Both the position numbers and the translations under genes were made by a program. A stretch of 63,081 nucleotides of DNA, filler included, from Collodictyon triciliatum (taxonomy: Eukaryota), in assembly GCA_043381765.1 (NCBI GenBank). It is 10 parts of 10 records of this genome, joined end to end, with 100 filler letters (N's around TTAATTAATTAA, not from the genome) between each part and the next. Parts side by side here need not be neighbours in the genome. Positions count along the whole stretch, not along the records: positions 56,878 to 63,081 come from JBHJMP010004639.1; 9 more parts are not named here. The stretch is one strand, 5' to 3'. Positions 1-63,081 of this stretch are shown in pieces. Within the stretch, counting starts at the first letter, position 1. The number at the start of each line of letters is the position of its first letter. Below the pieces are notes generated by a model. That model had not been told where the DNA came from. It ran no database searches and saw only the letters and a program-made list of their open reading frames with translations.

Positions 1-1080
1 CTTCTTTTTTACACTTGCAGCGTCTCGCTTCAGCAAATCAACCTTTGGCGTAAAGTCTTTGTCTGTGTCTTTGTCCACAGGCTGCAGGTCCCTGCGCAGA
101 AATTTCTTCCCCTTCAATATATTCATGTCCCCTTCATTCAGCGCCTTTAGTTTATATGTGGGTGCTTTAAATCCGTCCTTCGAGACTTCGCGGCTTATAA
201 TTTTAAACAACGCAACAGTGAATTTCGGTATCCAGTTTTTATTGGTCTTGAATTTATTGCGCTCTTGCGTTGTCAAATTTGTTTTCTTCAGGTTCACACG
301 CACTAGTTGCCCGACCTCTAGTAAGTCGTCCTTGACTGAAGTGGCGGCTCGGTCTAATTTTTTCTGGTTAGCTTCTATTAACTTTGTCAGATTTTCTTTG
401 GTGGCCGCGTTGTTGGGTATCACCCCGGTGTCACGGTTCGGCTGATCGTTGATGCTGTCTGCAGTTTTTTCTAGCACTTCTTTCGTTAAGGTTTCCCCTG
501 TCTTTTGGTGGTACTTGTACAAACTATTCTTTACCACAGAATTCATGCGCTCCACGTAGGCCTGGCTCGTTGGGTTGTACGGACTCGACTTGACTTGCTT
601 GAGGCCGTGTTCTTGCAACCACGCTTTCTCGTACTTGAACTCTGTGCCGTTGTCGCTCTGGATCACCTTCAGCGCAGGATAATCCTTCTTGAACTCGAGC
701 ACGGCCTTCTTGCTTTCGGCCAGAGTCTTGTCGGTCAGCGGGTACAGAAACACCTTGCGTGTTAAAAGCACCACACAGGTCATTAGATAATTGTATTTCA
801 CTCCAACATGGTCTTCTGGGTACAGTCCCTTGGTATATATCAAATCTATCTGTGCGTACGACGGATCAGTGACATTGAAGGAAGTCACGTCCTTGCTTTT
901 GTACGCAGGTTTGCTGATTTGCTGATAGGGATTCTTTTTCATCCAACCCTCAATGTAGCTGCGAGGTATCTCCTTGTTGAAGTGGCGATACATCGCTTCA
1001 ACACTATTTACTTGCCCTGGGTCATTAAACCTTTTCTGTAGCTTCTCGTTGTATTGGTCACTAGTACTTGGGTTACTCAT
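1..1080 (-). CDS. Retroviral-type (rve, DDE) integrase of Polinton/Maverick type, 3'-truncated by the window edge
   Basis: Absent from the ORF track because no stop lies in the window. Hand translation from ATG 1080: MSNPSTSDQYNEKLQKRFNDPGQVNS...YAQIDLIY...IQSDNGTEF...QAYVERMN...LEVGQLVRV...FLRRDLQPV. D-D-E triad present; colinear with 60257-61618. Confidence 0.92.
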   Translation of the reverse strand, partial: MSNPSTSDQYNEKLQKRFNDPGQVNSVEAMYRHFNKEIPRSYIEGWMKKNPYQQISKPAYKSKDVTSFNVTDPSYAQIDLIYTKGLYPEDHVGVKYNYLMTCVVLLTRKVFLYPLTDKTLAESKKAVLEFKKDYPALKVIQSDNGTEFKYEKAWLQEHGLKQVKSSPYNPTSQAYVERMNSVVKNSLYKYHQKTGETLTKEVLEKTADSINDQPNRDTGVIPNNAATKENLTKLIEANQKKLDRAATSVKDDLLEVGQLVRVNLKKTNLTTQERNKFKTNKNWIPKFTVALFKIISREVSKDGFKAPTYKLKALNEGDMNILKGKKFLRRDLQPVDKDTDKDFTPKVDLLKRDAASVKKK

Positions 1081-1170
1081 TACATTTACAATACTTTTTT
1101 TTTGTGAAAAAAACGCAGCTTAAAAACTATTCAAAATCATAGATTAACTAAACAAGAATTTGCACGCACA

Positions 1171-1623
1171 ATGGCACGCACGTTAACTAGACAAGAACAG
1201 CACGCCGACGACACTACAACCCGCACGTTGACCGGAGAAGAGCTAGCAAGACTCAACTACCTGTGTTTCATTGAATGGGGAGAAAACCTAGACGGCGTGC
1301 GACAGATGGTTACAATTGCAAGGCGCTTACGCAAAAGCACTCATAAAAACTACATGAAGAGAAAAGAGAAAAAGAAAGCGTCTTCTTCACAGTTTGTGTT
1401 TGTCGACCCCGACGGAGTCCAGCATAAAATGACGCCCCTGGTTGATTACCCGGTGACCCCCGTTGTCGATTACTCAAGCGCCTCTGCATCGTCAATCAAA
1501 ACTAGTTCATCTGAGGGTTCCCCCCGTGAAGCCGCTGAACGTGTTCGCAAATACCTGGTTACACCTGACCCTGCACCCTTCTATCCGCCTTCCCCTCCCC
1601 ATTTCTGCCCTACAGACGAATAA
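1171..1623 (+). CDS. Conserved hypothetical viral protein (homolog of 59875-60189)
   Basis: TGEELARLNYLCFIEWGENLDGVRQMV...YMKRKEKKK aligns with TVEELSLFNSFCLREFFMPLDSVRTMV...YKRRTLKKK, at the same syntenic position. Confidence 0.75.
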   Translation: MARTLTRQEQHADDTTTRTLTGEELARLNYLCFIEWGENLDGVRQMVTIARRLRKSTHKNYMKRKEKKKASSSQFVFVDPDGVQHKMTPLVDYPVTPVVDYSSASASSIKTSSSEGSPREAAERVRKYLVTPDPAPFYPPSPPHFCPTDE

Positions 1624-1661
1624 ATTATGTCTCATTTCTCATTTTATTCTGTCAACACTGG

Positions 1662-3983
1662 TCAACACTGGTCACAGTCATCAAGAAGATGTTTCTTCTT
1701 TAAATGTTCTTTGACATGTTTGTCGTCAAACACGTACTTTCTGCTTTGATTTTTTTTAATTCCTATCCTTTTCAACTCTTGTCCAAAATATTGGATTGTC
1801 CATATATCTTTACGTCCTGCTCTATTCATGACATCTCTGAACAGATCATAAACTTGTGTGGGTGTATGAGGCGTAACATATAAGGCAGCAAATCTATCAT
1901 CTGGGCCAACAAGCACATAATCTTCATATGTCATTAGTAAGAACTGGTCTATTTGTGTAATTTGTAATTGTATCTGTTGTTTCCAAAGTTCTTTTTCCTT
2001 TTGTTTACCCACGACATAACTTTCGCTGTTCCAAGTATTATCATACTTTGTAAACAAATATCTACAGAATGTCAATACGTGATCTTTATCATTAATAGCA
2101 TTCTTTAAAAACTGTTGGTTTTCCTCAGGCATCTTTTCTTCTTTACATTGCACAACCATGTATCTTCGATTGCTATCAGACATATTAAAAACTGATACGT
2201 TGTTTGTATTACAACATATGTGGACATAGTTGTTGGTCGTGTACTTGCCAAGACCTTTCTTGTGAATAACTATGTCGTTAGCGACTAAAGCATCTTTCAT
2301 AACATCAGTAAACTGAACAGCATCTTTGCGTTGCCCCTCCTCTAGCAACACAAATACTTTGTTTTCTATTAGATCGTTAAATTCACCGAATAACTCGGCC
2401 ATCTTGCTCGACTTTACCCCACACAATTTACCAATGATTTTATCTATAAACAAGTCCTGAGTAATAAATGATTTGCCGATACCCTCTGTTTCGCTATAGA
2501 AAACAAGACAAGTATGAAAACGACCCATCTCATGAGGTGCAAACAATAAATGAGCAAACCATTGTATAACATAAGCATAAACGTCAGAATCATTGTTACA
2601 CAATTGATTGTACAGATGGTCTGTAATCCAACTCTTATTGTAAAATTCGCTAGTCTCTTCATCTGTAAGTCTTACCTTTATGTCTCCATGCTTTTGTATT
2701 TCATAACCTCTGAACATATTGTATGTTTGAGGATACACAGATTGATCTAAATCTATGGGTAAATCTGGGCGCATTACTAGTTTACTGACTATTCGTTTAG
2801 CATCATCTCTTTTCAAATCATCAATAAAGTCAACAATACAACCTTTTCCGATCTTGTAATAGTAATGTCCGTATTGTATTTTGGCTTCGCTTTGTGTATA
2901 TGTGTGTAAAGTACCATCATCGTTGATTCTAATGAATTTACCATTCATGATAAAATGGTCTTTTTCGTATATTTCCTTGATATAGCTGTAAGCATAACGT
3001 CCTTCTTTTATCCCAACATGTTCACGTAATTCGGTAAATGTGGCACTATCAAGGTATTCTAGAAATAAGCCAAACAGTGAACCTACTCCTAACTCGCTCT
3101 TGACTTTGTTTTGTTGAACATTTTCAATCACACTTTTCAGCTGATTAATTCTATCTTCAATAGTCGATTTGGAATTATCTGGCATTTGCTCGCAAATTCT
3201 CAACCATAACTTTGACAAATCACGTAAACCATTATTAACAATTATGTAACATACCTTTATCCATGTGTCATAGTCGTCTGGTATATATTTGAATAAGTCC
3301 CGGTCTAAAGCCATTCGGACTAAACATTCGCATGTCGCTCTTTCTTGGAATTTAGGAAAACTACTTCGATTCACAACTAGTTCTTCTATTTCTGAATCGA
3401 CTGTGTCAGATGTTTGTGGTTCTTTTCTTTTCTTTGACTTGTACTTTGCTATCAGAGGCGTAATGTCAAATTCCTGTACATCGTTGTATATCAACTTGTT
3501 TTGGCGTTCCCATATATTTTTTGTTTTGAATATCACATCAATGTCTGGGTATCCTTCGTCTAAAACTTTTGTGCCCTCCCATTGCGGATTCCAGTTAGCT
3601 GGCTTCTTTATGTACATGTGAATCCCTTTTGTATTACCTGGTGTCCAACACATATCATCTGTGAAACTAGCTATTCCCAATTTTTCTCCGAGTTGGCTAG
3701 GAGTGTGTATGTTTTTGTCATCACAGTCAATACAAACAACATCCCAGTATTTCAAAAAGACTGAGTAACATCGTTGAACGGTTTTGCTTTCTTCTAATTT
3801 CATTTTGCGTTTCAACCTGGCAATCCAATTACCTGATACCCTGCTTTTTTCTTTCCATTCAGGTAAATCAACTAACGCACAGTTGTTTTTTTCTCTGACA
3901 GTTTCTTTTTGCCCATCAATCAGAACATAATGCGCATACGCATATGGCACTTGTTTTGTAGCTAAAAACTCTCCTATGTCCAT
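1662..3983 (-). CDS. AEP primase-polymerase + PriCT-2-like domain + D5-like SF3 helicase fusion (773 aa)
   Basis: AEP motifs VVCIDCDD (hhhDhD), GNTKGIHMYI (GhH) and DIDV. PriCT-2-like DYDTWIKVCYII. Helicase Walker A SETEGIGKS, Walker B VFVLLEE, motif C CNTNN, Arg finger SNRRYMV. Confidence 0.88.
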   Translation of the reverse strand: MDIGEFLATKQVPYAYAHYVLIDGQKETVREKNNCALVDLPEWKEKSRVSGNWIARLKRKMKLEESKTVQRCYSVFLKYWDVVCIDCDDKNIHTPSQLGEKLGIASFTDDMCWTPGNTKGIHMYIKKPANWNPQWEGTKVLDEGYPDIDVIFKTKNIWERQNKLIYNDVQEFDITPLIAKYKSKKRKEPQTSDTVDSEIEELVVNRSSFPKFQERATCECLVRMALDRDLFKYIPDDYDTWIKVCYIIVNNGLRDLSKLWLRICEQMPDNSKSTIEDRINQLKSVIENVQQNKVKSELGVGSLFGLFLEYLDSATFTELREHVGIKEGRYAYSYIKEIYEKDHFIMNGKFIRINDDGTLHTYTQSEAKIQYGHYYYKIGKGCIVDFIDDLKRDDAKRIVSKLVMRPDLPIDLDQSVYPQTYNMFRGYEIQKHGDIKVRLTDEETSEFYNKSWITDHLYNQLCNNDSDVYAYVIQWFAHLLFAPHEMGRFHTCLVFYSETEGIGKSFITQDLFIDKIIGKLCGVKSSKMAELFGEFNDLIENKVFVLLEEGQRKDAVQFTDVMKDALVANDIVIHKKGLGKYTTNNYVHICCNTNNVSVFNMSDSNRRYMVVQCKEEKMPEENQQFLKNAINDKDHVLTFCRYLFTKYDNTWNSESYVVGKQKEKELWKQQIQLQITQIDQFLLMTYEDYVLVGPDDRFAALYVTPHTPTQVYDLFRDVMNRAGRKDIWTIQYFGQELKRIGIKKNQSRKYVFDDKHVKEHLKKKHLLDDCDQC

Positions 3984-4165
3984 TCTTTTGTATAGACTTA
4001 ATTAATGTATATTGAACGCATTTCTTTAAACCAACAATTCTGAACGGTTGTGTAAGACTTTCTAGATTGTATGATGTTGAATAACTTTTTACCCGCCTCG
4101 CCTCAAGTCCAGTTCTTAATTCCAGAATTCGGTCCCTCCCTCCTTCTACTGAGTTATTAAAAGTA

Positions 4166-4305
4166 TTACATATCTTACATATCTTACATTTTATTCATTT
4201 AATAAATAAATAAATAAATATATACATATAAAGAAGTAAGGAATAGAGGGAGGAGAGCGAAAAAACGTTTTGCTAGATATTTTAAAAACCATGTAGGATA
4301 TGTAA
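4166..4305. promoter_or_regulatory. Putative replication origin of element A: inverted TTACATATC iterons around an AT-rich core
   Basis: TTACATATC-TTACATATC-TTACAT at 4166-4189, inverted copy ATGTAGGATATGTAA at 4291-4305, (AAAT)n core between. Lies upstream of the replicase gene. Function is inferred. Confidence 0.5.
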
Positions 4306-4309
4306 AACT

Positions 4310-4474
4310 TTAATCGAACAGGACCGTCACAGGCCCTTCTATAATGCCCCACATATCAGGACCTTTCTTTCTCCTACCCTTCTTTCTCAATGCCTCGAGT
4401 TTGTCAAAGTATTCTTTCAGTTCTTCAAAAGTAGCAAAGAGCATTTCACCCTCCATTGTATATAGTCGTAGCAT
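4310..4474 (-). CDS. 54-aa micro-protein conserved in both elements
   Basis: MLRLYTMEGEMLFATFEELKEYFDKLEALRKKGRRKKGPDMWGIIEGPVTVLFD*. Same length, position and terminal motifs as 57135-57299. Confidence 0.8.
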   Translation of the reverse strand: MLRLYTMEGEMLFATFEELKEYFDKLEALRKKGRRKKGPDMWGIIEGPVTVLFD

Positions 4475-4490
4475 ATCTAAGACTAGATAT

Positions 4491-5213
4491 TTAAAAAAGG
4501 ATTTCTTCCGAAAAGTTCTTGTAAGCTTTGATTCTGCGGGGTACCATCAGGTTTACATATAGAAAGCAATACGGATCTGCTGTAGCGAAATCAAAAACCT
4601 GGTCAAAGAGTTTCTGATCGAGATTGGTCATTTCATTGAGGGCTTCCCGTTCGTGTTTATTGTCGGTGTAAAAAGCAACGAGGTGGGAGGCGTTTTGTCG
4701 TACCTTGGGGTTGAATAACCTGATGGCATGCCCCACTACGATCATTGATAGTCTGAAATGACGGTGCTGTAACATTTTCTTGAGCAGGGTCTTACTAGGG
4801 CGTTCGAAAGCGGTGCCGAGGTCGTCGACCACCAGTAAGTACGCATTGTCCTTGAACTCGGGGTCACTGGTAATGTCTTTTGTGACTTGTTCAAAGATTT
4901 CCTCGTTAAAGTCCTCATACATGCGGCTTTTGTGAAATTTGACACCCTCGTAGCTTGAGTCATGAATTTCTCCTCCGGAAATGTTTGAAGAGCAGAAATA
5001 TACCTTGTCGAATATCTGGTGATACATTTCTCGCTTACCCAGCAAATTACTGATCAAGGTTGTTTTGCCGCTAGCGACTTTCGCACTTATAAGCATCCAG
5101 AAGGGTCTATCACTCTTTGCGTCCGGCAATATTTCTAGAATGACTTCCCGTTTGTTTTTCTTGGCTGTCTTTAATGGAGCAACCTCAATATTACTTACTT
5201 GCTTGCTTTCCAT
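4491..5213 (-). CDS. A32/FtsK-HerA-like virion genome-packaging ATPase
   Basis: Walker A AKVASGKT, Walker B LLVVDD, and the QHRHFRLSMIVVGH and RQNASH motifs typical of Polinton/virophage/NCLDV packaging ATPases. Confidence 0.9.
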   Translation of the reverse strand: MESKQVSNIEVAPLKTAKKNKREVILEILPDAKSDRPFWMLISAKVASGKTTLISNLLGKREMYHQIFDKVYFCSSNISGGEIHDSSYEGVKFHKSRMYEDFNEEIFEQVTKDITSDPEFKDNAYLLVVDDLGTAFERPSKTLLKKMLQHRHFRLSMIVVGHAIRLFNPKVRQNASHLVAFYTDNKHEREALNEMTNLDQKLFDQVFDFATADPYCFLYVNLMVPRRIKAYKNFSEEILF

Positions 5214-5219
5214 ACTTAT

Positions 5220-5549
5220 CTAACGAAATAAAAGATCATTGTCGTACGAAAGTTCCCGCACTTGAGCCTTGTCGACTGTTTCCTTTATTCTGCGCTTCTC
5301 GATTTTGCGGGCCTCTTCTTTTGTCAGATATTGTTTGATCAAGGACACGTCGTGCTGTAACGAAGAATAGTCGTGAATGGGTTTTTTGACGGCCTCGTAT
5401 TTCTTGACCGTCTGAACGATTTCCTTGTTCTTCTTCTTGGCTTCTGTCGCTTTGGGTTGAATCTTGGCAAGGTGGGCTCTCTGCTTTTCTGATACTATGC
5501 GTTTCTTTTTTGGTTTCTCTATGGTATCTATATTTTCGGGGTCGCTCAT
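5220..5549 (-). CDS. Lysine-rich basic protein (possible DNA-binding/core protein)
   Basis: KPKKKRIVSEKQRAHLAK... basic helical protein, 6 nt upstream of the ATPase start. Confidence 0.6.
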   Translation of the reverse strand: MSDPENIDTIEKPKKKRIVSEKQRAHLAKIQPKATEAKKKNKEIVQTVKKYEAVKKPIHDYSSLQHDVSLIKQYLTKEEARKIEKRRIKETVDKAQVRELSYDNDLLFR

Positions 5550-5581
5550 ACAACCACAGAGAAATAATTTCTGGCAAGAGT

Positions 5582-6219
5582 ATGGATAAAGCTTTCTACA
5601 TTTATGTTGATAGTGCCAACCGAGAAAGCGGAAGTATCGCAGACTTTAATTTCGCAACAACCCAAAACAGATATGTGTCGAGTAAAGCAAAAATTGGGCT
5701 AGAGTCTATCCAAATACCCAATGCTGTACACAACGTCACATCCGCCAACAACTCACTAGCTTTTCTGTGTCAGGTCGGACAAGACAGCCCTGTTTCATAC
5801 AATGTTTCACTAGAAACTGGTTTGTTAACTATCCAAGAAATCGTCAGTGACATCCGAACAAAAATGAACGCAGCAACCAATTCCCAGTCAGCCGCATTAG
5901 CTGTTTCTGTGTCGTATCTTAGTGGCAAGCAAAAGATAGCAATCAAAGGAGACGGTCCGAGTATTTCAATTCAACTATTTGTGAATAGTAGTACATGTAG
6001 AGAGCTCATAGGACTGACAGCAAATCTCACATTCAACACGTCGTTTGTAGAGCTACAGAATACAGTCAATATTCGACCTTTTGATTATGTGTACCTGGTG
6101 TCCCCGAACATTCAGAGTTCGAGCTTTGCCAGCAATATAGGCGGCAATGGCATCATCGCAAAAATACCGCTGAGTCTTGGGGCGAGATATGCGAGTTATT
6201 ACGAGGTCAATGACAATAT
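5582..6219 (+). CDS. Minor capsid (penton-like) protein, 3'-truncated
   Basis: MDKAFYIYVDSANRESGS..FNF...IGLESIQIPNAVHNVTSANNSL...YVYLVSPNI...IIAKIPL matches the DSxxR / IPNxxxNV...NN pattern of PLV/NCLDV minor capsid proteins. Likely start is ATG 5582, not GTG/TTG 5510. Confidence 0.75.
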
Positions 6220-6319
6220 NNNNNNNNNNNNNNNNNNNNNNNNNNNNNNNNNNNNNNNNNNNNTTAATTAATTAANNNNNNNNNNNNNNNNNNNNNNNNN
6301 NNNNNNNNNNNNNNNNNNN
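6220..6319. other. Artificial contig spacer (44N-TTAATTAATTAA-44N); also at 12533, 18853, 25203, 31517, 37831, 44145, 50472 and 56778
   Basis: Identical 100-nt block with stops in all six frames, separating contigs of near-equal length (about 6.2 kb). Confidence 0.98.
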
Positions 6320-6845
6320 CATTTTTTTGTACCACCCAAGCGTAAAAAATTTTGCTTCATTATTCACACAACTCACGTTTTACATCTCGTAACGGAAAGT
6401 CCAAATTTATTGTATAGATAAAGGGATAAAATAAAAAAAACAAAAAGAAAGTCGTCGATGTGTCGACCTTGCCAAAAAAAATAAAAAAAAAATAAAAAAA
6501 AAAACCCGTCGACCTACTGACCTTGACCTGTGGTGACAAAAGTGTCATGATTTGGAAATGTAGAATTCCCGATATCAGGTAATGTAGGAATCCAGGAATT
6601 CTAAACATACAGGAATGTATGAAATCTGGGAATTCATGTGTAACTCCGACCGACTTCGCGGAAATAATGCACCACGCCGTGGTCTACGAAGCTTCTAGAA
6701 TAGACCACAGACCACAATGCACCACAAATCACGGGTATAAGTAAGTAGAGGATTCACGATTGAGAATTGTAACTTTGACTGTGAATTTTTAACAATTGTG
6801 TAACATAATCATAACAAACAATCATAGGTAATCAGTTACCAGTGG

Positions 6846-7235
6846 ATGAGAATGTCGCAAAGCAGGGAATCCAAGGACCAAGAAACAAATACCAACGAAG
6901 CAGTGTCGGAGCTATTGGACGGACTTCCAGAAGACTTCTTTGATCCATTGGTTACTTATGTCGACGATATATTGCCACAACAGAAAGAAGAAAATCCTCG
7001 CGTGGATCTTAGTGACCCCCAATATCAACATTTACCAAAGTATTTTGATTCTGGACATATGTTAGTTAAATGGCCCAATTCTCCTATATATCAAACAAAT
7101 TGTGCCTTGTCTTTTGATTACATGGTATTTAAAGTTGAAACTTACGACTATTTTTCAAGATGGGACATAGAAAAAATTTGTTTAGATGTTCGAGATAGTA
7201 CAGCATGGGCTCATAGTTATTGGTTTTTTTTATAA
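6846..7235 (+). CDS. Hypothetical intronless protein (129 aa)
   Basis: Open frame in AT-rich DNA, TATA-like GGGTATAAGT about 110 nt upstream, AATAAA at the stop. No family recognised. Confidence 0.4.
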   Translation: MRMSQSRESKDQETNTNEAVSELLDGLPEDFFDPLVTYVDDILPQQKEENPRVDLSDPQYQHLPKYFDSGHMLVKWPNSPIYQTNCALSFDYMVFKVETYDYFSRWDIEKICLDVRDSTAWAHSYWFFL

Positions 7236-9834
7236 AATAAATGTATGTGTCACGTTTAGTAATAATATATGCAGTGATACAAATACAGCTGCTCAACTAT
7301 AATAAACTCACATAATTTATCACTTAAAATTCACAAGAAAAATTCATAAAAATTGAAGCTCTCTAATGTATAATATGGCTATAACCATATAACATTAGTC
7401 AAAAATATCAGCATAAATCAAATTATAGTACATATTTTAAGGCTTACAATCTTACATTTATTTCAAACTGTAGTGCCGAACCCACCCGAGTCATATTCAA
7501 TTCTAAAAAAAAAGTGTATAACAAAACCGCCTTCGTATCTGTCTTAGTATTTAATATTCTTTTGAGTTCTAATTAATGCATTTTAATAAATTCAAACACT
7601 GCATGGTCAAATATATTATTGCTTTTTTTATTTTAAGTTTACTTTGACAAGTTTTAACGAAAATGTGTTTAAAATACGACATAACATATTTCTTAATGGT
7701 CAAATAACTGCATAAAAGCTCAAATGTTTACGTTGCTACATGTAAACTTTCAGCAATCTCATTAATAAATTGAGTGAAAGCTGCAACGCCCCTGTCAAAT
7801 ACGTTTATACCCAAGCGGCAACATAGACTTTGAGAGATATCATATTTTTAAAATCTTTATCAATATCTTAAATATTTGTTCGCCTCATATGTTTGTGTAA
7901 TAAAAAAGTAAATCTCCTGTATCAAAAAAAACTAAAATATATTTTTTTCTTGTAAATATGATAACAAGTAAGTGTAGTTAGATACGTTATAATGAATTTA
8001 AAAAGGATTACCGGTGCAGGATATCATTTTATAAAATTGGATTATACGTCAAAGTATAAAATATTATTCGATATCATTTTGCGTCTCACAAAGTAAAAAT
8101 TACTTCATCACTCAACAATGAACCACGATGGTCTCTCGTAAATTGTATCTTTGGGTATAGTATACCGCTTCTGCCCACAGATATGTGAATTTCTTCTGTA
8201 TTACTGATGTCCTATTCCTATATTCTATTCAAGGAATTCTGATTTACCATAACTCCTTATGTACGCGCACATCGCAAGACCCTAGTACAGTTTACTTCCG
8301 AACATGAAAAAAATCCTTTATTAATTAATCATTCAGACTGACATGTACATAATAAACAGAGAAGGCATCAAGCCAGCAGTTCTGACATATCAAATAAAAT
8401 ACCCAGCAATAAATAACGTAGGAATCAACACCCACTACTTGTAGTCTCTTTAACATTTACCCATCCGTCGCACCAAACACCAAGAAGCTACAGCAAACAG
8501 CACAGGCCAAATCCAAACTTGAAGCTTCACACACTAATGACAGTCCGTGCAAGCAGGAGCACATGTTCCTTAAACCACAAACGCATATTCATACTCCGGG
8601 TTGAGCAAAGTCCACTGCTGGTTGTGCATGATTTCAATACCAAATAAACGGTCAAGCTTCAATCCCATCAATTCTTAATAACCCTGAATAGCTTAGTTTT
8701 TTGGCTCAGACACCCAGAAAGAAATGCAAGAGAAGGGACCCAGTGTTCCATTAAAAAATACGCCGTAAAGTTAAATATTATTTACAAATTATCTCAGATA
8801 CAGCGACATAAACTCGACAGGACCGATTTTGGAAGAAACAGCCAAGTGCGAACTTTCATCAGTGATGCAACCTTGTGCGCTCTTCATTCAGTCTCAAACA
8901 TGAACAGAAACCTAGCTAAAGCTCTTCTATTTCCAATAAAATAGTCTACGTGTAATAAAACTTAATCTCAACTATGCCTCTAATCAATACTCTTTGATAT
9001 TATGTTTCTGCTGTCTTTCTTTCCGGTCAATCAAATTAATACAACTATCGCGCCGAAACTATAAAAATCCTATCAATTACATCCAATCCGATAATCAGAC
9101 ATCGATTTCACTTCCCCGTCTGCAGCTTATTTATGTCCTATTATTAATACAAGTTTTACTATTCTAGTTTTCTGTCTAAAAACCATTTCAACATTCCAAT
9201 ACATCATTTATTAACTTATATATTGTACCACTTGTACTTTGCAAATTTTTTTTATTATTTACAATCTGTATCTAAAGACCAATTAAATAGCTATAGTCTA
9301 TACATGTTATTTTGCATAATATGTGTCCATTCACATTTATTTGCATTTATTTGCATAATTCTGAGAGTTTCTCATCATTTCTACTCTATCCACATCAATC
9401 TGCATATATTACCTTTAATCCACATCAATCAGCACGCCAATTGCCATATAATTGCACTCTATCCCATTGTTCCCATCTGCCTTCCACACCATGCACCCGA
9501 GTCTCTTGCTTTACCACCTTTGCTTCTTCACCTACTTCGATATGCTGCGCTTCTTCGCTAGTCATCCTCTCTGCCGCCTAAGTACCGTCTTGCGTCCCTT
9601 GTGTCCCTCCCGCGCCGCACCATCTGCTTCCATTTTCGGTAGTGACCGTTTGCCCTGTAATAACACCCCAACTACCTATACACACAGCACCCTTCTTTCC
9701 CGCTTACCCACCGCCACAAAAAAAAAAAAGAATCTGTCCAAACTACCTACCTTGCTCAGGTACCATACCTTTGGCTCCATCTAATACCACATAAGGCCCA
9801 TCTATGCCATATCCGGCCTTTCCACAGCACGTGC

Positions 9835-9870
9835 TAACCCTAGCCCTGACTCTAACCCTAGCTCTGACCC
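9835..9870. repeat. Degenerate interstitial telomere-like hexamer array
   Basis: TAACCC TAGCCC TGACTC TAACCC TAGCTC TGACCC (an 18-mer twice). Confidence 0.5.
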
Positions 9871-11805
9871 TGTAAGGTACAGGCACAGGCCATGATTCAT
9901 GCCATATTGAGTGCCCCTAAATAACAAAATTCTTGGCTCATGGCCGAAGTGATATAATTCATGGTCTCATTATGCTACACATTTTTATGCGAAATCTTAA
10001 TTATCCTTCGCGTCTTGCACAAATACAAATAAATATTAAGAATATACTACGATATAGAAAAAAACGGAGAGTCTCATCAAACCATATTTTAAGTAGAGAG
10101 AAAATATTTGTGTTCCTTATGTAATGCTGGATTCCAAAGTATCTCAAAATGAAATTCTATCATATTGCATTGGTGAGTTCCTGAACTAAGGTGTTCCGCC
10201 AAAAAAATCAGAAATATTTAGCGAACGATTATTCAATGTTCTCCTTTTTTTAAAATAACATTCGTCCGGTGGTTCGCTCGGTACATTAGGTTTCATAGAT
10301 GGAAAGCTTAAGGTTTGTCTATTCTGGCCAAACTTTCATCTTACGAAATGCTTTCTTTTCATAATATTGATTTGCCAACTGAACATAGAGTTCGTTAGCG
10401 CGAGGTGCTCACTTTGTTATTGCCTCAGTAATGCAGATTCTGTTAATAGCAAAATCATAGCATATGTACTATTTTTGCTTAACATGAAACCAATCATTCA
10501 ATTTAATCACAAATTTACCACATCGAACTGATTAACTCTAAGCGTAATGAAACTTGAAATTTCTCTGCCAACCAAATTCTTGATACAGCTTGGAAAAAGT
10601 GATTAATGATTCTATTGAATTCACATTAAAAAAATCTTAAGTATTGTCATGTGTGTCCCTGTCGAATTAAGCGCAAAAGTTCGAATAGAAACCCAAATCC
10701 AGGCATAGTCTGTACTTCATGTAGACCTAATGTCCTGTACTAACTAAGTGATGTACAAAAATATGAATTCATAATTTCGCCTTTCACCTTTAAATAGCCA
10801 CGCAATCATGTCATAACTGCCAGCTCTTTATCTCATATTCAATCTGCTGAATACATTCATGTATCCAAAATCCCTCTAAAACTGCGGTTCTCAATCGATT
10901 CATATACATCAAGTCTTTTACACAATTAAAATAAGATTACTTTCGAAGAAAAAAACCTGCCAGTAGGTTGGAAAAAATTACAGAATAAACAAAATCTTTG
11001 CGCTGGCTACATCTGCTTGTACCCCTAATGAGAAGGTCTTGCATCTTTCCTCGATGCCTTGCTGATAAAATAGGCGCGGCGGACGAGATACACAAATCTC
11101 ATAGATACCAACAGCGGTCGACTACACATTAGTCATGTTAATGGCGGCGGGTGCAATGGGAGAGGTATTGCTTCAGTAGGTGAGCTCCCTGATTGCGCTG
11201 GAATGAGAAGAAAAAACTAGTGTGCAAATTATCGATGTGGCTACTTTTTCCTTTACGTTCACAGACAACACAAAGACAAACACTTCAGGCAGTAATTCCT
11301 TACTTCTAGTGCGGGCAGCATACCTAGACACATGTAAACTTTGAATAAGCTGTCATTGCAGTCCCCAAACAAAAGTGTGATATTCTTATTCGTAATAGAT
11401 ATGTAAAGCACTATTTTACGGAGTCGTTCGTAAGACCAATCCGAAGCTTATCGCACGAACTGAAATGGGCTTCATGGTTGGTATGACAGTATATGTGATT
11501 CCTGATAAATGAAGATATTAAACTGACGTACTTAAAAGAAAAAGAAGCATAACACAGAGCGAAGGCGTACATCATGGCGCGCTTCTGCAGACACTTTCAG
11601 TAGACAACATGCAGACACGCATCGAGTCTAATCTGTTATAATATCATGAGTATGGTGATGGTGATTTGGATTCGAAAAGTCGAGACTGGCAGGAATCGAG
11701 GAAGGGGCGTAGAAGGATAAGAGAGGACAAGGAGAAAAAAAGATAAGGCGGAAGAAGATAAGGCCACCAGCATGGAATGAGCGAGGGTGCAAGACATCAA
11801 AAATA

Positions 11806-11876
11806 TGCGCTCGCCGGGAATCGAACCCGGGTCGACCGCGTGGCAGGCGATCATCATACCACTAGACCACGAGCGC
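11806..11876 (-). tRNA. tRNA-Gly(GCC)
   Basis: GCGCTCG TGGTCTAGTGG...ATCGC-CTGCCAC-GCGGT...GGTTCGATTCC...CGAGCGCA: 71-nt cloverleaf with A and B boxes and a downstream TTTTT terminator. Confidence 0.96.
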
Positions 11877-12691
11877 TTCTTCTTGTCTCTACGGGATGAG
11901 ACAATGTATATCAATACATCAACATTGAATTCTTAGCACTTTTCATTTTTTTCTTTTTTTCTTCTCTAAATAAATGATTTCTAAATATGTTATTCCCTAT
12001 ACTCTGCGCTGGGGCAAATGGTGAGTTCTAGTGGAAAATAACCATCAGCCTAAATAATCGAATGGATATTTATTTAAGCATCAGCTCTAATCCAAATGAC
12101 TTTTCAAACGCAGCTTGCGTCCCAAAGTTAAATCTGCCAATGGTCATGAAAGTAGTAATATGCGGATTACCGATAGGGTGTTATATCACAATACTTCATT
12201 ACCAACTTGTTTTCTATTCTTAAAGTTTGAGAGATTCACAGTCATTCTTTCATCTCATAGCAAAACTAAAAGAAAACGGAATCGACGAAATGAGAGCATG
12301 TTATGTGTTTTCAGTCCGCCCACAACAATCATCGCCTGTTGGCCGCTGGAGCCAATACCAGTGGTCCGAGTTTTGTATGTAAGTATATTCTCATTGTGAC
12401 AAGCCCATCATTCGGGTTTAGCACAGCACAAGATTACACTCTTCCACAACAAAGTATACACTATATCCACGGACCATACGACCGGACAAAAAGCTGAAAG
12501 AAATCATGCAAGCCTTGTATACACATGCCGATNNNNNNNNNNNNNNNNNNNNNNNNNNNNNNNNNNNNNNNNNNNNTTAATTAATTAANNNNNNNNNNNN
12601 NNNNNNNNNNNNNNNNNNNNNNNNNNNNNNNNTTTTTTTTTTTTTTTTTTTTCTTTTTTTGTTCTTATATTGAGCACATTGAAACACCTAG

Positions 12692-15600
12692 GTATTTAAA
12701 ATCGTGGCCCCGAAGAGAGAAGCCTTAAAGGAGGCAGAGGAAAAATTCCGCGTTACTATGGAGACTGTGGAAGCGAAAAAAAAGTTGCTGGAGGACGCAG
12801 AGACAAGAATTCAACAGCTAGTCGAAAAATACGATAATGCAATAACAAAGAAAAATGATCTCCAGTCCCAAGTTCAATCCGTTGAGAAAAAACTGGATCG
12901 TGCGCAGAGACTTATCAAAGGACTCGGGGGAGAAAAAGACAGATGGATGAAAGCCAGAGATCATCTTGCTACAACATATGAGCTGCTGGTTGGGGATGTG
13001 TTGGTATCTTCTGCTGTCATCGCATACTTGGGACCTTTTACCGCTACATATCGAAACTCAATAGTAGAGAACTGGGTCAAACTTGTTCGCAGCAAAAGAA
13101 TTCCATGCAATGAACACTTTAACTTTACAAACACGATAGGAGATTCTGTTCAGATTCGGCAGTGGAAACTGGACGGCCTTCCACCCGACCGCTTCTCGGT
13201 GGAAAACGGTATCATGGTTATGAAGACGGGAGGCAGGTGGCCTTTCATGATTGATCCTCAGGGACAAGCCTGCAAGTGGATTAAAAAGATGGAATCAGGG
13301 AGTCGCATAGATGTCATCCGACCAGCAGACAGTGATATTATGCGCCGACTGGAAAATGCAGTGCAGTTCGGTAATCCTGTATTGATTGAAAATCTGGGTG
13401 AAACAATCGACCCGCAACTCTACCCCATCATTATAAAGGCAACATTTCGACAGGGCGGCCAGCTGATGATAAACATCGGAGGAAGTGCCGTAATGTTTTC
13501 CCCATCCTTCCGTCTCTACCTGACTACGAAGCTTCCAAATCCCCATTACAAACCGGAAATTTGCTCCCGTGTCACACTGGTGAACTTTATGGTGACCCCG
13601 GAGGGGGTCCAGGACCAATTGCTGGGTATTGTTGTGGCCAAGGAGAGACATGAGCTGGAAGAAGAAAAAAACAGTCTTGTCGTCCAGAACGCAAAGTTTC
13701 AGAGTGAGTTGAAGAGAATAGAAGACCAAATATTGCGACTGCTTTCAGATGCAGAGAGCAACTTTCTGGAAGATGAAGTCTTGATTGAGACTTTGAACGC
13801 TTCCAAAATTACATCACAAGAGATTGCAGAGAAAATAGCATTGTCAGCTGAAACGGAAGCTAAGATTGATACGGCGCGTTTGAGCTACCAACCAGTGGCC
13901 ATTCGAGCGTCTCTTTTATACTTTTGTGTGGCTGATATGGCAAACTTGGAGCCCATGTACCAGTATTCTCTATCTTGGTTTGTAAACATATTTGTCAAGT
14001 CTATTTCTGCAGCTGAAGGATCTCAACACTTGCAGCAGAGATTGAAAAACTTGAGCAGTCACTTTATGTACTCGCTTTATCGCAATATCTGTCAATCGCT
14101 ATTCGAGAAAGATAAGCTGCTTTTTTCATTTTTAATGTCCACACGCATTGAACGAGAGCAAGGGCATATCAGTGGCGTTGAGTGGAGATACTTTCTAACT
14201 GGTGGCTCTTCTCTGGGTTCATCAAGTCAGCTGCGTCCGGCATCACTCTCCTGGCTCCCAGAAAACATCTGGCAAGAAATTGTGAACATTTCACACCTTC
14301 CAGCTTTCTCTGAGATAACCTATCAGCTGGCGTCGCAAGCAACAGTTTGGAAGTATTTCTATGAAAAGGCCGATCCACTGGTGACGCCGCTGCCCGAACC
14401 TTACAAGGATAAGCTGTCGTCGTTCCAGAGGCTATGTCTCTTGCGTGCTATGCGGCCGGACAAGGTGGTTCCTGCGTGCCAATCCTTTATTTCTGCAACC
14501 TTGGACGCCAAGTTCATCGAGCCTCCACCTTTTGACCTTCTGAAATCTTACAAAGATTGCGACAACAAGACACCCATTATATTCATTCTGTCGCCGGGAA
14601 TGGATCCGATGGAGGAGTTTATGAACTTGGCGTTGAAGCTTGGGTTCAGAGATAAAACAAGCACCATTTCTCTCGGACAAGGGCAAGGACCCATCGCTGA
14701 TCGAATGGTGCACGAGGGCTCGGACAAAGGCCGTTGGATTCTCTTACAGAACTGCCATTTGGCTACAAGCTGGATGCCAACATTGGAGCATATCACANNN
14801 NNNNNNNNNNNNNNNNNNNNNNNNNNNNNNNNNNNNNNNNNNNNNNNNNNNNNNNNNNNNNNNNNNNNNNNNNNNNNNNNNNNNNNNNNNNNNNNNNNNN
14901 NNNNNNNNNNNNNNNNNNNNNNNNNNNNNNNNNNNNNNNNNNNNNNNNNNNNNNNNNNNNNNNNNNNNNNNNNNNNNNNNNNNNNNNNNNNNNNNNNNNN
15001 NNNNNNNNNNNNNNNNNNNNNNNNNNNNNNNNNNNNNNNNNNNNNNNNNNNNNNNNNNNNNNNNNNNNNNNNNNNNNNNNNNNNNNNNNNNNNNNNNNNN
15101 NNNNNNNNNNNNNNNNNNNNNNNNNNNNNNNNNNNNNNNNNNNNNNNNNNNNNNNNNNNNNNNNNNNNNNNNNNNNNNNNNNNNNNNNNNNNNNNNNNNN
15201 NNNNNNNNNNNNNNNNNNNNNNNNNNNNNNNNNNNNNNNNNNNNNNNNNNNNNNNNNNNNNNNNNNNNNNNNNNNNNNNNNNNNNNNNNNNNNNNNNNNN
15301 NNNNNNNNNNNNNNNNNNNNNNNNNNNNNNNNNNNNNNNNNNNNNNNNNNNNNNNNNNNNNNNNNNNNNNNNNNNNNNNNNNNNNNNNNNNNNNNNNNNN
15401 NNNNNNNNNNNNNNNNNNNNNNNNNNNNNNNNNNNNNNNNNNNNNNNNNNNNNNNNNNNNNNNNNNNNNNNNNNNNNNNNNNNNNNNNNNNNNNNNNNNN
15501 NNNNNNNNNNNNNNNNNNNNNNNNNNNNNNNNNNNNNNNNNNNNNNNNNNNNNNNNNNNNNNNNNNNNNNNNNNNNNNNNNNNNNNNNNNNNNNNNNNNN

Positions 15601-16856
15601 NNNNNNNNNNNNNNNNNNNNNNNNNNNNNNNNNNNNNNNNNNNNNNNNNNNNNNNNNNNNNNNNNNNNNNNNNNNNNNNNNNNNNNNNNNNNNNNNNNNN
15701 NNNNNNNNNNNNNNNNNNNNNNNNNNNNNNNNNNNNNNNNNNNNNNNNNNNNNNNNNNNNNNNNNNNNNNNNNNNNNNNNNNNNCAACGACAAACCAGAG
15801 ATATGCGGTCTTCACGAAAACGCAGACATCACGTATGCCAGAAACGAAACTAGTCTCTTCGTCTCTTCTCTCTTGCTTATGCAACCGCGGTCGTCGGGAG
15901 ACCAAGACGGAGAATCTCAGGAATCTGTTCTGGAGAGGGTGTCTGCAGACATTCTGAGCCGTGTTCCGACACCTTTGGATGCAGAAGAGATTGCGAGACA
16001 GAGGCCAATCAGGCACGATGATTGCATGACCACGGTCCTTTTGCAGGAGGTGATGCGCTACAACACCCTTTTAACAAAAGTCCGCCTGTCGTTGGTGGAG
16101 CTTCAGAACGCGCTCAAAGGACTGGTGGTGATGTCTGTGGATTTGGAGATGATGGCATTCAGCCTGTTTGATGGCCAAGTGCCGAGCAACTGGGCAAGGA
16201 TTGCGTACGAATCTCGCAAGCCGCTCGCAGGGTGGGTTGCAGACCTGGTTTCTCGCATCAAGTTTGTTAAATCGTGGAGCGAAAAAGGCCCGCCCAGCGT
16301 CTTCTGGCTCTCCGGATTCTTTTATCCGCAAGCCTTCCTGACAGGTGAGGTTTCCCTCCGCTTCTTGTGTCCTCTTTGACACCTTGCCATTCCCCAACGC
16401 ACAGAGTCCCCTCTAAGCGCGCCATCAAACACCGTAGGCCAGCTCCAAAACCACGCGCGCAGACACGCAATTGCCATCGACCATGTGTCCTTCGACTTCA
16501 ACGTCATGCCGGGCCCTTGCAAGAGCGCAGCCACGAGCGGATGCTACATCGACGGGCTTTTCCTCGAAGGGGCGCAGTGGGATAACAACGCAGGGCGTCT
16601 GGCAGAGTCGAATCCCAAGGAGCTCTTTGTCAGCATGCCCATCATCTGGCTCAGCCCCTTCGACACAAGCAGACGCGCCCGCGACTCGGCCATGCGCTAT
16701 GCCTGCCCTGTGTACAAGACAAGCAAGCGCTCGGGCGTCCTGTCATCCACAGGCCATTCCACAAACTACGTCCTGACCATCGACCTCACCACCGTCAACC
16801 CTCCTGCGCACTGGGTCAAGCGGGGCGTCGCGCTGATTTGCCAGACAGACTTTTGA
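12692..16856 (+). CDS. Axonemal dynein heavy chain, C-terminal part (stalk, AAA5, AAA6, C-terminal domain); N gap 14798-15784; intron 16345-16437
   Basis: VAPKR, RWPFMIDPQGQA, RLYLTTKLPNPHY, ISLGQGQG, WILLQNCHLA, FWLSGFFYPQAFLT, YACPVYKT, HWVKRGVALICQ. Resembles inner-arm type heavy chains. Confidence 0.95.
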
Positions 16857-17423
16857 GGGTGACTCCGTCGCCGCAGCGGGCGATGTCTGCGTCTGTGTCG
16901 GGGCGTGTTTGTGGAGAGCTTTTGAGAGAAAACGTGTCCATTTGTTCCTGTTGATGATATGCTTTTTGATAAATAAAAGAGAACGAGAGAGTGAGAGTGA
17001 GAGTGAGAGAGGGAGTGAGAGATGGACGTTCAAAAGTCAAGATTTGGATGGTGGGCAAGTGCTGCATGTGAGTGTGAGGGATAAGGAGAAACTGTGTCTG
17101 TGTGTGCGTCTGTGACTTTGTACGAGGCCCGGTGTTTGAATCGAAGGAATAAGCGTGTCAAAGAGTGGAAGTATTATTATCATTGTAATCTGTCTGCTGC
17201 TTGCTTCTCTGAAAATATCGCATTTTACTGATTGGTAGCAACTGGTCGTGAAAGAAGCGCCTGACAAAGCTAAAACTTTTCAGTATCGCATTTTTTTTAT
17301 TTCCTTATCCATTCCGTATTATCTGCATTATACAATCCAAAAGGGCTCCTTCCTTCTTTTTTTTTTTCTTTGTTTCTCTTTGTTGCTATTTTCTGCATGC
17401 CATCATAACTGTGCGATAGCAAT

Positions 17424-18702
17424 CTAATGGCGTAGAATTATTCGAAGAATACCAAACGAAATGTTGCACCCTAATCCGGCCATAATTCCTGTGTCAAGAA
17501 TAAGAGAAAAAGCAAAGACAAGGCTTATCAACCGAGGTGCGATGGTATTCGTCGATGAAGACAGCGATGGCGATAGTCGTGACTGGCATGACGAAGGGGT
17601 TTACAATATATATAAGAACATACCAATCTTCTGCCGGCGATTGACAAAGGACTCTGCGGCGAGTGGGATGGCTAATATACCGAAGACAAATCCTATGCAC
17701 ATCCCAAAGAACATGTCTCTGTTGGTGCCTGGTTGCGATATCTTTACATTAGTTTGGATTGAAGTGGCACTCAATGCAAGCCCCCAGATATGCTCACCAA
17801 CACAGCCTATTCGCTGTGTTCTGTTTCTTTATATATATTTTCTTCTTTGGTTTTCTTTTCTTGGGAGTCTATTTCAGTAAAAAAAAAAATTGAATTCTTC
17901 TAGCGTGAACCAATGAGAAATGTGCAGTAAAAAAAAATAATCCATATTCAAAAAAAAAAAAAGACATTAAGTACTCCTTAAAACGGTTTTTCAAACAAAA
18001 TCATGATAAGGGAACTAAAAGAACATGGGAAAAAGAAATGGAAATGGTGTGTTTCTAGAATATAGAACCTTCTGCTATCATGTGATTTTGCTCTTGGATT
18101 CTGACTATGGTCTCGGGCTCTCTTGCAGCCTCCAAATCGATCTGTGCTGTCTCCAGGTATGCGTCAATCCATTCATCTTCCATTGCCCTAAGATGCTCCT
18201 CAGATTCTAATATGAAAAAAGAATATCAGTTATATAGATATAGATATTGATATTGATATAAATACCCAACCTGGAACCATGTTTTCGCGAAACTGTCTGG
18301 CCTGGAACTGCATCCGCATCTGGTTTATCTGCAACTCGCCATAGCCCAACTGACGAAGCCGCTCAAACCCGCGAGGCTGGCGAGGCTGCAGCGGCACATA
18401 CGCCGTCCCACGCGCAGCGCCGTTCGGAGTCTGGAGCGGTCCAAAGAGCCGGTCGGCCAAAGAAGGAGAGTGTGGGTCGCTGCTGCGCATGTTCGGGCCC
18501 TGCAGAAAGTGGAGCGGATGCGATGGGTCATCCAGCACGGTTCGCTCAGTTGAGGGCGGATTGGCGGGCGGACTTGAGATGGAGACGTGGATGTGGTCGC
18601 CCGACGATACTGAGCAGGATTGCAGCGTTCGCTGTTCGTCCAAGACACGTCCACGATGGATAATACGCAGTGTCCGGCCGTGCAGGTGGTGGGCACGAAT
18701 CA
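17424..18702 (-). CDS. Dsc3/DUF2407-like ubiquitin-domain membrane protein (DSC E3 ligase complex), 5'-truncated, spliced
   Basis: Ubl RIIHRGRVLDEQRTLQSCSVSSGDHIHVSIS, then PRGFERLRQLG, HLRAMEDEW, DMFFGMCIGFVFG, RRQKIG|IMAGLGCNISFGILR*. GT-AG introns inferred. Confidence 0.75.
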
Positions 18703-18754
18703 GCTTTGGGAATGAAGAGTGTTCAATTTATTTCCCTTTTGTGCCTTTTATATT

Positions 18755-18852
18755 TTTCTCTCTCTTTTTTCTCTCTCTTTTTTCTCTCTCTTTTTTCTCT
18801 CTCTTTTTTCTCTCTCTTTTTTCTCTCTCTTTTTTCTCTCTCTTTTTTCTCT
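18755..18852. repeat. (TTTTTTCTCTCTC)n tandem repeat at contig end
   Basis: Directly visible. Confidence 0.9.
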
Positions 18853-18972
18853 NNNNNNNNNNNNNNNNNNNNNNNNNNNNNNNNNNNNNNNNNNNNTTAA
18901 TTAATTAANNNNNNNNNNNNNNNNNNNNNNNNNNNNNNNNNNNNNNNNNNNNGCCTTTGTATCTTGGTATGT

Positions 18973-19063
18973 CTTTTCTTTTCTTTTCTTTTCTTTTCTT
19001 TTCTTTTCTTTTCTTTTCTTTTCTTTTCTTTTCTTTTCTTTTCTTTTCTTTTCTTTTCTTTTT
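18973..19063. repeat. (CTTTT)n microsatellite
   Basis: Directly visible. Confidence 0.9.
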
Positions 19064-22000
19064 CGTTGTGTGTGGATCGGGCTAGGTGATATCACGTAGT
19101 TCGAATTTGTCGACGAACCAAGGATCCATCACCCAGACACTTGAGAATAGTGCACAAGTATAATGCCGAGGCGTTGTTGCCCAAAGCGCTCCTTGTTGCG
19201 TTTGGGAAATGATAAAGTGTGTCCGTATTTTCAGAAGGCTTCTACGTCGACCCCACATATATACATACATCTGCACATGGTCGTCTATGGTTTCGGCCGT
19301 AAGAGAATATTTGGAGGTTTGGCGAGCGAAAAGAAGTAGTGCCCCCATGAGAAGACCATTCTCCGGGCTGTTTGGGTCTATGAAGAATACGTGCTGCTTC
19401 TTTCACACAGCCCAAGGGAGTCGTGACGAGAAGCACCCGCTTAGATGATTACATAGATTTTCACCCCAATATAAACTGCTGTAATAGAATAACCATCTGA
19501 AATTGTGCAGATTTTATACTTTTGTGTGTTGCGAAACGAAATTGAGATTGTCTCAGGTTGGTTCGTCTAGGTGATTGTTGGTGTTGGCCATTAGAGTCAA
19601 TTTCACAAACCCATCGAAATGACATAAACCGAATGGATAAATAAAAGAGAAGGAAAAAATGCATGGGTATCGTAATTGCCATGGCCCATGCTACGATGTA
19701 GTTTATTCTGAAGCGCATGTTCACTGCCACCAGCTGGTACTGGTGTTTATCATGCACGCTTTGACTTTGCTATGCCACCCATACATTCTCTGAATTGGGT
19801 GCTGTATCCGGTTCTGTCCTCATCCAAGACAGGTTTTGCATTGGCTTTCTATAGTTACATATTCATGGTATAAATATACACCAATAATGGTTCTTTCATA
19901 AAAGCATAAAGAGTTGGTGGTGAATATAAAACGACCAGTTAATCTGTTGCATGCATATATCTTGAAAATAATGTTAATGTTAATGTTTATGACATGACCC
20001 TGTATCTTTTTTTTTCCTTTATTCGATTCAAACATGACCCTGTATCTTGTTATCGTGCGATTCTCTAGAAAGAAGTAAAAGGAAGTATATACCAAATATT
20101 GGGCGATGTAAGAGATGATAATTGAACGGAAAGAAGAAGAAAAGAAAAAGGAACGATTATTTGCTCTTACAGGATTGAGGAGCAGCTTTGACCTTTCAGC
20201 CTCTTTTTGCTCTCTGCAATCTTTCTTGTCTTAGTTTTTCGATTGTAGGCAATCCACTCTCTTGTTTTTGGGCTAATCCCTTTTGCTATACCAATTAAGT
20301 GGGAATGGTGCCATAGAAGAGTATATTAATTTGTTTATTTGTTTTTATAAAAAAAAAATACATTTCTTTCGATTGGGATGAATGCAGATATAAACAGATA
20401 AAATATAGAAATATGAGACATAAAGCGCATATAATGGGGATACGCTTCAATCATTAGTGAAAAGTGGTAATTCGATTTCCCCCCTTTTTTTCTCGCTGAA
20501 AAATAATAATAGTATATTATTTCACATAAACAAAGAACCAATTTGTAGGCTTACCTTGTCTTTACGCTTTTCCTTTTTCTTGTGTTCATCATGCTCCTTT
20601 CCCTTTTTCTTTTCGAGTTCTTTCGTAAATTGCTGCATGGGATCTATGTGCTTCTTTCTAATTTAATCCTTTCTAATGGTAGAGACGACAATAACAAAGA
20701 GAAAAGAAGGAAAAGAAAACTAAATTTCGCTCTAGTTATGTTTGATACATCTACCATTACCCAAGAGGCACACGGTATTGAGCGGAGGAGATAATTAGCC
20801 ATATGTTGAATAGTAGTTTGTCATGCATCAACAAACAAATGGTTAATACATACAAACTTGAGATCGACTTCAGATAGTTTTTTTTCTCATCCTGCTCAAG
20901 ATACCATGGCTTTGATTCTGTGGGATATGCCAAGTCATGTGATAGAACCATCCATTTTCATCCATAATATTGCGTTTATAATTTACTTCACAGAAATAAT
21001 AACTATAAAAATAAAAAAAAATAGGAAACGCCCAGACAAGCCTTTCGAAATATTTTTGGCTACAAACCATTTCTTCTTTAGTAGTTAGATGCTTTTTCTA
21101 TAATGTATATGTTAAGAAAAAAAAAAAGCAAAATTCCAACACACCAACCACACAAAGCGAGAGACGAAAACAAAAGAGAGAAAGCAATAAGCTAGAATGA
21201 ATCCTTGGCTGCCTGCTCTGCCTCATCCCTGTGTCAGGACGGACGGAAGGACGGGGGTGTTTGTGCCTCCTCACCAACCCATCTGCAAGGGAAGTTTGAG
21301 TAGAGTCCTTCTGACATGGGCCAGGTTGTCTCTACTCCGCACATGCCAGCTCTTGTGGTGGAGGATGTTCATTCCGCGGGTCTGCTCCTCTGCTCAAAGC
21401 TCTCAGTGCTCCTGCGCGGTTGATCGCTTCTTGTTTCTGCAGCTCAGGATCTGCAGTATCATCTGTCGTTGTGTTCTTCCGTGTGATTTTGGCAGGCTTC
21501 TCTCCGTTTGCCGTGTGGAGTGTTTTATTCAGCGATTGGGTACAGGGCGTGGAGAAGTGTGAAAGGTGTCCAGCGGGGAGGTGGCATGGATGGGGATACA
21601 TGAGGTTATTAGGCGGTGTGAATACAGTGTCCGTGTGTGCGTGTGTTTGTGTGTGTGCGGTGGTCTATGCGATGGGCACAGAGTGCGCATCGGTGGGCGG
21701 TTGTGCGAGTGGCGTGTCAGAGTCGATGTCGTCGTAGTCGTAGTCGTAGGCGTCTGCGTCGATGTGGACGGCGTTGTGGATGAGCGACAGCGAGAAGGGC
21801 GCCGGGGCGGGCAGCGAGCATGGCGGGACGGGCTCGAGTGACAGCCGTCGGAGGAGATCCGCAGGCGGTGCGCGGGAGCGGAGGAGCGGCGCGTGGGTGG
21901 GGCTCGACATGGTGTGTTCTCGTGCTGGGTCTCGGGGTTTCGGTTGGGCGCTTGTTGCTTGGCTTGGGGGAAGCGAGGCGTCGACTTGTACGGTATTATT

Positions 22001-25000
22001 TGTCTTTGTTATGATAACTTGACAGATGTGAGAAATGCTGGACGCAGCCAGGCGCCATACTTATACACGCGCTCCTCGGTGCGACGACGGTCTAAATCAG
22101 AATTTCGGCAGAAGTATTTGCGGCTGCGGCTTTCCATCTCTGGACGGATTTCCTTTCGTGGACTGGACCTTCCTTCGGCTTTCCTGGATTCTGGGTTTCT
22201 GGCGAATTTCTGGCTCGGTGTTTGCCACCAGTTTATTCCCCGTTTAGTCATGTTCGTCGGAAATTCTGCATTTCTGCTGAGTTTCTGGTTCTGCGAGCTT
22301 TGTTGGAGCGGAGCCGAGGTTCCTCACACCTTTCGTCCACCATTATATCTATGGTGATCTAAGTCATTACTCTCATTATGTCCCTTGAATTTATAAGTTA
22401 TTCGTGCTTTAGTAAATACAAGAGGACATTGTTTATTTTCCAGATATGAACGAAAGGCGAACTTCCGTTGTTCCCTATGTGAGCTCGAGTTCTATGAACA
22501 GGGGGATGGGCGTACAAAACGGCTGAGTTTGGAGGGGGAGGAGGAAGACAGACAAACCAGGTAACCATAGAGGAGCGAAGAAATACAGAGGTGGGGAGGG
22601 TATTAGGAGCAGAGGAAAGGGAAGGGAGAGGAGGGAGCCTATGAGAGCAGGGCGGGGGTGTCGAGGGCGTCGTCAAGCAGCAGGATTTCGTGGACGCGGA
22701 GGAAGAAGGAGGTGGGGTGGAGCGGAAGCGCGTGGGGGTCTGCGGCGAGAGGCTCCACCGGGGACGGGGCGAAGAGGCTGCCGTGGCTCAAGGGCTGCAG
22801 TGGGCCGGTCGAGTGTGTCGCAGCCGTGGCCAGCTTCAGCAGACCGAGGGGCGGGTGCCGCGATGTCAGCAGTGGTGTTGGTGGTGAAGCGCAGGTGCTC
22901 ATGGCTTTGTTGGCTGGCTTTGTTGGCTTCGTTGCGTTTGTTATTTGTGCGCGAGGACAGAAGATACTGGGGGCTTTGAGAAAAAACCCAGCTGGGAGGA
23001 AGGGCATTTCTTGCGCGGAAGGTGCGCTTATATATTTGGGCTCTGCCAGAATGTGGCCGGAAGAGCGGAAAAAAGACGGAAAAGGGTGGCGGCATAATTC
23101 ACCATATTTGATGAAAAAGCACATAATGGGTTGGGTTCTGTGGGCGCTAAGGCCTTCTTGGGACTAATGATTCACTTGTGGAATTCACAGATAAATCCAA
23201 TTATGGAATAATGAAGCATTTTCGGACTAATTAATTAATTCTGGAAAATTAATGTTGCAAAATGGGCCTGTATATACTATTATGGAACCCCCTTCTCTAC
23301 ATAAGATTCCTGATGCGGGTTGGTGACGACAATTTGTCGTCACAATAAAACTCATATATCCATAACCGGCAGTAGAGGACAAAAGCGGGCTTCTTAATGA
23401 AGGAATATCTTTATTTGTGACTTAAAGTCTAATCTGGAAATTTTAATGAAAAGTGTAATTTTGTACTATGCCTGATGAAAATCGCATACACATTGTAGAA
23501 ATGTGCTTAGAAGTCAGTCAATGTAACTAATTGTATTGTGAGAGGGAAAGGCCGCTCGTTCCATTGTGGGTGCACGGGTGCGAACGGGGGTGGCTAGTTT
23601 TCCTGGTGTTTCGGCCTCTCCTCCAGCGTTTGGGGAAGATCTGGTTAGATCTAATTCTGATTTAGGCGGTCTCATCTTTATCCCTCTCTCTTCTCCCACC
23701 CAGACAAAAAGGAGTGACAGAAGGGAAAAGGGCAGCGATGGAGTGGGGGAAGTTGGGAACTTCGACAGAGGCGTCCATATTCACTTTAATAGTTAGCTTG
23801 TGAGTGGGCTTTGTAGAATTACAACTCTGGTTTTATGAGGATTCTAACATCCCGTTACCGTTGGTGTGGGCAGTGTGCGACAAACGAGGGCAGCGAGGGA
23901 GGTTTGGGTAGGGTATCGAAGAATACTGGATGGAGAAACACGAAAGGGAGGAGGCGTACCGCCGTCTCCAAGTCAGGGAAGGGAACATAACACGAGGCAG
24001 AGATAGTTACAACATGTCTTCAGCAAGGCTGAGACAACAGGGACAGCCAAGTCCGATAGAGGACTAAGGGAGTCAGGAACTATGCCGAGTGTGGTCGCTC
24101 TGCGCAGCCGCGTTGACATGCAAATATGCAACACCCTCGGCCGAACCGGACGCAGGGTGGGCAGCGACATGAAGGCACAGAAGGCAGCGTGTGTCGGAAG
24201 TGGTGTGGGTCGGGTGGGCGTGGCAGAAGAGAGACAGGTGGGCGGATTTGCCAGTGTCGGAATCTGACTCTGCCAGCTCCGCCTGGAGATACCAGTCAGC
24301 ATCCTCGTCCAGCACCTGGCGAATGCGGTCCAGAGAGGCGGGGTCCATCGGGCGAGGTGAACTGTAGTCTCCGGCCGCAAGGGCGTCTGTGGCGAAGCAG
24401 GTATGTGCGCGCGTGTCAACAACAAGAGACTTTGAGGGGGAGTGAGCCGTGGCAAGGAGACGGTTGCTGCGCGGCCGGTTGAGTGGCTCGCTCCTGGCTC
24501 TGTTTGTTGCGCTGCGGCATTGGGCGGTCGGCTCCATAATGATCGGCCTGTGTGTGGCTGGGAAATGGCGGGGGGTGACGATAAGGACGTTACAGAGGAC
24601 TTATGCGACTGCATCTGGCTTGTTTGTTGATATCGAAGGAGGCTGCTCTTGTGTACTTGGTTGGTAGCGTGTTGAACGGTGTTCTGGTTGGAAGTGTGGT
24701 ACTTCATGTCACTCGTCTGACTCTACACAAAAATCTGCACGCAGGGGTTGGGCGCTATCATTTATAATCAAATGATTTGATTTCTGGCGCAGGAACCGAC
24801 AACAACACCAAAATTATATACCAGGCCGTGGATTCATTCATCTTGGCGTGGAATTCCAGTATTCTGTGTTCAGCATTTCCGATTACTTCACTAAGTATCT
24901 GCGTCCAGCGGGATGCTTCGCACATAAGTTTTGGTGGGTTCTGCAAGCAAGTGATATTTAGGAGGCTGGTTCGGTTCGTTGTTCCATTCCTAATCATTTC

Positions 25001-25302
25001 TTTCCGCTCTCGACAACACCCAGGATTCTTGCTAATTTCTTCTTCCTCCATTTTTTTCCAGCGTGCAGCAACTTGCTTGAATAGGTGTTGGCCGTATGAT
25101 GCCGATGCTGATTTTGGAATACAACGCTACTTTCTCGCACATGCTATTCTTATGGCAAAGTGCTCAGTCGATTTTCTGGGTGTTGCTGTTGGAAATTCGC
25201 CANNNNNNNNNNNNNNNNNNNNNNNNNNNNNNNNNNNNNNNNNNNNTTAATTAATTAANNNNNNNNNNNNNNNNNNNNNNNNNNNNNNNNNNNNNNNNNN
25301 NN

Positions 25303-25392
<90 letters not shown>

Positions 25393-27945
25393 AAAAAAAA
25401 CTTACATCCTGTAAAAAAAAAAAATAGACAAAGAATCAGCGAAAAATGAATTTGATTCAAAGAGTGCCACCAGGGACGTGAAGGAGCAGCACAGCACGAT
25501 GATAATTATTCTACCCACACAGAAAAGCGGAGTTTTTTTTTTTTTGGTTTCTTTTCAACAACACAGAAAAGCGGAGTATTCTTATGGGCAGCGAAATGAA
25601 ATCCCAATGTGCCCACAGAAAAAAAGAAAAATAAATTAAAATAATCCATCCTTGCCTATGAAAATCCGAGTGGTCATCTGCCTTTTTAGCCTCCCTGATC
25701 CATATCGCAATTGAGAATCCACTATTTAATGCTCATCTTCATATCAGTTGCTTTATGATTTCCTAAGAAGACAACTGCGGATGGAGCGAAACAGTTTCAA
25801 TAAATAAGACTAAAAATAATAGCTCTAGTTCAGTCTCAATGACATCATACAAATCTCTTTCCTCAATAGCTTCCTTCGCCACCTGCACGTTCTCTATTAC
25901 CCAGACCCTGTGAGAAGAGGCATGTGGAAAGAAGGCTGAGATAGAAATTAAACCTCGCCTTGTTTCTCCTGTGCAAGCACAAGACCCAGGCCACAGGTCA
26001 AAGCGCAGGATGCAATTCCTGACTACCGACTGATTCTCCACCTACCCGGCAGACAAGCAGCGTCCATACAAACTAATGGCTAGCGACTCAAAGCCAACAT
26101 CTCCACCATCTTGCACTAAATTGAAAGGAAAATTATATATATATAAAAAGCTCTAGTTCAGTCTCGTAGATACAAACACAAAATAAAAAATTGGAGAAAA
26201 TCAAAATGTATAGGCGGTTTTTATGTTTCGTAACTTTGATGCTCACTTTGACTGGTAAAATGATAAGTAAGTCTCTTCAACAAAACGCAGACCATTCATC
26301 AGATTTTTTTAAAAAAATTTCAAGCAGGTGGAGTAGACTGCTTTTGCATTAGATGTTCTGAGGTAAAAAGACCAAAAGTGTTTATGTCTCCTTGCACAAG
26401 AAGCATTTGTGAGGGGTAGACTTGTCGGGTACATAGTGTGACACACGCAGAACCACACAACCATGGCCAACACATAGCACTAAAAAAAGAATGAGCGTGA
26501 CCTTCTCTGAGATTTTGGAAGAATGTAAAACATAATAAATAAACGAATAGTTAGTATAAATGAGGAATCATATGAACCCATTTATGTATATAATCCCTTT
26601 CCGATCCAGAGACAATATATCAAGATCTGAATATATTACCAACAACCCAATTATTTCAAACGGTCAAAGGCCTTCCCAGTCGAATGTCGGATGTGCTTTG
26701 TGAGTAAGAAAACAATCGAAAATGGATCAGATAAGAGAAATAAAGGAGAGAGCAAAGGCGATGATATTTAATATGTTTCTTTGGCAATATAATACAAAAA
26801 GGAATATTTCTAGGAATATAACATAATCATTAAGAAAGTATTTGATTTCTTCAAATGAATGACTCTAAGCAAGTACAACGGTCTTACGTGATCACTTTCA
26901 TACCTGATTCATCCGCTTGCCAAAACGGGCTTCTTCCGCTTTCCATTTTCCCTTGCTTTCACCACCTCAATCAAACTCTTCTCACTCATATCGCATAGTA
27001 TATAAGAGGGGTCTCATTACCGAAAACTTTCAATCGGTTTTTAATTTTCCTCGCAATCAGTTCTACAGGATAAGCACCAAGAGTTCAATCACGAGGATAA
27101 TCACAATCACCACTAGAGGCATTCAGGGTACTTGCAAAAACGAAGCTTTTGTCCGAGGAGAAAGATAGAAAGCAATTCCAGCTATGATGCTATATTTTAA
27201 TTCAACACCACTGTCTTTCCTGTCTGCAACTCACATCACGCAGGACATTTTCAAAAGACAGGAATAATTAAATCATAATACAACCTAATAATCTGAGTAG
27301 TGTGGATAAAAAAGTTTTTTGAATCAAGTTGTGATTATAACCTTTTTTTATTTTACAACATTAATACAATTTAATAATTAACCCCACTTAGATTGTAGAC
27401 TTTTTAATTCGTTACAATTAATTTTTCTTCATTTTCCTTTCTTCTTTTCTTTTCTTATTGTTTTATTCATTTTATCATTTTTATTGGTTTTTTTATATGG
27501 TAGACACACAAGAATATGCAATTAAGAAATACTTTCACCAAAATCTATTACTATTTTTCTTTGGAATATCATCAAAAATCTCTAAATGACACAAATTGAT
27601 GAGATGTAATATTCGTACTCGTTTTCGCCTTGCTTTCCTTGCTCTCAGTAAATTACTTAAAATTCAATCATGATAAATTTTATTGAGTAAAAATTAATAT
27701 TAATTACATAAATGTTTTTCATTACCAGGTACAGAGTCCGTTACCTTCGAATCGAATTGTGTGAGGTATTGTTTCAACCGAACGCTTGGGTACATATAAC
27801 ATAAAAATTTTGGAAAAAAAAACTACTACTACGGCTACATTCAATATAACATAAAGATGACAATTCTGGTGCGCATCTTTTTAAAACAAAATCCATTCCA
27901 TATTACAGAGACTTTCTCCTTTTGGAGAGAATACAACCAGCGCCT

Positions 27946-29361
27946 ATGGAACCTAACCCCTTCGACTTTCCTTATGGAGACGAAATATTTTTGGATGATT
28001 CATCATGGAATCAGGCTAACCGTTCTCAAAACCAAGAAGACCTTGGGGCAAGAGAAGCGCACAGTAAAAAAAACGAAGAAAACCTTCAAAGTCAAACCCA
28101 AGACCAAGCATACAATTCCATGAACCAGGAGCATGTGGACTCTCTACGTGAACATCAAGAATGCTTTGGAGAACACAATTTTGACTGTGGAAGTGGGGTC
28201 AACCCACGATGGATAAATTCTCCGTGGACAAGCGCAGGGTATCCGGAAAACCCCGAGAAAAATCATAATCAAAGCGATGAGTACTACACTTACAGCAATC
28301 AAGTCAGCTCGGTTATCGAAGCTCGAATCTCTCCTCAAGAGCAAGAAAACTGTTGTGAAGTTCATGGACAAATATATTCTGAGAACCAAGACCAAGAGTA
28401 TCAACAACCAAGCGCCACTGGAAATTCATTTTACTTCCACCAATATTCTATTCCCATTATTGGCCAGACATTGGATGTATTCCAAAAAATATCTCAAAAA
28501 TCAACAGCCTTGGTGTGGGTGGATGCTGATTTATCTTTTCTGTCATCTTACTCTATTGAATCTTCACCTACATATACAACACGAGAATTAACACCAAGTG
28601 ACTCATGTTCTCAATTAGGAGTAATGCGTCGAAACTTGAGTAATATATCAATAGCCAACTCTGTACCAGCAGGTCTTCAGACGGAATCATCTCCATTCTT
28701 CTACTCTAATTCAAGCTTTTTAAATGGAGATTCGTGTGAAGTTGAACCAGCAGCGCTCCAGTTCTCTGATGTGTTCAAATCTGATTTGAACCAACCTTCG
28801 GCTGTGGAAAAGCATCCAACCTTTTCGCGAGAAAATGCCACAAGCATGCTGTATACTCCATGCCTTGCTTATGAAAATTCTGCATTTCAGCATATAGATT
28901 CGTCGAAATTATACCCAAATACTGCTGCTGAGCAGTTATCGAGTAACTCTCCGGCTAGATACCCATCAACATCGACCAAGAGAGGACGAGGAAGTGAAAA
29001 CACAACACCTGTTCGACCGGATAACCTTGATAAGAATGGACACAAGCTGAAGAGACCTATGAACGCTTACCTCCTGTTCTGTTCCGAGTGGAGGGAACGC
29101 TGTCGACTGGCTGACCCATTTAATGATACCCGTGAGCTGGCCACAAAGCTTGGTGAAATGTGGCGCACACTAGAAGAGCCTCAAAAGAGCGATTACAACC
29201 GCCGAGCAGAGGAGATAAAGGCAAGCTTTCTGCAAGAAAACCCAAACTACCGTTTTACCAGAAGAAAGAAGGCAAGGAAGGATCAAGCGTCTTTGTCGCA
29301 CTCTGCTCTGGGGGACTGTGAAAGTCCCCAGCAAGGTGTGTGCAAAAGACTTTTTGACTAA
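27946..29361 (+). CDS. HMG-box protein of the sequence-specific (SOX/TCF/MATA-like) class
   Basis: C-terminal KLKRPMNAYLLFCSEWR...LATKLGEMWRTL...FLQENPNYRFTRRKK after a long low-complexity N-terminus. First ATG 27946; upstream exons are possible. Confidence 0.8.
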   Translation: MEPNPFDFPYGDEIFLDDSSWNQANRSQNQEDLGAREAHSKKNEENLQSQTQDQAYNSMNQEHVDSLREHQECFGEHNFDCGSGVNPRWINSPWTSAGYPENPEKNHNQSDEYYTYSNQVSSVIEARISPQEQENCCEVHGQIYSENQDQEYQQPSATGNSFYFHQYSIPIIGQTLDVFQKISQKSTALVWVDADLSFLSSYSIESSPTYTTRELTPSDSCSQLGVMRRNLSNISIANSVPAGLQTESSPFFYSNSSFLNGDSCEVEPAALQFSDVFKSDLNQPSAVEKHPTFSRENATSMLYTPCLAYENSAFQHIDSSKLYPNTAAEQLSSNSPARYPSTSTKRGRGSENTTPVRPDNLDKNGHKLKRPMNAYLLFCSEWRERCRLADPFNDTRELATKLGEMWRTLEEPQKSDYNRRAEEIKASFLQENPNYRFTRRKKARKDQASLSHSALGDCESPQQGVCKRLFD

Positions 29362-29363
29362 TG

Positions 29364-29449
<86 letters not shown>

Positions 29450-31011
29450 CAAGTCTGTTGTTTGGTTGCGGGTCATTTTCCGCATACAACAACAAAAAAA
29501 ATATACACTGGGACAAGAGTCAGAGGCAGCTGTCTTGTTCCCATTAGAGAAGGGCATAGCCACGTCGAAGTGGATGAGAGGAGCAGAGTTCTTAAAACAG
29601 ACTCGATGCACCTTCGAATCTACTCTCTGTTGGCTATTGCCAGAAGGGTGTCAATGCCCTTTTCTCTGTCAAATCTTTTCATTTCCTCGTAAGTTTTCTT
29701 TTCTCTAAATTTTAAAGTTGCTCCAGTTTGTAGCCACGCATGAATTTCAATTCAAGGCCTATTTTTCCCATCCTTCTTTTCATTCACTTCGGAAATTCGA
29801 TTATATATCAGCTGACTTCAAAGACATTCTTTCTTAATACCATTCTCCCTATTAACATCAGTCACCTATACTTTTGGCATCATCCTTTCTCCATCAACTT
29901 TCCACGATATCTTGGTGGCTTTAACAAAGTTTAATAACAGCAGAATAAGAAAGATGAGAACGGAAAAAGAGTTTAGCTCTTGGCCAACAAAAATAAATCA
30001 ACGAACAACCTTATTTTGTTTGTTTTATGGGCACTAGATATTTCACGAAATCCGAGGGCTAAAGAATATGGCCATGGGCGCAAGGTAGGCTAGGGTCGAG
30101 CCAGGGCCGTAGTAAGCCAGAGCAAGGACGGGTGCACATCGACGACATATATAGGAGAGGGCAGCATATAAGTTGTGAGATGCGTCCGATTATGAGACAG
30201 ATGGGAGCGAGTGCTGGAGTCAGGTTGAATTTTCTTTTCTATTTACTTATTTATTGTAGGGAAGGCACATACTGTGTGAATGTGTGTCGCACCAGTGGGT
30301 GGAGTGTTACTATTAAGCAAGATGAGGACTTGCAGTCACTTCTGAGAACTTAAGGCAGATGAGACCACAGTTGAGACCGCAGATAAGACGACAGATAGGG
30401 CAACAGAGAGTATATAAATGAAGCTAAGGTAATGAAGCAAGAGATTGGTTGCATGACTGAGAAAACTTATGGGAAAGGCGAGATGGAGCTTAAATGGGTG
30501 GGAAGTGGCTTGTATGGTTATGAAAAATTCGATTGCATTGTTAAGGCGAATTATAAATCACTATAGCCAGTATCTAAAGTATGGATGATGAGCCATCCAG
30601 GATTGATCGGTCATTTATTCCCATTTTTCAATATTTAATTTAGAGAAAACTAAAATCAAGAAATTACTATAGACACTCGGACAGTAATGAGCTATGGATA
30701 AGGTAGTTTAATCCCCTGGATTGTTTGGTGGCAGTTTTTGTGTCTTCGAAGAAAACAAGTGGGGTGAGAAAGAAAGAGAAGATGAAGAGTCAGGTTTTGA
30801 AATAGAAAAGAGGAAAAACTTATACACATACTATCCTACTTGGAGTGGTTCAACTCCAACTTGATTTTTGGTTGTTTGAGACTCACAGAGAAGCAGATAA
30901 AGTTTTCGGGTCGATAAAAGAATATGCATGGCAACTACTTGTCAAATCGATTCCAACAAATATCTTCATTAGCGTTTCTTACAATTTTCACATCCTATTT
31001 CATCCCACAGG

Positions 31012-31516
31012 ATTTTCTTTCCTTTGTTCCATTCAAAGAGCAGCAATGTTATGCCATATAAAGGGGCGGGATGGGAGCGCATGGGAGAGAGCAAACGCGA
31101 GTAGGAGAAGACACTACCGTGGAGAGGCTAGCACTGGAGAGAAATCAGTGATAGTGAGTTGGTCAGGTGGGCGACATAACTGATTGATTGGTTGCGTGGG
31201 TAGCAGGGGTTGGATGTGCTGTGGGAGATATCGCACGACACATTCCCACATCTCTCTTCGCTTGCGGTCAGAGTAGCGATGAATGCGGGCGTGTTTCAGA
31301 AGGCTGTTCAGGAAACTGTATTGCACGAGGCTTTCAAGCCTGGCTACATTGATTTCTCGTTCGGGTGAATCATTAGAGCTAGAGAATGCGCGCACACTCC
31401 ACAAGGACCACAGCATATGTCCCCTTGTGACTGTCCAGAGTATTCTAGAGTCGTGGGTCATTTGGTATTGTGGGCCAAACAGGATGTCAGACGCGCTGAG
31501 TCGGTTGGGAGCATAA
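31012..31516 (-). mobile_element. 3' end of an L1/Tx1-like non-LTR retrotransposon (ORF2 C-terminus + 3' UTR)
   Basis: LSASDILFG...ILWTVTRGHMLWSLWSVR resembles the ILFG...LWxIWxxR ORF2 tail. The 3' end (31012-31133) is homologous to 53511-53630. Confidence 0.6.
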
Positions 31517-31616
31517 NNNNNNNNNNNNNNNNNNNNNNNNNNNNNNNNNNNNNNNNNNNNTTAATTAATTAANNNNNNNNNNNNNNNNNNNNNNNNNNNN
31601 NNNNNNNNNNNNNNNN

Positions 31617-31792
31617 TTATTTTATCATTATTTTATCATTATTTTATCATTATTTTATCATTATTTTATCATTATTTTATCATTATTTTATCATTATTTT
31701 ATCATTATTTTATCATTATTTTATCATTATTTTATCATTATTTTATCATTATTTTATCATTATTTTATCATTATTTTATCATTATTTTATCA
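31617..31792. repeat. (TTATTTTATCA)n 11-mer tandem repeat in an ALDH intron
   Basis: Directly visible; ends at the CAG acceptor at 31791-31793. Confidence 0.9.
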
Positions 31793-31793
31793 G

Positions 31794-34771
<2,978 letters not shown>

Positions 34772-35397
34772 GGCTATTAAAGTGATAAAAAAAAAAAGAA
34801 GAAGAAGAAGAAGAAGAAGAAAAGGACACCACATGAATGATATAAATCAAAAAACGAGACACCAGCTTCACTTTCCTGACCATCTCTATCATTCGAGCTG
34901 TCTGTGGTGATTTGATATATGGGGGTTTTTTTATTATCATTACTATTTTGAGCTATTTTGTCCCATGTTATTAACCTGTGAAAACCCATTGCAGGGAGCT
35001 GAAATACAACTAAGGAAATCACCCCTAAAAAAATATAAACACGCAACCCCCATACGCCACTAATACGATGGAAACACTCACACAGCCGGCTGGGTGAGGC
35101 GCAGCACATCAATAAATATATAAATCTGGAAAATATTATATAATTGTGTAATTTCTCTAATTAGTTGTACATATTCCTGTTTAAACACTTGTACTTCATG
35201 AAAACACCAATTATAATTCAAATAATCATCCAATTGTCATCATACATAGGCGAGACACTTAATTTCAGCAAAATCCGTGACAATTATTTGTAAGGTGGAG
35301 ACAAGGACAATGCACCACAAACACAAATCCACAATTAGAAATACATTTTCAATCCATTTCCATATTTGAAAATTTGTGTTTTCCCAGAGAGATATAA

Positions 35398-35865
<468 letters not shown>

Positions 35866-36129
35866 CCGCCCGCCACGGCCTCCTCTCTTGTACTCGAAAA
35901 TATGTCTCTCCTTCTATCTCCTAAAGCGCAGCAAGCTGCTTTGTTCTTCTCCTGTGTCTCTTTCTCCTCCTGCTTTGCATTGCAAGCGGCATTTGCGGCC
36001 GGATGCTAGTCTTACCACAAGAGCCTATGTCTGCCGCATGTGTCTGTCTCCTATAATAAAGGCAGCAACTGTCTCGCATGCGCAATGGGTGTCCATAGTG
36101 CTGTCTCTTTATTCTCTGCGGACGAGTGT

Positions 36130-37020
<891 letters not shown>

Positions 37021-37727
37021 CTGATTGTTGGTCTTGAGGGGTTTAGAGCTACATGTTTTGAATAAAATCGAAAGTGGCGCTCAGTGTACAGGCAAATAAA
37101 TATCCTTTTTTTTCCTTTTTCTTTTCCATCGACTGGAGGTCATGTCATAATAAGTCACCATTTTTTTTTTTGTATGACTTGTGCGATTCCTATACAATGA
37201 CATAAACCCCAAGAAAAAAAAACAATCAACTTCAGCCCAGGTTTTGGAGTCTAAGAAATCGTGTTACAGAACGCACCCGATGGGTTTAACTCGACTGTGA
37301 TTACAGGTGCAAGGGATCAAAATGAGCTCCTAATGCACGTTCGTGCTTTAAAACAAGAACCAGGTAGTCGAGGGAGAGTGGGAGACTTGAAAAAAAAAAA
37401 GAAAAAGGGACGACACAAACAGCAAACGCGCTATGTTTGAAGAGTTCTGATGCCCCATGTCAAGTGTCAATCGTGGTTGTTGTGTTATTGCGCAGTCTCT
37501 TTCGTTTTCCAAAGGGAATATATAGACCCTCAGCGCTAGTGGGTATGAGGATCCAACAGAAGGCCGGGGGCAATAGGGGGTCGCAGGCGTGATTCGGAGT
37601 GTGGCATTTATTCCCCATAGGCTGGTTCCGTACAGTTTGCGCAGGAGATTCTGTGTGTATGTACAAATACGGAATTTAAGAAATATGAGGGTGGAGCTAG
37701 ATTCATCAGTTCGTGAAAGAAAAAATC

Positions 37728-37830
37728 AAACCAAAAACATAAAAACCAAAAACATAAAAACCAAAAACATAAAAACCAAAAACATAAAAACCAAAAACAT
37801 AAAAACCAAAAACATAAAAACCAAAAACAT
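37728..37830. repeat. (AAAAACCAAAAACAT)n 15-mer tandem repeat at contig end
   Basis: Directly visible. Confidence 0.9.
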
Positions 37831-38588
37831 NNNNNNNNNNNNNNNNNNNNNNNNNNNNNNNNNNNNNNNNNNNNTTAATTAATTAANNNNNNNNNNNNNN
37901 NNNNNNNNNNNNNNNNNNNNNNNNNNNNNNAAGAAAAAAAGAAAAAAAGAAAAAAAGAAAAAAAGAAAAAAAGAAAAAAAGAAAAAAAGAAAAAAAGAAA
38001 AAAAGAAAAAAAGAAAAAAAGAAAAGAGAATTCCATGAATCGTGATTACAGTCAAAGTTTATAGAAATGCTTACGACGGTGGATTGATTTCTCGTATTAT
38101 TTTACTTACCAACTTTTGCCTCTTTTGATTTTCATATATATATATATATATTCTGCGGGATTTAACAACCCCGGCTGGTGCGAAAGATGTGTATCAAATA
38201 TGTAACTAATGTGTAATATATCAGATAGATTCCCGCAGATGATTTCTCGTTCTCTTGTGTCTTGATACGAGCAAACGACCCACAGTTATCATCACTTTCA
38301 TCCCATGTCCCGTCCTTTCTCGTGAATCCAGCCTCATTCAAAGACAAGCACCACTCTTTCTGCGAGGCTGCGACAAGTTAGGCCACTTCGCGTATCAGTA
38401 GACTCGTTAACGTAGTTCTTAGAACTGGTCGCAAAACACTCTCCTCCGGCTTGTTTTGCTCTTTCGGCACAAACGCTGGTGCCTTTTTTGTATTATATAC
38501 TTTTAATAATCTATGTTTCATAACTTGTCTACTTCGTCGCCAAGAAGCTTTCGTTTGCTTGGATCGAATAAACAAACACCTGGCAGCC

Positions 38589-40724
38589 ATGCAATCAATA
38601 CTTGCTCTTGCCGACATGTGCCACGGCAGAAGCGCTGCGGATCTTGTGGAGCGCGCAATTGATTTTCCAGGCGTCTTCGTGTTTGGTGAGCTGCTTGAAA
38701 AGCCGTCGATTCAAGAGGTGTGACTTTTTTTTTTATAGAAGTTTTCAATCTCTGTTCTTCTTTTTTCCTTTCGTCTATTCTCTTTTGTTTTATTTTGTCT
38801 TTTTTTGTTTTCTTCTCTTCTCTTCTCTTCTCTTCTCTTCTTTTGTTTTGTTTTGTTTTGTTTTGTTTTGTTTTTCTTTGTTTTGTTTTGTTTTGTTTTG
38901 TTTTGTTTTGTTTTTCTTTGCTCTGTTTTGTTCTTTTCTTTCATTTTCATTTTCTTTTCTTTTGTTTTCATCTTATTTCATCTCTTTTTTTTTCTTCTCA
39001 TCTCTTCTTTTTGTTTTATTTTATTTTGTATTGTATTGTATTGTATTGTATTGTATTGTATTGTATTGTATTGTTCTTTTCTTTTCCCCTAGATTTTTTC
39101 ACTTTTCTAAGCTCGTGCCCTTAGATTCACCAGAAAAACATGACTAATCACTGCTTTTACAGTTAGCAGATTCTGTTGATTGGTCTCAGCATTACCAACT
39201 TCTTCGCCTATTTACCTTCGGCACCTACAAAGAGTATTTAGGTTTTTGAATGTCTTTCTCAAAATAGTACACATAGTGTCTTTCCTCGATCAAATCTATC
39301 TGATAATATATTATCTAGCACAACTTATTAAATATCACCTTTACAATGAAAATAAAATGTCACGTATGCAACCATCATTAAGATGTTCTCATCAGCATTT
39401 TATTCTGTTACCTTGACACCATTATATGCACGTATTCAGTCTACAACGATATATATATATATATATTAGATGGTAAATGGGATGTTCCGAAACTTAATTT
39501 CACGCGAGAAACAAAACTCAAGCAGATTAGTGTAGCTGTATGTTGTGGTAATAAAAAGGTGCAGTTAACTCACCGTCGCAGTGGTCCTACTCGCGACTAT
39601 TCAACTAATTTTTGAAGTTTACGTTTATGCACTATTTATCGTTTACATCTTGGTCTAAACAGGATTTTTTTTTGTCACCAATCCTTCAAAAACAAAAACA
39701 AAAAGAAAAAGAAAAGAAAGAACTTCCCCTACGTATAACTATTTTTAAGGAAGGTTTGTATTCTGTAAAAACAGGCTATCTCTTATGCCGAACTGAAGCT
39801 GTCATTGAATGAGGAATCAACAAGAGATTTAGAGGACTTAATAATCAGCTGTATTTATGAAGTGTGTTCGTGTACTCATCTTAATTTAAAAATAAAACAT
39901 ACGAATCTATGTTGATTTTTAAAGTTTTCCCCCTTTCGCTTCAATGTGCCCTAAATTATGAACATTTATTCCTGAAAGGGCATCATTAAAGGAAAATTCA
40001 ATCAAATGGATGAAGTACTTCTTGTAGACAGCGTAATGAGCCGAGACCTCGTGCTACCAGAGGACTTGGATAAAATGATTGCCTCATTCAAAACATGGTC
40101 TTCCATTTATCCTGTGTATTTCAAGCCTCATATTTTTTTTGTATGTCTTTGTGCGTCTTTACTCACAACACTCTTATATCGTTTACAAAGGCAAAAGTAT
40201 TGTTTGATGCAACAAGATTACTACCGTCATAAGATGTTTCGACATCGCACAATACCTCAAGTTGCATGATTATAGGTCATCACAAATAAAATCTGTGGTA
40301 GACTGTCTGCATGAAAATGAGACTCGCGTGCAGACATCATTGACACTTAGCCTTCTAGAAAAGGAGACCCTCTCTCAAAAAATAGAGGACAACAAGATAC
40401 ATTTCAGAGAAGTAAGCTTTTTCAAATCTTGCTCGGTCCTGGTTCTCCTATCGAAAGCACCTCGATTGATACACCCAGAGCCATACTTCCTTATTAATTA
40501 CTGGGTCGCTCTCTTTTTAACTGTTTTTTTGTTTTGTTTTTTCATTCATTTATCAGAATGCAGAAGGTTGTTTTGTGAATGATACCATATCCTACGGCGT
40601 TCACCCGCCACAATATTTCAGTCCGGAGTACAAGGAGAAATTCCGAGCAAAGAGGTTGGCATATCTCTCACATCTCTTGACTTTACTTAATCATTAATGT
40701 TTTATATCCAGGCATTCCGATTAG
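38589..40724 (+). CDS. CSN7: COP9 signalosome subunit 7-like PCI-domain protein (multi-exon)
   Basis: PGVFVFGELLE, LLRLFTFGTYKEY, KLKQIS, RDLEDLII, GIIKGKFNQ...VDSVMSRDL. The 3' exons are tentative. Confidence 0.85.
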
Positions 40725-41199
40725 CTAAAAGTTGTCATCAATAGGCAAATAAAACCAACTTCAAACCAGGAAACCCATATTAAAAGAAGATAAATACTAA
40801 AATGACGTGATTTTGTCATCATTTTGTTTCATAAAACGAAATAAACAAAAAATAAATAAATAAATAAAATCGATTTTCAATGCTGGTCACTTTGCTCTTC
40901 GATTTATTCCAACTTTTTCTTGCTCCAGAAAGTAATTATTTTCCTTGGATTTTTTTGTCTGCAAGCTCGTATGCCAATGTGTGATGCCTGATTTTTTTTT
41001 TTTGTATCAGATTGGAGGCTTGTAAAACACATTGATGCATGCCGTGAATTTAAAGAGCAGAAGGAATAGAACTATATCTTTCAATCAATTACTTCACACA
41101 ACATCTTTGAATTTCTTTTCCTTCGATACTTTAGCTTTATGTCTTGAAACCTGCGACAGTGAGTTGCACAAAGCAGAATGAAGAAAGAAGGTGAAGTTG

Positions 41200-43159
41200 T
41201 CAATCATGGTAAGGTTTGATGACCATAGAGAAGTAGTCGGTGATGCGAGATTTTTTTGTTTCTGCATAATCTGTACTATTCGATAAAGAGTGTGCGGAGG
41301 AAACAGTCTGCGATAAAGTTATCCGAGCAATTTGTTTTCCTTCCTCTAATCCCCCAGACTTAGAAATGAAATGGGCGAGTGAATCTCCACTTTTCTTTGT
41401 TTCGACTTCGTTTGGTATTTCTGATAGTCCTCGTTTGTTGACTTGCTTCTCTGTTTTTACTTCAACACCTGCTAGGTCAAGCACCTACACCAATCAATCC
41501 GAATTGGAATAAAAAATAGTAGTGATATGACAATTTTTATTTCTTTTAATCGAATCTTATGGTAGCAAATAATAAAAAAAAATTTTAAAAAAAAAATAAG
41601 CCATCGAAACACGTCCACACTCTCATATATTTCTCAATCTGCTCCATTCTTACCAGATTGTCTGTGATGTCCAGTATCTCCAGGTTACACAACCGACCAA
41701 TTGAATCAGGGAGCCCTGTCAGCTATTCCATACAATATTAGACTCCGTGTTGTTTTCGTCAAATAGAAAATAAGAACATAGATAAACAAACAATAAATCA
41801 AATAAATAAAAAAAAACGAAGGTATTTGTCTTCTGCATTTTTTTTTGGTACTTTATTGTGCGAGACGTTGAGGTGGACAAGACAAGATATACGGCAGACA
41901 CATTCCGGGAGCTCTGTGAGCTACAGCATTGATGTCTGTGTCAGTTTGTGGTATACTCAGTGAAATTAGGTCGATGAAAGGCAAGATATTACAGCGTTTC
42001 TTTCCAGACACAAATATGTCAGGCTCTTGATCAGTGACAAAGACTCAGGCAATGAAGAGAGGGACATCCCAAACAAACTCAAGGATTTGAACGGAATGTG
42101 CCTCTTATTAGGCGTCCATCCGGGCTCTGCTATTGTATCAATCTGAACAAAAGCCAAAAGGATTTTGATGAATATATTTAATTTTTTTTTATTTCTTTTC
42201 CCTTTTTCATGGGGTTTTAGAAGGATTTATCATACATACCGTATCATAGAATTGAAGCAATTTACGACATTCTTTTTCTACAGATTCTTTCCAGCAAGGG
42301 AGTTTTGTAATATCGCGAGGTACTCTTTTTATGATTGGATCTTCATACATTTCATTAATGTAGAGGTTCTTTAATTTTTTGAGTGTGGTAATTTGCGGTG
42401 GCAGTTCTTCCATCTATGGAGAAAACCAACATCCATTACATCGCATTCCCCATTGAATCGAATAAAAGGGGGAGAGAGAAAAAAAAACACTCATCACATC
42501 ACATAAATACATATGAACCTGAAACACGTTTGCATAATCTATTTGTATATCAAATGGCAAAAGAAATGTACCGGATTCTCATAGATACTCATGGTTTTGA
42601 GGCACTTGAGGACTGATATTCCCGGGGGCAGATACGACAGCTCATTACCAAAGATGTATAATCCGGTGAGTTGCGTCAAACGCAATATTTCTGGCGGCAG
42701 GAACGACAATTCATTCATACCGATGCCAATCCACAGGAGATGTGTCATACATGATACTGTGGAAGGCAGTGGACATAGACGATTGCCCGAGGCATCCATC
42801 GTCTCCAGACTGGCCAAGCATGAGATTCCTTTGGGCAAGGACGACAACTTGTTATATGATATATTGAGGTCTCTAAGAACACCCAGGCGGGATATACCGG
42901 GGGGCAATGACTGCAGCTCATTTTCGGATAGATTCAGAGCCGTGAGACGCACCAGACATGATATTTCTTGCGGAAGAGACGACATGCTGTTTTCACAGAG
43001 ATTCAAATACACCAGGCGGGTCATCAGAAAGATGCCGCGAGGCAAAATCCTGACATGGTGTTCTCCAAGGTCAAGGGCGTCGCATTCTCGGAGGTCAAGT
43101 GTTTTTCCATACCGCATGATTTTACGCAGCTCTTCAAAAAGGACGACTTTGTGGGACAT
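41200..43159 (-). CDS. Leucine-rich repeat protein (multi-exon)
   Basis: Repeated LxxLxLxxNxLxxLPxxI units in 42539-43159 and in downstream exons. Confidence 0.8.
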
Positions 43160-44244
43160 TGTGAAGGGACGTTATCTGGAATTGTTTTTTTTATTTATTT
43201 TGCGGCTGAGTTTACGTGTTTGTGCGATGAGTTTTTATATATATATCTCCGTTTGTTAGTTGCGCTTGATGCGGAGGCGTGTCGTGGCTGAGCGGTGTTT
43301 GATATGAGTGTCCTTTGGTTCGTGCTAACCCACTGAGTATATGTATGGGTGTTGATAGCGTTACGAGTTTGGTTGGGTTGGGTATGCGGGTGAACGAGAA
43401 TAAAGATAACTAAATGAAAAGAATTTGAATAAGAAACAAGAGAAAGAGAAAGAGAAAGAGAAAGAGCTGTTGGGGATAGGAATATGAAAGCTGTGGTGGA
43501 AGCGGCATACAATTCAATGGATGTGCCTGCATATGGAAAATATGTGCTTAATCTTTAAAATTTCTATTTGAAGATATTTACCAATGTCAAATATTTAAAA
43601 TTATTAAATAATTACAAAACCTGATGTGACATACGAAAAAGTTGGAGTGGGTGTGAAAACTGAGTCCGCAAACAGTTTGTGGCTGAACAGATGTGTCGCG
43701 AACTACGCAGATGTGGGAAACAGCGAGGCTGGTCGATTATCAAACACTGGGATCGAACTGGGTCTGGTGAAGAGAGGGCGTGGCTGTGCTGCACCGCGTC
43801 AGGTTGGTGTTCAAGATTGTTCAGGAGTGGGCCATTCTTTCAAGACAAAAGCAGCCCAAAGCGATGGAACTGGATGGAAAACACAACATAAATCACGTTC
43901 ACTAAAGGATTCTAAAACTGCAGCCAGTTCTTCTGGTTCCAACAGTGGTGCGGAAAACCCCTCAATTTGTACGTAAGTCCAGGAAGACCCTTGCAAGGAA
44001 GCCGCCTGCAAGTTTTTCAGAGCGGAAAGTTTTTTGCTTGGGGTCGAGCAAGTCGTTTATAACAAGAACAAGGCCCGCAGGCTCACAGATGCACTCGCCT
44101 CCTTCTTGAAAGCGAACAAACTTTGGGAAGAGTCCATCCAATTGNNNNNNNNNNNNNNNNNNNNNNNNNNNNNNNNNNNNNNNNNNNNTTAATTAATTAA
44201 NNNNNNNNNNNNNNNNNNNNNNNNNNNNNNNNNNNNNNNNNNNN

Positions 44245-44318
<74 letters not shown>

Positions 44319-44349
44319 TGGATCGGAACAGGTTGATAAACTAATTTAC

Positions 44350-47300
44350 CTTGCCAATAAGAAAAGGTTGGATTGTGAAATATCCATGACTTTAATATTC
44401 TCCTGAATTTATTGTGACCTTCTGGAGATGATAACAATTCGTGGTACTGATGGCATCGGGGAATATCCACCTAAATTCAAAAAAAAAATGAGATAATCGA
44501 TATATGACGAACCTTTTACAATACCCACGACATACGTTTATCTGCTGGTCACATGTACAGGGGTTTTCCTTGTCTATAGATTCGTATGCTTGGAGCAGTT
44601 CTGGCGTTACGTTTAAAAGGATGGCCCACAGCTCGCCTTTGTGTTAAAAGATAAACCGAAAAACTTTACCGTCAATAAGGTCTTGCAGCATTTCAAAAAT
44701 GTGATAGATATATGTTTACGATGAAACATGATAGAGATAAGAAAAAAAAATACTATTTATCAAAGACCCAAGGGTAAATAGGCGAATTTAATACCTCGCA
44801 GTGAAGGGGGAATATCGACTGTTGCATTAGTCAAGAGTTCATCAACACGGATATGCCCATGCTTTGAAATGATGTCCTTGAATATTGATAGGCGCTGCCT
44901 TTGGTAGTCTATGTCCTGCTCTCGAAATCTTTTTTTTTTTTTGGTTTCGTTCATAGGGTAATGAGAGAAACTAATTTTCACGATATGTAATTACTTCTAT
45001 TAAAAAATTATAACCTATTTTATGGGTTATTATCAAAGTTGTATTCCTTACTCGAGAGGTGGAAGAAATTCCTGGTGTTGCCTTCTGATCTATATTGTGA
45101 AATAAAAATGAAGCTGCATTCGAATGTATGTAAGCTATACTGTAATGTCATAAATATAACAATATGGGATAACAAGCCTGAATTATTTTCATTATTGGGT
45201 CGTTTTCAGACTTGAGTGTGGTCCTATATCATAAATAAAGAAGAAATAGTTGGTATAAGAACTATGCGGTACTCGTGTGCGATATTAGTTTTATGAGATT
45301 AAGTTTTACTATCAATTTTTTTAAGAAAGGAAATGTCTTTGTTTCCACCATTGCATTTGCTGTGCTTGTGTTACTTGATTAGGCCTCGTCATCGACGGTA
45401 AGTATCTTTTATGGTCAACCAGCTTTTTGCGAAGAACTTCCAAAGGTAATGCTGTATTTTAGTTTAAAAATTATTATTTTGATTGACAGATAAATGAATT
45501 AATATATCAATAAAGCCTTAAAAATATAACCAATGAAAGGGTTTGTTTTACATACAAACAATTCTAGGGTCATAACCACTGCTGGATTCGGTATGGGTAG
45601 GTTCCTTTGTTTCACCAGAAAGTCTCACAACGTATGGTACTTTGTGGATTGGAGGTTGGGCGGATACAATGCCTAATTTTTGGAGCTCGTGTTCTATATT
45701 GCCACCTTATTTTATTTGTTTTTAAAATGGTGAGATTATGCTTTAAATTCATATATTTTTCTAGAAAAAATAACCCCTCAATAAATTCAAAATTTTGGAA
45801 ATATTGCATGTGTTTCAAATTACAGGTTTTTGAAATGTTATTGCGTCCGGTATTAGTGTCCAAGAAATAATAGATATTGGAAAATTAAAGGGAGAGAAAA
45901 AAATCAGTATTGTTTGATAGTATACCAGCTAGTTTCCAGAAGTGAAAGAGCTCTGCTACTGGTCGCTCATTCAGCATACCGTCGATAGATTGGTTGAAGG
46001 GTTTAATTTCTTCGCATAATAGAGATGGCTTCTTTTGAGGAAGAAAAAAAATTCGAGATTGAGAGGTGAAACTCGCAAATGGTCATCAAAATTGAGAGAA
46101 AACATGCATCAATTTGAGAAAGTATCCTATAAAAGAGTCAGCATATAATTTAATGCCGTTACTTTGTAAATTTTCATACCGTGGTTAATTTTGTTAAATT
46201 ATTCTCTACATAATCGAAATCAGGACGCCTCAGCTGTATATTGGCACTCTTCAAGTGTGGCTTGAGCACCCACCTACAAAAAATAATAATAATAAAATTA
46301 TAGAGCGTAAAGGCGATATTATATATATCATTTCCCCTCAATGTATTTCGCTACGGTTTATTATTTTTCCTTTTTCCTTTATTTTTTTAAGAAGAAAGAA
46401 GGGACAATTAAGATTACTTTGTGGGTTTCAACACCAATTCTCTTTTCCTCAGCTCCAAAAAGTATGGATGGAGGAGCAACTCTTCCTATTTTGGTATAAT
46501 AATTACAATCAAAATATATGCTGTCGTAGATTACATACTGATCTGCTAGACTCTGTTTCTTGTTGCGCCACTACTATTCTGAAACATAAAATCCTTTTCG
46601 TATCTCAAATTAACAAACAGCATCAGGGCGAATTCTGGGGTCGGCTGTAAGACAATGTCGAATAATTTCCTCAAATAACTCGGAATATTTTGACAAACTC
46701 GGAGCGTATCTGTTGCATTCAAAATCGGTCATTAGTGGGCATTCTTCAATATGCATGGAGATATTTATTCAATTGATTGATTTTTTTTTTTTTTTTGCAC
46801 AAAAATTAGCTACAGTGCGAAAGACCACAATTATGCAAAAGTACATTTTTAACAATGCATCAAGTCTTGATTTTTGAATTATTGATCGTTCATGCGATGT
46901 CAAACTAGATAGATCGACAGGCTCACTAGGCCTAAAATAATAAATAATAAATAATGAATCAGAAATCAGAAGTCAGAAATAACAAGAAACAAAAAGGCCA
47001 AGAACGTCATACTTAAACAGTTCTATACCAATCTCCTTTTTGTAAAACTCTTAAGTTGTGTTAAAAAAATTAACACACAAATGTATGAACTGGAGAATTG
47101 ATAAGATGAAAACTTCTCGATTTGTGCAGATTCATTCATATACGTAGCTTTGGTATGCATTCTCGGAGGAAAATCATGTCCAAGCATGTTTAGGATGCTA
47201 TATTTTTGTAATTATTTTTAATCAGAATCTTATGATACCCCCTCTTTCACTCTTTTGGAGTGAAAAAAAAAGTATTCATTTTAATGGAAAAATAAAAAAA

Positions 47301-48745
47301 AGTTAGGAAAAATACCACCTTATGAATAATAGCAGTGGAATGTTCCATATAAAAAATCATGCCTAAGAAAAGTATGGTAGATTCCAAGGTCCCCAAACGG
47401 TTTTCGCCCGTCAACGATTTCGGCGAGTATGATTCCCAAAGACCAAATATCAGACTATCAATTAATGCATTCACAATACCATTTAGAATTAAGCAAATAA
47501 ACCCGGAATAAATATTTAATACTCCTCTCCACAACGGACATGCATGATTTTGAAGTATATGCAGATGCTGGTCACCTTTCGGTCGAACTTTCCAGAGGCG
47601 TTCTGCGGACCTAGAGACACAACTTCGGGAGCCATGTAGCATGGGTAACTTATAGAGAAAATATGTAAATGGTAAATCCTTCACCTATTGTAGGTTGTAT
47701 ACATTGATGTTTCAAGCATATCAACTTTTCAGCGTTCAAAATAAAAGTTATTGGATGGTTACCCAATCGGAAATTTGACATATGTGCCATGGTTGCTCAT
47801 ATGAAACATTCCATAGTCTGCGAGCTTGACGTTTTTCTATATTTTTTTTATTTCGGCATGTATTCAATTGATCTCTTTGTTTCAAACGCTTATTGAAGTA
47901 CTGTCAAACAGAGAAGAAAGATATTATTCAAGTGAAAGTAAATCATGGTCTAACTTGTTCGTCTAAAAGAATGTTATCTATGCACAACGATCTGTGCGTC
48001 AGCTCATGATTTCCCAGGTATTGAAGAGCCATAAGTGTTTGATAAGCTACTTGCTTGATATCAGACTCTGACAACGCTGGATGAGGTGATTTTCTAATGA
48101 ATAAAGTGCAAAATATTTTAATTAACATATATAACTTTATTGCCTAATAATGATTTAGCATTGATGTTGGATGAAATCCAAACCCTGTGGGGTCGGGACA
48201 GAAATGGGATAGTGAATGCTGGAAATGTTCGGAAATGACATATATTCTTTCTGGGTAATCAAATGAATTGTAAGTAAAAAAAAAAAATAGTTTCTACATA
48301 AAAATTGTTTGTTTGCATATTTTCACCATTTCATCACCCTGTTCAGTCTTTCACTATTATTTGATATGTATTAAATCGCTAATGATCCTTAAAAAGGGTT
48401 CACTTGCTATAGTACCATGTTTTCCTCGGACAATGTCGATATAAGCACACAGATGTGGGTGCGTCAGATATTTTAGTATCTGGAACCGGCCTATTATCTT
48501 CGTAATCGGAGCTCGAATCTATAGGTTATTGGGGGAAACGATACAACATCTTGGTAAATTGGAACAAAACACCATATGTAGCACTCAATCAAAAGTACTA
48601 CGATTACATCAATATCGACTTTGTAATAATAGCAGTAGTGATGATACTGATATTGATACTGATACTGATACTGATACTGATACTGATACTGATACTGATA
48701 CTGATACTGATACTGATACTGATACTGATACTGATACTGATACTG

Positions 48746-48826
<81 letters not shown>

Positions 48827-49256
48827 GTAATAGTAATAGTAATAGTAATAGTAATAGTAATAATAATAATAATAATAATAATAGTAGTAATAGTAATAGT
48901 AATAGTAATAGTAATAGTAATAGTAATAGGAATAGGAATAGGAATAGGAATAGGAATAGGAATAATAATAGCAATATATATACATAGATAAATAAACGAA
49001 AATAACTCATGTTCAGTAAAACAATCAATATTGTTTTCAGTCGAGGAAATAACCTGCTCTGGTGTATGTCCTTCCTGTATTTAAGATTGAAAGATGCGTG
49101 GCGAGCAAAAAAAAAAAAAGTGCGCGGTTAGTGTGTGTAAAAGCAGGCTGAGATCGCACTTAAGGGTGGGAAAAAAAAGGAGCAGATAAAAAAACTAACC
49201 GCTGGAAGCAGAAAATACTTTACACCGAGCGTTGTTTGTCGACCCGAAGTCTGCAT
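44350..49256 (-). CDS. TBCK: TBC-domain-containing protein kinase-like protein, 3'-truncated, many introns
   Basis: [38 protein letters not shown]...FPIG, DIDYQ...[28 protein letters not shown]...YWQG. Confidence 0.9.
48642..48970. repeat. Compound microsatellite (GATACT)n(AAT)n(AGTAAT)n(AGGAAT)n in a TBCK intron
   Basis: Directly visible. Confidence 0.92.
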
Positions 49257-49712
49257 TGCGAGCGATCGTGCAGAGGCAACTTTGTTTACGAGAACGAAAG
49301 TGAGAGCGATTCAGCAGGCGGGATTCAGAGGAAGAAAAGTGACCTGACGGGAGTCCTACTTGTAGAGGGAAACGAAAGGAAACGAAAGGAAACGAAAGGA
49401 AACGAAAGGAAAGGAACTGAGAGAGAAAGAGAAGAGAAGGGAAAGGACAAAGAGAGACGCATGAAGAACGAAGAGTCATCCAATAATATGGGATGCGGTG
49501 TCCTGCTTCGCTGATAAGCACACAAATCCCACAGTCAGTTCTTTATATTCATCACCTCAAACAAAAGGAAGGGTAGGGGCGTTGGGTGGCTGAGCAGTTT
49601 GGTCCTGGGTCATTGAAGAGATCTCTGGTGTGATGGATGCACAGCGAAGCGATTCCCACACGATGGGCAAAGCGCAAGAGGGAGGAAAAGAAGAAGCTAG
49701 GCACACTTAAGG

Positions 49713-50098
49713 TTAAACTGTACTTTGGTCATCCAGGCTGTTTGCGTTGTAGAACGTGTTGACGGCCTGGACAATAGGTTTGAAAGCCCCGACAAACTGC
49801 TTCATGTGCGTGGAGAGAACGTCTTGTGGCTGGCTTTGACCAAGCTTCTCATCAAAGTCTTTTCGGTATGGGACGGCCTTCATCGCCATCTGCAGATGAC
49901 AGGATAAGTTGTCAGTTGGGCAGCAAAAGAGCATTTATGCATCAGGTTGGGCTGCAGAAATGTACCGAGAAGACTCCGCGGGCCATCCATCCGTGATATC
50001 GGGCTAATGTGGCTTGGTAAGCATTCGGGACAAGGGTGGTGAGTTCATCTGGCTTGGCAAGAACCTCCTCGAGAAGTGCGACAATAAACTCCAAAGCT
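49713..50098 (-). CDS. Glycolipid transfer protein (GLTP/HET-C2 family), last two exons
   Basis: RALEFI...AYQATLARYHGWMARGVFS|MAMKAVPYRKDF. Confidence 0.85.
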
Positions 50099-50321
50099 CT
50101 GTACGATTTGGATGGAAAAGACCATAAATTAGCATTCATACAAAACATTGCTATAGGGTATGGGTGATGGGTAGCCTGTGGAGGAAAACGTGGGGTGTAA
50201 GGGAATTCAAATATGTAGATTTTTAATTTGAGGTTGGTGTGGGTACGCAGGTTGGGTGTGAATGGTTTTGAATGAAATACGTTAACGTTGATAACTATAT
50301 TTTCATGGGAATCTGGCTTTA

Positions 50322-50471
50322 TTATTATTGTTATTGGTATTATTGTTGTTATTATTATTGGTATTACTGTTGGTATTATTATTGGTATTATTATTGGTAT
50401 TATTATTGGTATTATTATTGGTATTATTATTGGTATTATTATTGGTATTATTATTGGTATTATTATTGGTA
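50322..50471. repeat. (TATTATTATTGG)n repeat
   Basis: Directly visible. Confidence 0.9.
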
Positions 50472-50571
50472 NNNNNNNNNNNNNNNNNNNNNNNNNNNNN
50501 NNNNNNNNNNNNNNNTTAATTAATTAANNNNNNNNNNNNNNNNNNNNNNNNNNNNNNNNNNNNNNNNNNNN

Positions 50572-51425
50572 TTTGGGAGTTCCTTGCGAGAGGAGCTTCT
50601 TGGTTGGGTGGCGGTAATGGGCTGAGGTGGTTCATCGTCCTCGTCTTCCATGGCTTCGGGTGATGGTGTCCTGGAGGGTTAGGCCGTCTTTCACCCCTGG
50701 ACTGCGTGGGTTGCGAGGGTTTGCGGTGGTGTCTACTGTGGTATTTGCCCTGGTGCTTGTTATGTTTGGTATCGTGTTGGGGCTTCTCCTTCCGTTCGGG
50801 GAGGAGCATGAAGGGGACGAGGAATCCTTGCAAGTTTATTTTCTTTTCTGGCACTTTGGACAGTTCTGATGCCGGGAACTTGACCAGCGCGTCATTGGTC
50901 CAGATGCCGTCCACAGCTTCGTAGTAAACTATGGTAGGCGAAAATAATACTCTACAGGCCTCTTCAATGTTTGCCTTGGTGAAGCCTGGGGGATATCGCC
51001 GATGATAGCGGAGTGGAGTGGTGGCCTCTCTTGGTATGGGCGGAAAAAGCGACCAAGTTGTTTAAACTGTCCTGCTCTGGCAAAAACTGCGGCGTTTTGT
51101 TGGTGCGGAAAGGCCACTGTGTAACCTTGGGGTTGGTCGTACAGTTGCATGATCATGTTCTCCTCGTAGCACTCGAGTTGTTTAAGGACTTGGGCGAGTT
51201 CTTTCTTCGCTAGGTTGTGGGCTTCGTGGTTCTGGGGAGTTTGTGCTTACCTCGAAGGCGGACTTAGCAGCCGGCTCCGTACAGGTTCTGCTCCTGGGCT
51301 CTCTTTGATCGGCGTATCGGTGTGGCCGAGGGGCTTTGGTCGAGTTGTGTCCTCGATTCTCGTGCGTTCGAGTGTGTTTGTCTCAAGCTTTCGCTTTCGA
51401 CCTCCAGCCTCGAGTCGGGCTCCAT
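50572..51425 (-). pseudogene. Frameshifted ORF1 of an L1/Tx1-like non-LTR retrotransposon
   Basis: Joining frames gives ...YTVAFPHQQNAAVF...FRPYQERP..AIIGDIP/PGFTKANIEEAC...DGIWTNDALVKF...PEKKINLQG, an RRM-like ORF1p pattern broken by frameshifts. Confidence 0.5.
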
Positions 51426-53510
51426 GAGTTGTTCCCGACGAGACCGAAGAGATTATGGTTGAATTAAACCAGACGAGATCGAAGAGCCACAACAGAACAG
51501 AGTTAATTCATTGGATCCCTTTGGTGGGGCACTCATTCTTTTTACCACACAAACTACAATATCAACATATGCCATGCAAACTGAAGAACCCAACATGGAA
51601 TCATACCTTCATTTTTTTAAAAGGCAAAGGTTTAAACCTTAAGCAAGTTTGATATTTTGTTTCAAATTGATATATTATTTCAAAAAGCCAAAAGACTTTA
51701 TCGAGAGAGGGGTAGTCTATCAAATGCTGGGAAATAATACAAACTATAAAAGATACAAGCAAGGACACAAGACGATTCCTTCCAGCAAACCTATATGTGT
51801 TTGGCTTAGTCCTTGCCTTGTCTAATATCTGGTTCTACCATTACTCATCATCCCACAACTCAAATAGCTCATGTAAACTTAACTGCGCATCCATATAATA
51901 AAGAATTCAAGTTTTCTAATTTTATGTGCCAATTTTGTCAGGGCACTCATTTATACAGCAACCTGTAAGCCAAGAAGAACCGGGCTATTCAAGTTATGAA
52001 GCATCCTGTAGCAGAGAATTTTTGTCCACGCATTCACACTTTCTGAGCTACCCAAATCTCCATATTCACTTTATTCTTTTATTTTCATAGCTATAGCTTT
52101 AGTTTTATTATTTATGGTGTACATTGGGCTCTAATCCCATCACGTGCAGCTTGGGATAATTTTCACGGGCATGACGGCGACTGTGACATTGGTTACTCTG
52201 TTGTCCACATCGCACTCACTTGGACGGATTCTTGCAAAGACGCAGCCATTAAGTACATCTCATTTAGTCACGTGCTTGCTATCATTTCAGTTATTTTGAT
52301 ATTTTTGCCTAGCTCTTCTCAACTCAGGCTTTTTATGGGATTCATTTACTAGTGAAAAATACAATATATTCTGATCTATATAATAATTATATGCCTTCCT
52401 CCCTCTAATTTTTTTATCAAGCGAAGCTGCCGTCGATTTCACGTGCCTGGGGGCATGCTATCAGGATAACAGACTAAGCCCCTTCATCGTTTATTGTGCT
52501 CGGGGAATCGCTATGATTAAGGGTAAGCGATGAGTTACTTATCATTATTTTTTTATTACCATTGTTAAGTTTTTTCATCAACCGCAGGCCGTATCAAAAT
52601 ATATGACAATATGTACTTTTATTAGTCATGCTATTATAAACGATACCAAAATGGCCCTCACTGTCCATAGGATAGAGAAAATGGTTGAGCTATGGCCAAA
52701 AAGGGAGGAAAAGTTCATCTATAATGACTGCACCCCCTGCGACTGAAGCTGATCATTTGGCACCAGAAATGTAAAAATGTAATTTATAATAACAAACTAT
52801 ATCAAAGAATCGATTTTTAATACACGCAAGATGACATAATTTATAAATAATAAGACAATTCGCAACATTAATTGTTCGTTCGAACACTTGCCACCATCGA
52901 AGAGGAAGAAATCTGCGTGATCAAGAAGCGGTTACTCTATCTACTGTTTTGATACTTACTACCCATACTTTTTTTTTTGAATTCTTTCAACTTTAGAAAT
53001 CGTTTTTATTGATCAATTCACAGTTAGTATCTAGCAGATTACTAGCAATAGCTGACATACTGCACAACTCCTGCAACAAAGGCAATAGTGGATTTGTAAG
53101 AATAATGCTCTTGAATTGTCGGATAGACTCCAAAAAAACATACAAATATTTATAGTTGAATTAGTTACTACATTAAAACTCAATATTTTGGAAACTTAAA
53201 CAAACAATTATACATTCCAAATAGTCCGGAGACAGTCGCCCTTTCAACGCGGTGCCTTTAGTCGCAAAATCACACTTCAATTAGTCGGATTTAAGTATAA
53301 TGCACTTTATATGACTTAATACATAAATCCTTTCATTCTATAATTCTAAGTAGTAGACTCTGCTTCTTTGTTATCATTATAACATTTTCTTTACCTCACA
53401 TGGGCACATATGAGATTGGATGATGGATGTATTATAAGAATATATGTTCGAAAAACAAAGGTGATTGGATTTTACGACATGAAAAGATTTTAAAACAAAC
53501 ATTATAGATA

Positions 53511-53630
53511 TTGCTAGCCTTTCTACGGTGGTGTCTTCTACTCACGTTTGCTCTCTACCACGCGCACTTATTTCGTCCCTTTGTATGGCAAAACCGCGCT
53601 GCACTTTGAATCGAATTAAGGAACAAAAAT
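53511..53630 (+). mobile_element. 5'-truncated copy of the LINE 3' end
   Basis: TGCTAGCCT..TACGGTGGTGTCTTC..CGTTTGCTCTCT..TATGGCA..CTTTGAAT..GGAACAAAAAT aligns with the reverse complement of 31012-31133. Confidence 0.7.
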
Positions 53631-56600
53631 TTAATCATTTCAGATATCCTTCAGATATACAAAGTTACGGATAGAGTAATTTTAATGCTTTCTCAGTGGA
53701 ATGTAACAAAAGCTTTTTATAGTAGCACCTGACGAACTAACTAAAAAGGCTCATTTTTCCCTATCCCACCGCACAGAAGTCTTTGCGCTCGCAAATTTTA
53801 GGTCATATACAAGCCATATTATGAGATTTTGTTCGTTTCATTTTTATGAGGAATATTTTTATTTATGTATAACATATATTGAATTATCTCAATACATAGA
53901 AAACTCCATAATTAACATATTCAACACACATTTTACAAGAGAGTGGAATCTTTAGGCCAGAATTCACAAGCATTCTGATGGTAGAACAGTGTGGGTCTGA
54001 TCAAAATTTATCATACAACAAATTTGGTATGTTTCACTTCTAAAAACAAACAAAAAATTAATTAGAATAATAAATTTCATGATAGATAATTGTCACATGA
54101 TTGATACTCAACAATAGAACACAACATACGCACACACCGAGCTTCAATTCATCTAGCAAAAATATAACAAAATGAGAATCAAACAAACTTCATTCCGTGC
54201 CAATGGCCTTTTTTTCGATAAATGGTTCAAACTGGCTACTTCACGGACCAGCTGAAAAATCGCATTATTTTATTCAATATACCATACTAAGCATTGATTA
54301 TTCATTTTGAATCAGAAACTGTTCAAACTAAAGTCATGGAAAAACTCTGATACAGTTGAAAATGGAAGGGAGAAAAGATAAAATCCGTGGGAAAGGGAAC
54401 TGTTTCGATCTACTACTTAGAGGAGGGGTAGTGGATCGGCGGCTCCTAGTTTTCCCGATGGCCTGAAGTAAAGGTCTAAGAACGTACGGTGGGGGTGTTG
54501 GGGTGTGTTGTGTGTGGAAGTAAGTATGTCTTTGATCAATCATTCAAAAAAATAACAAAAAATCAGAAAATTATAATTTTCAAATATAAGGGGACTGGGA
54601 AATGACTTTCTCGCGGCTCGTACAAATTCAAGGTACATATGATTATATGTTTAAGAGCTCACACAAGGAATTGTAATGGATACCTAGATTCCAGATTAAT
54701 TTTTCTCTACTATGCAGACTCAAGAAACATTTAGTGATATTTGTTGGTTTGGATCGGAAGAACATGCATCTACACTACAATTCTGCGTTTACAGCAGCCA
54801 ATTAGTAATTTAAATGTTTTACAGAGAAAAATTAATGCTTTTGTTCGTATATTGACCCCACTTAAAACAGTCGCAATTCTCTCTGTTAGGAGTTTCCCTT
54901 GGCGGTGAAGCAACTTCATATGACGCTTCTAGATTTTCTTACATTTTGTGAAAAGTATTGATATTTCAATAGAGACCAGAAAAAGCCTAACTTGTGCCTC
55001 CGTCACGCCATCCGAATTCGTAATCAGGAATCATATTTAATTATGTATGTATCGTAAATTTTAGCGAATTGTTTAGAGAGCAGGCTAACGGTATTATTAA
55101 CGCCATGAACCCGCACCAAAAAGAGATACGTCAGACACCACCCCTCCCCCAGGACACATGAGACTACAAACAACGCACTGGCACTGCCTGTATACACCCA
55201 CCGTTCGAGGCCTTTTTACCAACATATGAAGGTTTATTACATGGTGAGCTATGTACTCATGTTTATATACCGCTTCATTATGCGACTTAAGGATAAGGGT
55301 TTTCAATTCTCATTCTACTCGTCTTCATACTTTTTTTTTGCGGGATTTGTAGGCTTGAAGATTTCCAAAAAATCCACACACCCCTCCCCTCCAACTCAAC
55401 ATGCAAGATTAAAAGCGTTTATTTTCACACCTGAACTTGATGACCGAACCGCCTTTTTTGCAGACAGACCACGCCCTTTTTTTCTGTGAGGATTTCTTAT
55501 TTGTACTCAGATATTACTCATATTTCAACAACATTATGTACGATAAAATGATTTTTTATAAAAAAAAATTATCTATAGGGAGCCAGTGCGCTCAGAGTCC
55601 ACCGCCTATGCTTCAAAATCTGACAATACGATTCATCTTCTCGAAATATGCCTGATTTGAAAGTTAGACTGTTCTATGGGTCATGAAGTCACCTATTCTC
55701 TATCATATGTTAAACAATTAAAATGCCAACTTTATATTTTCATTTTATTTTGCTTGACCCGCATTCATACAAAGCAAATATTACATATCACATTGATCTA
55801 AATCTGATATATACAACAAATGTGCAGATTCGTCGAACCATTTCCGAAATCTACGGGATTATGATGGACCATGTCTCTTGATTATTGCAATCGACATTTT
55901 CATTTGTAGGTATTCATAATATACATAAAATATATTCTTGTTTCCTTTCGACTCAGATTATGGCTCCCAATTATCTACAATTCGAAATTACCTTAATGTT
56001 ATCACTAAAAAGGCTGTCCCATTTACATTTTCATGCCATTCCTTGGAGGCGAAGTATATAAGTAAAGTAATGTACGGCCTTTCGCATCGGCTGCTGGATT
56101 ATTTAAGACGTATTTTTGTATATATGATTGATTAACTTAATCGGAATAATTTTTTCATTAAGAACATTCAAGCACGTTTTGGCTAATGGGTCAGAAATGA
56201 TCTAAACTAAATTAATTATTTGTTCTCAGATAAATTTTTTAAATATAATATAATGCATAATCTAAAAGCTAATACTTTGTTTCAAAAGGCCTCATCTTTC
56301 ATGATTCACTCAATATTTTACCTTTATTTTTACTTTTAAATATGGGCTTAGTTAAAGATTCATCATTTTATAGTAGAAAATAAGATTGTAATCAAAGGTG
56401 GAGTTTTAGCCCTCAATATTATACAAAAATATATTTATCCGAGAGATTCTATCAATAATAATACTTTATAGTGGAGTTATCATGAAAATCAAATGTGAGA
56501 GGAATTTTACGAGTCGATTAATCGTAGTGAATCATCCGAGGCGGTCAAACAGAGAGAATAACATACGATTATAGTATATCATTAAACAATTCTTAATCCT

Positions 56601-56878
56601 ATATATTATTCGCATTTTATCAATAGGAAGATGTCCGAGCCATCACCAAGCAGACGATCTGACGCCGCCAACCAGCAAGAATCTGGAGACCAGAAACAGA
56701 CAGAACTAACCCGAGAACCCGCATCGGTCGATGAGAAAATCCGCGGAGGCTTGATTCCAGCCGCATTTTATTCTGATNNNNNNNNNNNNNNNNNNNNNNN
56801 NNNNNNNNNNNNNNNNNNNNNTTAATTAATTAANNNNNNNNNNNNNNNNNNNNNNNNNNNNNNNNNNNNNNNNNNNNG

Positions 56879-57118
56879 CACGCGATTCGTTTGTTTAATC
56901 CGAAAATCCGGCAAAATGCAAGTCACCTGGTTGCGTTTTATACAGACAACAAACACGAACGGGAATCTCTAAACGAAATAACAAACCTCGATCAGAAACT
57001 CTTTGATGAAGTCTTTGATTTTGCTACAGCAGACCCCTATTGTTTTCTCTACGTTAATTTAATGGTTCCTCGTAGAATTAAGGCCTACAAAAACTTTACG
57101 GAAGAAATCCTTTATTAA
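56879..57118 (+). CDS. Packaging ATPase, C-terminal fragment
   Basis: 73 of 79 aa identical (hand count) to the C-terminus of 4491-5213. Confidence 0.92.
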   Translation, partial: HAIRLFNPKIRQNASHLVAFYTDNKHERESLNEITNLDQKLFDEVFDFATADPYCFLYVNLMVPRRIKAYKNFTEEILY

Positions 57119-57134
57119 TATCTAGTCTTAATAT

Positions 57135-57299
57135 ATGTTACGACTATATACTCCTAATTCTGAACAACATGTATTTTTGACTTTTGAGGAGGCCCAGCAG
57201 TTTCTTGACTCGCTCTTTACAAAAAAGAACAGGGTAGACAGGAAAAGAAAATCTCTTTACTCTATTCTTCGTGGCCCTGTTACAGTTGTTTTTGATTGA
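57135..57299 (+). CDS. 54-aa micro-protein (homolog of 4310-4474)
   Basis: MLRLYTPNSEQHVFLTFEEAQQFLDSLFTKKNRVDRKRKSLYSILRGPVTVVFD*. Confidence 0.8.
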   Translation: MLRLYTPNSEQHVFLTFEEAQQFLDSLFTKKNRVDRKRKSLYSILRGPVTVVFD

Positions 57300-57477
57300 A
57301 CGGAACACCTGGACACCTGGACACCCTCTTTTCAAACTTTTTAAAATTCTGGACCCTCGGCCTTTTTTAAAAAAAAAGGGGTAGGGTCGGTATGAATTAT
57401 TATTTTTAGGAGGTGTCCCAGTAAGGGTGTCCCTAGGGTGTTCTTAAAAAAATGAGACTGAAAAGAGTAAGGAAAAA
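57288..57477. repeat. ~190-bp direct repeat, copy 1 (putative origin with GGACACC iterons)
   Basis: Near-identical to 62251-62441; internally palindromic. Confidence 0.9.
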
Positions 57478-57569
57478 TTAATCAAGGAACACCCTATCCC
57501 ACCTCAAGAGATACCCTAAAATGCCCACTTAAAAACATTTGTCTATGAGTAAGTAAGAACAAAAGAAAA

Positions 57570-59849
57570 ATGGAACTCATTGAATCAATCGACCCCGTTA
57601 TCATTGACAAACTTCTGCAACAATCAGCAGAAAAAGTAGACAAAAAGACAAAGGGAAAGCTAAGTGTAATTAAACAGCGATTAGTTAATGGACAACTGAA
57701 AGTGAAATATGATTACTCAAAGCACTGCAGAAAAATTAAAGTTGGAAGATTCTATCCAGCGAGTATTTCTGTGGGAATGTTGGAAAAGCCCCTGCGTAAT
57801 TATCTGATGAAGGATAAATATGCTAGTCTTGATATTGTTAATTGCCATTATGCTCTGTCTTTAGAACTGGCAAAAAAATGGGACACACCTTATGAAGCTA
57901 TTGAGAAGTATGTCAAGAACCGTGACAGTATAATTGAAAGGACAATGGAGTTAACACAAAAGACTCGCAAAGAAGTTAAGAAGCTGTATCTGATGCTGGC
58001 TTTTAGCGGCAAAGTCCAGCCAATTGACCAGTTTGCTACTCAACTGCAATCAGAAATGAACATGCTCGCAGCTATGGCATATAGCAAATATCCAGAATGG
58101 CACAAACTCAAACTTCGCGAGTCAGACGAATGTCTAGCTGATCACGACAATCGCATTTATAGTTTGTTGGCATATGTGCTTCAAACAGAAGAAACTAAAA
58201 TCATGCAGGTAGTGATTGATGCCTTGGTGAATAAAGGTGAAGTCGAAGTTGGATTTTATAATTTTGATGGGCTGTTTGTTGATAAAGTTGGATACGAATC
58301 CGGCGCAGGAATAGAAGAAACAAATGGTGCAATGAGTCAATATGTTGAAGAACAAACAGGGTATAAAGTAGAATTTAGCTATGAACCTATTGAATCAACG
58401 TTTAAGCCTGATGAAGTTGCTACAACAGTTTCAATTGCAGAATTTGCAAAGACTCATTTTATGTTACGCGGTGACTTGTTTGTTGAGTACCCGGATGAAC
58501 CCACTCGCAAACCCGAACATATTAAGTCTGCTGGATCTTATTGTCAAGAATTTGGAGACAAGTACTGGCAAAAAGTTCAGAGAGTTTTGCCAAAAGAAAG
58601 ACGATTCATGTACTTTGATTTTTTGCCGTATGACGGATTTACAAACAAGTATAACCCAAAGGCCTATAACAATTTTAAGGGCTTTAAATTTGAAGAGTAC
58701 TTTCCTGAATTCAATGGATTGCAGTTGAAAGATTGGATTGGGTACTGCAATCGCATAGCTTCTTCTGTTACTGTTGATGATTATAGTGTCTGGAAAAATA
58801 GCATGACATATAAACAATTGTCAAAGTATCTTTGTGCTAGTAATGCTGTCTCAGAGAAATATGTCATACAATACTTGGCTAGAATATTGTATCATCCGAG
58901 TTATCGCATTGGCAAAATGATGATATTTAGAAACAACAGAGGAGGGACAGGCAAGACTGCTTTCTTTCACAAACTGTTTGTCCAGCAAATCATTGGAAAG
59001 CAATACGGCAGTACACACTCAAGTCTGTCTGAAATATTTGGAGACAAGAATATGAATATTCAGAACAAGTTACTTTGCATTCTGGAAGAAAGTGATGTTT
59101 CAAAAACTAAGACATTACAAGGAGACATTAAAGAAGCTGTCGATCGTGACGAAAATCACATTCGTATGCTTTACCACAATCCTTATCCTGTAAAGAATAC
59201 AGTCAATTACATTCTTAACACCAACAAAGAAATCGGGATTGTTTTTGAGCGAGACAATATGAGACGCTTCCCTGTGTTTGATGTGTTGGAGCATCGCCTG
59301 AGTCCCGGGGAAATCAAACAACTGACCCAGGAGTGTTATGACTCTGACTTTGTTAAAATTTTTACTAAGGTGTTAATGAACGAGTATGATCCTAATTTCA
59401 ACTTTAATGACTTTCCAAAAAGTGAGACTTGTGAAGTACTGGCAGAAACTAGCATGCATCCCGTGGAACAGTTTATTAAGTTCTTGTTTGTTGAATGGAA
59501 TGAATACATCTGGGACACGTATGAGCTGACGTTCAAATCACAGTATCAATGGCATAAAGAAAAGGACGCATCACCATTTAGTCACAGTGCCGATGAGATT
59601 TATGACATATACAAAATGTTCAGCGCCAAGAGACTCCCGAATCACAAAGTGTTGGAGTTTAAATCGTTTACCAACAATGCACACTGGACAACATTTAAAT
59701 CTACCTATGGGGTTACGTCAAAGAAAGGTAAGTATGAATGCGACTATAAACAAGTCCGTAAATTGTTGACAGAGAATAGCAATTTGAAAAATCACTTCAA
59801 TTCTGAAGGAATCGTGAGCAGCGCCAAGAGAGCCCGCACAAAAGAATAA
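57570..59849 (+). CDS. TVpol (PolA-related transposon-viral polymerase/primase) fused to a D5-like SF3 helicase (759 aa)
   Basis: GRFYP...LRNYL, motif A SLDIVNCH, motif B RKEVKKLYLMLAFSG, LQTEE, motif C FDGLFV. Helicase GGTGKT, LCILEE, LNTNK, NMRRFPV. Same architecture as Sputnik virophage V13. Confidence 0.85.
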   Translation: MELIESIDPVIIDKLLQQSAEKVDKKTKGKLSVIKQRLVNGQLKVKYDYSKHCRKIKVGRFYPASISVGMLEKPLRNYLMKDKYASLDIVNCHYALSLELAKKWDTPYEAIEKYVKNRDSIIERTMELTQKTRKEVKKLYLMLAFSGKVQPIDQFATQLQSEMNMLAAMAYSKYPEWHKLKLRESDECLADHDNRIYSLLAYVLQTEETKIMQVVIDALVNKGEVEVGFYNFDGLFVDKVGYESGAGIEETNGAMSQYVEEQTGYKVEFSYEPIESTFKPDEVATTVSIAEFAKTHFMLRGDLFVEYPDEPTRKPEHIKSAGSYCQEFGDKYWQKVQRVLPKERRFMYFDFLPYDGFTNKYNPKAYNNFKGFKFEEYFPEFNGLQLKDWIGYCNRIASSVTVDDYSVWKNSMTYKQLSKYLCASNAVSEKYVIQYLARILYHPSYRIGKMMIFRNNRGGTGKTAFFHKLFVQQIIGKQYGSTHSSLSEIFGDKNMNIQNKLLCILEESDVSKTKTLQGDIKEAVDRDENHIRMLYHNPYPVKNTVNYILNTNKEIGIVFERDNMRRFPVFDVLEHRLSPGEIKQLTQECYDSDFVKIFTKVLMNEYDPNFNFNDFPKSETCEVLAETSMHPVEQFIKFLFVEWNEYIWDTYELTFKSQYQWHKEKDASPFSHSADEIYDIYKMFSAKRLPNHKVLEFKSFTNNAHWTTFKSTYGVTSKKGKYECDYKQVRKLLTENSNLKNHFNSEGIVSSAKRARTKE

Positions 59850-59874
59850 AATGAATGGTGGTTATTCCCACAAT

Positions 59875-60189
59875 TTATTTTGAGTTTGTTGATATAGATT
59901 CACTAGAAGACATTCCAGTTGAATAAACTTTAGGAAAGCGATCTTCAAATTCTACATAGTCTGGAATATGGATGTCAATCACAGGGGGTGTTATAGGTCT
60001 TTCAATATTAGCTATGGCGTTCTTCTTTTTCAATGTGCGGCGTTTGTAACCTCGGGAATTTCTAGCTTTTGTTCTGAGCCCACATGACACCATTGTGCGC
60101 ACACTATCCAATGGCATAAAAAATTCTCGGAGACAAAACGAATTGAACAGGCTAAGTTCCTCTACAGTAAAATGGAAATCCATTATCAT
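59875..60189 (-). CDS. Conserved hypothetical viral protein (homolog of 1171-1623)
   Basis: Shared EEL..N..C..E...LD.VR.MV...Y..R..KKK pattern and synteny. Confidence 0.75.
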   Translation of the reverse strand: MIMDFHFTVEELSLFNSFCLREFFMPLDSVRTMVSCGLRTKARNSRGYKRRTLKKKNAIANIERPITPPVIDIHIPDYVEFEDRFPKVYSTGMSSSESISTNSK

Positions 60190-60256
60190 TACATTATTGT
60201 ATACAGATGTTTTTAAGTTGCGTTTTAATGATGAAAAATAAAATGTATGTTAATAT

Positions 60257-61618
60257 ATGAGCACTAGTGATAATTATAATGAAAAATTACAGAAACGTTA
60301 TAATGAACCTGGACAAGTGAATTCAATTGATGCATTGTATAGACATTTCAATAAGGAGATACCTCGAAGTTATATAGTTAGATGGATGAAGAAAAACCCG
60401 TATCAACAAATAAGCAAGCCAGCTTTTAAAAGTAAAGATGTTAATCCGTTTAATGTAACAGATCCTAGTTATGCACAGATCGATTTGATTTATACCAAAG
60501 GGTTGTATCCAGATAACTATGAGGGTAGTATGTTTAAGTATTTGATGGTGTGTGTTGTTTTGTTAACACGCAAAGTATTTATGTATCCATTGACTGAAAA
60601 GACTTTGGCAGAATCCAAGAAGGCCGTACTTAATTTTAAAAAAGACTATCCACCTTTGAAGGTTATCCAAAGTGATAACGGAACAGAGTTTAAGTTTGAC
60701 AAACAATTTCTTAAGGAAAACGGATTAAAGTCAGTAAAGAGTTCTGCATATAATCCAACAAGTCAGGCATATGTTGAGCGAATGAATAGTGTTGTAAAAA
60801 ATTCACTATACAAGTTACATCAAAAGACTGGTAAAGATGTATTGACAAAAGAAGTCTTAGAAAAAACAGCTGATAGTATAAATGACCAGCCTAATAGAAG
60901 CACTGGTGTAATTCCTAACAATGCTACTACAAAAGAAAACTTGGAAAAGTTAATAGAAGCAAATCAGAATAAACTAGAAAAAGCTAGCAAGAGTGAAAGA
61001 GACAATGTGTTAGAAGTTGGCACAAAAGTTAGAGTCAGTTTAACTAAAACCAATCTAACAACACAAGAAAGAAATAAGTTTAAGACACAAAAGAATTGGA
61101 TACCTAAATTTACTACAGAGCTTTTTATCATACACAAAGTAAATATTCATAAGGAGGGATTTAAAGCACCAACTTATGAATTGAAGGGAATGAAAGAAGA
61201 AGACCAGAAAATATTAAAGGGCAAACGCTTTTTACGCAGAGACCTACAACCCGTGGATAAAGACACAAAAGAATTCAAGCCTGTAGTTGATTTAATTAAA
61301 CGAGACACAGAGTCTAAACCAAGAGGTAGACCTAGATTAATCGAAGAGAAAGTAAAAGCACGCAAGGCTTGGAATATGCTGTGGATGAACGCAAAGAATT
61401 TTACAAACAGAACAGGGAAGTTTGATGTTGGAAAAAAAGAACGACAAGAAGAATTAATAAAGGCACAACCCAAAATTAAAAAGTTGTTTGATGCTTTTAT
61501 TCAGACTTATACGGATAGTCCTCCATTGACTACTCTGCAGAAAAAGAACTTTGAAAAGTTAAAGCGTGTGATAGCAGAGCCAATAGAAAAAAGACGGAAA
61601 CAAAGTGTAAAGAATTAA
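60257..61618 (+). CDS. rve (DDE) integrase of Polinton type with a C-terminal AT-hook-like motif
   Basis: QIDL, QSDNGTEF and YVERMN catalytic triad; LEVGTKVRV...FLRRDLQPV C-terminal domain; KPRGRPR. Confidence 0.93.
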   Translation: MSTSDNYNEKLQKRYNEPGQVNSIDALYRHFNKEIPRSYIVRWMKKNPYQQISKPAFKSKDVNPFNVTDPSYAQIDLIYTKGLYPDNYEGSMFKYLMVCVVLLTRKVFMYPLTEKTLAESKKAVLNFKKDYPPLKVIQSDNGTEFKFDKQFLKENGLKSVKSSAYNPTSQAYVERMNSVVKNSLYKLHQKTGKDVLTKEVLEKTADSINDQPNRSTGVIPNNATTKENLEKLIEANQNKLEKASKSERDNVLEVGTKVRVSLTKTNLTTQERNKFKTQKNWIPKFTTELFIIHKVNIHKEGFKAPTYELKGMKEEDQKILKGKRFLRRDLQPVDKDTKEFKPVVDLIKRDTESKPRGRPRLIEEKVKARKAWNMLWMNAKNFTNRTGKFDVGKKERQEELIKAQPKIKKLFDAFIQTYTDSPPLTTLQKKNFEKLKRVIAEPIEKRRKQSVKN

Positions 61619-62187
61619 CTCTGTTTTTTTGGCAGAACAAAGCGTGGTTTTTTTTTCAACTCTTTTTGTATTTCTTTGGTAAGCTTACCCAAAGCATCAG
61701 GGTCTTGCTCCAATTCTTTGGCTTCTTCTTTTTCTTTCTTTTTCATTGAGGACTCTGCCTCTGCGACTATCTTGCGTTTCTCTGCGCGCTTGGGTTCATT
61801 CTCTTTTACTTTGGCTAAACCCTTTTTCTTTTTCTCAAGGTTAGCTTCTTTTGATTGTCTGTATATATCACCGATGTCTTTGGTGTTATTTGTCCAAGTC
61901 TTTCCGTAGTTTGTCATTCCTAGGACTTTACCTTCCTGGTCTTTCCATAAAGCATTACCCACTTCATTCTGAACCATTGAAACAAATCCTTGGTTGATTT
62001 TAGCAGGGTACTCTTTGCCATTGTACGATCGTGCTTTCATTTCATACATAATGTAGTCTCCTTTTTCCAAGTCTTCATATTTGACTTTGGAAAAATCTTT
62101 ATTGTCTGTTGGCAGAGTTGAAGTCTTTTTGCCTTTGGCTTTGTCTTCTTCGGTAGGCGCGGACTTAGAAAATTTTCGGGGCGGCAT
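61615..62187 (-). CDS. Lysine-rich protein with a central beta-rich domain
   Basis: 190-aa ORF whose stop overlaps the integrase stop in a shared TTAA; YEDLEKGDYIMY is SH3/KOW-like. Confidence 0.7.
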   Translation of the reverse strand: MPPRKFSKSAPTEEDKAKGKKTSTLPTDNKDFSKVKYEDLEKGDYIMYEMKARSYNGKEYPAKINQGFVSMVQNEVGNALWKDQEGKVLGMTNYGKTWTNNTKDIGDIYRQSKEANLEKKKKGLAKVKENEPKRAEKRKIVAEAESSMKKKEKEEAKELEQDPDALGKLTKEIQKELKKKPRFVLPKKQS

Positions 62188-62250
62188 ATTCCAGTCAATA
62201 TAATTGTTAAGTATCTATAACGCAAAGTCTTTAATACAGCAATTACTTAA

Positions 62251-62441
62251 GTTTTTGATTGAACGGAACACCTGGACACCCGGACACCCTCTTTTCAAAC
62301 TTTTTAAAATTCTGGACCCTCGGCCTTTTTTAAAAAAAAAGGGGTAGGGTCGGTATGAATAATTATTTTTTAGGAGGTGTTCTAGTAAGGGTGTCCCTAG
62401 GGTGTTCTTAAAAAAATGAGACTGAGAGGAGTAAGGAAAAA
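62251..62441. repeat. ~190-bp direct repeat, copy 2 (subterminal)
   Basis: Near-identical to 57288-57477. Confidence 0.9.
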
Positions 62442-62468
62442 ATGGAAAAGGATCAAGTGGGTAGAAGT

Positions 62469-62558
62469 GGACGGCTAAGTCTTGGACGGCTAACCCTAAC
62501 CCTAACCCTAGGACGGCTAACCCTAACCCTAACCCTAGGACGGCTAACCCTAACCCTA
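62469..62558. repeat. GGACGG-punctuated telomere-like (CCCTAA) repeat array
   Basis: GGACGGCTAA(CCCTAA)2CCCTA twice (27 bp each), plus one 21-bp unit and one partial unit. Confidence 0.9.
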
Positions 62559-62645
62559 GACCACACACACGCTTCCATATATGGTATGAATAACCGGGAA
62601 AGGACAGTATATAAAGGGTTGAAAAAGCAGGGTTGAACCGCCGCC

Positions 62646-62688
62646 TGTGGTATTATCACCTATATAATATAGAGGTGATAATACCACA
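62646..62688. repeat. Perfect 16-bp inverted repeat TGTGGTATTATCACCT-N11-AGGTGATAATACCACA
   Basis: Directly visible. Confidence 0.9.
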
Positions 62689-63081
62689 ATTGCTGTGGAT
62701 TTTTTCTGTTTGCCAACGCTCGTTCGTTGGGCATATACTCATTTGATGCATATATTTTATTCGCGTAGGAGCTGTGCTTTTTTTCCTTTTTACTTTATTT
62801 CTTTTAGTTATAAAAGGGAGATAGGTTGTTTTTGAAACACAGCGACTTTTGTGAAAGGCGTGATGTTGAAGTGAACACAAGCAAATGAGGTGACCAAGCT
62901 TCCGGGATAAAAATTAGTTGAGATAACCCAGATGATTTACAGAGCAAAATAGTCGATCTTATTCCCACAAAACACAACGAAGAACACATTTCACACAGAA
63001 ATACGTGAGAGCTTGTCACCTGTTGGGAGTTCGATGTTTTTTTGTTGCCGAAGTTGAATATTAAATAGAGGTCTGCATTTT

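Follow-up and report, generated by a model that had tools for sequence, protein, structure and literature searches.

The locus analysed here raises the question of what kind of integrase-bearing, virus-like element lies in an assembly of the eukaryote Collodictyon triciliatum (GCA_043381765.1), and which enzyme replicates it. The window, i.e., the whole stretch of 63,081 nt that was analysed, consists of ten pieces of ~6.2 kb separated by 100-nt linkers (N/TTAATTAATTAA). Element 1 occupies piece 1 (1-6219) and a sister, element 2, lies on piece 10 (56878-63081); a search of pieces 2-9 for gene fragments of Polinton-like viruses (PLVs) found none. PLVs are DNA viruses or mobile elements of microbial eukaryotes, usually given as 15-20 kb in size; a genome of about 14-40 kb with terminal inverted repeats is expected of the group. 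Both pieces very probably carry parts of two related PLVs of one family, in which the replicase has been exchanged between closely related genomes.

Two sampled elements and their particle-building genes

The two elements, each of them partial, share one gene order: penton, ORF109, A32 ATPase, SF3 helicase fusion, small ORF, DDE (rve) integrase and ORF190 (Table 1). This order is also found in the metagenome contigs L001, L003 and L004. The first-pass annotation had named an integrase, a helicase fusion, an ATPase and a penton-like gene in element 1, and all are present with open reading frames. Its sister element is borne out by 78% identity between the two integrase proteins, by the 3' end of the ATPase gene (79% nucleotide and 92% amino acid identity) and by the shared gene order. 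Both elements are indeed incomplete; however, "partial" here means cut by sampling, since the stretch is made of separate pieces with linkers.

Table 1. Features of the two elements, by position in the window
Element	Feature	Position	Strand	Remarks
1	DDE (rve-type) integrase	1-1080	-	first 360 aa; 3' end cut at stretch start
1	ORF150, small ORF	1171-1623	+	150 aa; between helicase and integrase
1	Replicase	1662-3983	-	773 aa; probable AEP + PriCT-2 + SF3 helicase (DUF5906)
1	Inverted short repeats around AT-rich tract	4160-4311		upstream of helicase gene
1	A32-like DNA-packaging ATPase	4491-5213	-	240 aa
1	ORF109	5220-5549	-	lysine-rich, conserved; adjoins ATPase
1	Penton (minor capsid)	5582-6219	+	first 212 aa; truncated at piece end
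2	ATPase	56879-57118	+	last 79 aa; gene cut by piece start; frame translation
2	Direct repeat, copy 1	57288-57491	+	~205 nt; families D1, D2
2	Replicase	57570-59849	+	759 aa; TVpol (family-A-polymerase-like) domain fused to SF3 helicase
2	ORF104, counterpart of ORF150	59875-60189	-	27% identity to ORF150, E 4e-07
2	DDE (rve-type) integrase	60257-61618	+	453 aa, complete
2	ORF190	61615-62187	-	lysine-rich; adjoins integrase; kept in L003 and L004
2	Direct repeat, copy 2	62251-62455	+	start-to-start 4963 nt from copy 1
2	Three 27-nt tandem units	62475-62558	+	CCCTAA repeats in each, telomere-like; family D3
2	Near-perfect palindrome	62646-62688		21-nt arms, 1-nt loop; pair I4

The packaging ATPase claimed for element 1 is upheld by a match to PF04665 (Pox_A32) at 35.1 bits, above the Pfam cut-off of 22.8, and 14 homologues share 44-90% identity with it. 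Homologues of ORF109 lie beside the ATPase in L001-L004, L006, L007 and L016. For the penton, a fold model was built from a full-length homologue (L001:17-787(-), 93% identical; pLDDT 72.3). Compared with 48,161 PDB chains, the model reached Z >= 8 for seven, all of them icosahedral virus capsids, including PBCV-1 P1 (Z 14.6), the mavirus penton (Z 10.2) and a Sputnik capsid chain (Z 10.0). In BFVD, it had 55 matches at E <= 0.001, among them the minor capsid proteins of TVS1, mavirus and Qinghai Lake virophage as well as an adenovirus penton; the top-ranking named matches were those of TVS1, a PLV. The sole match of the penton profile among PDB sequences was PBCV-1 P1, and it was weak (E 0.25). 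Judged by the modelled fold, which matches capsid vertex proteins as the earlier call of a penton-like gene implied, this gene is a penton, i.e., a single jelly-roll minor capsid protein. In relatives, the gene neighbouring the penton (480-970 aa) has repeat motifs and a fibre-like look, and it matched no family.

Compared with the metagenome relative L001, dN/dS is 0.04 for the ATPase, 0.13 for the penton and 0.02 for ORF109. These values agree with the earlier description of the genes as intact; the genes of element 1 look functional and are under purifying selection. Penton, ORF109 and ATPase form a particle-building module, and the elements may make particles. Neither element has its major capsid gene in the part that was sampled. 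In L003, a 533-aa ORF is a candidate for it, and an alignment of this ORF had no match among PDB sequences.

One integrase type and two replicases

The catalytic DDE triad (D76, D140 and E174) is invariant in 4/4 aligned integrases. The element 1 protein matches Pfam rve at 29.2 bits (E 1.2e-06), under the cut-off of 32.6, and that of element 2 matches the NCBIfam models of IS481, IS30 and IS3 transposases (E 4e-10 to 1e-06), all below cut-off. A profile of four family members matched 127 PDB sequences at E <= 1, including the integrase cores of PFV, HIV and HTLV, with PFV integrase best at 1.1e-08. By triad and profile matches, the integrase of both elements is of the retroviral (rve) type, as first claimed, and it would place the element genome into host chromosomes. 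ORF150 of element 1 matched no Pfam family, and the same is true of ORF190, homologues of which lie beside the integrase in L003 and L004 (29% and 43% identity). Contigs from RNA libraries span ORF104, integrase and ORF190; origin from an RNA library is no proof of transcription. The small ORF, the integrase and ORF190, joined to a self-encoded replicase, would constitute an "end module".

In the replicase of element 1, the helicase part is recognised by DUF5906 (47.6 bits versus a cut-off of 27.6; E 3.1e-12), and it is this part that the PDB match to the NrS-1 "Primase" (3.1e-10) covers. The Walker A GxGKS, EE and TNN motifs are invariant in 3/3 aligned sequences, as are the AEP-like motifs CIDxD, WTxGNxKGxHxY and DID (3/3). 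The catalytic motifs of AEPs are DxD, sxH and hD. The N-terminal part gave no significant profile match to a primase domain, and matches to PriCT_2 were weak and below cut-off (E 0.05 and 0.0065). In Atlas, a language-model look-alike search, the nearest clusters were Prim-Pol plus PriCT_2, with a score of 0.96. Such motifs and look-alikes point to a probable AEP primase-polymerase combined with PriCT and an SF3 helicase.

The replicase of element 2 contains DUF5906 at residues 457-566 (E 3.9e-12), and for its N-terminus no useful match came from sequence searches of Pfam, NCBIfam and PDB, nor a clear one from Atlas. The N-terminal 351 aa (TVpol region) have 1462 homologues, and a model of the domain (pLDDT 90.2) had 138 PDB matches at E <= 0.001, including Klenow at 2e-06; among the matches listed, all are DNA polymerases (Klenow, Taq, Bst, T7 and others). 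The model also matches the replication proteins of the virophages Zamilon (E 4.8e-18) and Qinghai Lake. D88 and D233, invariant in 40/40 aligned sequences, probably correspond to polymerase motifs A and C; DUF5906 is present in 23 of these 40 homologues. On the modelled structure, the replicase of element 2 is a family-A-polymerase-like TVpol fused to an SF3 helicase, not a primase-helicase. The two replicases are 24% identical, in the helicase domain only, and their N-termini are unrelated. A primase-SF3 helicase, as first proposed, can be retained for element 1, with the SF3 part identified by DUF5906 and the AEP part probable, but not for element 2. Each element would replicate through its own fusion protein, AEP-SF3 in element 1 and TVpol-SF3 in element 2.

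The best structural matches of the TVpol-SF3 protein are the Zamilon and Qinghai Lake proteins, and the penton also resembles mavirus and Sputnik capsid chains, as would be expected if the elements were virophages, i.e., giant-virus parasites of the mavirus/Sputnik kind. We regard this as very unlikely, given that Pfam found no protease family in L003, cysteine proteases included, that the penton ranks TVS1 highest among named BFVD matches, and that TVpol-SF3 helicases are known from PLVs too, according to the available text of PMC12220804. The Sputnik/Zamilon replication protein has the same two-domain design as that of element 2 (Zamilon TM 0.70 over the N-terminal domain) but only about 20-24% sequence identity, and the excerpted account in PMC12220804 gives such virophages a tyrosine recombinase, as opposed to the rve integrase found here. 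The assignment to PLVs is preferred.

Exchange of the replicase and its upstream repeats

Over 1907 nt, the metagenome contig L001 shares 89% DNA identity with element 1, in a match that spans penton, ORF109 and ATPase plus 177 nt beyond and ends at a breakpoint at 4314. The L001 helicase is 57.5% identical to that of element 2 but only 24% to that of element 1. The inverted repeats of element 1, with arms at 4160-4180 and 4291-4311 (21 nt, 90% complementary), sit between this breakpoint and the helicase gene; in all four elements compared (elements 1 and 2, L001 and L003), the helicase gene is preceded by a distinct set of inverted short repeats. These comparisons show that the replicase gene and the upstream inverted-repeat region were exchanged between close relatives, with breakpoints just downstream of the ATPase gene. 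The swap is recent, because L001, so similar to element 1 across penton and ATPase, has an element-2-type replicase. The pair is a sharply resolved, recent replicase replacement in a PLV, in which particle-building genes of 89% identity are paired with a helicase fusion of either the AEP type or the family-A-polymerase type. The breakpoint adjoins the repeat-bearing inverted repeat, which changes along with the helicase; therefore, the idea that a replicase and its cognate origin travel together becomes directly testable at the bench.

The repeats of element 1 and the 205-nt repeats of element 2 appear origin-like, and such inverted-repeat regions may be replication origins recognised by the cognate helicase. 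Copy 1 in element 2 is made up of three GRACACCY words, a central palindrome with an A/T run, and then the words inverted; its D1 and D2 are 98% and 89% identical to those of copy 2. When the DNA fold of the 205-nt repeat was compared with shuffled sequence, its stability was not significantly higher (z -1.66). The two copies flank the helicase, ORF104, integrase and ORF190. It is conceivable, though we consider it improbable, that this 4.96-kb block is a self-contained replication-integration cassette whose outer end, with CCCTAA repeats like those of host telomeres and a palindrome able to form a hairpin, serves end replication or telomere-directed insertion. Transfer of the cassette between capsid modules would use recombination at, or replication from, the 205-nt repeats. 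A contig joint from 62460 to 57519 was considered as a circle and rejected; the simplest reading is that a relative contributes its normal junction between left repeat and helicase. Another joint links 57306 and 62566 on opposite strands. As for the telomere-like 27-nt units, the sequence CCCTAACCCTAA has two occurrences in the whole stretch versus 0 expected.

An end of element 2 at 62565, as first drawn, falls short; the element probably extends to at least 62688, as suggested by the palindrome and by one metagenome contig that links 62256 to 62616 with the repeat block absent. This palindrome is possibly the terminal hairpin of the element. The surroundings also bear on a less probable but appreciable alternative, in which the pieces are free or episomal virus genomes co-sequenced with the host and not integrated copies. 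Piece 1 consists of viral sequence throughout, relatives such as L003 are gene-dense metagenome contigs in which no host genes were detected, and no TIR/TSD pair or host gene is seen beside either element, with one end of one element visible. The complete-looking DDE integrase in both elements speaks against free genomes, though not decisively. In the same direction, and no more decisively, piece 10 runs ~390 nt beyond the last recognisable feature of element 2, and the same eukaryotic sample holds dynein, HMG-box and LRR genes. Past ~62690, four metagenome runs gave no contig cover, which is uninformative on host versus virus origin.

Relatives and known systems

The closest long relative of these two PLVs is the syntenic contig L003 (16,409 nt; 11 ORFs of >=100 aa), in which no terminal inverted repeat was found. 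The first-pass annotation saw no pPolB, and this stands for the parts covered: neither Pfam nor BLAST with the L010 PolB found pPolB in the visible ~12 kb of the two partly sampled elements or in L003, with the proviso that Pfam may miss divergent PLV PolBs. Many polymerases of PLVs escape canonical PF03175 matches, according to the accessible portion of PMC12220804. PolB motif regexes were a poor test, as just one motif was recovered in the positive control. A more distant relative, L010 (41% ATPase identity), does carry pPolB (PF03175, 2.3e-21). The L010 gene is one reason to consider true Mavericks/Polintons with pPolB, protease and capsid genes in unsampled parts; rve integrase, A32 ATPase and penton are all present, and elements with two replication genes are reported in the available part of a 2026 preprint. 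We nevertheless hold this to be highly improbable, as both elements come with a replicase of their own, L003 is syntenic and without a detected PolB, and the best penton matches include proteins of a PLV. Mavericks/Polintons and mavirus share the integrase, ATPase and penton fold with the present elements, but the latter have an SF3 helicase fusion as replicase, and no pPolB or protease was found in their visible parts or in L003.

For the two PLVs, the pairing of rve integrase with a primase-helicase had been considered a less common combination. This view has to be dropped, because papers of 2021-2026, in the portions available, describe protist PLVs with rve integrase and AEP- or TVpol-SF3 helicase replicases, and frequent switches of replication modules (PMC10120064; PMC12220804; two 2026 preprints). 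By description, the elements resemble protist PLVs known from endogenous copies and metagenomes, namely cryptophyte clusters (PMC12220804), protist EVEs (PMC10120064) and Halocafeteria elements (10.64898/2026.07.28.741278), for which the excerpts give penton and A32 ATPase, rve integrase, an AEP-SF3 or TVpol-SF3 replicase near one end, a helicase adjoining the integrase, switching of the replication module among related capsid modules and, in non-pPolB, rve-bearing members, palindromes near the ends. In contrast, the telomere-like 27-nt repeats by the end of element 2 and the 205-nt repeat flanking its whole end module go unmentioned in those excerpts. The elements are a clear example of a virus kind already described in protists, and the current picture of PLVs is unchanged.

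The layout of element 2 is like that of the Gezel-14T PLV, which, in the available text of PMC11296320, has replication and integration genes together at one genome end and a direct repeat, a few hundred nt in length, that occurs close to the terminus and again just within the end module; the same source proposes a model of end-module turnover for PLVs. The Gezel-14T module comprises a tyrosine recombinase, a primase-helicase and a GIY-YIG nuclease, whereas element 2 has an rve integrase and a TVpol-SF3 helicase, with no nuclease seen. Tlr1 of Tetrahymena is a further system in which an rve integrase, an ATPase and capsid genes occur with no pPolB, but its helicase is described as a PIF1-like superfamily 1 enzyme and not an SF3 fusion (PMC4642659, in part).

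In IMG/VR, no relatives were recovered with helicase 1 or the ATPase as query, nor with the alignments of ATPase and integrase, and the helicase-2 alignment returned only 15 distant loci (21-36% identity), at which BLAST found no related integrase. The family is an addition that the present searches brought up from bulk metagenomes and read-archive assemblies, not from IMG/VR, and its close relatives are present in freshwater and aquaculture metagenomes.

Two related elements with different replicases

The window comprises ten pieces of 6,204-6,250 bases each, separated by 44 N, TTAATTAATTAA and a further 44 N (first linker 6220-6319, eight more following). Because these are separate pieces of about 6.2 kb and not one stretch, the "partial" viral elements have been cut by sampling. 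Polinton-like virus (PLV) DNA occupies two of the ten, as element 1 (piece 1, 1-6219) and element 2 (piece 10, 56878-63081); had the pieces been sampled randomly, this would point to a high copy number. The genes and sister element reported by the first-pass annotation are present: gene order is common to both elements, with element 2 inverted, the integrases are 78% identical and the ATPase ends are 79% identical in DNA.

Features of the two elements (positions along the whole stretch; ORFs named by length in amino acids)
Feature	Position	Strand	Remark
Element 1 integrase	1-1080	-	3' end beyond window
Element 1 ORF150	1171-1623	+	
Element 1 helicase fusion (helicase 1)	1662-3983	-	773 aa
Element 1 spacer			507 nt, between helicase fusion and A32 ATPase
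Element 1 A32 ATPase	4491-5213	-	
Element 1 ORF109	5220-5549	-	
Element 1 penton gene	5582-6219	+	cut after 212 aa
Element 2 ATPase	56879-57118		last 79 aa
Element 2 helicase fusion (helicase 2)	57570-59849		759 aa
Element 2 ORF104	59875-60189	-	
Element 2 integrase	60257-61618		453 aa
Element 2 ORF190	61615-62187	-	
Direct repeat, ~205 nt	57288-57491 and 62251-62455		98% identical across 120 nt and 89% elsewhere
Three CCCTAA-rich units	62475-62558		27 nt each, past right repeat copy
Palindrome	62646-62688		21-nt arms, after CCCTAA-rich units

The ATPase was identified as Pox_A32 (35.1 bits against a curated Pfam cut-off of 22.8). Both integrases score slightly under their curated Pfam cut-offs; D76, D140 and E174 are invariant in all four family members, and the family profile matched 127 PDB sequences at E <= 1 (best 1.1e-08), including the integrase cores of foamy virus, HIV and HTLV. 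Despite the sub-cut-off Pfam score, the integrase assignment is secure. For the penton, a full-length homologue at L001:17-787(-), on a metagenome relative of element 1, is 93% identical to the 212 residues in the window and was modeled with a pLDDT of 72. Its 55 BFVD matches (E <= 0.001) include Tetraselmis viridis virus S1 proteins, minor capsid proteins of mavirus and Qinghai Lake virophage, adomavirus LO5 and an adenovirus penton. Among 48,161 representative PDB chains, seven reached Z >= 8, all of them icosahedral virus capsid chains: PBCV-1 P1 (14.6), the mavirus penton (10.2) and Sputnik (10.0), together with chains from a fowl adenovirus, EhV-201 and an iridovirus. The predicted fold of this homologue thus makes the penton assignment secure.

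Both helicases contain DUF5906 (47 bits against a curated Pfam cut-off of 27.6). They are 24% identical to each other, with identity confined to the helicase half, and no similarity was found between their first ~350-400 residues. At the N-terminus of helicase 1, CIDxD, WTxGNxKGxHxY and DID are kept in all three sequences; we take these to be the three motifs of archaeo-eukaryotic primases (AEP). A weak PriCT_2 hit falls below the cut-off (E 0.05, and 0.0065 in the relative L004), the nearest language-model clusters are Prim-Pol + PriCT_2 (0.96), and a word-indexed search returned only three homologues. The N-terminus of helicase 1 is probably an AEP.

A search of 1.84 billion representatives with the first 351 residues of helicase 2 found 1,462 relatives (E <= 0.001); lengths of 650-850 aa predominate in the 150 listed. 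G59, R60, R76, D88, K137, E208, D233 and G234 are invariant in a 40-sequence alignment, and a Pfam search assigned this domain to no family. Its model (pLDDT 90.2, pTM 0.84) matched DNA polymerases throughout among the PDB matches listed, led by Klenow (2e-06) and followed by Taq, Bst, mycobacterial and Aquifex Pol I, Pol nu and T7. The best named match in a viral library was the Zamilon virophage "DNA replication protein" (4.8e-18, TM 0.70), followed by the Qinghai Lake virophage "helicase/primase/polymerase" and phage Pol I enzymes. By its predicted fold, helicase 2 is a fusion of a family-A-polymerase-like domain (TVpol) with a superfamily 3 (SF3) helicase, an arrangement that passages of PMC4642659 describe for Sputnik-type virophages and some PLVs. 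The primase-helicase originally proposed for both elements is thus probable for element 1 and gives way to a TVpol-SF3 fusion in element 2.

Every visible ORF is open in both elements. Relative to L001, dN/dS came to 0.04 (ATPase), 0.13 (penton) and 0.02 (ORF109); for the pair of window integrases, dS is saturated and dN is 0.19. The elements look active on these measures, in agreement with the recent activity first suggested from intact ORFs.

Replicase exchange among metagenome relatives

The ATPase has 14 homologues (44-90% identity), all in metagenome or read-archive assemblies, and a single scan across JGI metagenome contigs yielded 18 loci. L001 (4,807 nt) shares 89% DNA identity with element 1 across 1,907 nt, with protein identities of 93% (penton), 97% (ORF109) and 96% (ATPase). 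This similarity ends 177 nt past the ATPase stop codon, and the L001 helicase beyond is 57.5% identical to helicase 2. The breakpoint (4314 / 2055) lies exactly at the edge of a repeat region in element 1 (4160-4311). On a capsid module that is 89% identical, AEP and TVpol were recently exchanged, the breakpoint falling beside a helicase-specific repeat region; this constitutes the best-resolved new detail.

L003 is a whole contig of 16,409 nt, encoding in order proteins of 533 aa, 114 aa, 1,188 aa (proline-rich repeats) and 737 aa, then penton, ORF112, ATPase and a 148-aa protein, and lastly a helicase-1-type protein (47% identical, full length), an integrase (34%) and an ORF190 homologue. 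The 1,188-aa ORF (L003:2174-5740), amid structural genes, contains long proline/alanine-rich tandem repeats, and a Pfam search assigned it to no family. L004 (10,409 nt) carries an integrase (52% identical) and an 837-aa helicase, the one with the PriCT_2 hint; its ORF109, ATPase and penton genes are arranged differently from those of L003 and both window elements. A gene of 480-970 aa adjoins the penton gene in three relatives (L004:7901-9343, L003:5771-7984, L010:7511-10423); from its repeated "P-S-L-x-F-x-D...TG" type motifs, it looks like a candidate fibre or spike rather than a major capsid protein.

The absence of a visible protein-primed family B polymerase (pPolB), as first noted, held in the closest relatives: Pfam detected no polymerase B in L003, and BLAST with a relative's PolB found no match in L001, L003, L004 or the window. 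Part of PMC12220804 (section 11) cautions that many PLV polymerases escape canonical PF03175 matches, a caveat on the Pfam result for L003. At L010:1-3960, a protein-primed PolB (PF03175, 2.3e-21) adjoins the same ATPase-penton pair (ATPase 41% identical). Given these negatives and the L010 polymerase, close relatives are without detectable pPolB and the wider family includes pPolB users; on sequence assignments, both replicase types occur within one wider family.

DNA resembling element 2 was found in aquaculture and freshwater metagenome runs (best word share 0.46), some part of it in 20 of the 24 runs listed. One 4,741-nt contig spans 57385-62112 (184 differences, 20 gaps). Two RNA libraries yielded contigs over ORF104-integrase-ORF190, which is no proof of transcription. 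RNA run X5 covers the ATPase end and integrase block and not helicase 2; a coverage gap is not evidence, and the pattern is compatible with that relative having a further replicase.

Repeat regions and published PLVs

The ~205-nt direct repeats flank the helicase, ORF104, integrase and ORF190 of element 2. In each copy, GRACACCY occurs three times, followed by a central palindrome that includes an A/T run and then by the inverted words; the single-strand fold of the repeat is unremarkable (z -1.66). The helicase genes of element 1, L001 and L003 have comparable, though unrelated, inverted short repeats upstream, and we infer that such regions are putative origins or control regions travelling with their helicase. 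Past the right copy lie the CCCTAA-rich units; in the window as a whole, the word CCCTAACCCTAA was counted twice where chance predicts 0. One metagenome contig connects 62256 directly to 62616, which hints that the palindrome region is part of element 2 and the repeat block a lineage-specific addition. In L004, the spacer between ATPase and penton genes (6632-7087) has 46-nt inverted repeats on both sides and (CCCTAA)3 inside.

In the 2015 view, as given in passages of PMC4642659, rve integrase was absent from PLVs with one exception, and the rarity first attributed to the present combination matches that picture. Later sources, each as excerpted, describe a blurred Polinton/PLV divide (PMC7805220), protist endogenous elements that often carry pPolB or primase-helicase as well as tyrosine recombinase or rve integrase (PMC10120064), and several cryptophyte PLV clusters in which rve is the main integrase (85% and 71%) and in which replicases of the TVpol-SF3 and AEP-SF3 helicase types occur widely (PMC12220804). 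Rve with primase-helicase had thus already been published (PMC10120064, PMC12220804), at odds with its designation as less common. Turnover of replicative/integrative "end modules" has been proposed, and in Gezel-14T a direct repeat of >300 bp is found both within the TIR and directly downstream of the end module (portions of PMC11296320). [quoted passage not shown] The core observation on elements 1 and 2 is real; since this gene combination and such module swaps have both been described in PLVs before, the elements fit a known kind. Only the direct-repeat-bracketed end module with telomere-like repeats might conceal something less ordinary.

The remaining pieces

No PLV-related gene fragments were found in pieces 2-9, and eukaryotic genes on the other pieces encode a dynein heavy chain (12758-16379), an HMG-box protein (27946-29361) and an LRR protein (42539-43159). 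The dynein reading frame (12758-15853) is interrupted by a 987-base N run (14798-15784), which could represent a gap or sequence that was withheld. Pieces 5 and 9 have in common an inverted 122-nt repeat of 79% identity (31012-31133 / 53512-53630), probably a dispersed host repeat. Two long ORFs overlap on opposite strands at 42539-43259, where the minus strand encodes the LRR protein and the plus-strand ORF, which has no family, is probably a shadow frame.

Follow-up and report, generated by a model that had tools for sequence, protein, structure and literature searches.

Phased word arrays upstream of two replicase genes in Collodictyon triciliatum: candidate cognate origins of putative polinton-like elements

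Two elements in the draft genome of Collodictyon triciliatum (assembly GCA_043381765.1) share their gene order and differ in their replicases, each of which is preceded by a noncoding block of short repeated words. The question that this raises is whether each block is the origin read by its own replicase, and whether block and replicase pass between elements as one unit. The window considered here, the whole stretch of DNA that was analysed (63,081 nt), is a chain of about 10 contigs, each of about 6.2 kb, joined by N44-TTAATTAATTAA-N44 linkers. Element A is the first contig (1-6219), with its genes on the minus strand, and element B is the last (56878-63081), on the plus strand. Since they lie on separate contigs, the two are not chromosomal neighbours, and to call them co-resident means only that they belong to the same draft assembly. 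Other contigs in the window contain microsatellites and genes of eukaryotes, namely part of a dynein heavy chain gene (12704-14797) and a gene for an HMG-box protein (27922-29361).

Relatives of the elements, designated below by L and a number, were drawn from two scans: one of metagenomes, in which an ATPase alignment was the query and 18 loci were retrieved, and one of IMG/VR with an alignment of the family of replicase A (12 distant loci). IMG/VR scans with single replicases, with an alignment of the family of replicase B or with the ATPase alignment gave no relative. The order common to A and B is an A32-type ATPase, a 54-aa ORF, the noncoding block, a replicase of about 760 aa, a small antisense ORF and an rve-type integrase; in B a 190-aa ORF comes after the integrase. 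The features are:

4491..5213, minus strand: packaging ATPase of A (A32/FtsK type), 240 aa; Pfam Pox_A32, E 1.3e-8
4310..4474, minus strand: conserved small ORF of A, 54 aa; homologues 3' of the ATPase gene in B, L013, L015 and L016
3984..4309, no strand: block A, candidate origin; words at 4163-4189 and 4291-4306, A/T core at 4190-4235
1662..3983, minus strand: replicase A, 773 aa, AEP primase-polymerase plus D5-like SF3 helicase, from Pfam, PDB profile and Foldseek matches
1171..1623, plus strand: small ORF of A antisense to the replicase, 150 aa; 27% identical to the 104-aa ORF of B, E 4e-7
1..1080, minus strand: rve integrase of A, cut off by the start of contig and window; Pfam rve E 1.2e-6, 29.2 bits, below the gathering cut-off of 32.6 bits
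56891..57118, plus strand: C-terminal part of the packaging ATPase of B (the contig starts at 56878); 79% nucleotide identity to 4458-4731
57135..57299, plus strand: conserved small ORF of B, 54 aa; 45% identical to that of A
57300..57569, no strand: block B copy 1, candidate origin; direct words, hairpin, inverted words and a seventh word
57570..59849, plus strand: replicase B, 759 aa, predicted family-A-polymerase-like domain (TVpol type) plus SF3 helicase plus winged helix, from Pfam and a structure model
59875..60189, minus strand: small antisense ORF of B, 104 aa; similar to the 150-aa ORF of A
60257..61618, plus strand: rve integrase of B, 453 aa; Pfam rve E 8.1e-6, 26.5 bits, likewise below the cut-off; 78% amino acid identity to that of A
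61615..62187, minus strand: 190-aa ORF of B, lysine-rich, of no family; homologues in L015 and L016
62251..62441, no strand: block B copy 2, a direct repeat of 57288-57477
62484..62558, no strand: 27-nt tandem (2.8 copies) of CCCTAA telomere-like units, adjoining block copy 2

The gene content that A and B share, together with relatives on metagenome contigs of 16-17 kb, marks the two, to judge by sequence, as elements of the polinton-like virus or virophage type. Both contigs end before the region of the capsid genes; a distant relative, L003, encodes the minor capsid protein Sputnik V18/19. The ATPase of A has 14 homologues at 44-90% identity, and the part of the ATPase present in B is 71-74% identical in tblastn to those of L015 and L016. 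A 253-aa ORF of A, which belongs to no Pfam family, has homologues beside the ATPase in L013, L015, L016 and L022. Between A and L013 the differences in the small ORF fall on the three codon positions as 5/8/18. This ORF matched no Pfam family at cut-off in A (one weak match, to DUF365, had E 0.066) and gave no Atlas lead reaching 0.9. The small antisense ORF is conserved between A and B far less than the adjoining integrase.

In both elements the first word stands 2-4 nt past the stop codon of the small ORF, which agrees with the sequence-only reading that the noncoding block begins within about 5 nt of it. That reading had also described block B as three direct words, a hairpin and three inverted words, and all of these were found where it put them. 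The stop codon occupies 57297-57299 and the direct words (GGAACACC, TGGACACC and TGGACACC) occupy 57302-57326; the hairpin follows at 57352-57388 (-10.8 kcal/mol, z -3.76) and the inverted copies at 57412-57443. The earlier description lacked a seventh copy, at 57487-57493. The word GRACACC has 25 matches in the window as against 8.07 expected, with 13 of the 25 lying within 57303-57493 and 62266-62407, that is, in the two blocks of B. The region 57298-57446 folds at -28.5 kcal/mol (z -3.84), a value reached in none of 200 shuffles.

Block A contains three tandem 9-nt units at 4163-4189 (GTATTACAT, ATCTTACAT and ATCTTACAT; in the phase used earlier, TTACATATC twice and TTACATTTT, at 4166-4192), an inverted pair (ATGTAGGAT ATGTAA) at 4291-4306 and, between both word sets, a pure A/T stretch at 4190-4235. 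The three repeats one way, two inverted and an AT-rich core that had been claimed for it are thus present. In addition, CCTCCCTC at 4135-4142 pairs with GAGGGAGG at 4246-4253. The small ORF stop is at 4310-4312, 4 nt from the first word. Against 200 dinucleotide shuffles of 3984-4309, the four copies of the exact 7-mer TACATAT, counted on both strands, were matched in none, and the five copies of the 9-mer with one mismatch were matched in 10, so that the array of A is modest when taken alone, whereas that of B is strong. The fold computed for 4160-4309 as a single strand has -12.5 kcal/mol (z -2.99; matched in 2 of 200 shuffles). The two blocks gave no mutual alignment by self-BLAST, and the opposed sets of words are found in both: the architecture is the same and the sequences are unrelated, as had been proposed.

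Block B exists twice. The stretch 57288-57477 recurs 4.96 kb downstream as a direct repeat at 62251-62441 (96.3% identity over 191 nt), with six GRACACC words and a single change within a word, on the degenerate R position. The two copies bracket the replicase, small ORF, integrase and 190-aa ORF, and the second stands 64 nt ahead of the start of the 190-aa ORF, which is divergent. Copy 2 arose by duplication of DNA, as it carries along the final four codons (12 nt) of the small ORF. Block A has no second copy in the window; contig A ends inside the integrase.

The two replicases are similar in the helicase half only (24% identity over 336 residues, E 2e-22). Replicase A contains Pfam DUF5906 at residues 495-607 and has a PDB profile match to the helicase region of NrS-1 (E 8.9e-9), and its model retrieves by Foldseek the C-terminal region of NrS-1 (6.5e-7), ASFV PrimPol, the pRN1 prim-pol and MPXV E5 (poxvirus E5/D5). 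On these matches, replicase A is assigned as an AEP primase-polymerase with a D5-like SF3 helicase. Replicase B contains DUF5906 (457-566) and a VapE-like match; a PDB sequence-profile search with its family gave nothing meaningful. In its model, residues 1-280 resemble family A DNA polymerases (VIA), with Aquifex Pol I at Z 12.3 (rmsd 4.0, 250 residues aligned), and Klenow by Foldseek (3.1e-4). The model suggests that the N-terminal domain has the fold of a family A DNA polymerase, of the TVpol type. In the available text of bioRxiv 10.64898/2026.10.13.758929, TVpol names a family-A-polymerase-like domain fused to an SF3 helicase. At the C-terminus of the modelled protein, residues 628-735 match the winged helices of ORC/Cdc6 (Z 5.2-5.9) and the P4 origin-binding domain 1ka8 (Z 5.1, rmsd 3.3, 71 residues aligned), middling values of a size that can reflect a common arrangement; the helicase core of B is poorly modelled. 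Compared with the helicase, the C-terminal domain is the more variable one in each of the two replicase families (0.54 as against 0.79 and 0.41 as against 0.53), and since the N-terminal domain is about as variable as the C-terminal one, variability fails to single out the binding domain.

Whether block and replicase travel together may be judged from relatives that share the layout. Among the 18 metagenome loci, the small ORF and block are found in L013, L015 and L016 only. The backbone of L013 is that of A, with an ATPase 96% identical in amino acids, a 109-aa ORF 97%, the 253-aa ORF 92% and the small ORF 80%. Its replicase is of the B type, 57% identical to that of B, and its block bears a third word, CTGCTCAACCC three times at a period of 11, with an inverted GGGGTTGAGCAG and an inner hairpin. 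Comparison of A with L013 by nucleotide identity gives 90% for the ATPase gene, 81% for the small ORF and 32% for the 120 nt past its stop; the breakpoint is the stop codon of the small ORF. L015 gives the reverse case: its replicase is of the A type (46% identical to that of A) and its integrase and ATPase are only 34% and 60% identical to those of A. Its block contains ATCCTGTAT/ATCCTGCAA/ATCCTACAT direct, then inverted, then direct again, and the 9-mer ATCCTACAT is common to the blocks of A and L015. A and B, with integrases 78% identical, have unrelated words and replicases of different classes. Because A and L015 share word and replicase type and not integrase, while A and B share integrase and not word, the type of word appears to follow the replicase rather than the integrase or ATPase. 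These sequence comparisons support an exchange of block plus replicase as a cassette between otherwise near-identical backbones.

The earlier proposal that origin and replicase were swapped as a unit is therefore supported, as regards block and replicase, by A against L013 with its breakpoint at the small ORF stop. Its expectation that word type should co-vary with replicase type held in part: A and L015, L001-L003, L007 and L008, A against L013 and A against B all agree with it, and B against L013 does not, the replicases of these two being 57% identical and their words unlike (GRACACC with period 8; CTGCTCAACCC with period 11). L016 is a second counter-example, in that its palindromic block has stayed 3' of the small ORF while its replicase lies 3.3 kb away. 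CCCTAA telomere-like units, like those beside block copy 2 of B, occur also within this palindrome of L016. The pairs in this test that are independent are few, with the 21 closer replicase homologues (P0003-P0023) left out of it, and linked noncoding DNA would co-vary with a neighbouring gene by descent alone. For selection, only the concerted change of all copies of a word and the conserved core argue.

Other words at the positions of the blocks can be seen in sequences from public runs (Logan contigs, about which no claim of depth is made). In run X5, one contig matches 56878-57297 with 10 differences and from the small ORF stop onward is unlike B, with tandem GACCAAG/GGATCAAG words. A second begins 9 nt past the replicase stop, matches 59858-62256 (18 differences in 2.4 kb) and becomes unlike from the start of block copy 2. 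In a third the core of the block is retained (62291-62372, 4 differences), and where B has its words this contig has GGATCAAGTC on one side and the inverse on the other. It follows from the three contigs that both block positions bear another word on a backbone about 99% identical. X5 has no contig at 90% or better over 57298-59857, and X8 none over much of the replicase, which is evidence neither of difference nor of absence of the replicase in those stretches.

To see how general the arrangement is, I applied a rule fixed before counting, which takes the strongest exact 7-mer array with at least four copies, both strands included, in 200 nt, to the 17 loci with a replicase like that of A or B (A, B, L001-L013, L015 and L016). 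In 8 of the 17 the top array falls entirely inside the 700 nt that precede the replicase ATG, with ties in two more (B and L015), as against 1.15 loci expected from lengths alone (Poisson-binomial P = 4e-6), the null being one of length when repeats are likelier in noncoding DNA. The seven loci that miss the rule do so in various ways: L005 and L006 have the array directly downstream of the replicase gene, that of L008 is cut by the contig start, that of L010 lies 760-890 nt upstream, L012 and L016 have their top array elsewhere and L013 has fewer than four exact copies.

The distant group of AEP-SF3 replicases (L001-L003 and L007-L009) has words phased at 9 nt; on the two sides of an A/T run stand 2-3 copies in direct and 2-3 in inverted orientation, at a distance of about 85-95 nt. 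L001 and L002 have the word ATGGTAGAT and L003 has ATGGTCGAT in 7 of 7 copies upstream of the replicase, direct and inverted, on replicases 74-77% identical; L007 and L008 share AATGGTTG on replicases 51% identical. Over the comparisons in this group the replicase identities are 74-77%, 51% and 48%. When the upstream regions were aligned four ways, invariant columns were concentrated in the words. A change that affects every copy of a word in concert is what would be predicted if the binding protein had changed its specificity. Second direct copies of the block are found kilobases away in L003 (8545 nt) and L008 (about 9.8 kb). IMG/VR classes two records of the group as complete with direct terminal repeats.

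The reading that I think on the whole probable is that each block would be a replication origin read by the product of the adjoining replicase gene, which I infer from the architecture of the blocks, the winged helix predicted at the C-terminus of replicase B and the analogy with SaPI Rep/ori and P4 alpha. A DNA-binding domain of the replicase (in B, the winged helix behind the helicase) would recognise the short words, and the opposed sets of words would place two helicase rings head to head, flanking the A/T-rich or hairpin core. The core would then melt, and synthesis would be started by the replicase itself, through the priming domain at its N-terminus (of AEP type in A and resembling a family A polymerase in B). 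The second copy of block B, 4.96 kb off, may serve as a second origin or as an enhancer-like site of the P4 crr kind. The unlike words might also give the two elements distinct specificities of replication, as the sequence-only reading supposed. A further suggestion, which I regard as speculative and rather doubtful, is that two copies of a word block bracket a replication-integration module that moves between virus backbones as a unit, and that words changing in concert define incompatibility groups, letting related endogenous elements persist in one host. Were that so, polinton-like viruses and virophages would carry plasmid-like replicons that switch specificity, with origins readable from sequence.

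The words might instead be operator or promoter sites only, with the replicase or a factor of the cassette (such as the product of the small antisense ORF) controlling transcription of the replicase and the 190-aa ORF, and replication starting elsewhere, for example at the element ends. The blocks do lie 80-320 nt upstream of the replicase ATG, copy 2 of B is placed close upstream of the divergent 190-aa ORF, the second array of L003 is between two divergent genes and that of L008 precedes a gene on the minus strand. In B, L003 and L008 alike the second copy is therefore upstream of a gene start, which makes a role as promoter or operator possible, perhaps one that coexists with an origin. The small antisense ORF, at only 27% identity between A and B, differs so strongly that it also is part of the variable cassette. 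In known SF3 initiators, such as that of SV40, origin and promoter overlap, so that control of transcription is compatible with origin function. Two observations speak against a purely regulatory role: in L005 and L006 the arrays are downstream of the replicase stop, and the arrangement of opposed words about a hairpin or A/T core resembles SaPI-type origins as presented in the available text of PMC9371898. I consider it unlikely that the words are regulatory sites and nothing more.

A further alternative, quite improbable, is that the blocks arose from terminal repeats and, rather than being origins, serve a mobile replicase-integrase module as its ends or as sites of recombination, acted on by the integrase or by homologous recombination. 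Such an account would find a use for the bracketing of four genes by the two copies in B and for the DNA duplication attested by the 12 nt of small ORF in copy 2. It would do the same for the forms present in run X1, one that skips 62257-62615 and another in which the block is joined to 62566 on the opposite strand. Repeats that bracket replication modules are also in print, and in Gezel-14T a direct repeat is found in the terminal repeat and behind the end module, according to the available text of two sources (PMC11296320; bioRxiv 10.64898/2026.10.13.758929). The hypothesis published there, however, has the repeats double as an origin (PMC11296320; bioRxiv 10.64898/2026.10.13.758929, in the text available). 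Furthermore, the copies in B are direct and not inverted, A and B have unrelated blocks with similar integrases (78%), and A and L015 share a word with dissimilar ones (34%). Terminal inverted repeats as substrates of the integrase were also considered and set aside: the copies of B are direct, one is internal, and the blocks do not co-vary with the integrase; the true ends of the elements are off these contigs. A signal for packaging, read by the A32-type ATPase encoded just upstream, would account for the position of the block 3' of the ATPase gene and small ORF in all five elements with the small ORF (A, B, L013, L015 and L016). The ATPases of A and L013 are nonetheless 96% identical with unrelated blocks, and I hold this reading very improbable. 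Both the integrase substrate and the packaging signal appear disfavoured by the pattern of covariation in the sequences. That the repeats arose by chance, or by neutral slippage, in noncoding DNA rich in A/T is scarcely credible: the array of A alone is indeed only modestly above shuffles, but more than half of the GRACACC matches (13 of 25, with 8 expected in the entire window) fall in the two blocks of B, 8 of 17 loci have an array ahead of the replicase, and when diverged upstream regions are aligned it is the words that form the conserved columns.

If the blocks are origins, the mechanism itself is the familiar one of iterons plus initiator. SV40 large T antigen and papillomavirus E1 are SF3 initiators that assemble as two hexamers on palindromic short words beside A/T-rich DNA, in an origin that overlaps the promoter; they differ in lacking a priming domain and in having, on the N-terminal side of the helicase, an origin-binding domain of another fold. 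P4 has two word-bearing sites, ori and crr, kilobases apart, and the two-site layout of B, L003 and L008 resembles it, as does the octamer size of the words. P4 alpha shares with replicase B, as modelled, the series of priming domain, SF3 helicase and C-terminal winged helix, a match of fold class only (1ka8, Z 5.1), and P4 differs in its DnaG-type primase. According to the available text of PMC2777425, P4 alpha and ORF904 of pRN1 combine primase, SF3 helicase and winged helix. The domain set predicted for replicase B (PolA-like, DUF5906/VapE helicase, winged helix) would match the make-up of the P4 alpha and SaPI initiators.

The closest parallel in layout, as far as the available text of PMC9371898 describes it, is the Rep of SaPIs and other PICIs (or a fused PriRep) with its ori. 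There a self-loading initiator-helicase reads with its C-terminal winged helix 6-12 short iterons beside its gene, at least two on each side and opposed, flanking an AT-rich centre, with words specific to the lineage; cognate binding is a feature of SaPI (PMC9371898). The same text places the SaPI/PICI ori downstream of rep and in bacteria (PMC9371898), whereas here the block is upstream, the host is eukaryotic and the elements encode capsid-packaging and rve-integrase genes. The likeness extends here no further than the general SF3/D5-like helicase class. The present blocks thus depart from the SaPI Rep and P4 alpha kind in lying upstream of the gene, in their setting in viruses of eukaryotes and in the presence of two dispersed copies.

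Much of the framework for these elements is already in print. The available text of PMC11296320 and bioRxiv 10.64898/2026.10.13.758929 offers as hypotheses the PolA-SF3 and AEP-SF3 classes of replicase, repeats that bracket replication modules, the turnover of replication modules and their re-assortment with morphogenetic modules. The end module described there is alike in having a primase-helicase beside an integrase, with repeats proposed as its origin (PMC11296320; bioRxiv 10.64898/2026.10.13.758929). In the text available, those papers treat inverted, terminal or bracketing repeats, as opposed to the short, phased, opposed words directly upstream and the concerted switching seen here. The integrase, too, is here of the rve type and not a tyrosine recombinase. 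In the searched literature on polinton-like viruses and virophages I found the end-module hypothesis only and no mapped replication origin, and in the text available no account of phased word arrays upstream of these replicases. The blocks are short candidate origins that can be read from sequence and that have natural variants, presumably of specificity, on near-identical backbones, which makes the published idea of replicon turnover directly testable. Word arrays may also help to annotate and type replication modules in protist genomes and metagenomes.

The public runs contain some further forms of element B. A contig from X1, 96% alike over 57385-62112 and so spanning the replicase, keeps the inverted words: of the three changes listed within 57412-57443, two are in the flanks of words and one (57417) is on the degenerate R position. 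A second contig from the same run spans the direct words with no listed change. The end of the contig, 62690-63081, is covered by none of the runs. In X6, 62460 is joined to 57519, which could be the junction of a circle or tandem, or a variant of copy 1.

The replicase homologue P0003 is 92% identical overall to the replicase of element B (57570-59849). Identity falls to only 80% in the polymerase-like domain (residues 1-280) and stands at 97-100% elsewhere, which points to domain-level mosaicism within the replicase.

Two near-identical related loci, L005 and L006, carry a two-strand array of repeated words immediately 3' of the replicase stop rather than upstream, a position like that in SaPI, a bacterial system whose ori lies downstream of rep.

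Two-strand word arrays behind the replicase
L005, 2394-2587
L006, 3083-3277

At L009 (9185-9631) the array lies upstream of the replicase and the entire word block is duplicated in tandem, so that ATGTATG occurs in two groups of four, spaced by 239 nt, together with inverted copies.

Two short sequences recur around the small ORF in element A and in L013, the locus that joins an A backbone to a B-type replicase. One, a palindrome (ATATCTA..TAGATAT), lies in the gap from the ATPase stop to the start of the small ORF and is conserved in both, less perfectly so in element B. The other, TATTCC(C)TTACTTCTTT, stands about 65 nt past the stop of the small ORF and is common to A and L013 despite their unrelated repeat words; it may act as a scaffold within the block and be read by a factor from the backbone or the host.

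Conserved short sequences (A and B in window positions)
A, ~4476-4493: palindrome
B, ~57119-57137: palindrome
L013, ~1878-1895: palindrome
A, ~4230-4246, minus strand: TATTCC(C)TTACTTCTTT
L013, ~2122-2140: TATTCC(C)TTACTTCTTT

Directly behind the second copy of block B lies a 27-nt tandem built from telomere-like CCCTAA units (62484-62558). Such units also occur within the palindromic block of the related locus L016 (6728-6771), located behind its small ORF. These units may mark the end of an element, reflect integration into telomeric repeats, or have some other role. At 62649-62689 stands a 41-nt near-perfect palindrome, which as DNA has a folding energy of -16.9 kcal/mol (z -8.35). One contig of the public sequencing run X6 has only 62645-62688 in common with the window, both flanks being different, and the palindrome is perhaps a small site that is mobile or recurrent, or else the tip of the element.

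The linkers show that the window was made by chaining contigs of ~6.2 kb in size order, so adjacency of parts across them is biologically meaningless.

Linkers, each of the form N44-TTAATTAATTAA-N44
6220-6319
12533-12632
18853-18952
25203-25302
31517-31616
37831-37930
44145-44244
50472-50571
56778-56877

Contigs other than those of A and B hold eukaryotic host-type content.

Host-type genes
11806-11876: tRNA-Gly(GCC)
12704-14797: dynein heavy chain fragment
27922-29361: HMG-box protein

Follow-up and report, generated by a model that had tools for sequence, protein, structure and literature searches.

The element and its genes

The window analysed here, a stretch of 63,081 nt, is made up of ten contigs of about 6.2 kb with N44-TTAATTAATTAA-N44 linkers between them. 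Element B is a single 6204-bp contig (window 56878-63081), of which only one end is present within the window. Element A is a separate contig (1-6219) that stops inside its integrase gene. We read the element B contig as a probable fragment of a polinton-like virus (PLV) from a microbial eukaryote. It carries the last 75 codons of an A32-type packaging ATPase gene without the rest, and capsid genes are absent from the contig. The ATPase 3' end is 79% identical at the nucleotide level to element A 4458-4731 (BLASTN), and element A has the full ORF (window 4491-5213, minus strand), which matches Pox_A32 (Pfam, E 1.3e-08), as well as a 236-aa ORF at the possible place of a capsid gene, with no Pfam match. 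On the assumption that other contigs of the window share their source organism with the B contig, a eukaryotic host is indicated by the low ORF density of those contigs and by two of their products, an HMG-box protein and a dynein heavy chain (AAA_9, E 4.8e-88). The features of the element B contig are as follows.

56891-57118, plus strand: 3' end of the A32-type packaging ATPase gene, within which the contig begins; outside the bracket formed by the two repeat copies
57135-57299, plus strand: small conserved ORF of 54 aa; the 12 nt that open copy 1 are its last four codons with the stop
57288-57491: repeat copy 1, between the small ORF and the replicase gene; ancestral position
57303-57325, plus strand: left arm of copy 1, GAACACC, GGACACC and GGACACC at 8-nt spacing (site search)
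57326-57411: core of copy 1 with the imperfect palindrome GGACCCTCGGCCTTTTTT/AAAAAAAAAGGGGTAGGGTC (DNA fold)
57412-57443, minus strand: right arm of copy 1, GGACACC, GGACACC and GAACACC (site search)
57570-59849, plus strand: replicase with a TVpol N-terminus, a superfamily 3 helicase and a possible C-terminal winged helix (Pfam, fold)
59875-60189, minus strand: conserved ORF104
60257-61618, plus strand: rve-type integrase
61615-62187, minus strand: basic ORF190, transcribed away from copy 2
62251-62455: repeat copy 2, with arms at 62266-62288 and 62376-62407, 64 nt upstream of the ORF190 start
62484-62558, plus strand: 27-bp array of 2.8 copies, unit GGACGGCTAACCCTAACCCTAACCCTA, telomere-like CCCTAA (repeat search)
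62646-62688: palindrome with 21-nt arms, 95% complementary, of uncertain membership in the element

A TVpol-S3H replicase combines an N-terminal family A polymerase-like domain with a C-terminal superfamily 3 helicase (PMC4642659, PMC12220804), and the element B replicase agrees with this definition at both ends. The helicase part matches DUF5906 (E 3.9e-12) and a VapE-like family (2.5e-07) in Pfam, and is 24% identical to that of element A (BLASTP, E 4e-21); the N-terminus of the A replicase is unrelated. The structural model is confident over residues 1-283 (block pLDDT mostly 80-95) and poor in the helicase part (<50). With the modelled N-terminus, the best 50 Foldseek matches are all family A polymerases (top match Klenow 1kfd, E 3.1e-04), and VIA-align superposes it on 8jrb_B (Z 12.3, rmsd 4.0, 250 aligned). 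The N-terminus as modelled thus folds as a family A polymerase, which confirms TVpol and upholds the label ‘TVpol-helicase’ given in an earlier, sequence-only reading of this DNA. At the C-terminus, residues 628-735 give winged-helix matches at Z 5.0-5.9 to ORC/Cdc6, RFX and the origin-binding domain of phage P4 (1ka8, Z 5.1), all of them weak and in a range that is commonly reached.

Among the remaining genes, ORF104 matches ORF150 of element A (window 1171-1623; BLASTP, E 2e-06) and no Pfam family. The integrase has an rve match (E 8.1e-06) whose 26.5 bits lie below the gathering score of 32.6; relatives P0001-P0005 and P0007 carry PF00665, and it shares 77% amino acid identity with the integrase of element A. 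ORF190, also without a Pfam family, is 76-79% identical at the nucleotide level across 225-275 nt to two loci that resemble element A (L001 and L002). ARAGORN found no tRNA gene in the B contig, and Rfam no family at gathering score. The genes between the repeat copies are those that the sequence-only reading had listed (TVpol-helicase, conserved ORF, integrase, basic ORF), and no capsid or packaging gene lies inside the bracket. We rejected the idea that the copies are attachment sites or terminal repeats of the whole element, given that the bracket excludes the ATPase gene and the small ORF, both syntenic with element A, and that there is no tRNA gene.

Two copies of a dyad-arranged unit

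Comparison of the contig with itself by BLASTN aligns 57288-57477 with 62251-62441 at 96.3% identity over 191 columns (E 2e-85). Over this span the copies are separated by six substitutions and one 1-nt indel (MAFFT), in exact agreement with the coordinates, the handful of changes and the 4963-bp spacing reported from sequence alone. A repeat search divides the match into 57288-57407/62251-62370 (120 nt, 98%) and 57403-57491/62367-62455 (89 nt, 89%), with starts 4963-4964 apart. The weaker likeness thus continues rightward to 57491/62455, while the 88 bases to the left of the copies show no likeness in a MAFFT alignment.

In each copy an 85-bp core with a T6A9 palindrome lies between three direct and three inverted G[G/A]ACACC sites, the variant GAACACC being the outermost site on both sides. 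The consensus fits all 12 arm sites, six per copy, and 13 of the 25 matches to G[GA]ACACC in the 63-kb window fall inside the two 204-bp copies. For exact GGACACC the window has 14 matches where 2.87 are expected, a count reached in 0/100 shuffles. The predicted DNA fold pairs both arms and the central palindrome, with a z-score of only -2.18, and the A+T-richest 40-mer of the contig lies elsewhere than in the core. With its dyad-arranged short repeats, its core with a T/A palindrome and the replicase directly downstream, this anatomy suits the term ‘origin-like’ under which the repeat had been introduced.

Copy 1 is ancestral and copy 2 probably later

The small ORF at the left border of copy 1 has an equivalent in element A (window 4313-4459, minus strand; BLASTP, E 2e-11), and the two share the terminus GPVTV(V/L)FD*. 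Copy 2 contains GTTTTTGATTGA, the tail of this ORF, without the ORF itself. Because the first 12 nt of copy 1 end an ORF that is conserved in element A, and copy 2 has the same letters ORF-less, synteny identifies copy 1 as the ancestral copy.

To judge from its junctions, copy 2 would be a later copy that arrived by illegitimate recombination at a hypervariable spot upstream of the basic ORF, where relatives have unrelated insertions. Alleles were compared in contigs of four runs from four studies (X1, X5, X6 and X7), with the proviso that rare forms get dropped from contigs. X1 and X5 contigs diverge from the B sequence at 62256 (TACGGCA...), and one X1 contig represents an allele without copy 2, in which 62256 is joined to 62616. 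According to the sequence-only reading, absence of the copy from related elements would tell against its interpretation, and this X1 allele bears that out in part. Since copy 2 sits at an insertion-prone place, it may be functionless.

The B contig comes from a fragmented short-contig assembly, and the junction of 62256 with copy 2 is repeated by no independent contig of the four runs, as might be expected if copy 2 were a chimeric or duplicated join. We consider such an artefact extremely improbable. An assembly duplication appears unlikely because the copies differ at seven places and because the left junction has only 6 nt (GTTTTT) in common with the relatives, too short for a k-mer assembler to jump; moreover, copy 2 has unique sequence on either side. 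In X1 (19.9 vs 9.6-11.7) and X5 (55.9-60.6 vs 34), word depth is also roughly double in unit-bearing contigs compared with neighbouring ones, word depth not being the same as copy number.

Units of the same design in other elements

Element A has TTACATATC ahead of its replicase gene, 2.7 times in direct orientation and, 108 nt further along, once inverted. A more distant element, L009, has its unit about 60 nt upstream of the gene for a D5_N/PriCT primase-helicase; four CCTAATTTA-type sites and four inverted ones enclose a core there. Both have the same unit design in the same replicase-upstream place as copy 1 of element B. L007, an IMG/VR contig that encodes a D5_N replicase together with an rve integrase, carries six units of about 150 bp at gene boundaries in both orientations, each with TTGCGGAA twice direct, a core and TTGCGGAA twice inverted; in all six cases an ORF of at least 100 aa stops 16-81 nt before the unit. 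In L004, the most complete relative (integrase 51% identical), replicase and integrase are not bracketed by a direct repeat. The sequence-only reading had predicted a second array for element A past its integrase; of the A-like loci that extend that far, L001 and L002, neither contains TTACATATC, though they may have another replicase and other short repeats.

Strain variants show how such units may change. A 132-nt X5 contig contains the core (62291-62372) with other flanks, GGATCAAGTC before it and inverted GACTTGATCC behind it; the core persists while the short repeats around it turn over. The right-arm letters of the X5 type (GACTTGATCC) are found again in an X6 contig, there joined to the 5' end of a B-like replicase gene (17 differences over 292 nt), which indicates that short repeats and replicase do not covary cleanly. 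Between elements A and B, the swapped block comprises the unit and the replicase gene (about 57300-59860), and ORF104, the integrase and the ATPase end remain homologous. The A-B pair therefore gives no sign that the whole 5-kb bracket is exchanged as a unit, the difference being limited to unit and replicase.

What the unit may do

We propose that the ~200-bp repeat is a cis-acting, non-coding PLV unit, present in two copies, which would serve as a binding platform for a DNA-binding protein of the element, and that copy 2 was placed later; our confidence in this proposal is evenly balanced. The likeliest ligand would be the TVpol-S3H replicase, acting through its putative C-terminal winged helix. 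The unit stands beside the start of the replicase gene in A, B and L009, which points to a replicase-linked role, and binding by the replicase would make it a replication origin, an operator of the replicase gene, or both. Copy 2, in this view set later by illegitimate recombination upstream of the basic ORF and beside the telomere-like array, could, if both copies are bound, act together with copy 1 in the manner of ori and crr of phage P4, by analogy only. Weighing against the proposal are the low z-score of the fold and the unexceptional A+T content of the core, the weakness of the winged-helix matches, the unclean covariation of short repeats and replicase, the six units of L007, the lack of a bracketing repeat in L004 and the insertion-prone place of copy 2.

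The shared position beside the replicase gene start in A, B and L009 also speaks against a rather unlikely alternative, that the unit is a regulatory cassette of gene boundaries (a dyad operator, bidirectional promoter or hairpin terminator) instead of an origin, and that the two B copies mark two regulated boundaries. Such a role would fit the position of copy 1, which overlaps a stop codon and is itself 79 nt before the replicase ATG, and that of copy 2, 64 nt before the ORF190 ATG. It would also fit the six units of the same design in L007, at gene boundaries and all beyond ORF stops, which are too many for origins and better suited to regulatory cassettes. Against it, there is no convincing gene upstream of copy 2, and copies 1 and 2 are oppositely oriented to their nearest genes. 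The dispersed L007 copies in both orientations, together with the rve integrase encoded there, would likewise be expected of a MITE-like miniature element that has inverted ends and is mobilized in trans by the integrase, and the unit is indeed short, A+T-rich and bounded by inverted short repeats. We regard this as highly unlikely: the B copies are alike beyond the arms (15 nt to the left, about 50 nt to the right), copy 2 shows no target-site duplication relative to the X1 allele without it, and the X5 core with other arm letters is the opposite of conserved transposon ends.

Two further readings give the bracket as a whole a role. Recombination between the direct copies might release a 4.96-kb circle with unit, replicase and integrase, a transpoviron-like autonomous exchange module. 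Direct orientation and 96% identity over 191 bp would permit this, and for polisuviruses, in which non-terminal repeats bracket the replication machinery, autonomous mobility has been proposed (bioRxiv 10.64898/2026.10.13.758929). However, contigs of the four runs contain neither a circle joint nor a single-repeat deletion joint, which is weak evidence since contigs drop rare forms, and the integrase and ORF104 are homologous between A and B, the swap being confined to unit and replicase. The sole joint that goes back, in X6 from 62460 to 57519, is a border variant of copy 1 and not a recombinant, because 16 of its letters are foreign and it extends beyond the span of homology. We therefore find the circle improbable; as the vehicle of module exchange, which the sequence-only reading had offered as its first option, it is left unsupported by the missing joint and the smaller A-B swap, and nothing indicates excision or movement of the 5-kb bracket as a whole. 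On the second option of that reading, it is somewhat less doubtful, though still unlikely, that copy 2 lies within the terminal repeat region of B and that copy 1 is the inner border of a replicative-integrative end module. Gezel-14T has such an arrangement, and the preprint describing it proposes terminal repeats as origin and integration substrate and draws short repeat arrays within them (bioRxiv 10.1101/2023.10.16.562556). The 27-bp array just past copy 2, and the 41-bp array past the basic ORF in which L001 and L002 terminate, would agree with this. On the other hand, the window, which holds one end of B, has no inverted copy of 62251-62645. The X1 contig joins the basic-ORF side directly to 62616-62645, and therefore the element, or a shared locus, continues past copy 2. 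The TTAGGG run of L004 is internal, with capsid-side genes to one side and the ATPase gene to the other.

Comparison with known systems

Our proposal of a bound two-copy unit has a formal parallel in phage P4, whose alpha protein loops ori and crr together. Dyad-symmetric origins are also found in viruses with superfamily 3 helicases such as SV40 and papillomavirus, where a T/A tract is surrounded by initiator sites in inverted clusters; they have no homology to B. In P4 (NC_001609), crr (4291-4590) and ori (9086-9809) both contain type 1 repeats and flank the alpha gene, and crr is needed in cis according to a note in the record; alpha binds the origin repeats through a winged helix (PMC4234260). 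The two P4 sites are about 4.8 kb apart around a primase-helicase gene, beside an integrase, and the winged helix of the initiator is C-terminal. Element B is laid out similarly, with six G[GA]ACACC sites per copy, 4963 bp apart, flanking a putative initiator gene, and the P4 clusters, with direct and inverted initiator-binding repeats within about 120 bp, resemble the B units. P4 differs in that it is a satellite phage of bacteria whose primase is of the Toprim type and whose integrase is a tyrosine integrase; it has no sequence relation to B.

Direct repeats bracketing PLV replication-integration modules have already been described in two preprints, where they are proposed to mark exchangeable gene modules; as to replication origins, the literature searched yielded only the proposal of terminal repeats in this role. 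In Gezel-14T, a PLV of the Phaeocystis globosa virus virophage type, one copy of a direct repeat of >300 bp is inside the terminal inverted repeat and the other immediately beyond the end module, on its downstream side (bioRxiv 10.1101/2023.10.16.562556). Going by that description, Gezel-14T and B are both PLVs with a primase-helicase-type replicase beside a recombinase, and in both this module is enclosed by a direct repeat a few hundred bp long, one copy of which is at the inner border; the adjacent replicase and integrase of B, enclosed by two direct copies, correspond to an end module of this type. Gezel-14T has a tyrosine recombinase and a GIY-YIG nuclease, whereas B has an rve integrase and no nuclease; one Gezel-14T repeat lies in a terminal inverted repeat, a position that copy 2 of B would have only on the end-module reading. 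The polisuvirus preprint describes non-terminal repeats that separate the replication machinery from the morphogenetic module, and replicase classes that swap between similar genomes, as between A and B; unlike B, with one replicase on its contig, the repeat-bracketed cases there are genomes that have two replicase classes (bioRxiv 10.64898/2026.10.13.758929).

A short unit of fixed design beside three different replicase genes offers a concrete candidate for binding and replication assays. In addition, the duplicated copy, the replicase swap between A and B and the strain variants at the unit borders provide natural material on the exchange of replication modules, a question raised in both preprints (bioRxiv 10.1101/2023.10.16.562556 and 10.64898/2026.10.13.758929).

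A more far-reaching version, which we think has little chance of being correct, would combine several of these elements: two replicase-bound units would form a bipartite, P4-like origin, and their direct orientation would allow the bracketed 5 kb to be released as a circle that replicates itself and carries an integrase gene. If true, the hopping of replication-integration modules from one morphogenetic module to another would be explained by a replicon without capsid genes nested in a PLV, and the telomere-like repeats, also present in L004, would recruit host telomere proteins that keep or target the episome. The oriP of EBV has telomere-repeat motifs, TTAGGGTTA nonamers, beside its dyad element, a likeness to B without homology. 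The 27-bp array of B contains five CCCTAACCCTAA matches, with up to one mismatch allowed, against 0.17 expected. Further to the right, an X6 contig covers just the palindrome at 62646-62688, with both flanks different (loose ends at 62645 and 62688).

A duplicated repeat unit in element B

The sequence-only reading had described two direct copies of a repeat of about 190 bp bracketing the replicase and integrase genes of element B, the fragment of a polinton-like virus (PLV) in contig 10. The repeat is confirmed at the positions given (BLASTN, 191 columns, 96.3% identity, E 2e-85), and a repeat search carried it on, with lower identity, as far as 57491 and 62455. Alignment bore out the handful of differences described between the copies (six substitutions, one indel of 1 nt) and showed unrelated sequences to the left of the two. 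Copy 2 has unique flanks on both sides, and only six bases (GTTTTT) are common to its left junction and the relatives' sequence at that place. Given these flanks, this short shared stretch and the differences between the copies, a k-mer assembly artefact is an unlikely source of copy 2. The left junction of copy 2 was, for its part, not repeated in any contig compared from four metagenome runs (X1, X5, X6 and X7).

Each copy is built of two arms around a core, and the GAACACC variant is the outermost site at both ends of the unit.

Anatomy of the repeat unit (copy 1, 57288-57491; copy 2, 62251-62455)
Left arm, each copy, direct: GAACACC, GGACACC, GGACACC, 8-nt spacing
Core, each copy, 85 bp: imperfect palindrome GGACCCTCGGCCTTTTTT/AAAAAAAAAGGGGTAGGGTC
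Right arm, each copy, inverted: three sites

The two copies hold 13 of the 25 matches to G[GA]ACACC in the window, where the count of exact GGACACC is 14, with 2.87 expected. A single-stranded DNA fold has both the arms and the palindrome paired, with a z-score of only -2.18, and the most A+T-rich stretch of contig 10 lies elsewhere than the unit core. Neither a tRNA gene nor an Rfam family above threshold was found in contig 10. The 8-mer AATTCTGG, which the A, B and L007 units share (L007 being an IMG/VR contig), is given no weight, as it also occurs 4 times in the eight host contigs.

The ten contigs of the 63,081-base window are 6204-6250 bases long each and are joined by linkers of the form N44-TTAATTAATTAA-N44. 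Contigs 2-9 look eukaryotic: long ORFs are scarce, the contig ends are rich in microsatellites, and among them they encode an HMG-box protein and a dynein heavy chain (AAA_9, E 4.8e-88); the dynein ORF, in contig 3, contains a masked stretch of 987 N (14798-15784). Contigs 1 (element A, 1-6219) and 10 (element B, 56878-63081) are related virus-like fragments in opposite orientation, with 69% nucleotide identity between their integrase genes (1115 columns) and 79% between their ATPase 3' ends (275 columns).

Gene content of element B

ORF and Pfam analysis recovered the enclosed genes as they had been described. The start of contig 10 cuts a gene for an A32-type packaging ATPase, which is followed by a small ORF:

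57135-57299: small ORF, 54 aa, conserved in A (E 2e-11), both versions ending GPVTV(V/L)FD

The replicase has 759 aa and a DUF5906/VapE superfamily 3 helicase (S3H). Its N-terminal 283 residues gave a confident model with a family A DNA polymerase fold: Foldseek returned family A polymerases in every row among the matches listed (best E 3.1e-04), and VIA-align superposed the domain on Aquifex Pol I with a Z of 12.3 (rmsd 4.0, 250 residues aligned). Since PMC4642659 and PMC12220804 define TVpol as the fusion of a polymerase I homologue to S3H, the TVpol label given earlier to this replicase holds. Residues 628-735 gave weak winged-helix matches (ORC/Cdc6, RFX and the P4 origin-binding domain 1ka8; Z 5.0-5.9). 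ORF104 is homologous to ORF150 of A (E 2e-06), the integrase has an rve core scoring under the Pfam cut-off, with PF00665 in its relatives, and Pfam assigned no family to ORF190.

As single queries, the replicase and integrase of B found no relatives in IMG/VR. Replicase alignment A3 found none in IMG/VR or the genome contigs, and integrase alignment A2 none in the genome contigs; the integrase alignment did find four metagenome contigs and seven distant IMG/VR contigs. The closest replicase relatives lie on contigs of 17 kb (P0010), 11 kb (P0011) and 15.9 kb (P0017 and P0003). The 38-nt core and the 27-nt array that follows copy 2 each had 0 exact matches in IMG/VR. Searched by sequence against solved structures, the B replicase gave nothing useful and that of A was matched in its helicase part alone; in the ESM Atlas, the N-terminus of the replicase matched only unnamed viral clusters.

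Origin of the second copy and strain variants

Both copies begin with 12 bases that correspond to the final four codons plus stop of the small ORF, and the ORF itself is found only at copy 1. It is syntenic with A, and there too it is followed by a non-coding region of analogous kind. The presence of the ORF at copy 1 only, together with this synteny, therefore indicates that copy 1 occupies the ancestral place and that copy 2 is derived.

Words of contig 10 are present in freshwater and aquaculture metagenomes, and contigs from four runs of four studies (X1, X5, X6 and X7) were compared with contig 10. They end at both copies, as a repeat would make them, and the gaps between them (57499-59775 in X5, most of copy 2 in X1 and X7) are not evidence of absence. 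Contigs of X1 and X5 agree with B up to 62256 and continue with TACGGCA... in place of copy 2. In one X1 contig, position 62256 is joined to 62616 via 11 other letters, giving an allele with neither copy 2 nor the array; a further X1 joint places 62566-62599, reversed, beside 57306 (opposite strands), which hints at an inverted second copy in this strain. A 132-nt contig of X5 keeps the unit core between other flanks, GGATCAAGTC before it and inverted GACTTGATCC behind it, and a 2610-nt contig matches B at 62415-62460 only, being unlike it beyond (90% threshold), which suggests a diverged or different replicase gene after the unit.

One X6 joint goes back 4942 positions. It contains 16 foreign letters and extends past the homologous span, and we take it for a sequence variant at the copy-1 border rather than a circle junction. 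The same contig combines X5-type arm letters with a replicase 5' end like that of B, so the short repeats do not vary neatly in step with the replicase, and strict covariation of the repeats with replicase type is rejected. Another sequence, 62646-62688, is a near-perfect palindrome with 21-nt arms; an X6 contig covers the palindrome alone, with different flanks, so that it may be an independent repeat.

Extent of the exchanged block

Elements A and B have in common the ATPase end, the small ORF, ORF104/150 and the integrase (77% amino acid identity). Their replicases (A, 1662-3983; B, 57570-59849) are alike in the helicase part only (24%), the N-terminus in A being unrelated to the family A polymerase-like one of B, and the short repeats of their non-coding units differ. 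The block that was swapped is thus the unit together with the replicase, about 57300-59860, rather than the 5-kb bracket, and the replicase difference in otherwise syntenic neighbourhoods is a recent replicase swap. This extent counts against the proposal that a circle of about 5 kb, released between the copies, was the vehicle of module exchange.

Units of the same design in other elements

In A, the region upstream of the replicase (4130-4310) contains 2.7 direct copies of TTACATATC and, 108 nt on, one inverted copy, with CCCTCCCTCC and GGGAGGAG as flanks; it shares its design with the B unit, though not its sequence. Units of this design were also found in two related loci from public collections.

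Units in related loci
L009, 5840-5960 and 6374-6473: dyad units, same in L010
L007, 190-347, 4874-5031, 6195-6354, 10919-11076, 13276-13424 and 18528-18693: six units

The L009 unit, about 60 nt upstream of the gene for a primase-helicase, has four CCTAATTTA-type sites in direct orientation, then a core, then four sites in inverted orientation, with an inverted second copy about 520 nt away. A Sputnik V18/19-type minor capsid protein is encoded on this contig too. L007, which carries a D5_N replicase and an rve integrase, has dispersed units of about 150 bp, 87-97% alike and in both orientations, each with two direct TTGCGGAA sites, then a core and two inverted TTGCGGAA sites; every one of the six is found 16-81 nt past an ORF stop.

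L001 and L002 are A-like (85-88% nucleotide identity) and extend past the integrase and a basic ORF. The two agree at 98.7% until 46 nt before the start of the basic ORF, where they diverge into different small insertions, followed by a common 41-bp tandem array at the contig ends. TTACATATC is absent from both, though their replicases need not be of the A type. The spot directly upstream of the basic ORF is hypervariable (L001:2573-2984, L002:1907-2555, window 62256), and B, X1 and X5 also diverge at the equivalent place. In L004 (integrase 51% identical), no direct repeat was found around replicase and integrase; a region bounded by inverted repeats, with a TTAGGG run, lies between its capsid-side genes and the ATPase gene.

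A candidate replicase-linked cis element

A, B and L009 all have the unit design beside the replicase gene, and their replicase N-termini are of three kinds. This recurrence next to three different replicases suggests a cis element tied to the replicase, either an origin or an operator, a reading to which we give an even chance; for the B unit, an origin-like anatomy is plausible but unproven. The units might instead be regulatory cassettes at gene boundaries, as their number and placement in L007 would favour, and we consider this unlikely. Copy 2 may have no function, as relatives carry unrelated insertions at its position and it is absent from one allele (X1).

If copy 2 were bound, the pair of copies would resemble ori and crr of P4, type 1 repeat clusters 4.8 kb apart that flank the alpha primase-helicase gene (NC_001609); the alpha protein binds origin repeats via a winged helix (PMC4234260). 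A preprint, bioRxiv 10.1101/2023.10.16.562556, proposes replicative end modules and describes, in Gezel-14T, a direct repeat of >300 bp within the terminal repeat and just downstream of the module. Repeats bracketing replication machinery are reported, and autonomous mobility is proposed, in bioRxiv 10.64898/2026.10.13.758929. The circle and the alternative that the unit lies in a terminal repeat thus both appear already in print as hypotheses; for B, neither reading gained support. B adds another case to these, one that has an rve integrase.

Telomere-like TTAGGG/CCCTAA runs were observed in non-coding DNA of B (window 62484-62558), L004 (3640-3690) and L007 (3444-3460). The run is firm in B, with five matches where 0.17 were expected, as it is in L004, which has two exact dimers; it is weak in L007 (one match with a mismatch, equalled in 3 of 30 shuffles). 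In Halocafeteria, PLVs near host telomeric repeats are described in a preprint (10.64898/2026.07.28.741278).

Follow-up and report, generated by a model that had tools for sequence, protein, structure and literature searches.

An optional telomeric-repeat array inside the palindromic end of an endogenous polinton-like virus of Collodictyon triciliatum

Introduction

Little is settled about end replication, exit from the chromosome and activation in polinton-like viruses that lack a protein-primed polymerase. An integrated element in Collodictyon triciliatum raises a specific question of this kind: what does an array of the vertebrate-type telomeric hexamer do close to the end of a viral genome? 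The DNA analyzed (the window, 63,081 nt) is made of ten unrelated contigs of ∼6.2 kb each, joined by N linkers, and positions 56878–63081 correspond to contig C4639 (G000:C4639) of a 75.4-Mb assembly of 14,576 contigs. A preliminary description of this DNA placed the array at the terminus of the element and suggested that it may recruit host telomere-binding proteins for end protection, tethering or silencing. Telomeric repeats in viral genomes have a precedent in herpesviruses (PMC3533235; PMC7197865).

Results and Discussion

An Endogenous Polinton-like Virus

The array-bearing element is an endogenous polinton-like virus (Polisuviricotina), and the array is a real, internal and optional feature of this known kind of virus. 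Contig C4639 encodes the 3′ end of an A32 ATPase, a replicase, an rve integrase and three small ORFs. The gene of the A32-type packaging ATPase (56878–57118, + strand) is truncated by the contig start; its remaining 3′ part is 92% identical to a 240-aa ORF (4491–5213) that matches Pfam Pox_A32 (E 1.3e-8). It is followed by a 54-aa ORF kept in related copies (57135–57299, +) and by a 759-aa replicase (57570–59849, +), the C-terminal helicase-type ATPase region of which matches Pfam DUF5906 (E 3.9e-12) and a VapE-like family (E 2.5e-7). Further along lie a 104-aa ORF (59875–60189, −), an rve-type (retrovirus-like) integrase of 453 aa (60257–61618, +; Pfam rve E 8.1e-6, below the curated cut-off) with 39 related matches across the genome, and a 190-aa ORF (61615–62187, −) that reads inward from the element end.

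An origin-like unit, a candidate origin by its anatomy of inverted short repeats flanking an AT-rich hairpin, occurs twice. The internal copy of ∼190 nt (57288–57477, +) is 96% identical to the terminal copy (62251–62460, +), in which the matched part spans 62251–62441 and related environmental contigs align on to 62460. No telomeric array follows the internal copy. The short repeats within these units are lineage specific. The unit is also found between the capsid gene and its neighbor in the related contig C5176 (L071:3974–4114), indicating that it moves between positions.

The capsid protein is known from relatives. C5176 contains a 526-aa ORF whose structural model (pLDDT 75) matches the double jelly-roll capsid proteins of iridovirus, PBCV-1, Sputnik and mavirus (E 3.5e-17 to 4e-11). 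Outside the window, contig C2053, which carries the partner end of the element, has an interrupted homologue with 62% identity, and the window's insertion may thus be defective. The gene is split there into two ORFs (L077:1413–2969). An ORF at 5582–6217 gave no Pfam match; a resemblance makes it a candidate for the penton (minor capsid protein) gene.

The ATPase, the helicase-type replicase, the rve integrase and the capsid protein of relatives together indicate a polinton-like virus without a visible protein-primed polymerase. The double jelly-roll capsid protein (in relatives), the A32 ATPase, and the integrase with palindromic ends and a 5-bp duplication are the features expected of this group. 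The protein-primed DNA polymerase B that marks a Polinton/Maverick in the strict sense was not found within the sequenced part, from which the middle of the element is missing. For that part the earlier statement that no terminal-protein polymerase is visible holds, as the replicase beside the integrase has helicase-type Pfam matches only and no Pfam match to PolB.

Two further observations concern relatives of the element. Positions 1–6219 of the window (G000:C4630) are a fragment of a second, related virus, with a replicase ∼25% and an integrase 78% identical to those of C4639 and with origin-unit repeats unlike those of C4639, a pattern of module swapping. In a freshwater metatranscriptome (run X5), long contigs of a close relative cover most viral genes of 56878–63081, and these may represent DNA carry-over rather than expression.

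The True End of the Element

The CA-ending 7-mer at 62559–62565, directly after the array, was initially taken for the terminus. This assignment was rejected, as copies stay alike for a further 123 nt: C11980 and C14058 match the window past 62565 and diverge from it at 62688, after a 43-nt palindrome (62646–62688). The palindrome has an asymmetric loop, ends in CA and is predicted to fold into a hairpin; its outer boundary is where the flanks of the copies diverge and agrees with the empty sites. The array lies ∼90–160 nt inside this true end, the element terminus being ∼130 nt further out.

Immediately outside the palindrome is a 5-bp target-site duplication (62689–62693, +), shared with the partner end (G000:C2053:4217–4221), where the five bases adjoining the palindromic end are the reverse complement of those that come after the element in the window. 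The insertion target is a host repeat (62689–63081) with 84%–93% matches in C2220, C9801, C5645 and C8248. In two of these, the uninterrupted paralogues on C9801 and C5645, both flanks are joined directly, with neither element nor array. The empty paralogous sites and the shared 5 bp fix both ends and the 5-bp duplication, and identify the array as viral. Since the target is a repeat, it is formally conceivable that the C4639 and C2053 ends belong to separate insertions that hit an identical position in different paralogues.

The DNA beyond the array had been described as unique; it is instead a conserved viral module (62559–62688) and then the host repeat with four further copies. The subterminal part of the module (62559–62645, +) is also present at ends without an array, and in C5176 it stands directly after a gene. 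The possibility that the array is flanking host DNA, named in the preliminary description as the outcome that would overturn it, was examined: the array is present in other copies with different host flanks and missing at the empty paralogous sites. Aligned insertions and the paired end also answer whether the array lies inside the terminal repeat. The C2053 end carries no telomeric array, which places the array outside the terminal repeat of this copy. What stays constant at the ends is the palindrome and not the array.

Form of the Array

The array (62484–62558, +) consists of a 27-nt unit repeated 2.8 times with 100% matches (TRF score 150) and contains eight telomeric hexamers. In the palindrome family of the window (family 1) the array unit includes a fixed 6-nt non-telomeric spacer. 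The regularity first attributed to the units holds for the 27-nt repeat, but not for a degenerate 15-nt lead unit (62469–62483, +), which has its first 10 nt in common with the array units and is kept in C11980 and C14058, nor for the last unit, which has two hexamers, not three. Two positional claims were borne out: the tract starts 28 nt past the matched part of the origin-like unit, and its C-rich strand points to the end of the element, the reverse of the arrangement in a right-hand telomere. Eight GGG tracts were indeed counted on the minus strand, with spacings of 6, 15, 6, 6, 15, 6 and 6 nt. The quadruplex-forming capacity ascribed to them is limited, since this spacing forces a 12-nt loop into any four consecutive tracts.

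Runs of this hexamer are rare in the genome. A 15-nt telomeric run has 19 matches on nine contigs in the 75.4-Mb assembly, against 1,243 matches for a reversed control run. Five of the 19 lie at the window array, and 15 fall on six of the nine contigs, all six being viral ends. The only run of at least five units in the assembly sits at an array-bearing end, and no long array was found outside C9190. On inspection, the telomeric runs of C1726, C2137 and C11504 were not counted as viral terminal arrays, and neither were the runs of two units found within a coding region of C1853 and on the host side in C1687. C11504 (L042 1–665), which looks non-viral and is possibly subtelomeric, shows a degenerate G-rich repeat grading into telomeric hexamers, with several single telomeric motifs beyond. 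Short telomere-like motifs also occur in a host repeat family (window 9834–9868; L075:6799–6830).

Distribution over Viral Ends

Twenty-two ends were compared: 15 of the window's palindrome family, six of a second family found via C9190 and one of a third, with further palindrome families left unscored. Twenty of these were scorable, C9640 and C9746 being too short upstream. Telomeric arrays are present at 6 of the 20, in two lineages and in opposite orientations. The C-rich strand points toward the end in C4639 (eight hexamers), C11980 (six) and C14058 (two), and the G-rich strand in C9190 (six), C1227 (three) and C1644 (three). Between C4639 and C9190 the integrases share 36% identity, and the palindromes of the two lineages are unrelated. 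The distance from array to TATA box is nevertheless similar in both lineages, with the strands opposite. Only one unit, a degenerate one, stands between the same flanks in C9818. The end on C14058 is on the capsid side, and an array may therefore be present at both ends of some copy. C14058 differs from C5176 by the origin-like unit and the array, and the sequences of C9190 and C1227 diverge just inside the array.

Related elements are present in four environmental runs from four studies. One environmental contig joins 62256 to 62616 and lacks the origin-like unit and the array (62257–62615); among the contigs listed for the four runs, none bridges the array. No RNA contigs over the terminal region were seen among assembled contigs. 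Short contigs on 62490–62537 in runs X1, X6 and X7 were set aside and not counted as support, since telomeres from other organisms could be their source. No relatives turned up in a viral-contig collection, either by protein (four scans) or by pattern (two scans). None of 11 metagenome capsid-gene loci has a tandem telomeric run, though none of them was seen to reach a palindromic end.

The Terminal Cassette

The array has a defined position relative to other terminal features. A predicted, outward-facing TATA-box consensus (62608–62615, +) lies 38 nt inside the palindrome at a spacing conserved among ends. An outward TATA box at 36–38 nt from the palindrome was found at 19 of 22 ends, compared with 19 of 1,867 background windows; because the ends are homologous, a variant pattern was added (C14058, one of the 19, scored only after this) and the TATA region was used in defining ends, the count measures conservation and not independent events. 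All six arrays are placed between the origin-like unit and the outward-facing TATA box. The origin-like unit is found just inside each of the six array-bearing ends, internal copies of the unit lack an array, and no such unit was seen adjoining array-less ends in a survey made partly by eye.

At other ends the same slot holds arrays resembling heat-shock elements. Such arrays, with three to five units, lie upstream of the terminal TATA box at eight ends (C2053 [L047/L077 ∼4070–4145], C26, C6548, C8335, C3611, C4189, C8058 and C2935), compared with 4 of 832 background windows with at least three units, by a score devised after the sequences had been viewed. Telomeric and heat-shock-like arrays never occur together, and 6 of the 20 ends have neither. 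As ends are related by descent, the six telomeric and eight heat-shock ends represent about two and two to three independent events, respectively. Similar heat-shock-like stretches were seen by eye at ends of the metagenome loci L202, L206 and L209. The palindrome found upstream of the integrase gene is a different one in other lineages (L142:3388–3435, L143:8226–8267, L151:5775–5822, L152:3727–3772). In C1334 and C1687 the palindrome is only ∼60 nt upstream of the integrase gene, a gap that leaves little room for a promoter on that side.

Host Factors

Candidate proteins for both types of site are encoded by the host. The C-terminal Myb domain of a protein on C3541 has TRF1 and TRF2 as its best PDB matches (E 2.8e-11); a Myb protein on C6296 has weaker TRF matches, and C7547 shows the C-terminal motif only. 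Eight HSF-domain matches and a telomerase RNA-binding domain are also present. By eye, host promoters use TATA boxes, and the HSP70 gene on C3751 has a heat-shock element and a TATA box in a layout as at the viral ends; of three HSP70-family upstream regions inspected in this way, one has a clear heat-shock element, one a partial one and one none.

The telobox was rejected as a general host promoter motif. A double telomeric repeat was seen by eye upstream of none of seven histone genes, and enrichment is only about twofold: of 158 matches listed for a degenerate 10-mer, the first 100 include 26 with a telomeric core (12.5 expected), and the first 21 include none. Searches for the telomeric hexamer and for 6- and 7-nt repeat classes gave no long array that could be singled out as the telomere in this microsatellite-rich assembly, from which telomeres may be missing or withheld. 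Arrays of the reversed hexamer were considered as the host telomere and are treated as microsatellites, since they are internal and do not show one orientation at contig ends (first 100 of 457 matches listed).

Possible Roles of the Array

We favor, with a probability of about one half, the reading that the array provides optional sites for a host telobox protein, by which a promoter or an origin is opened or insulated. The array would offer double-stranded, orientation-independent sites to a TRF-like Myb protein of the host, placed between the terminal origin-like unit and the outward TATA box that points into the terminal palindrome. The bound protein would keep nucleosomes off the stretch or protect it against silencing, and the open stretch would help the promoter, the origin or both. 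Other ends would fill the same slot with heat-shock-element-like arrays, hexamer copy number would change by slippage, and end protection and priming would more probably be tasks of the palindrome. Protein binding, promoter activity, origin activity and a benefit to the virus are what we infer from this arrangement.

Recruitment of a host telomere-binding protein, as first suggested, is plausible, since the host Myb domain has TRF1 and TRF2 as its best PDB matches. Known telobox elements comprise two or more double-stranded repeats in tandem close to a promoter or an origin, and here two to eight hexamers stand near a predicted promoter and candidate origin at six ends, with a candidate host Myb protein. 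Orientation independence, the tolerance of two to eight copies and the recurrence in two lineages fit such sites and not capping or a quadruplex. The six ends in two lineages, the concentration of 15 of the 19 runs there, the exchange with heat-shock arrays and the TRF-like host Myb protein thus argue for the telobox reading. Against it count the dispensability of the array (14 of 20 ends lack it, six of these carry neither element, and an environmental contig skips it), the internal origin-like units without an array, and the finding that host promoters do not use the motif in general.

The tie to the origin-like unit is explained equally well by a neutral origin, which is possible but rather less likely: telomerase or a captured telomeric fragment may have filled the join of the origin-like unit and the terminal module, with slippage afterwards. 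Consistent with this, all six array-bearing ends have the unit just inside, none was seen beside array-less ends (partly by eye), and the array marks a module boundary both in the comparison of C14058 with C5176 and in the divergence of C9190 and C1227. Either orientation is compatible with repair, the host has a telomerase RNA-binding domain, and the mechanism has been proposed for short interstitial telomeric sequences (PMC6410037). Junction filling, however, requires a host telomerase that makes this hexamer, of which no long array is visible in the assembly, and two independent events at a nearly equal offset from the TATA box; the fixed 6-nt spacer and the single degenerate unit of C9818 also fit growth from a pre-existing site.

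The likeness to telomeres could also be incidental, the array being a set of sites for a protein of the virus or a helper virus, or a chance hexamer multiplied by slippage. The lineage-specific repeats of the origin-like units do indicate that these viruses evolve repeated binding sites, and the assembly is rich in microsatellites. That one hexamer should appear in two lineages with differing origin repeats, palindromes and array flanks, when its runs rank with the rarest of this genome (19 matches compared with 1,243 for the reversed control), makes this improbable.

The role originally proposed, protection or tethering of a free viral end, whether through telomere proteins or through a G-quadruplex that would substitute for a terminal protein, is in our view very doubtful. 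The array is <200 nt from the true end, no protein-primed polymerase was seen in the sequenced part and a TRF-like host protein exists. Yet the array is internal, missing from the partner and from 14 of 20 ends, and reversed in the second lineage; C14058, C1227 and C1644 have only two to three G-tracts, too few for an intramolecular quadruplex; and a hairpin-capable palindrome is present at 22 of 22 ends, as follows from how ends were defined. Recombination of the array with host telomeres as a way of targeting integration, known from HHV-6 and Marek's disease virus (PMC3533235; PMC7197865) and in keeping with a subtelomeric enrichment of virophages in another protist (10.64898/2026.07.28.741278), is refuted for the window's copy by an exact 5-bp duplication in a host repeat that is not telomeric, a duplication of the kind left by an integrase, and is highly improbable in general, as no array-bearing end has a telomeric host flank (the flank of C9190 being only 10 nt).

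Relation to Known Systems

The closest functional model for a telobox array that assists an origin is oriP of Epstein-Barr virus (EBV), which is aided by TRF2 sites (PMC3533235). Analogous to its dyad-symmetry element, short internal telomeric sites stand beside a viral origin, here the origin-like unit (PMC3533235; PMC13223232). The EBV sites are single and fixed, with binding and ORC recruitment shown, whereas those described here are tandem, variable and optional candidate sites in a virus with its own replicase. For the promoter version, Tbf1 and Teb1 act at promoters through the telomeric repeat (PMC6410037; PMC4839565). As in the S. pombe histone box bound by Teb1 and the S. cerevisiae Tbf1 sites, at least two telomeric repeats lie upstream of a start, which is here a predicted one. 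Those sites are bound by a Myb protein and are nucleosome excluding or insulating (PMC4839565; PMC6410037), but they serve host genes and not a virus, and no such box was seen at the seven histone genes here.

Other mobile genomes have telomeric repeats at or near their ends. HHV-6 and Marek's disease virus carry the same repeat near the genome ends and integrate into telomeres through it; the present element has an integrase, a 5-bp duplication and non-telomeric sites. In the Oxytricha TBE, a Tc1/mariner transposon, the host telomeric repeat forms the outermost bases of both terminal repeats (PMC4724952). The array here is, in contrast, internal and one sided (absent from C2053), and its hexamer is of vertebrate type.

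Among related viruses, endogenous virophages and polinton-like viruses of Halocafeteria seosinensis have terminal palindromes, for which hairpin priming was proposed (10.64898/2026.07.28.741278). In both systems the elements encode an rve integrase and a replicase other than pPolB, and a palindrome (52 nt there, 43 nt here) adjoins the target duplication. In the passages of that preprint covered here, telomeric repeats appear only as neighboring host sequence, and there is no account of an internal array, a terminal TATA cassette, an inverted loop or palindromes that stand alone. Replication modules of Polisuviricotina are bracketed by repeats (10.64898/2026.10.13.758929); as here, these are separate from the terminal repeats and bracket replication genes, and a legend lists small repeat arrays and palindromic repeats. 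The string "telomer" has no occurrence in the main text of that preprint. A term search of the available text of PMC8547959 gave no mention of telomeres, palindromes or hairpins, and the available part of PMC12747079 has nothing on internal arrays. For the ends of polinton-like viruses, the literature covered, which takes in few subscription papers and no preprint supplements, gave no description of telomeric arrays, heat-shock elements or solo palindromes.

If a TRF-like host protein binds the array, the viral use of telomere proteins extends from herpesviruses to protist viruses; if the array is filler, it is a minor trace of repair. In either case the locus family provides a testable anatomy, with an exact end, both loop orientations, solo scars and a TATA cassette with two alternative elements.

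Palindrome Orientation and Solo Palindromes

The asymmetric loop of the family-1 palindrome points one way at 9 of 15 ends and the other way at 6. Among eight ends with near-identical adjacent sequence the orientations are divided 4 to 4, and the second palindrome family also shows both. Both loop orientations are a prediction of replication by hairpin transfer or concatemer resolution. Ends that flip-flop through these mechanisms are established for parvo- and poxviruses.

The 43-nt palindrome also occurs alone. Seventeen solo copies in host DNA (C1215, C1481, C1632, C5834, C165, C360, C506, C2281, C3061, C3126, C3958, C7329, C7886, C8955, C326, C1774 and C9097) are flanked by a 5-bp duplication, exact in 14 and with one mismatch in three. 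Their outer arms are unlike in 7 of 17, compared with 0 of 15 ends, as expected if left and right ends were fused when the element was lost. The solo palindromes are candidate excision or deletion scars, analogous to solo LTRs; the loss may have come about by viral exit or by host recombination.

We regard as speculative, and on balance improbable, a reading in which an outward promoter for the host polymerase, with exchangeable sites for heat-shock factor or a telomere protein, acts as a life-cycle switch controlled by host factors. In the integrated virus the promoter would point into host DNA. It would gain a viral target only once the ends were hairpinned, joined or mirrored in a replication intermediate, and could then transcribe the terminal genes that face inward. 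The solo palindromes whose outer arms are unlike would be scars of an exit through the palindromes. The second palindrome family has three solo copies as well, and further families of terminal palindromes, 42–48 nt in length, are found on integrase-bearing contigs (L141, L145, L146, L150, L124 and L159).
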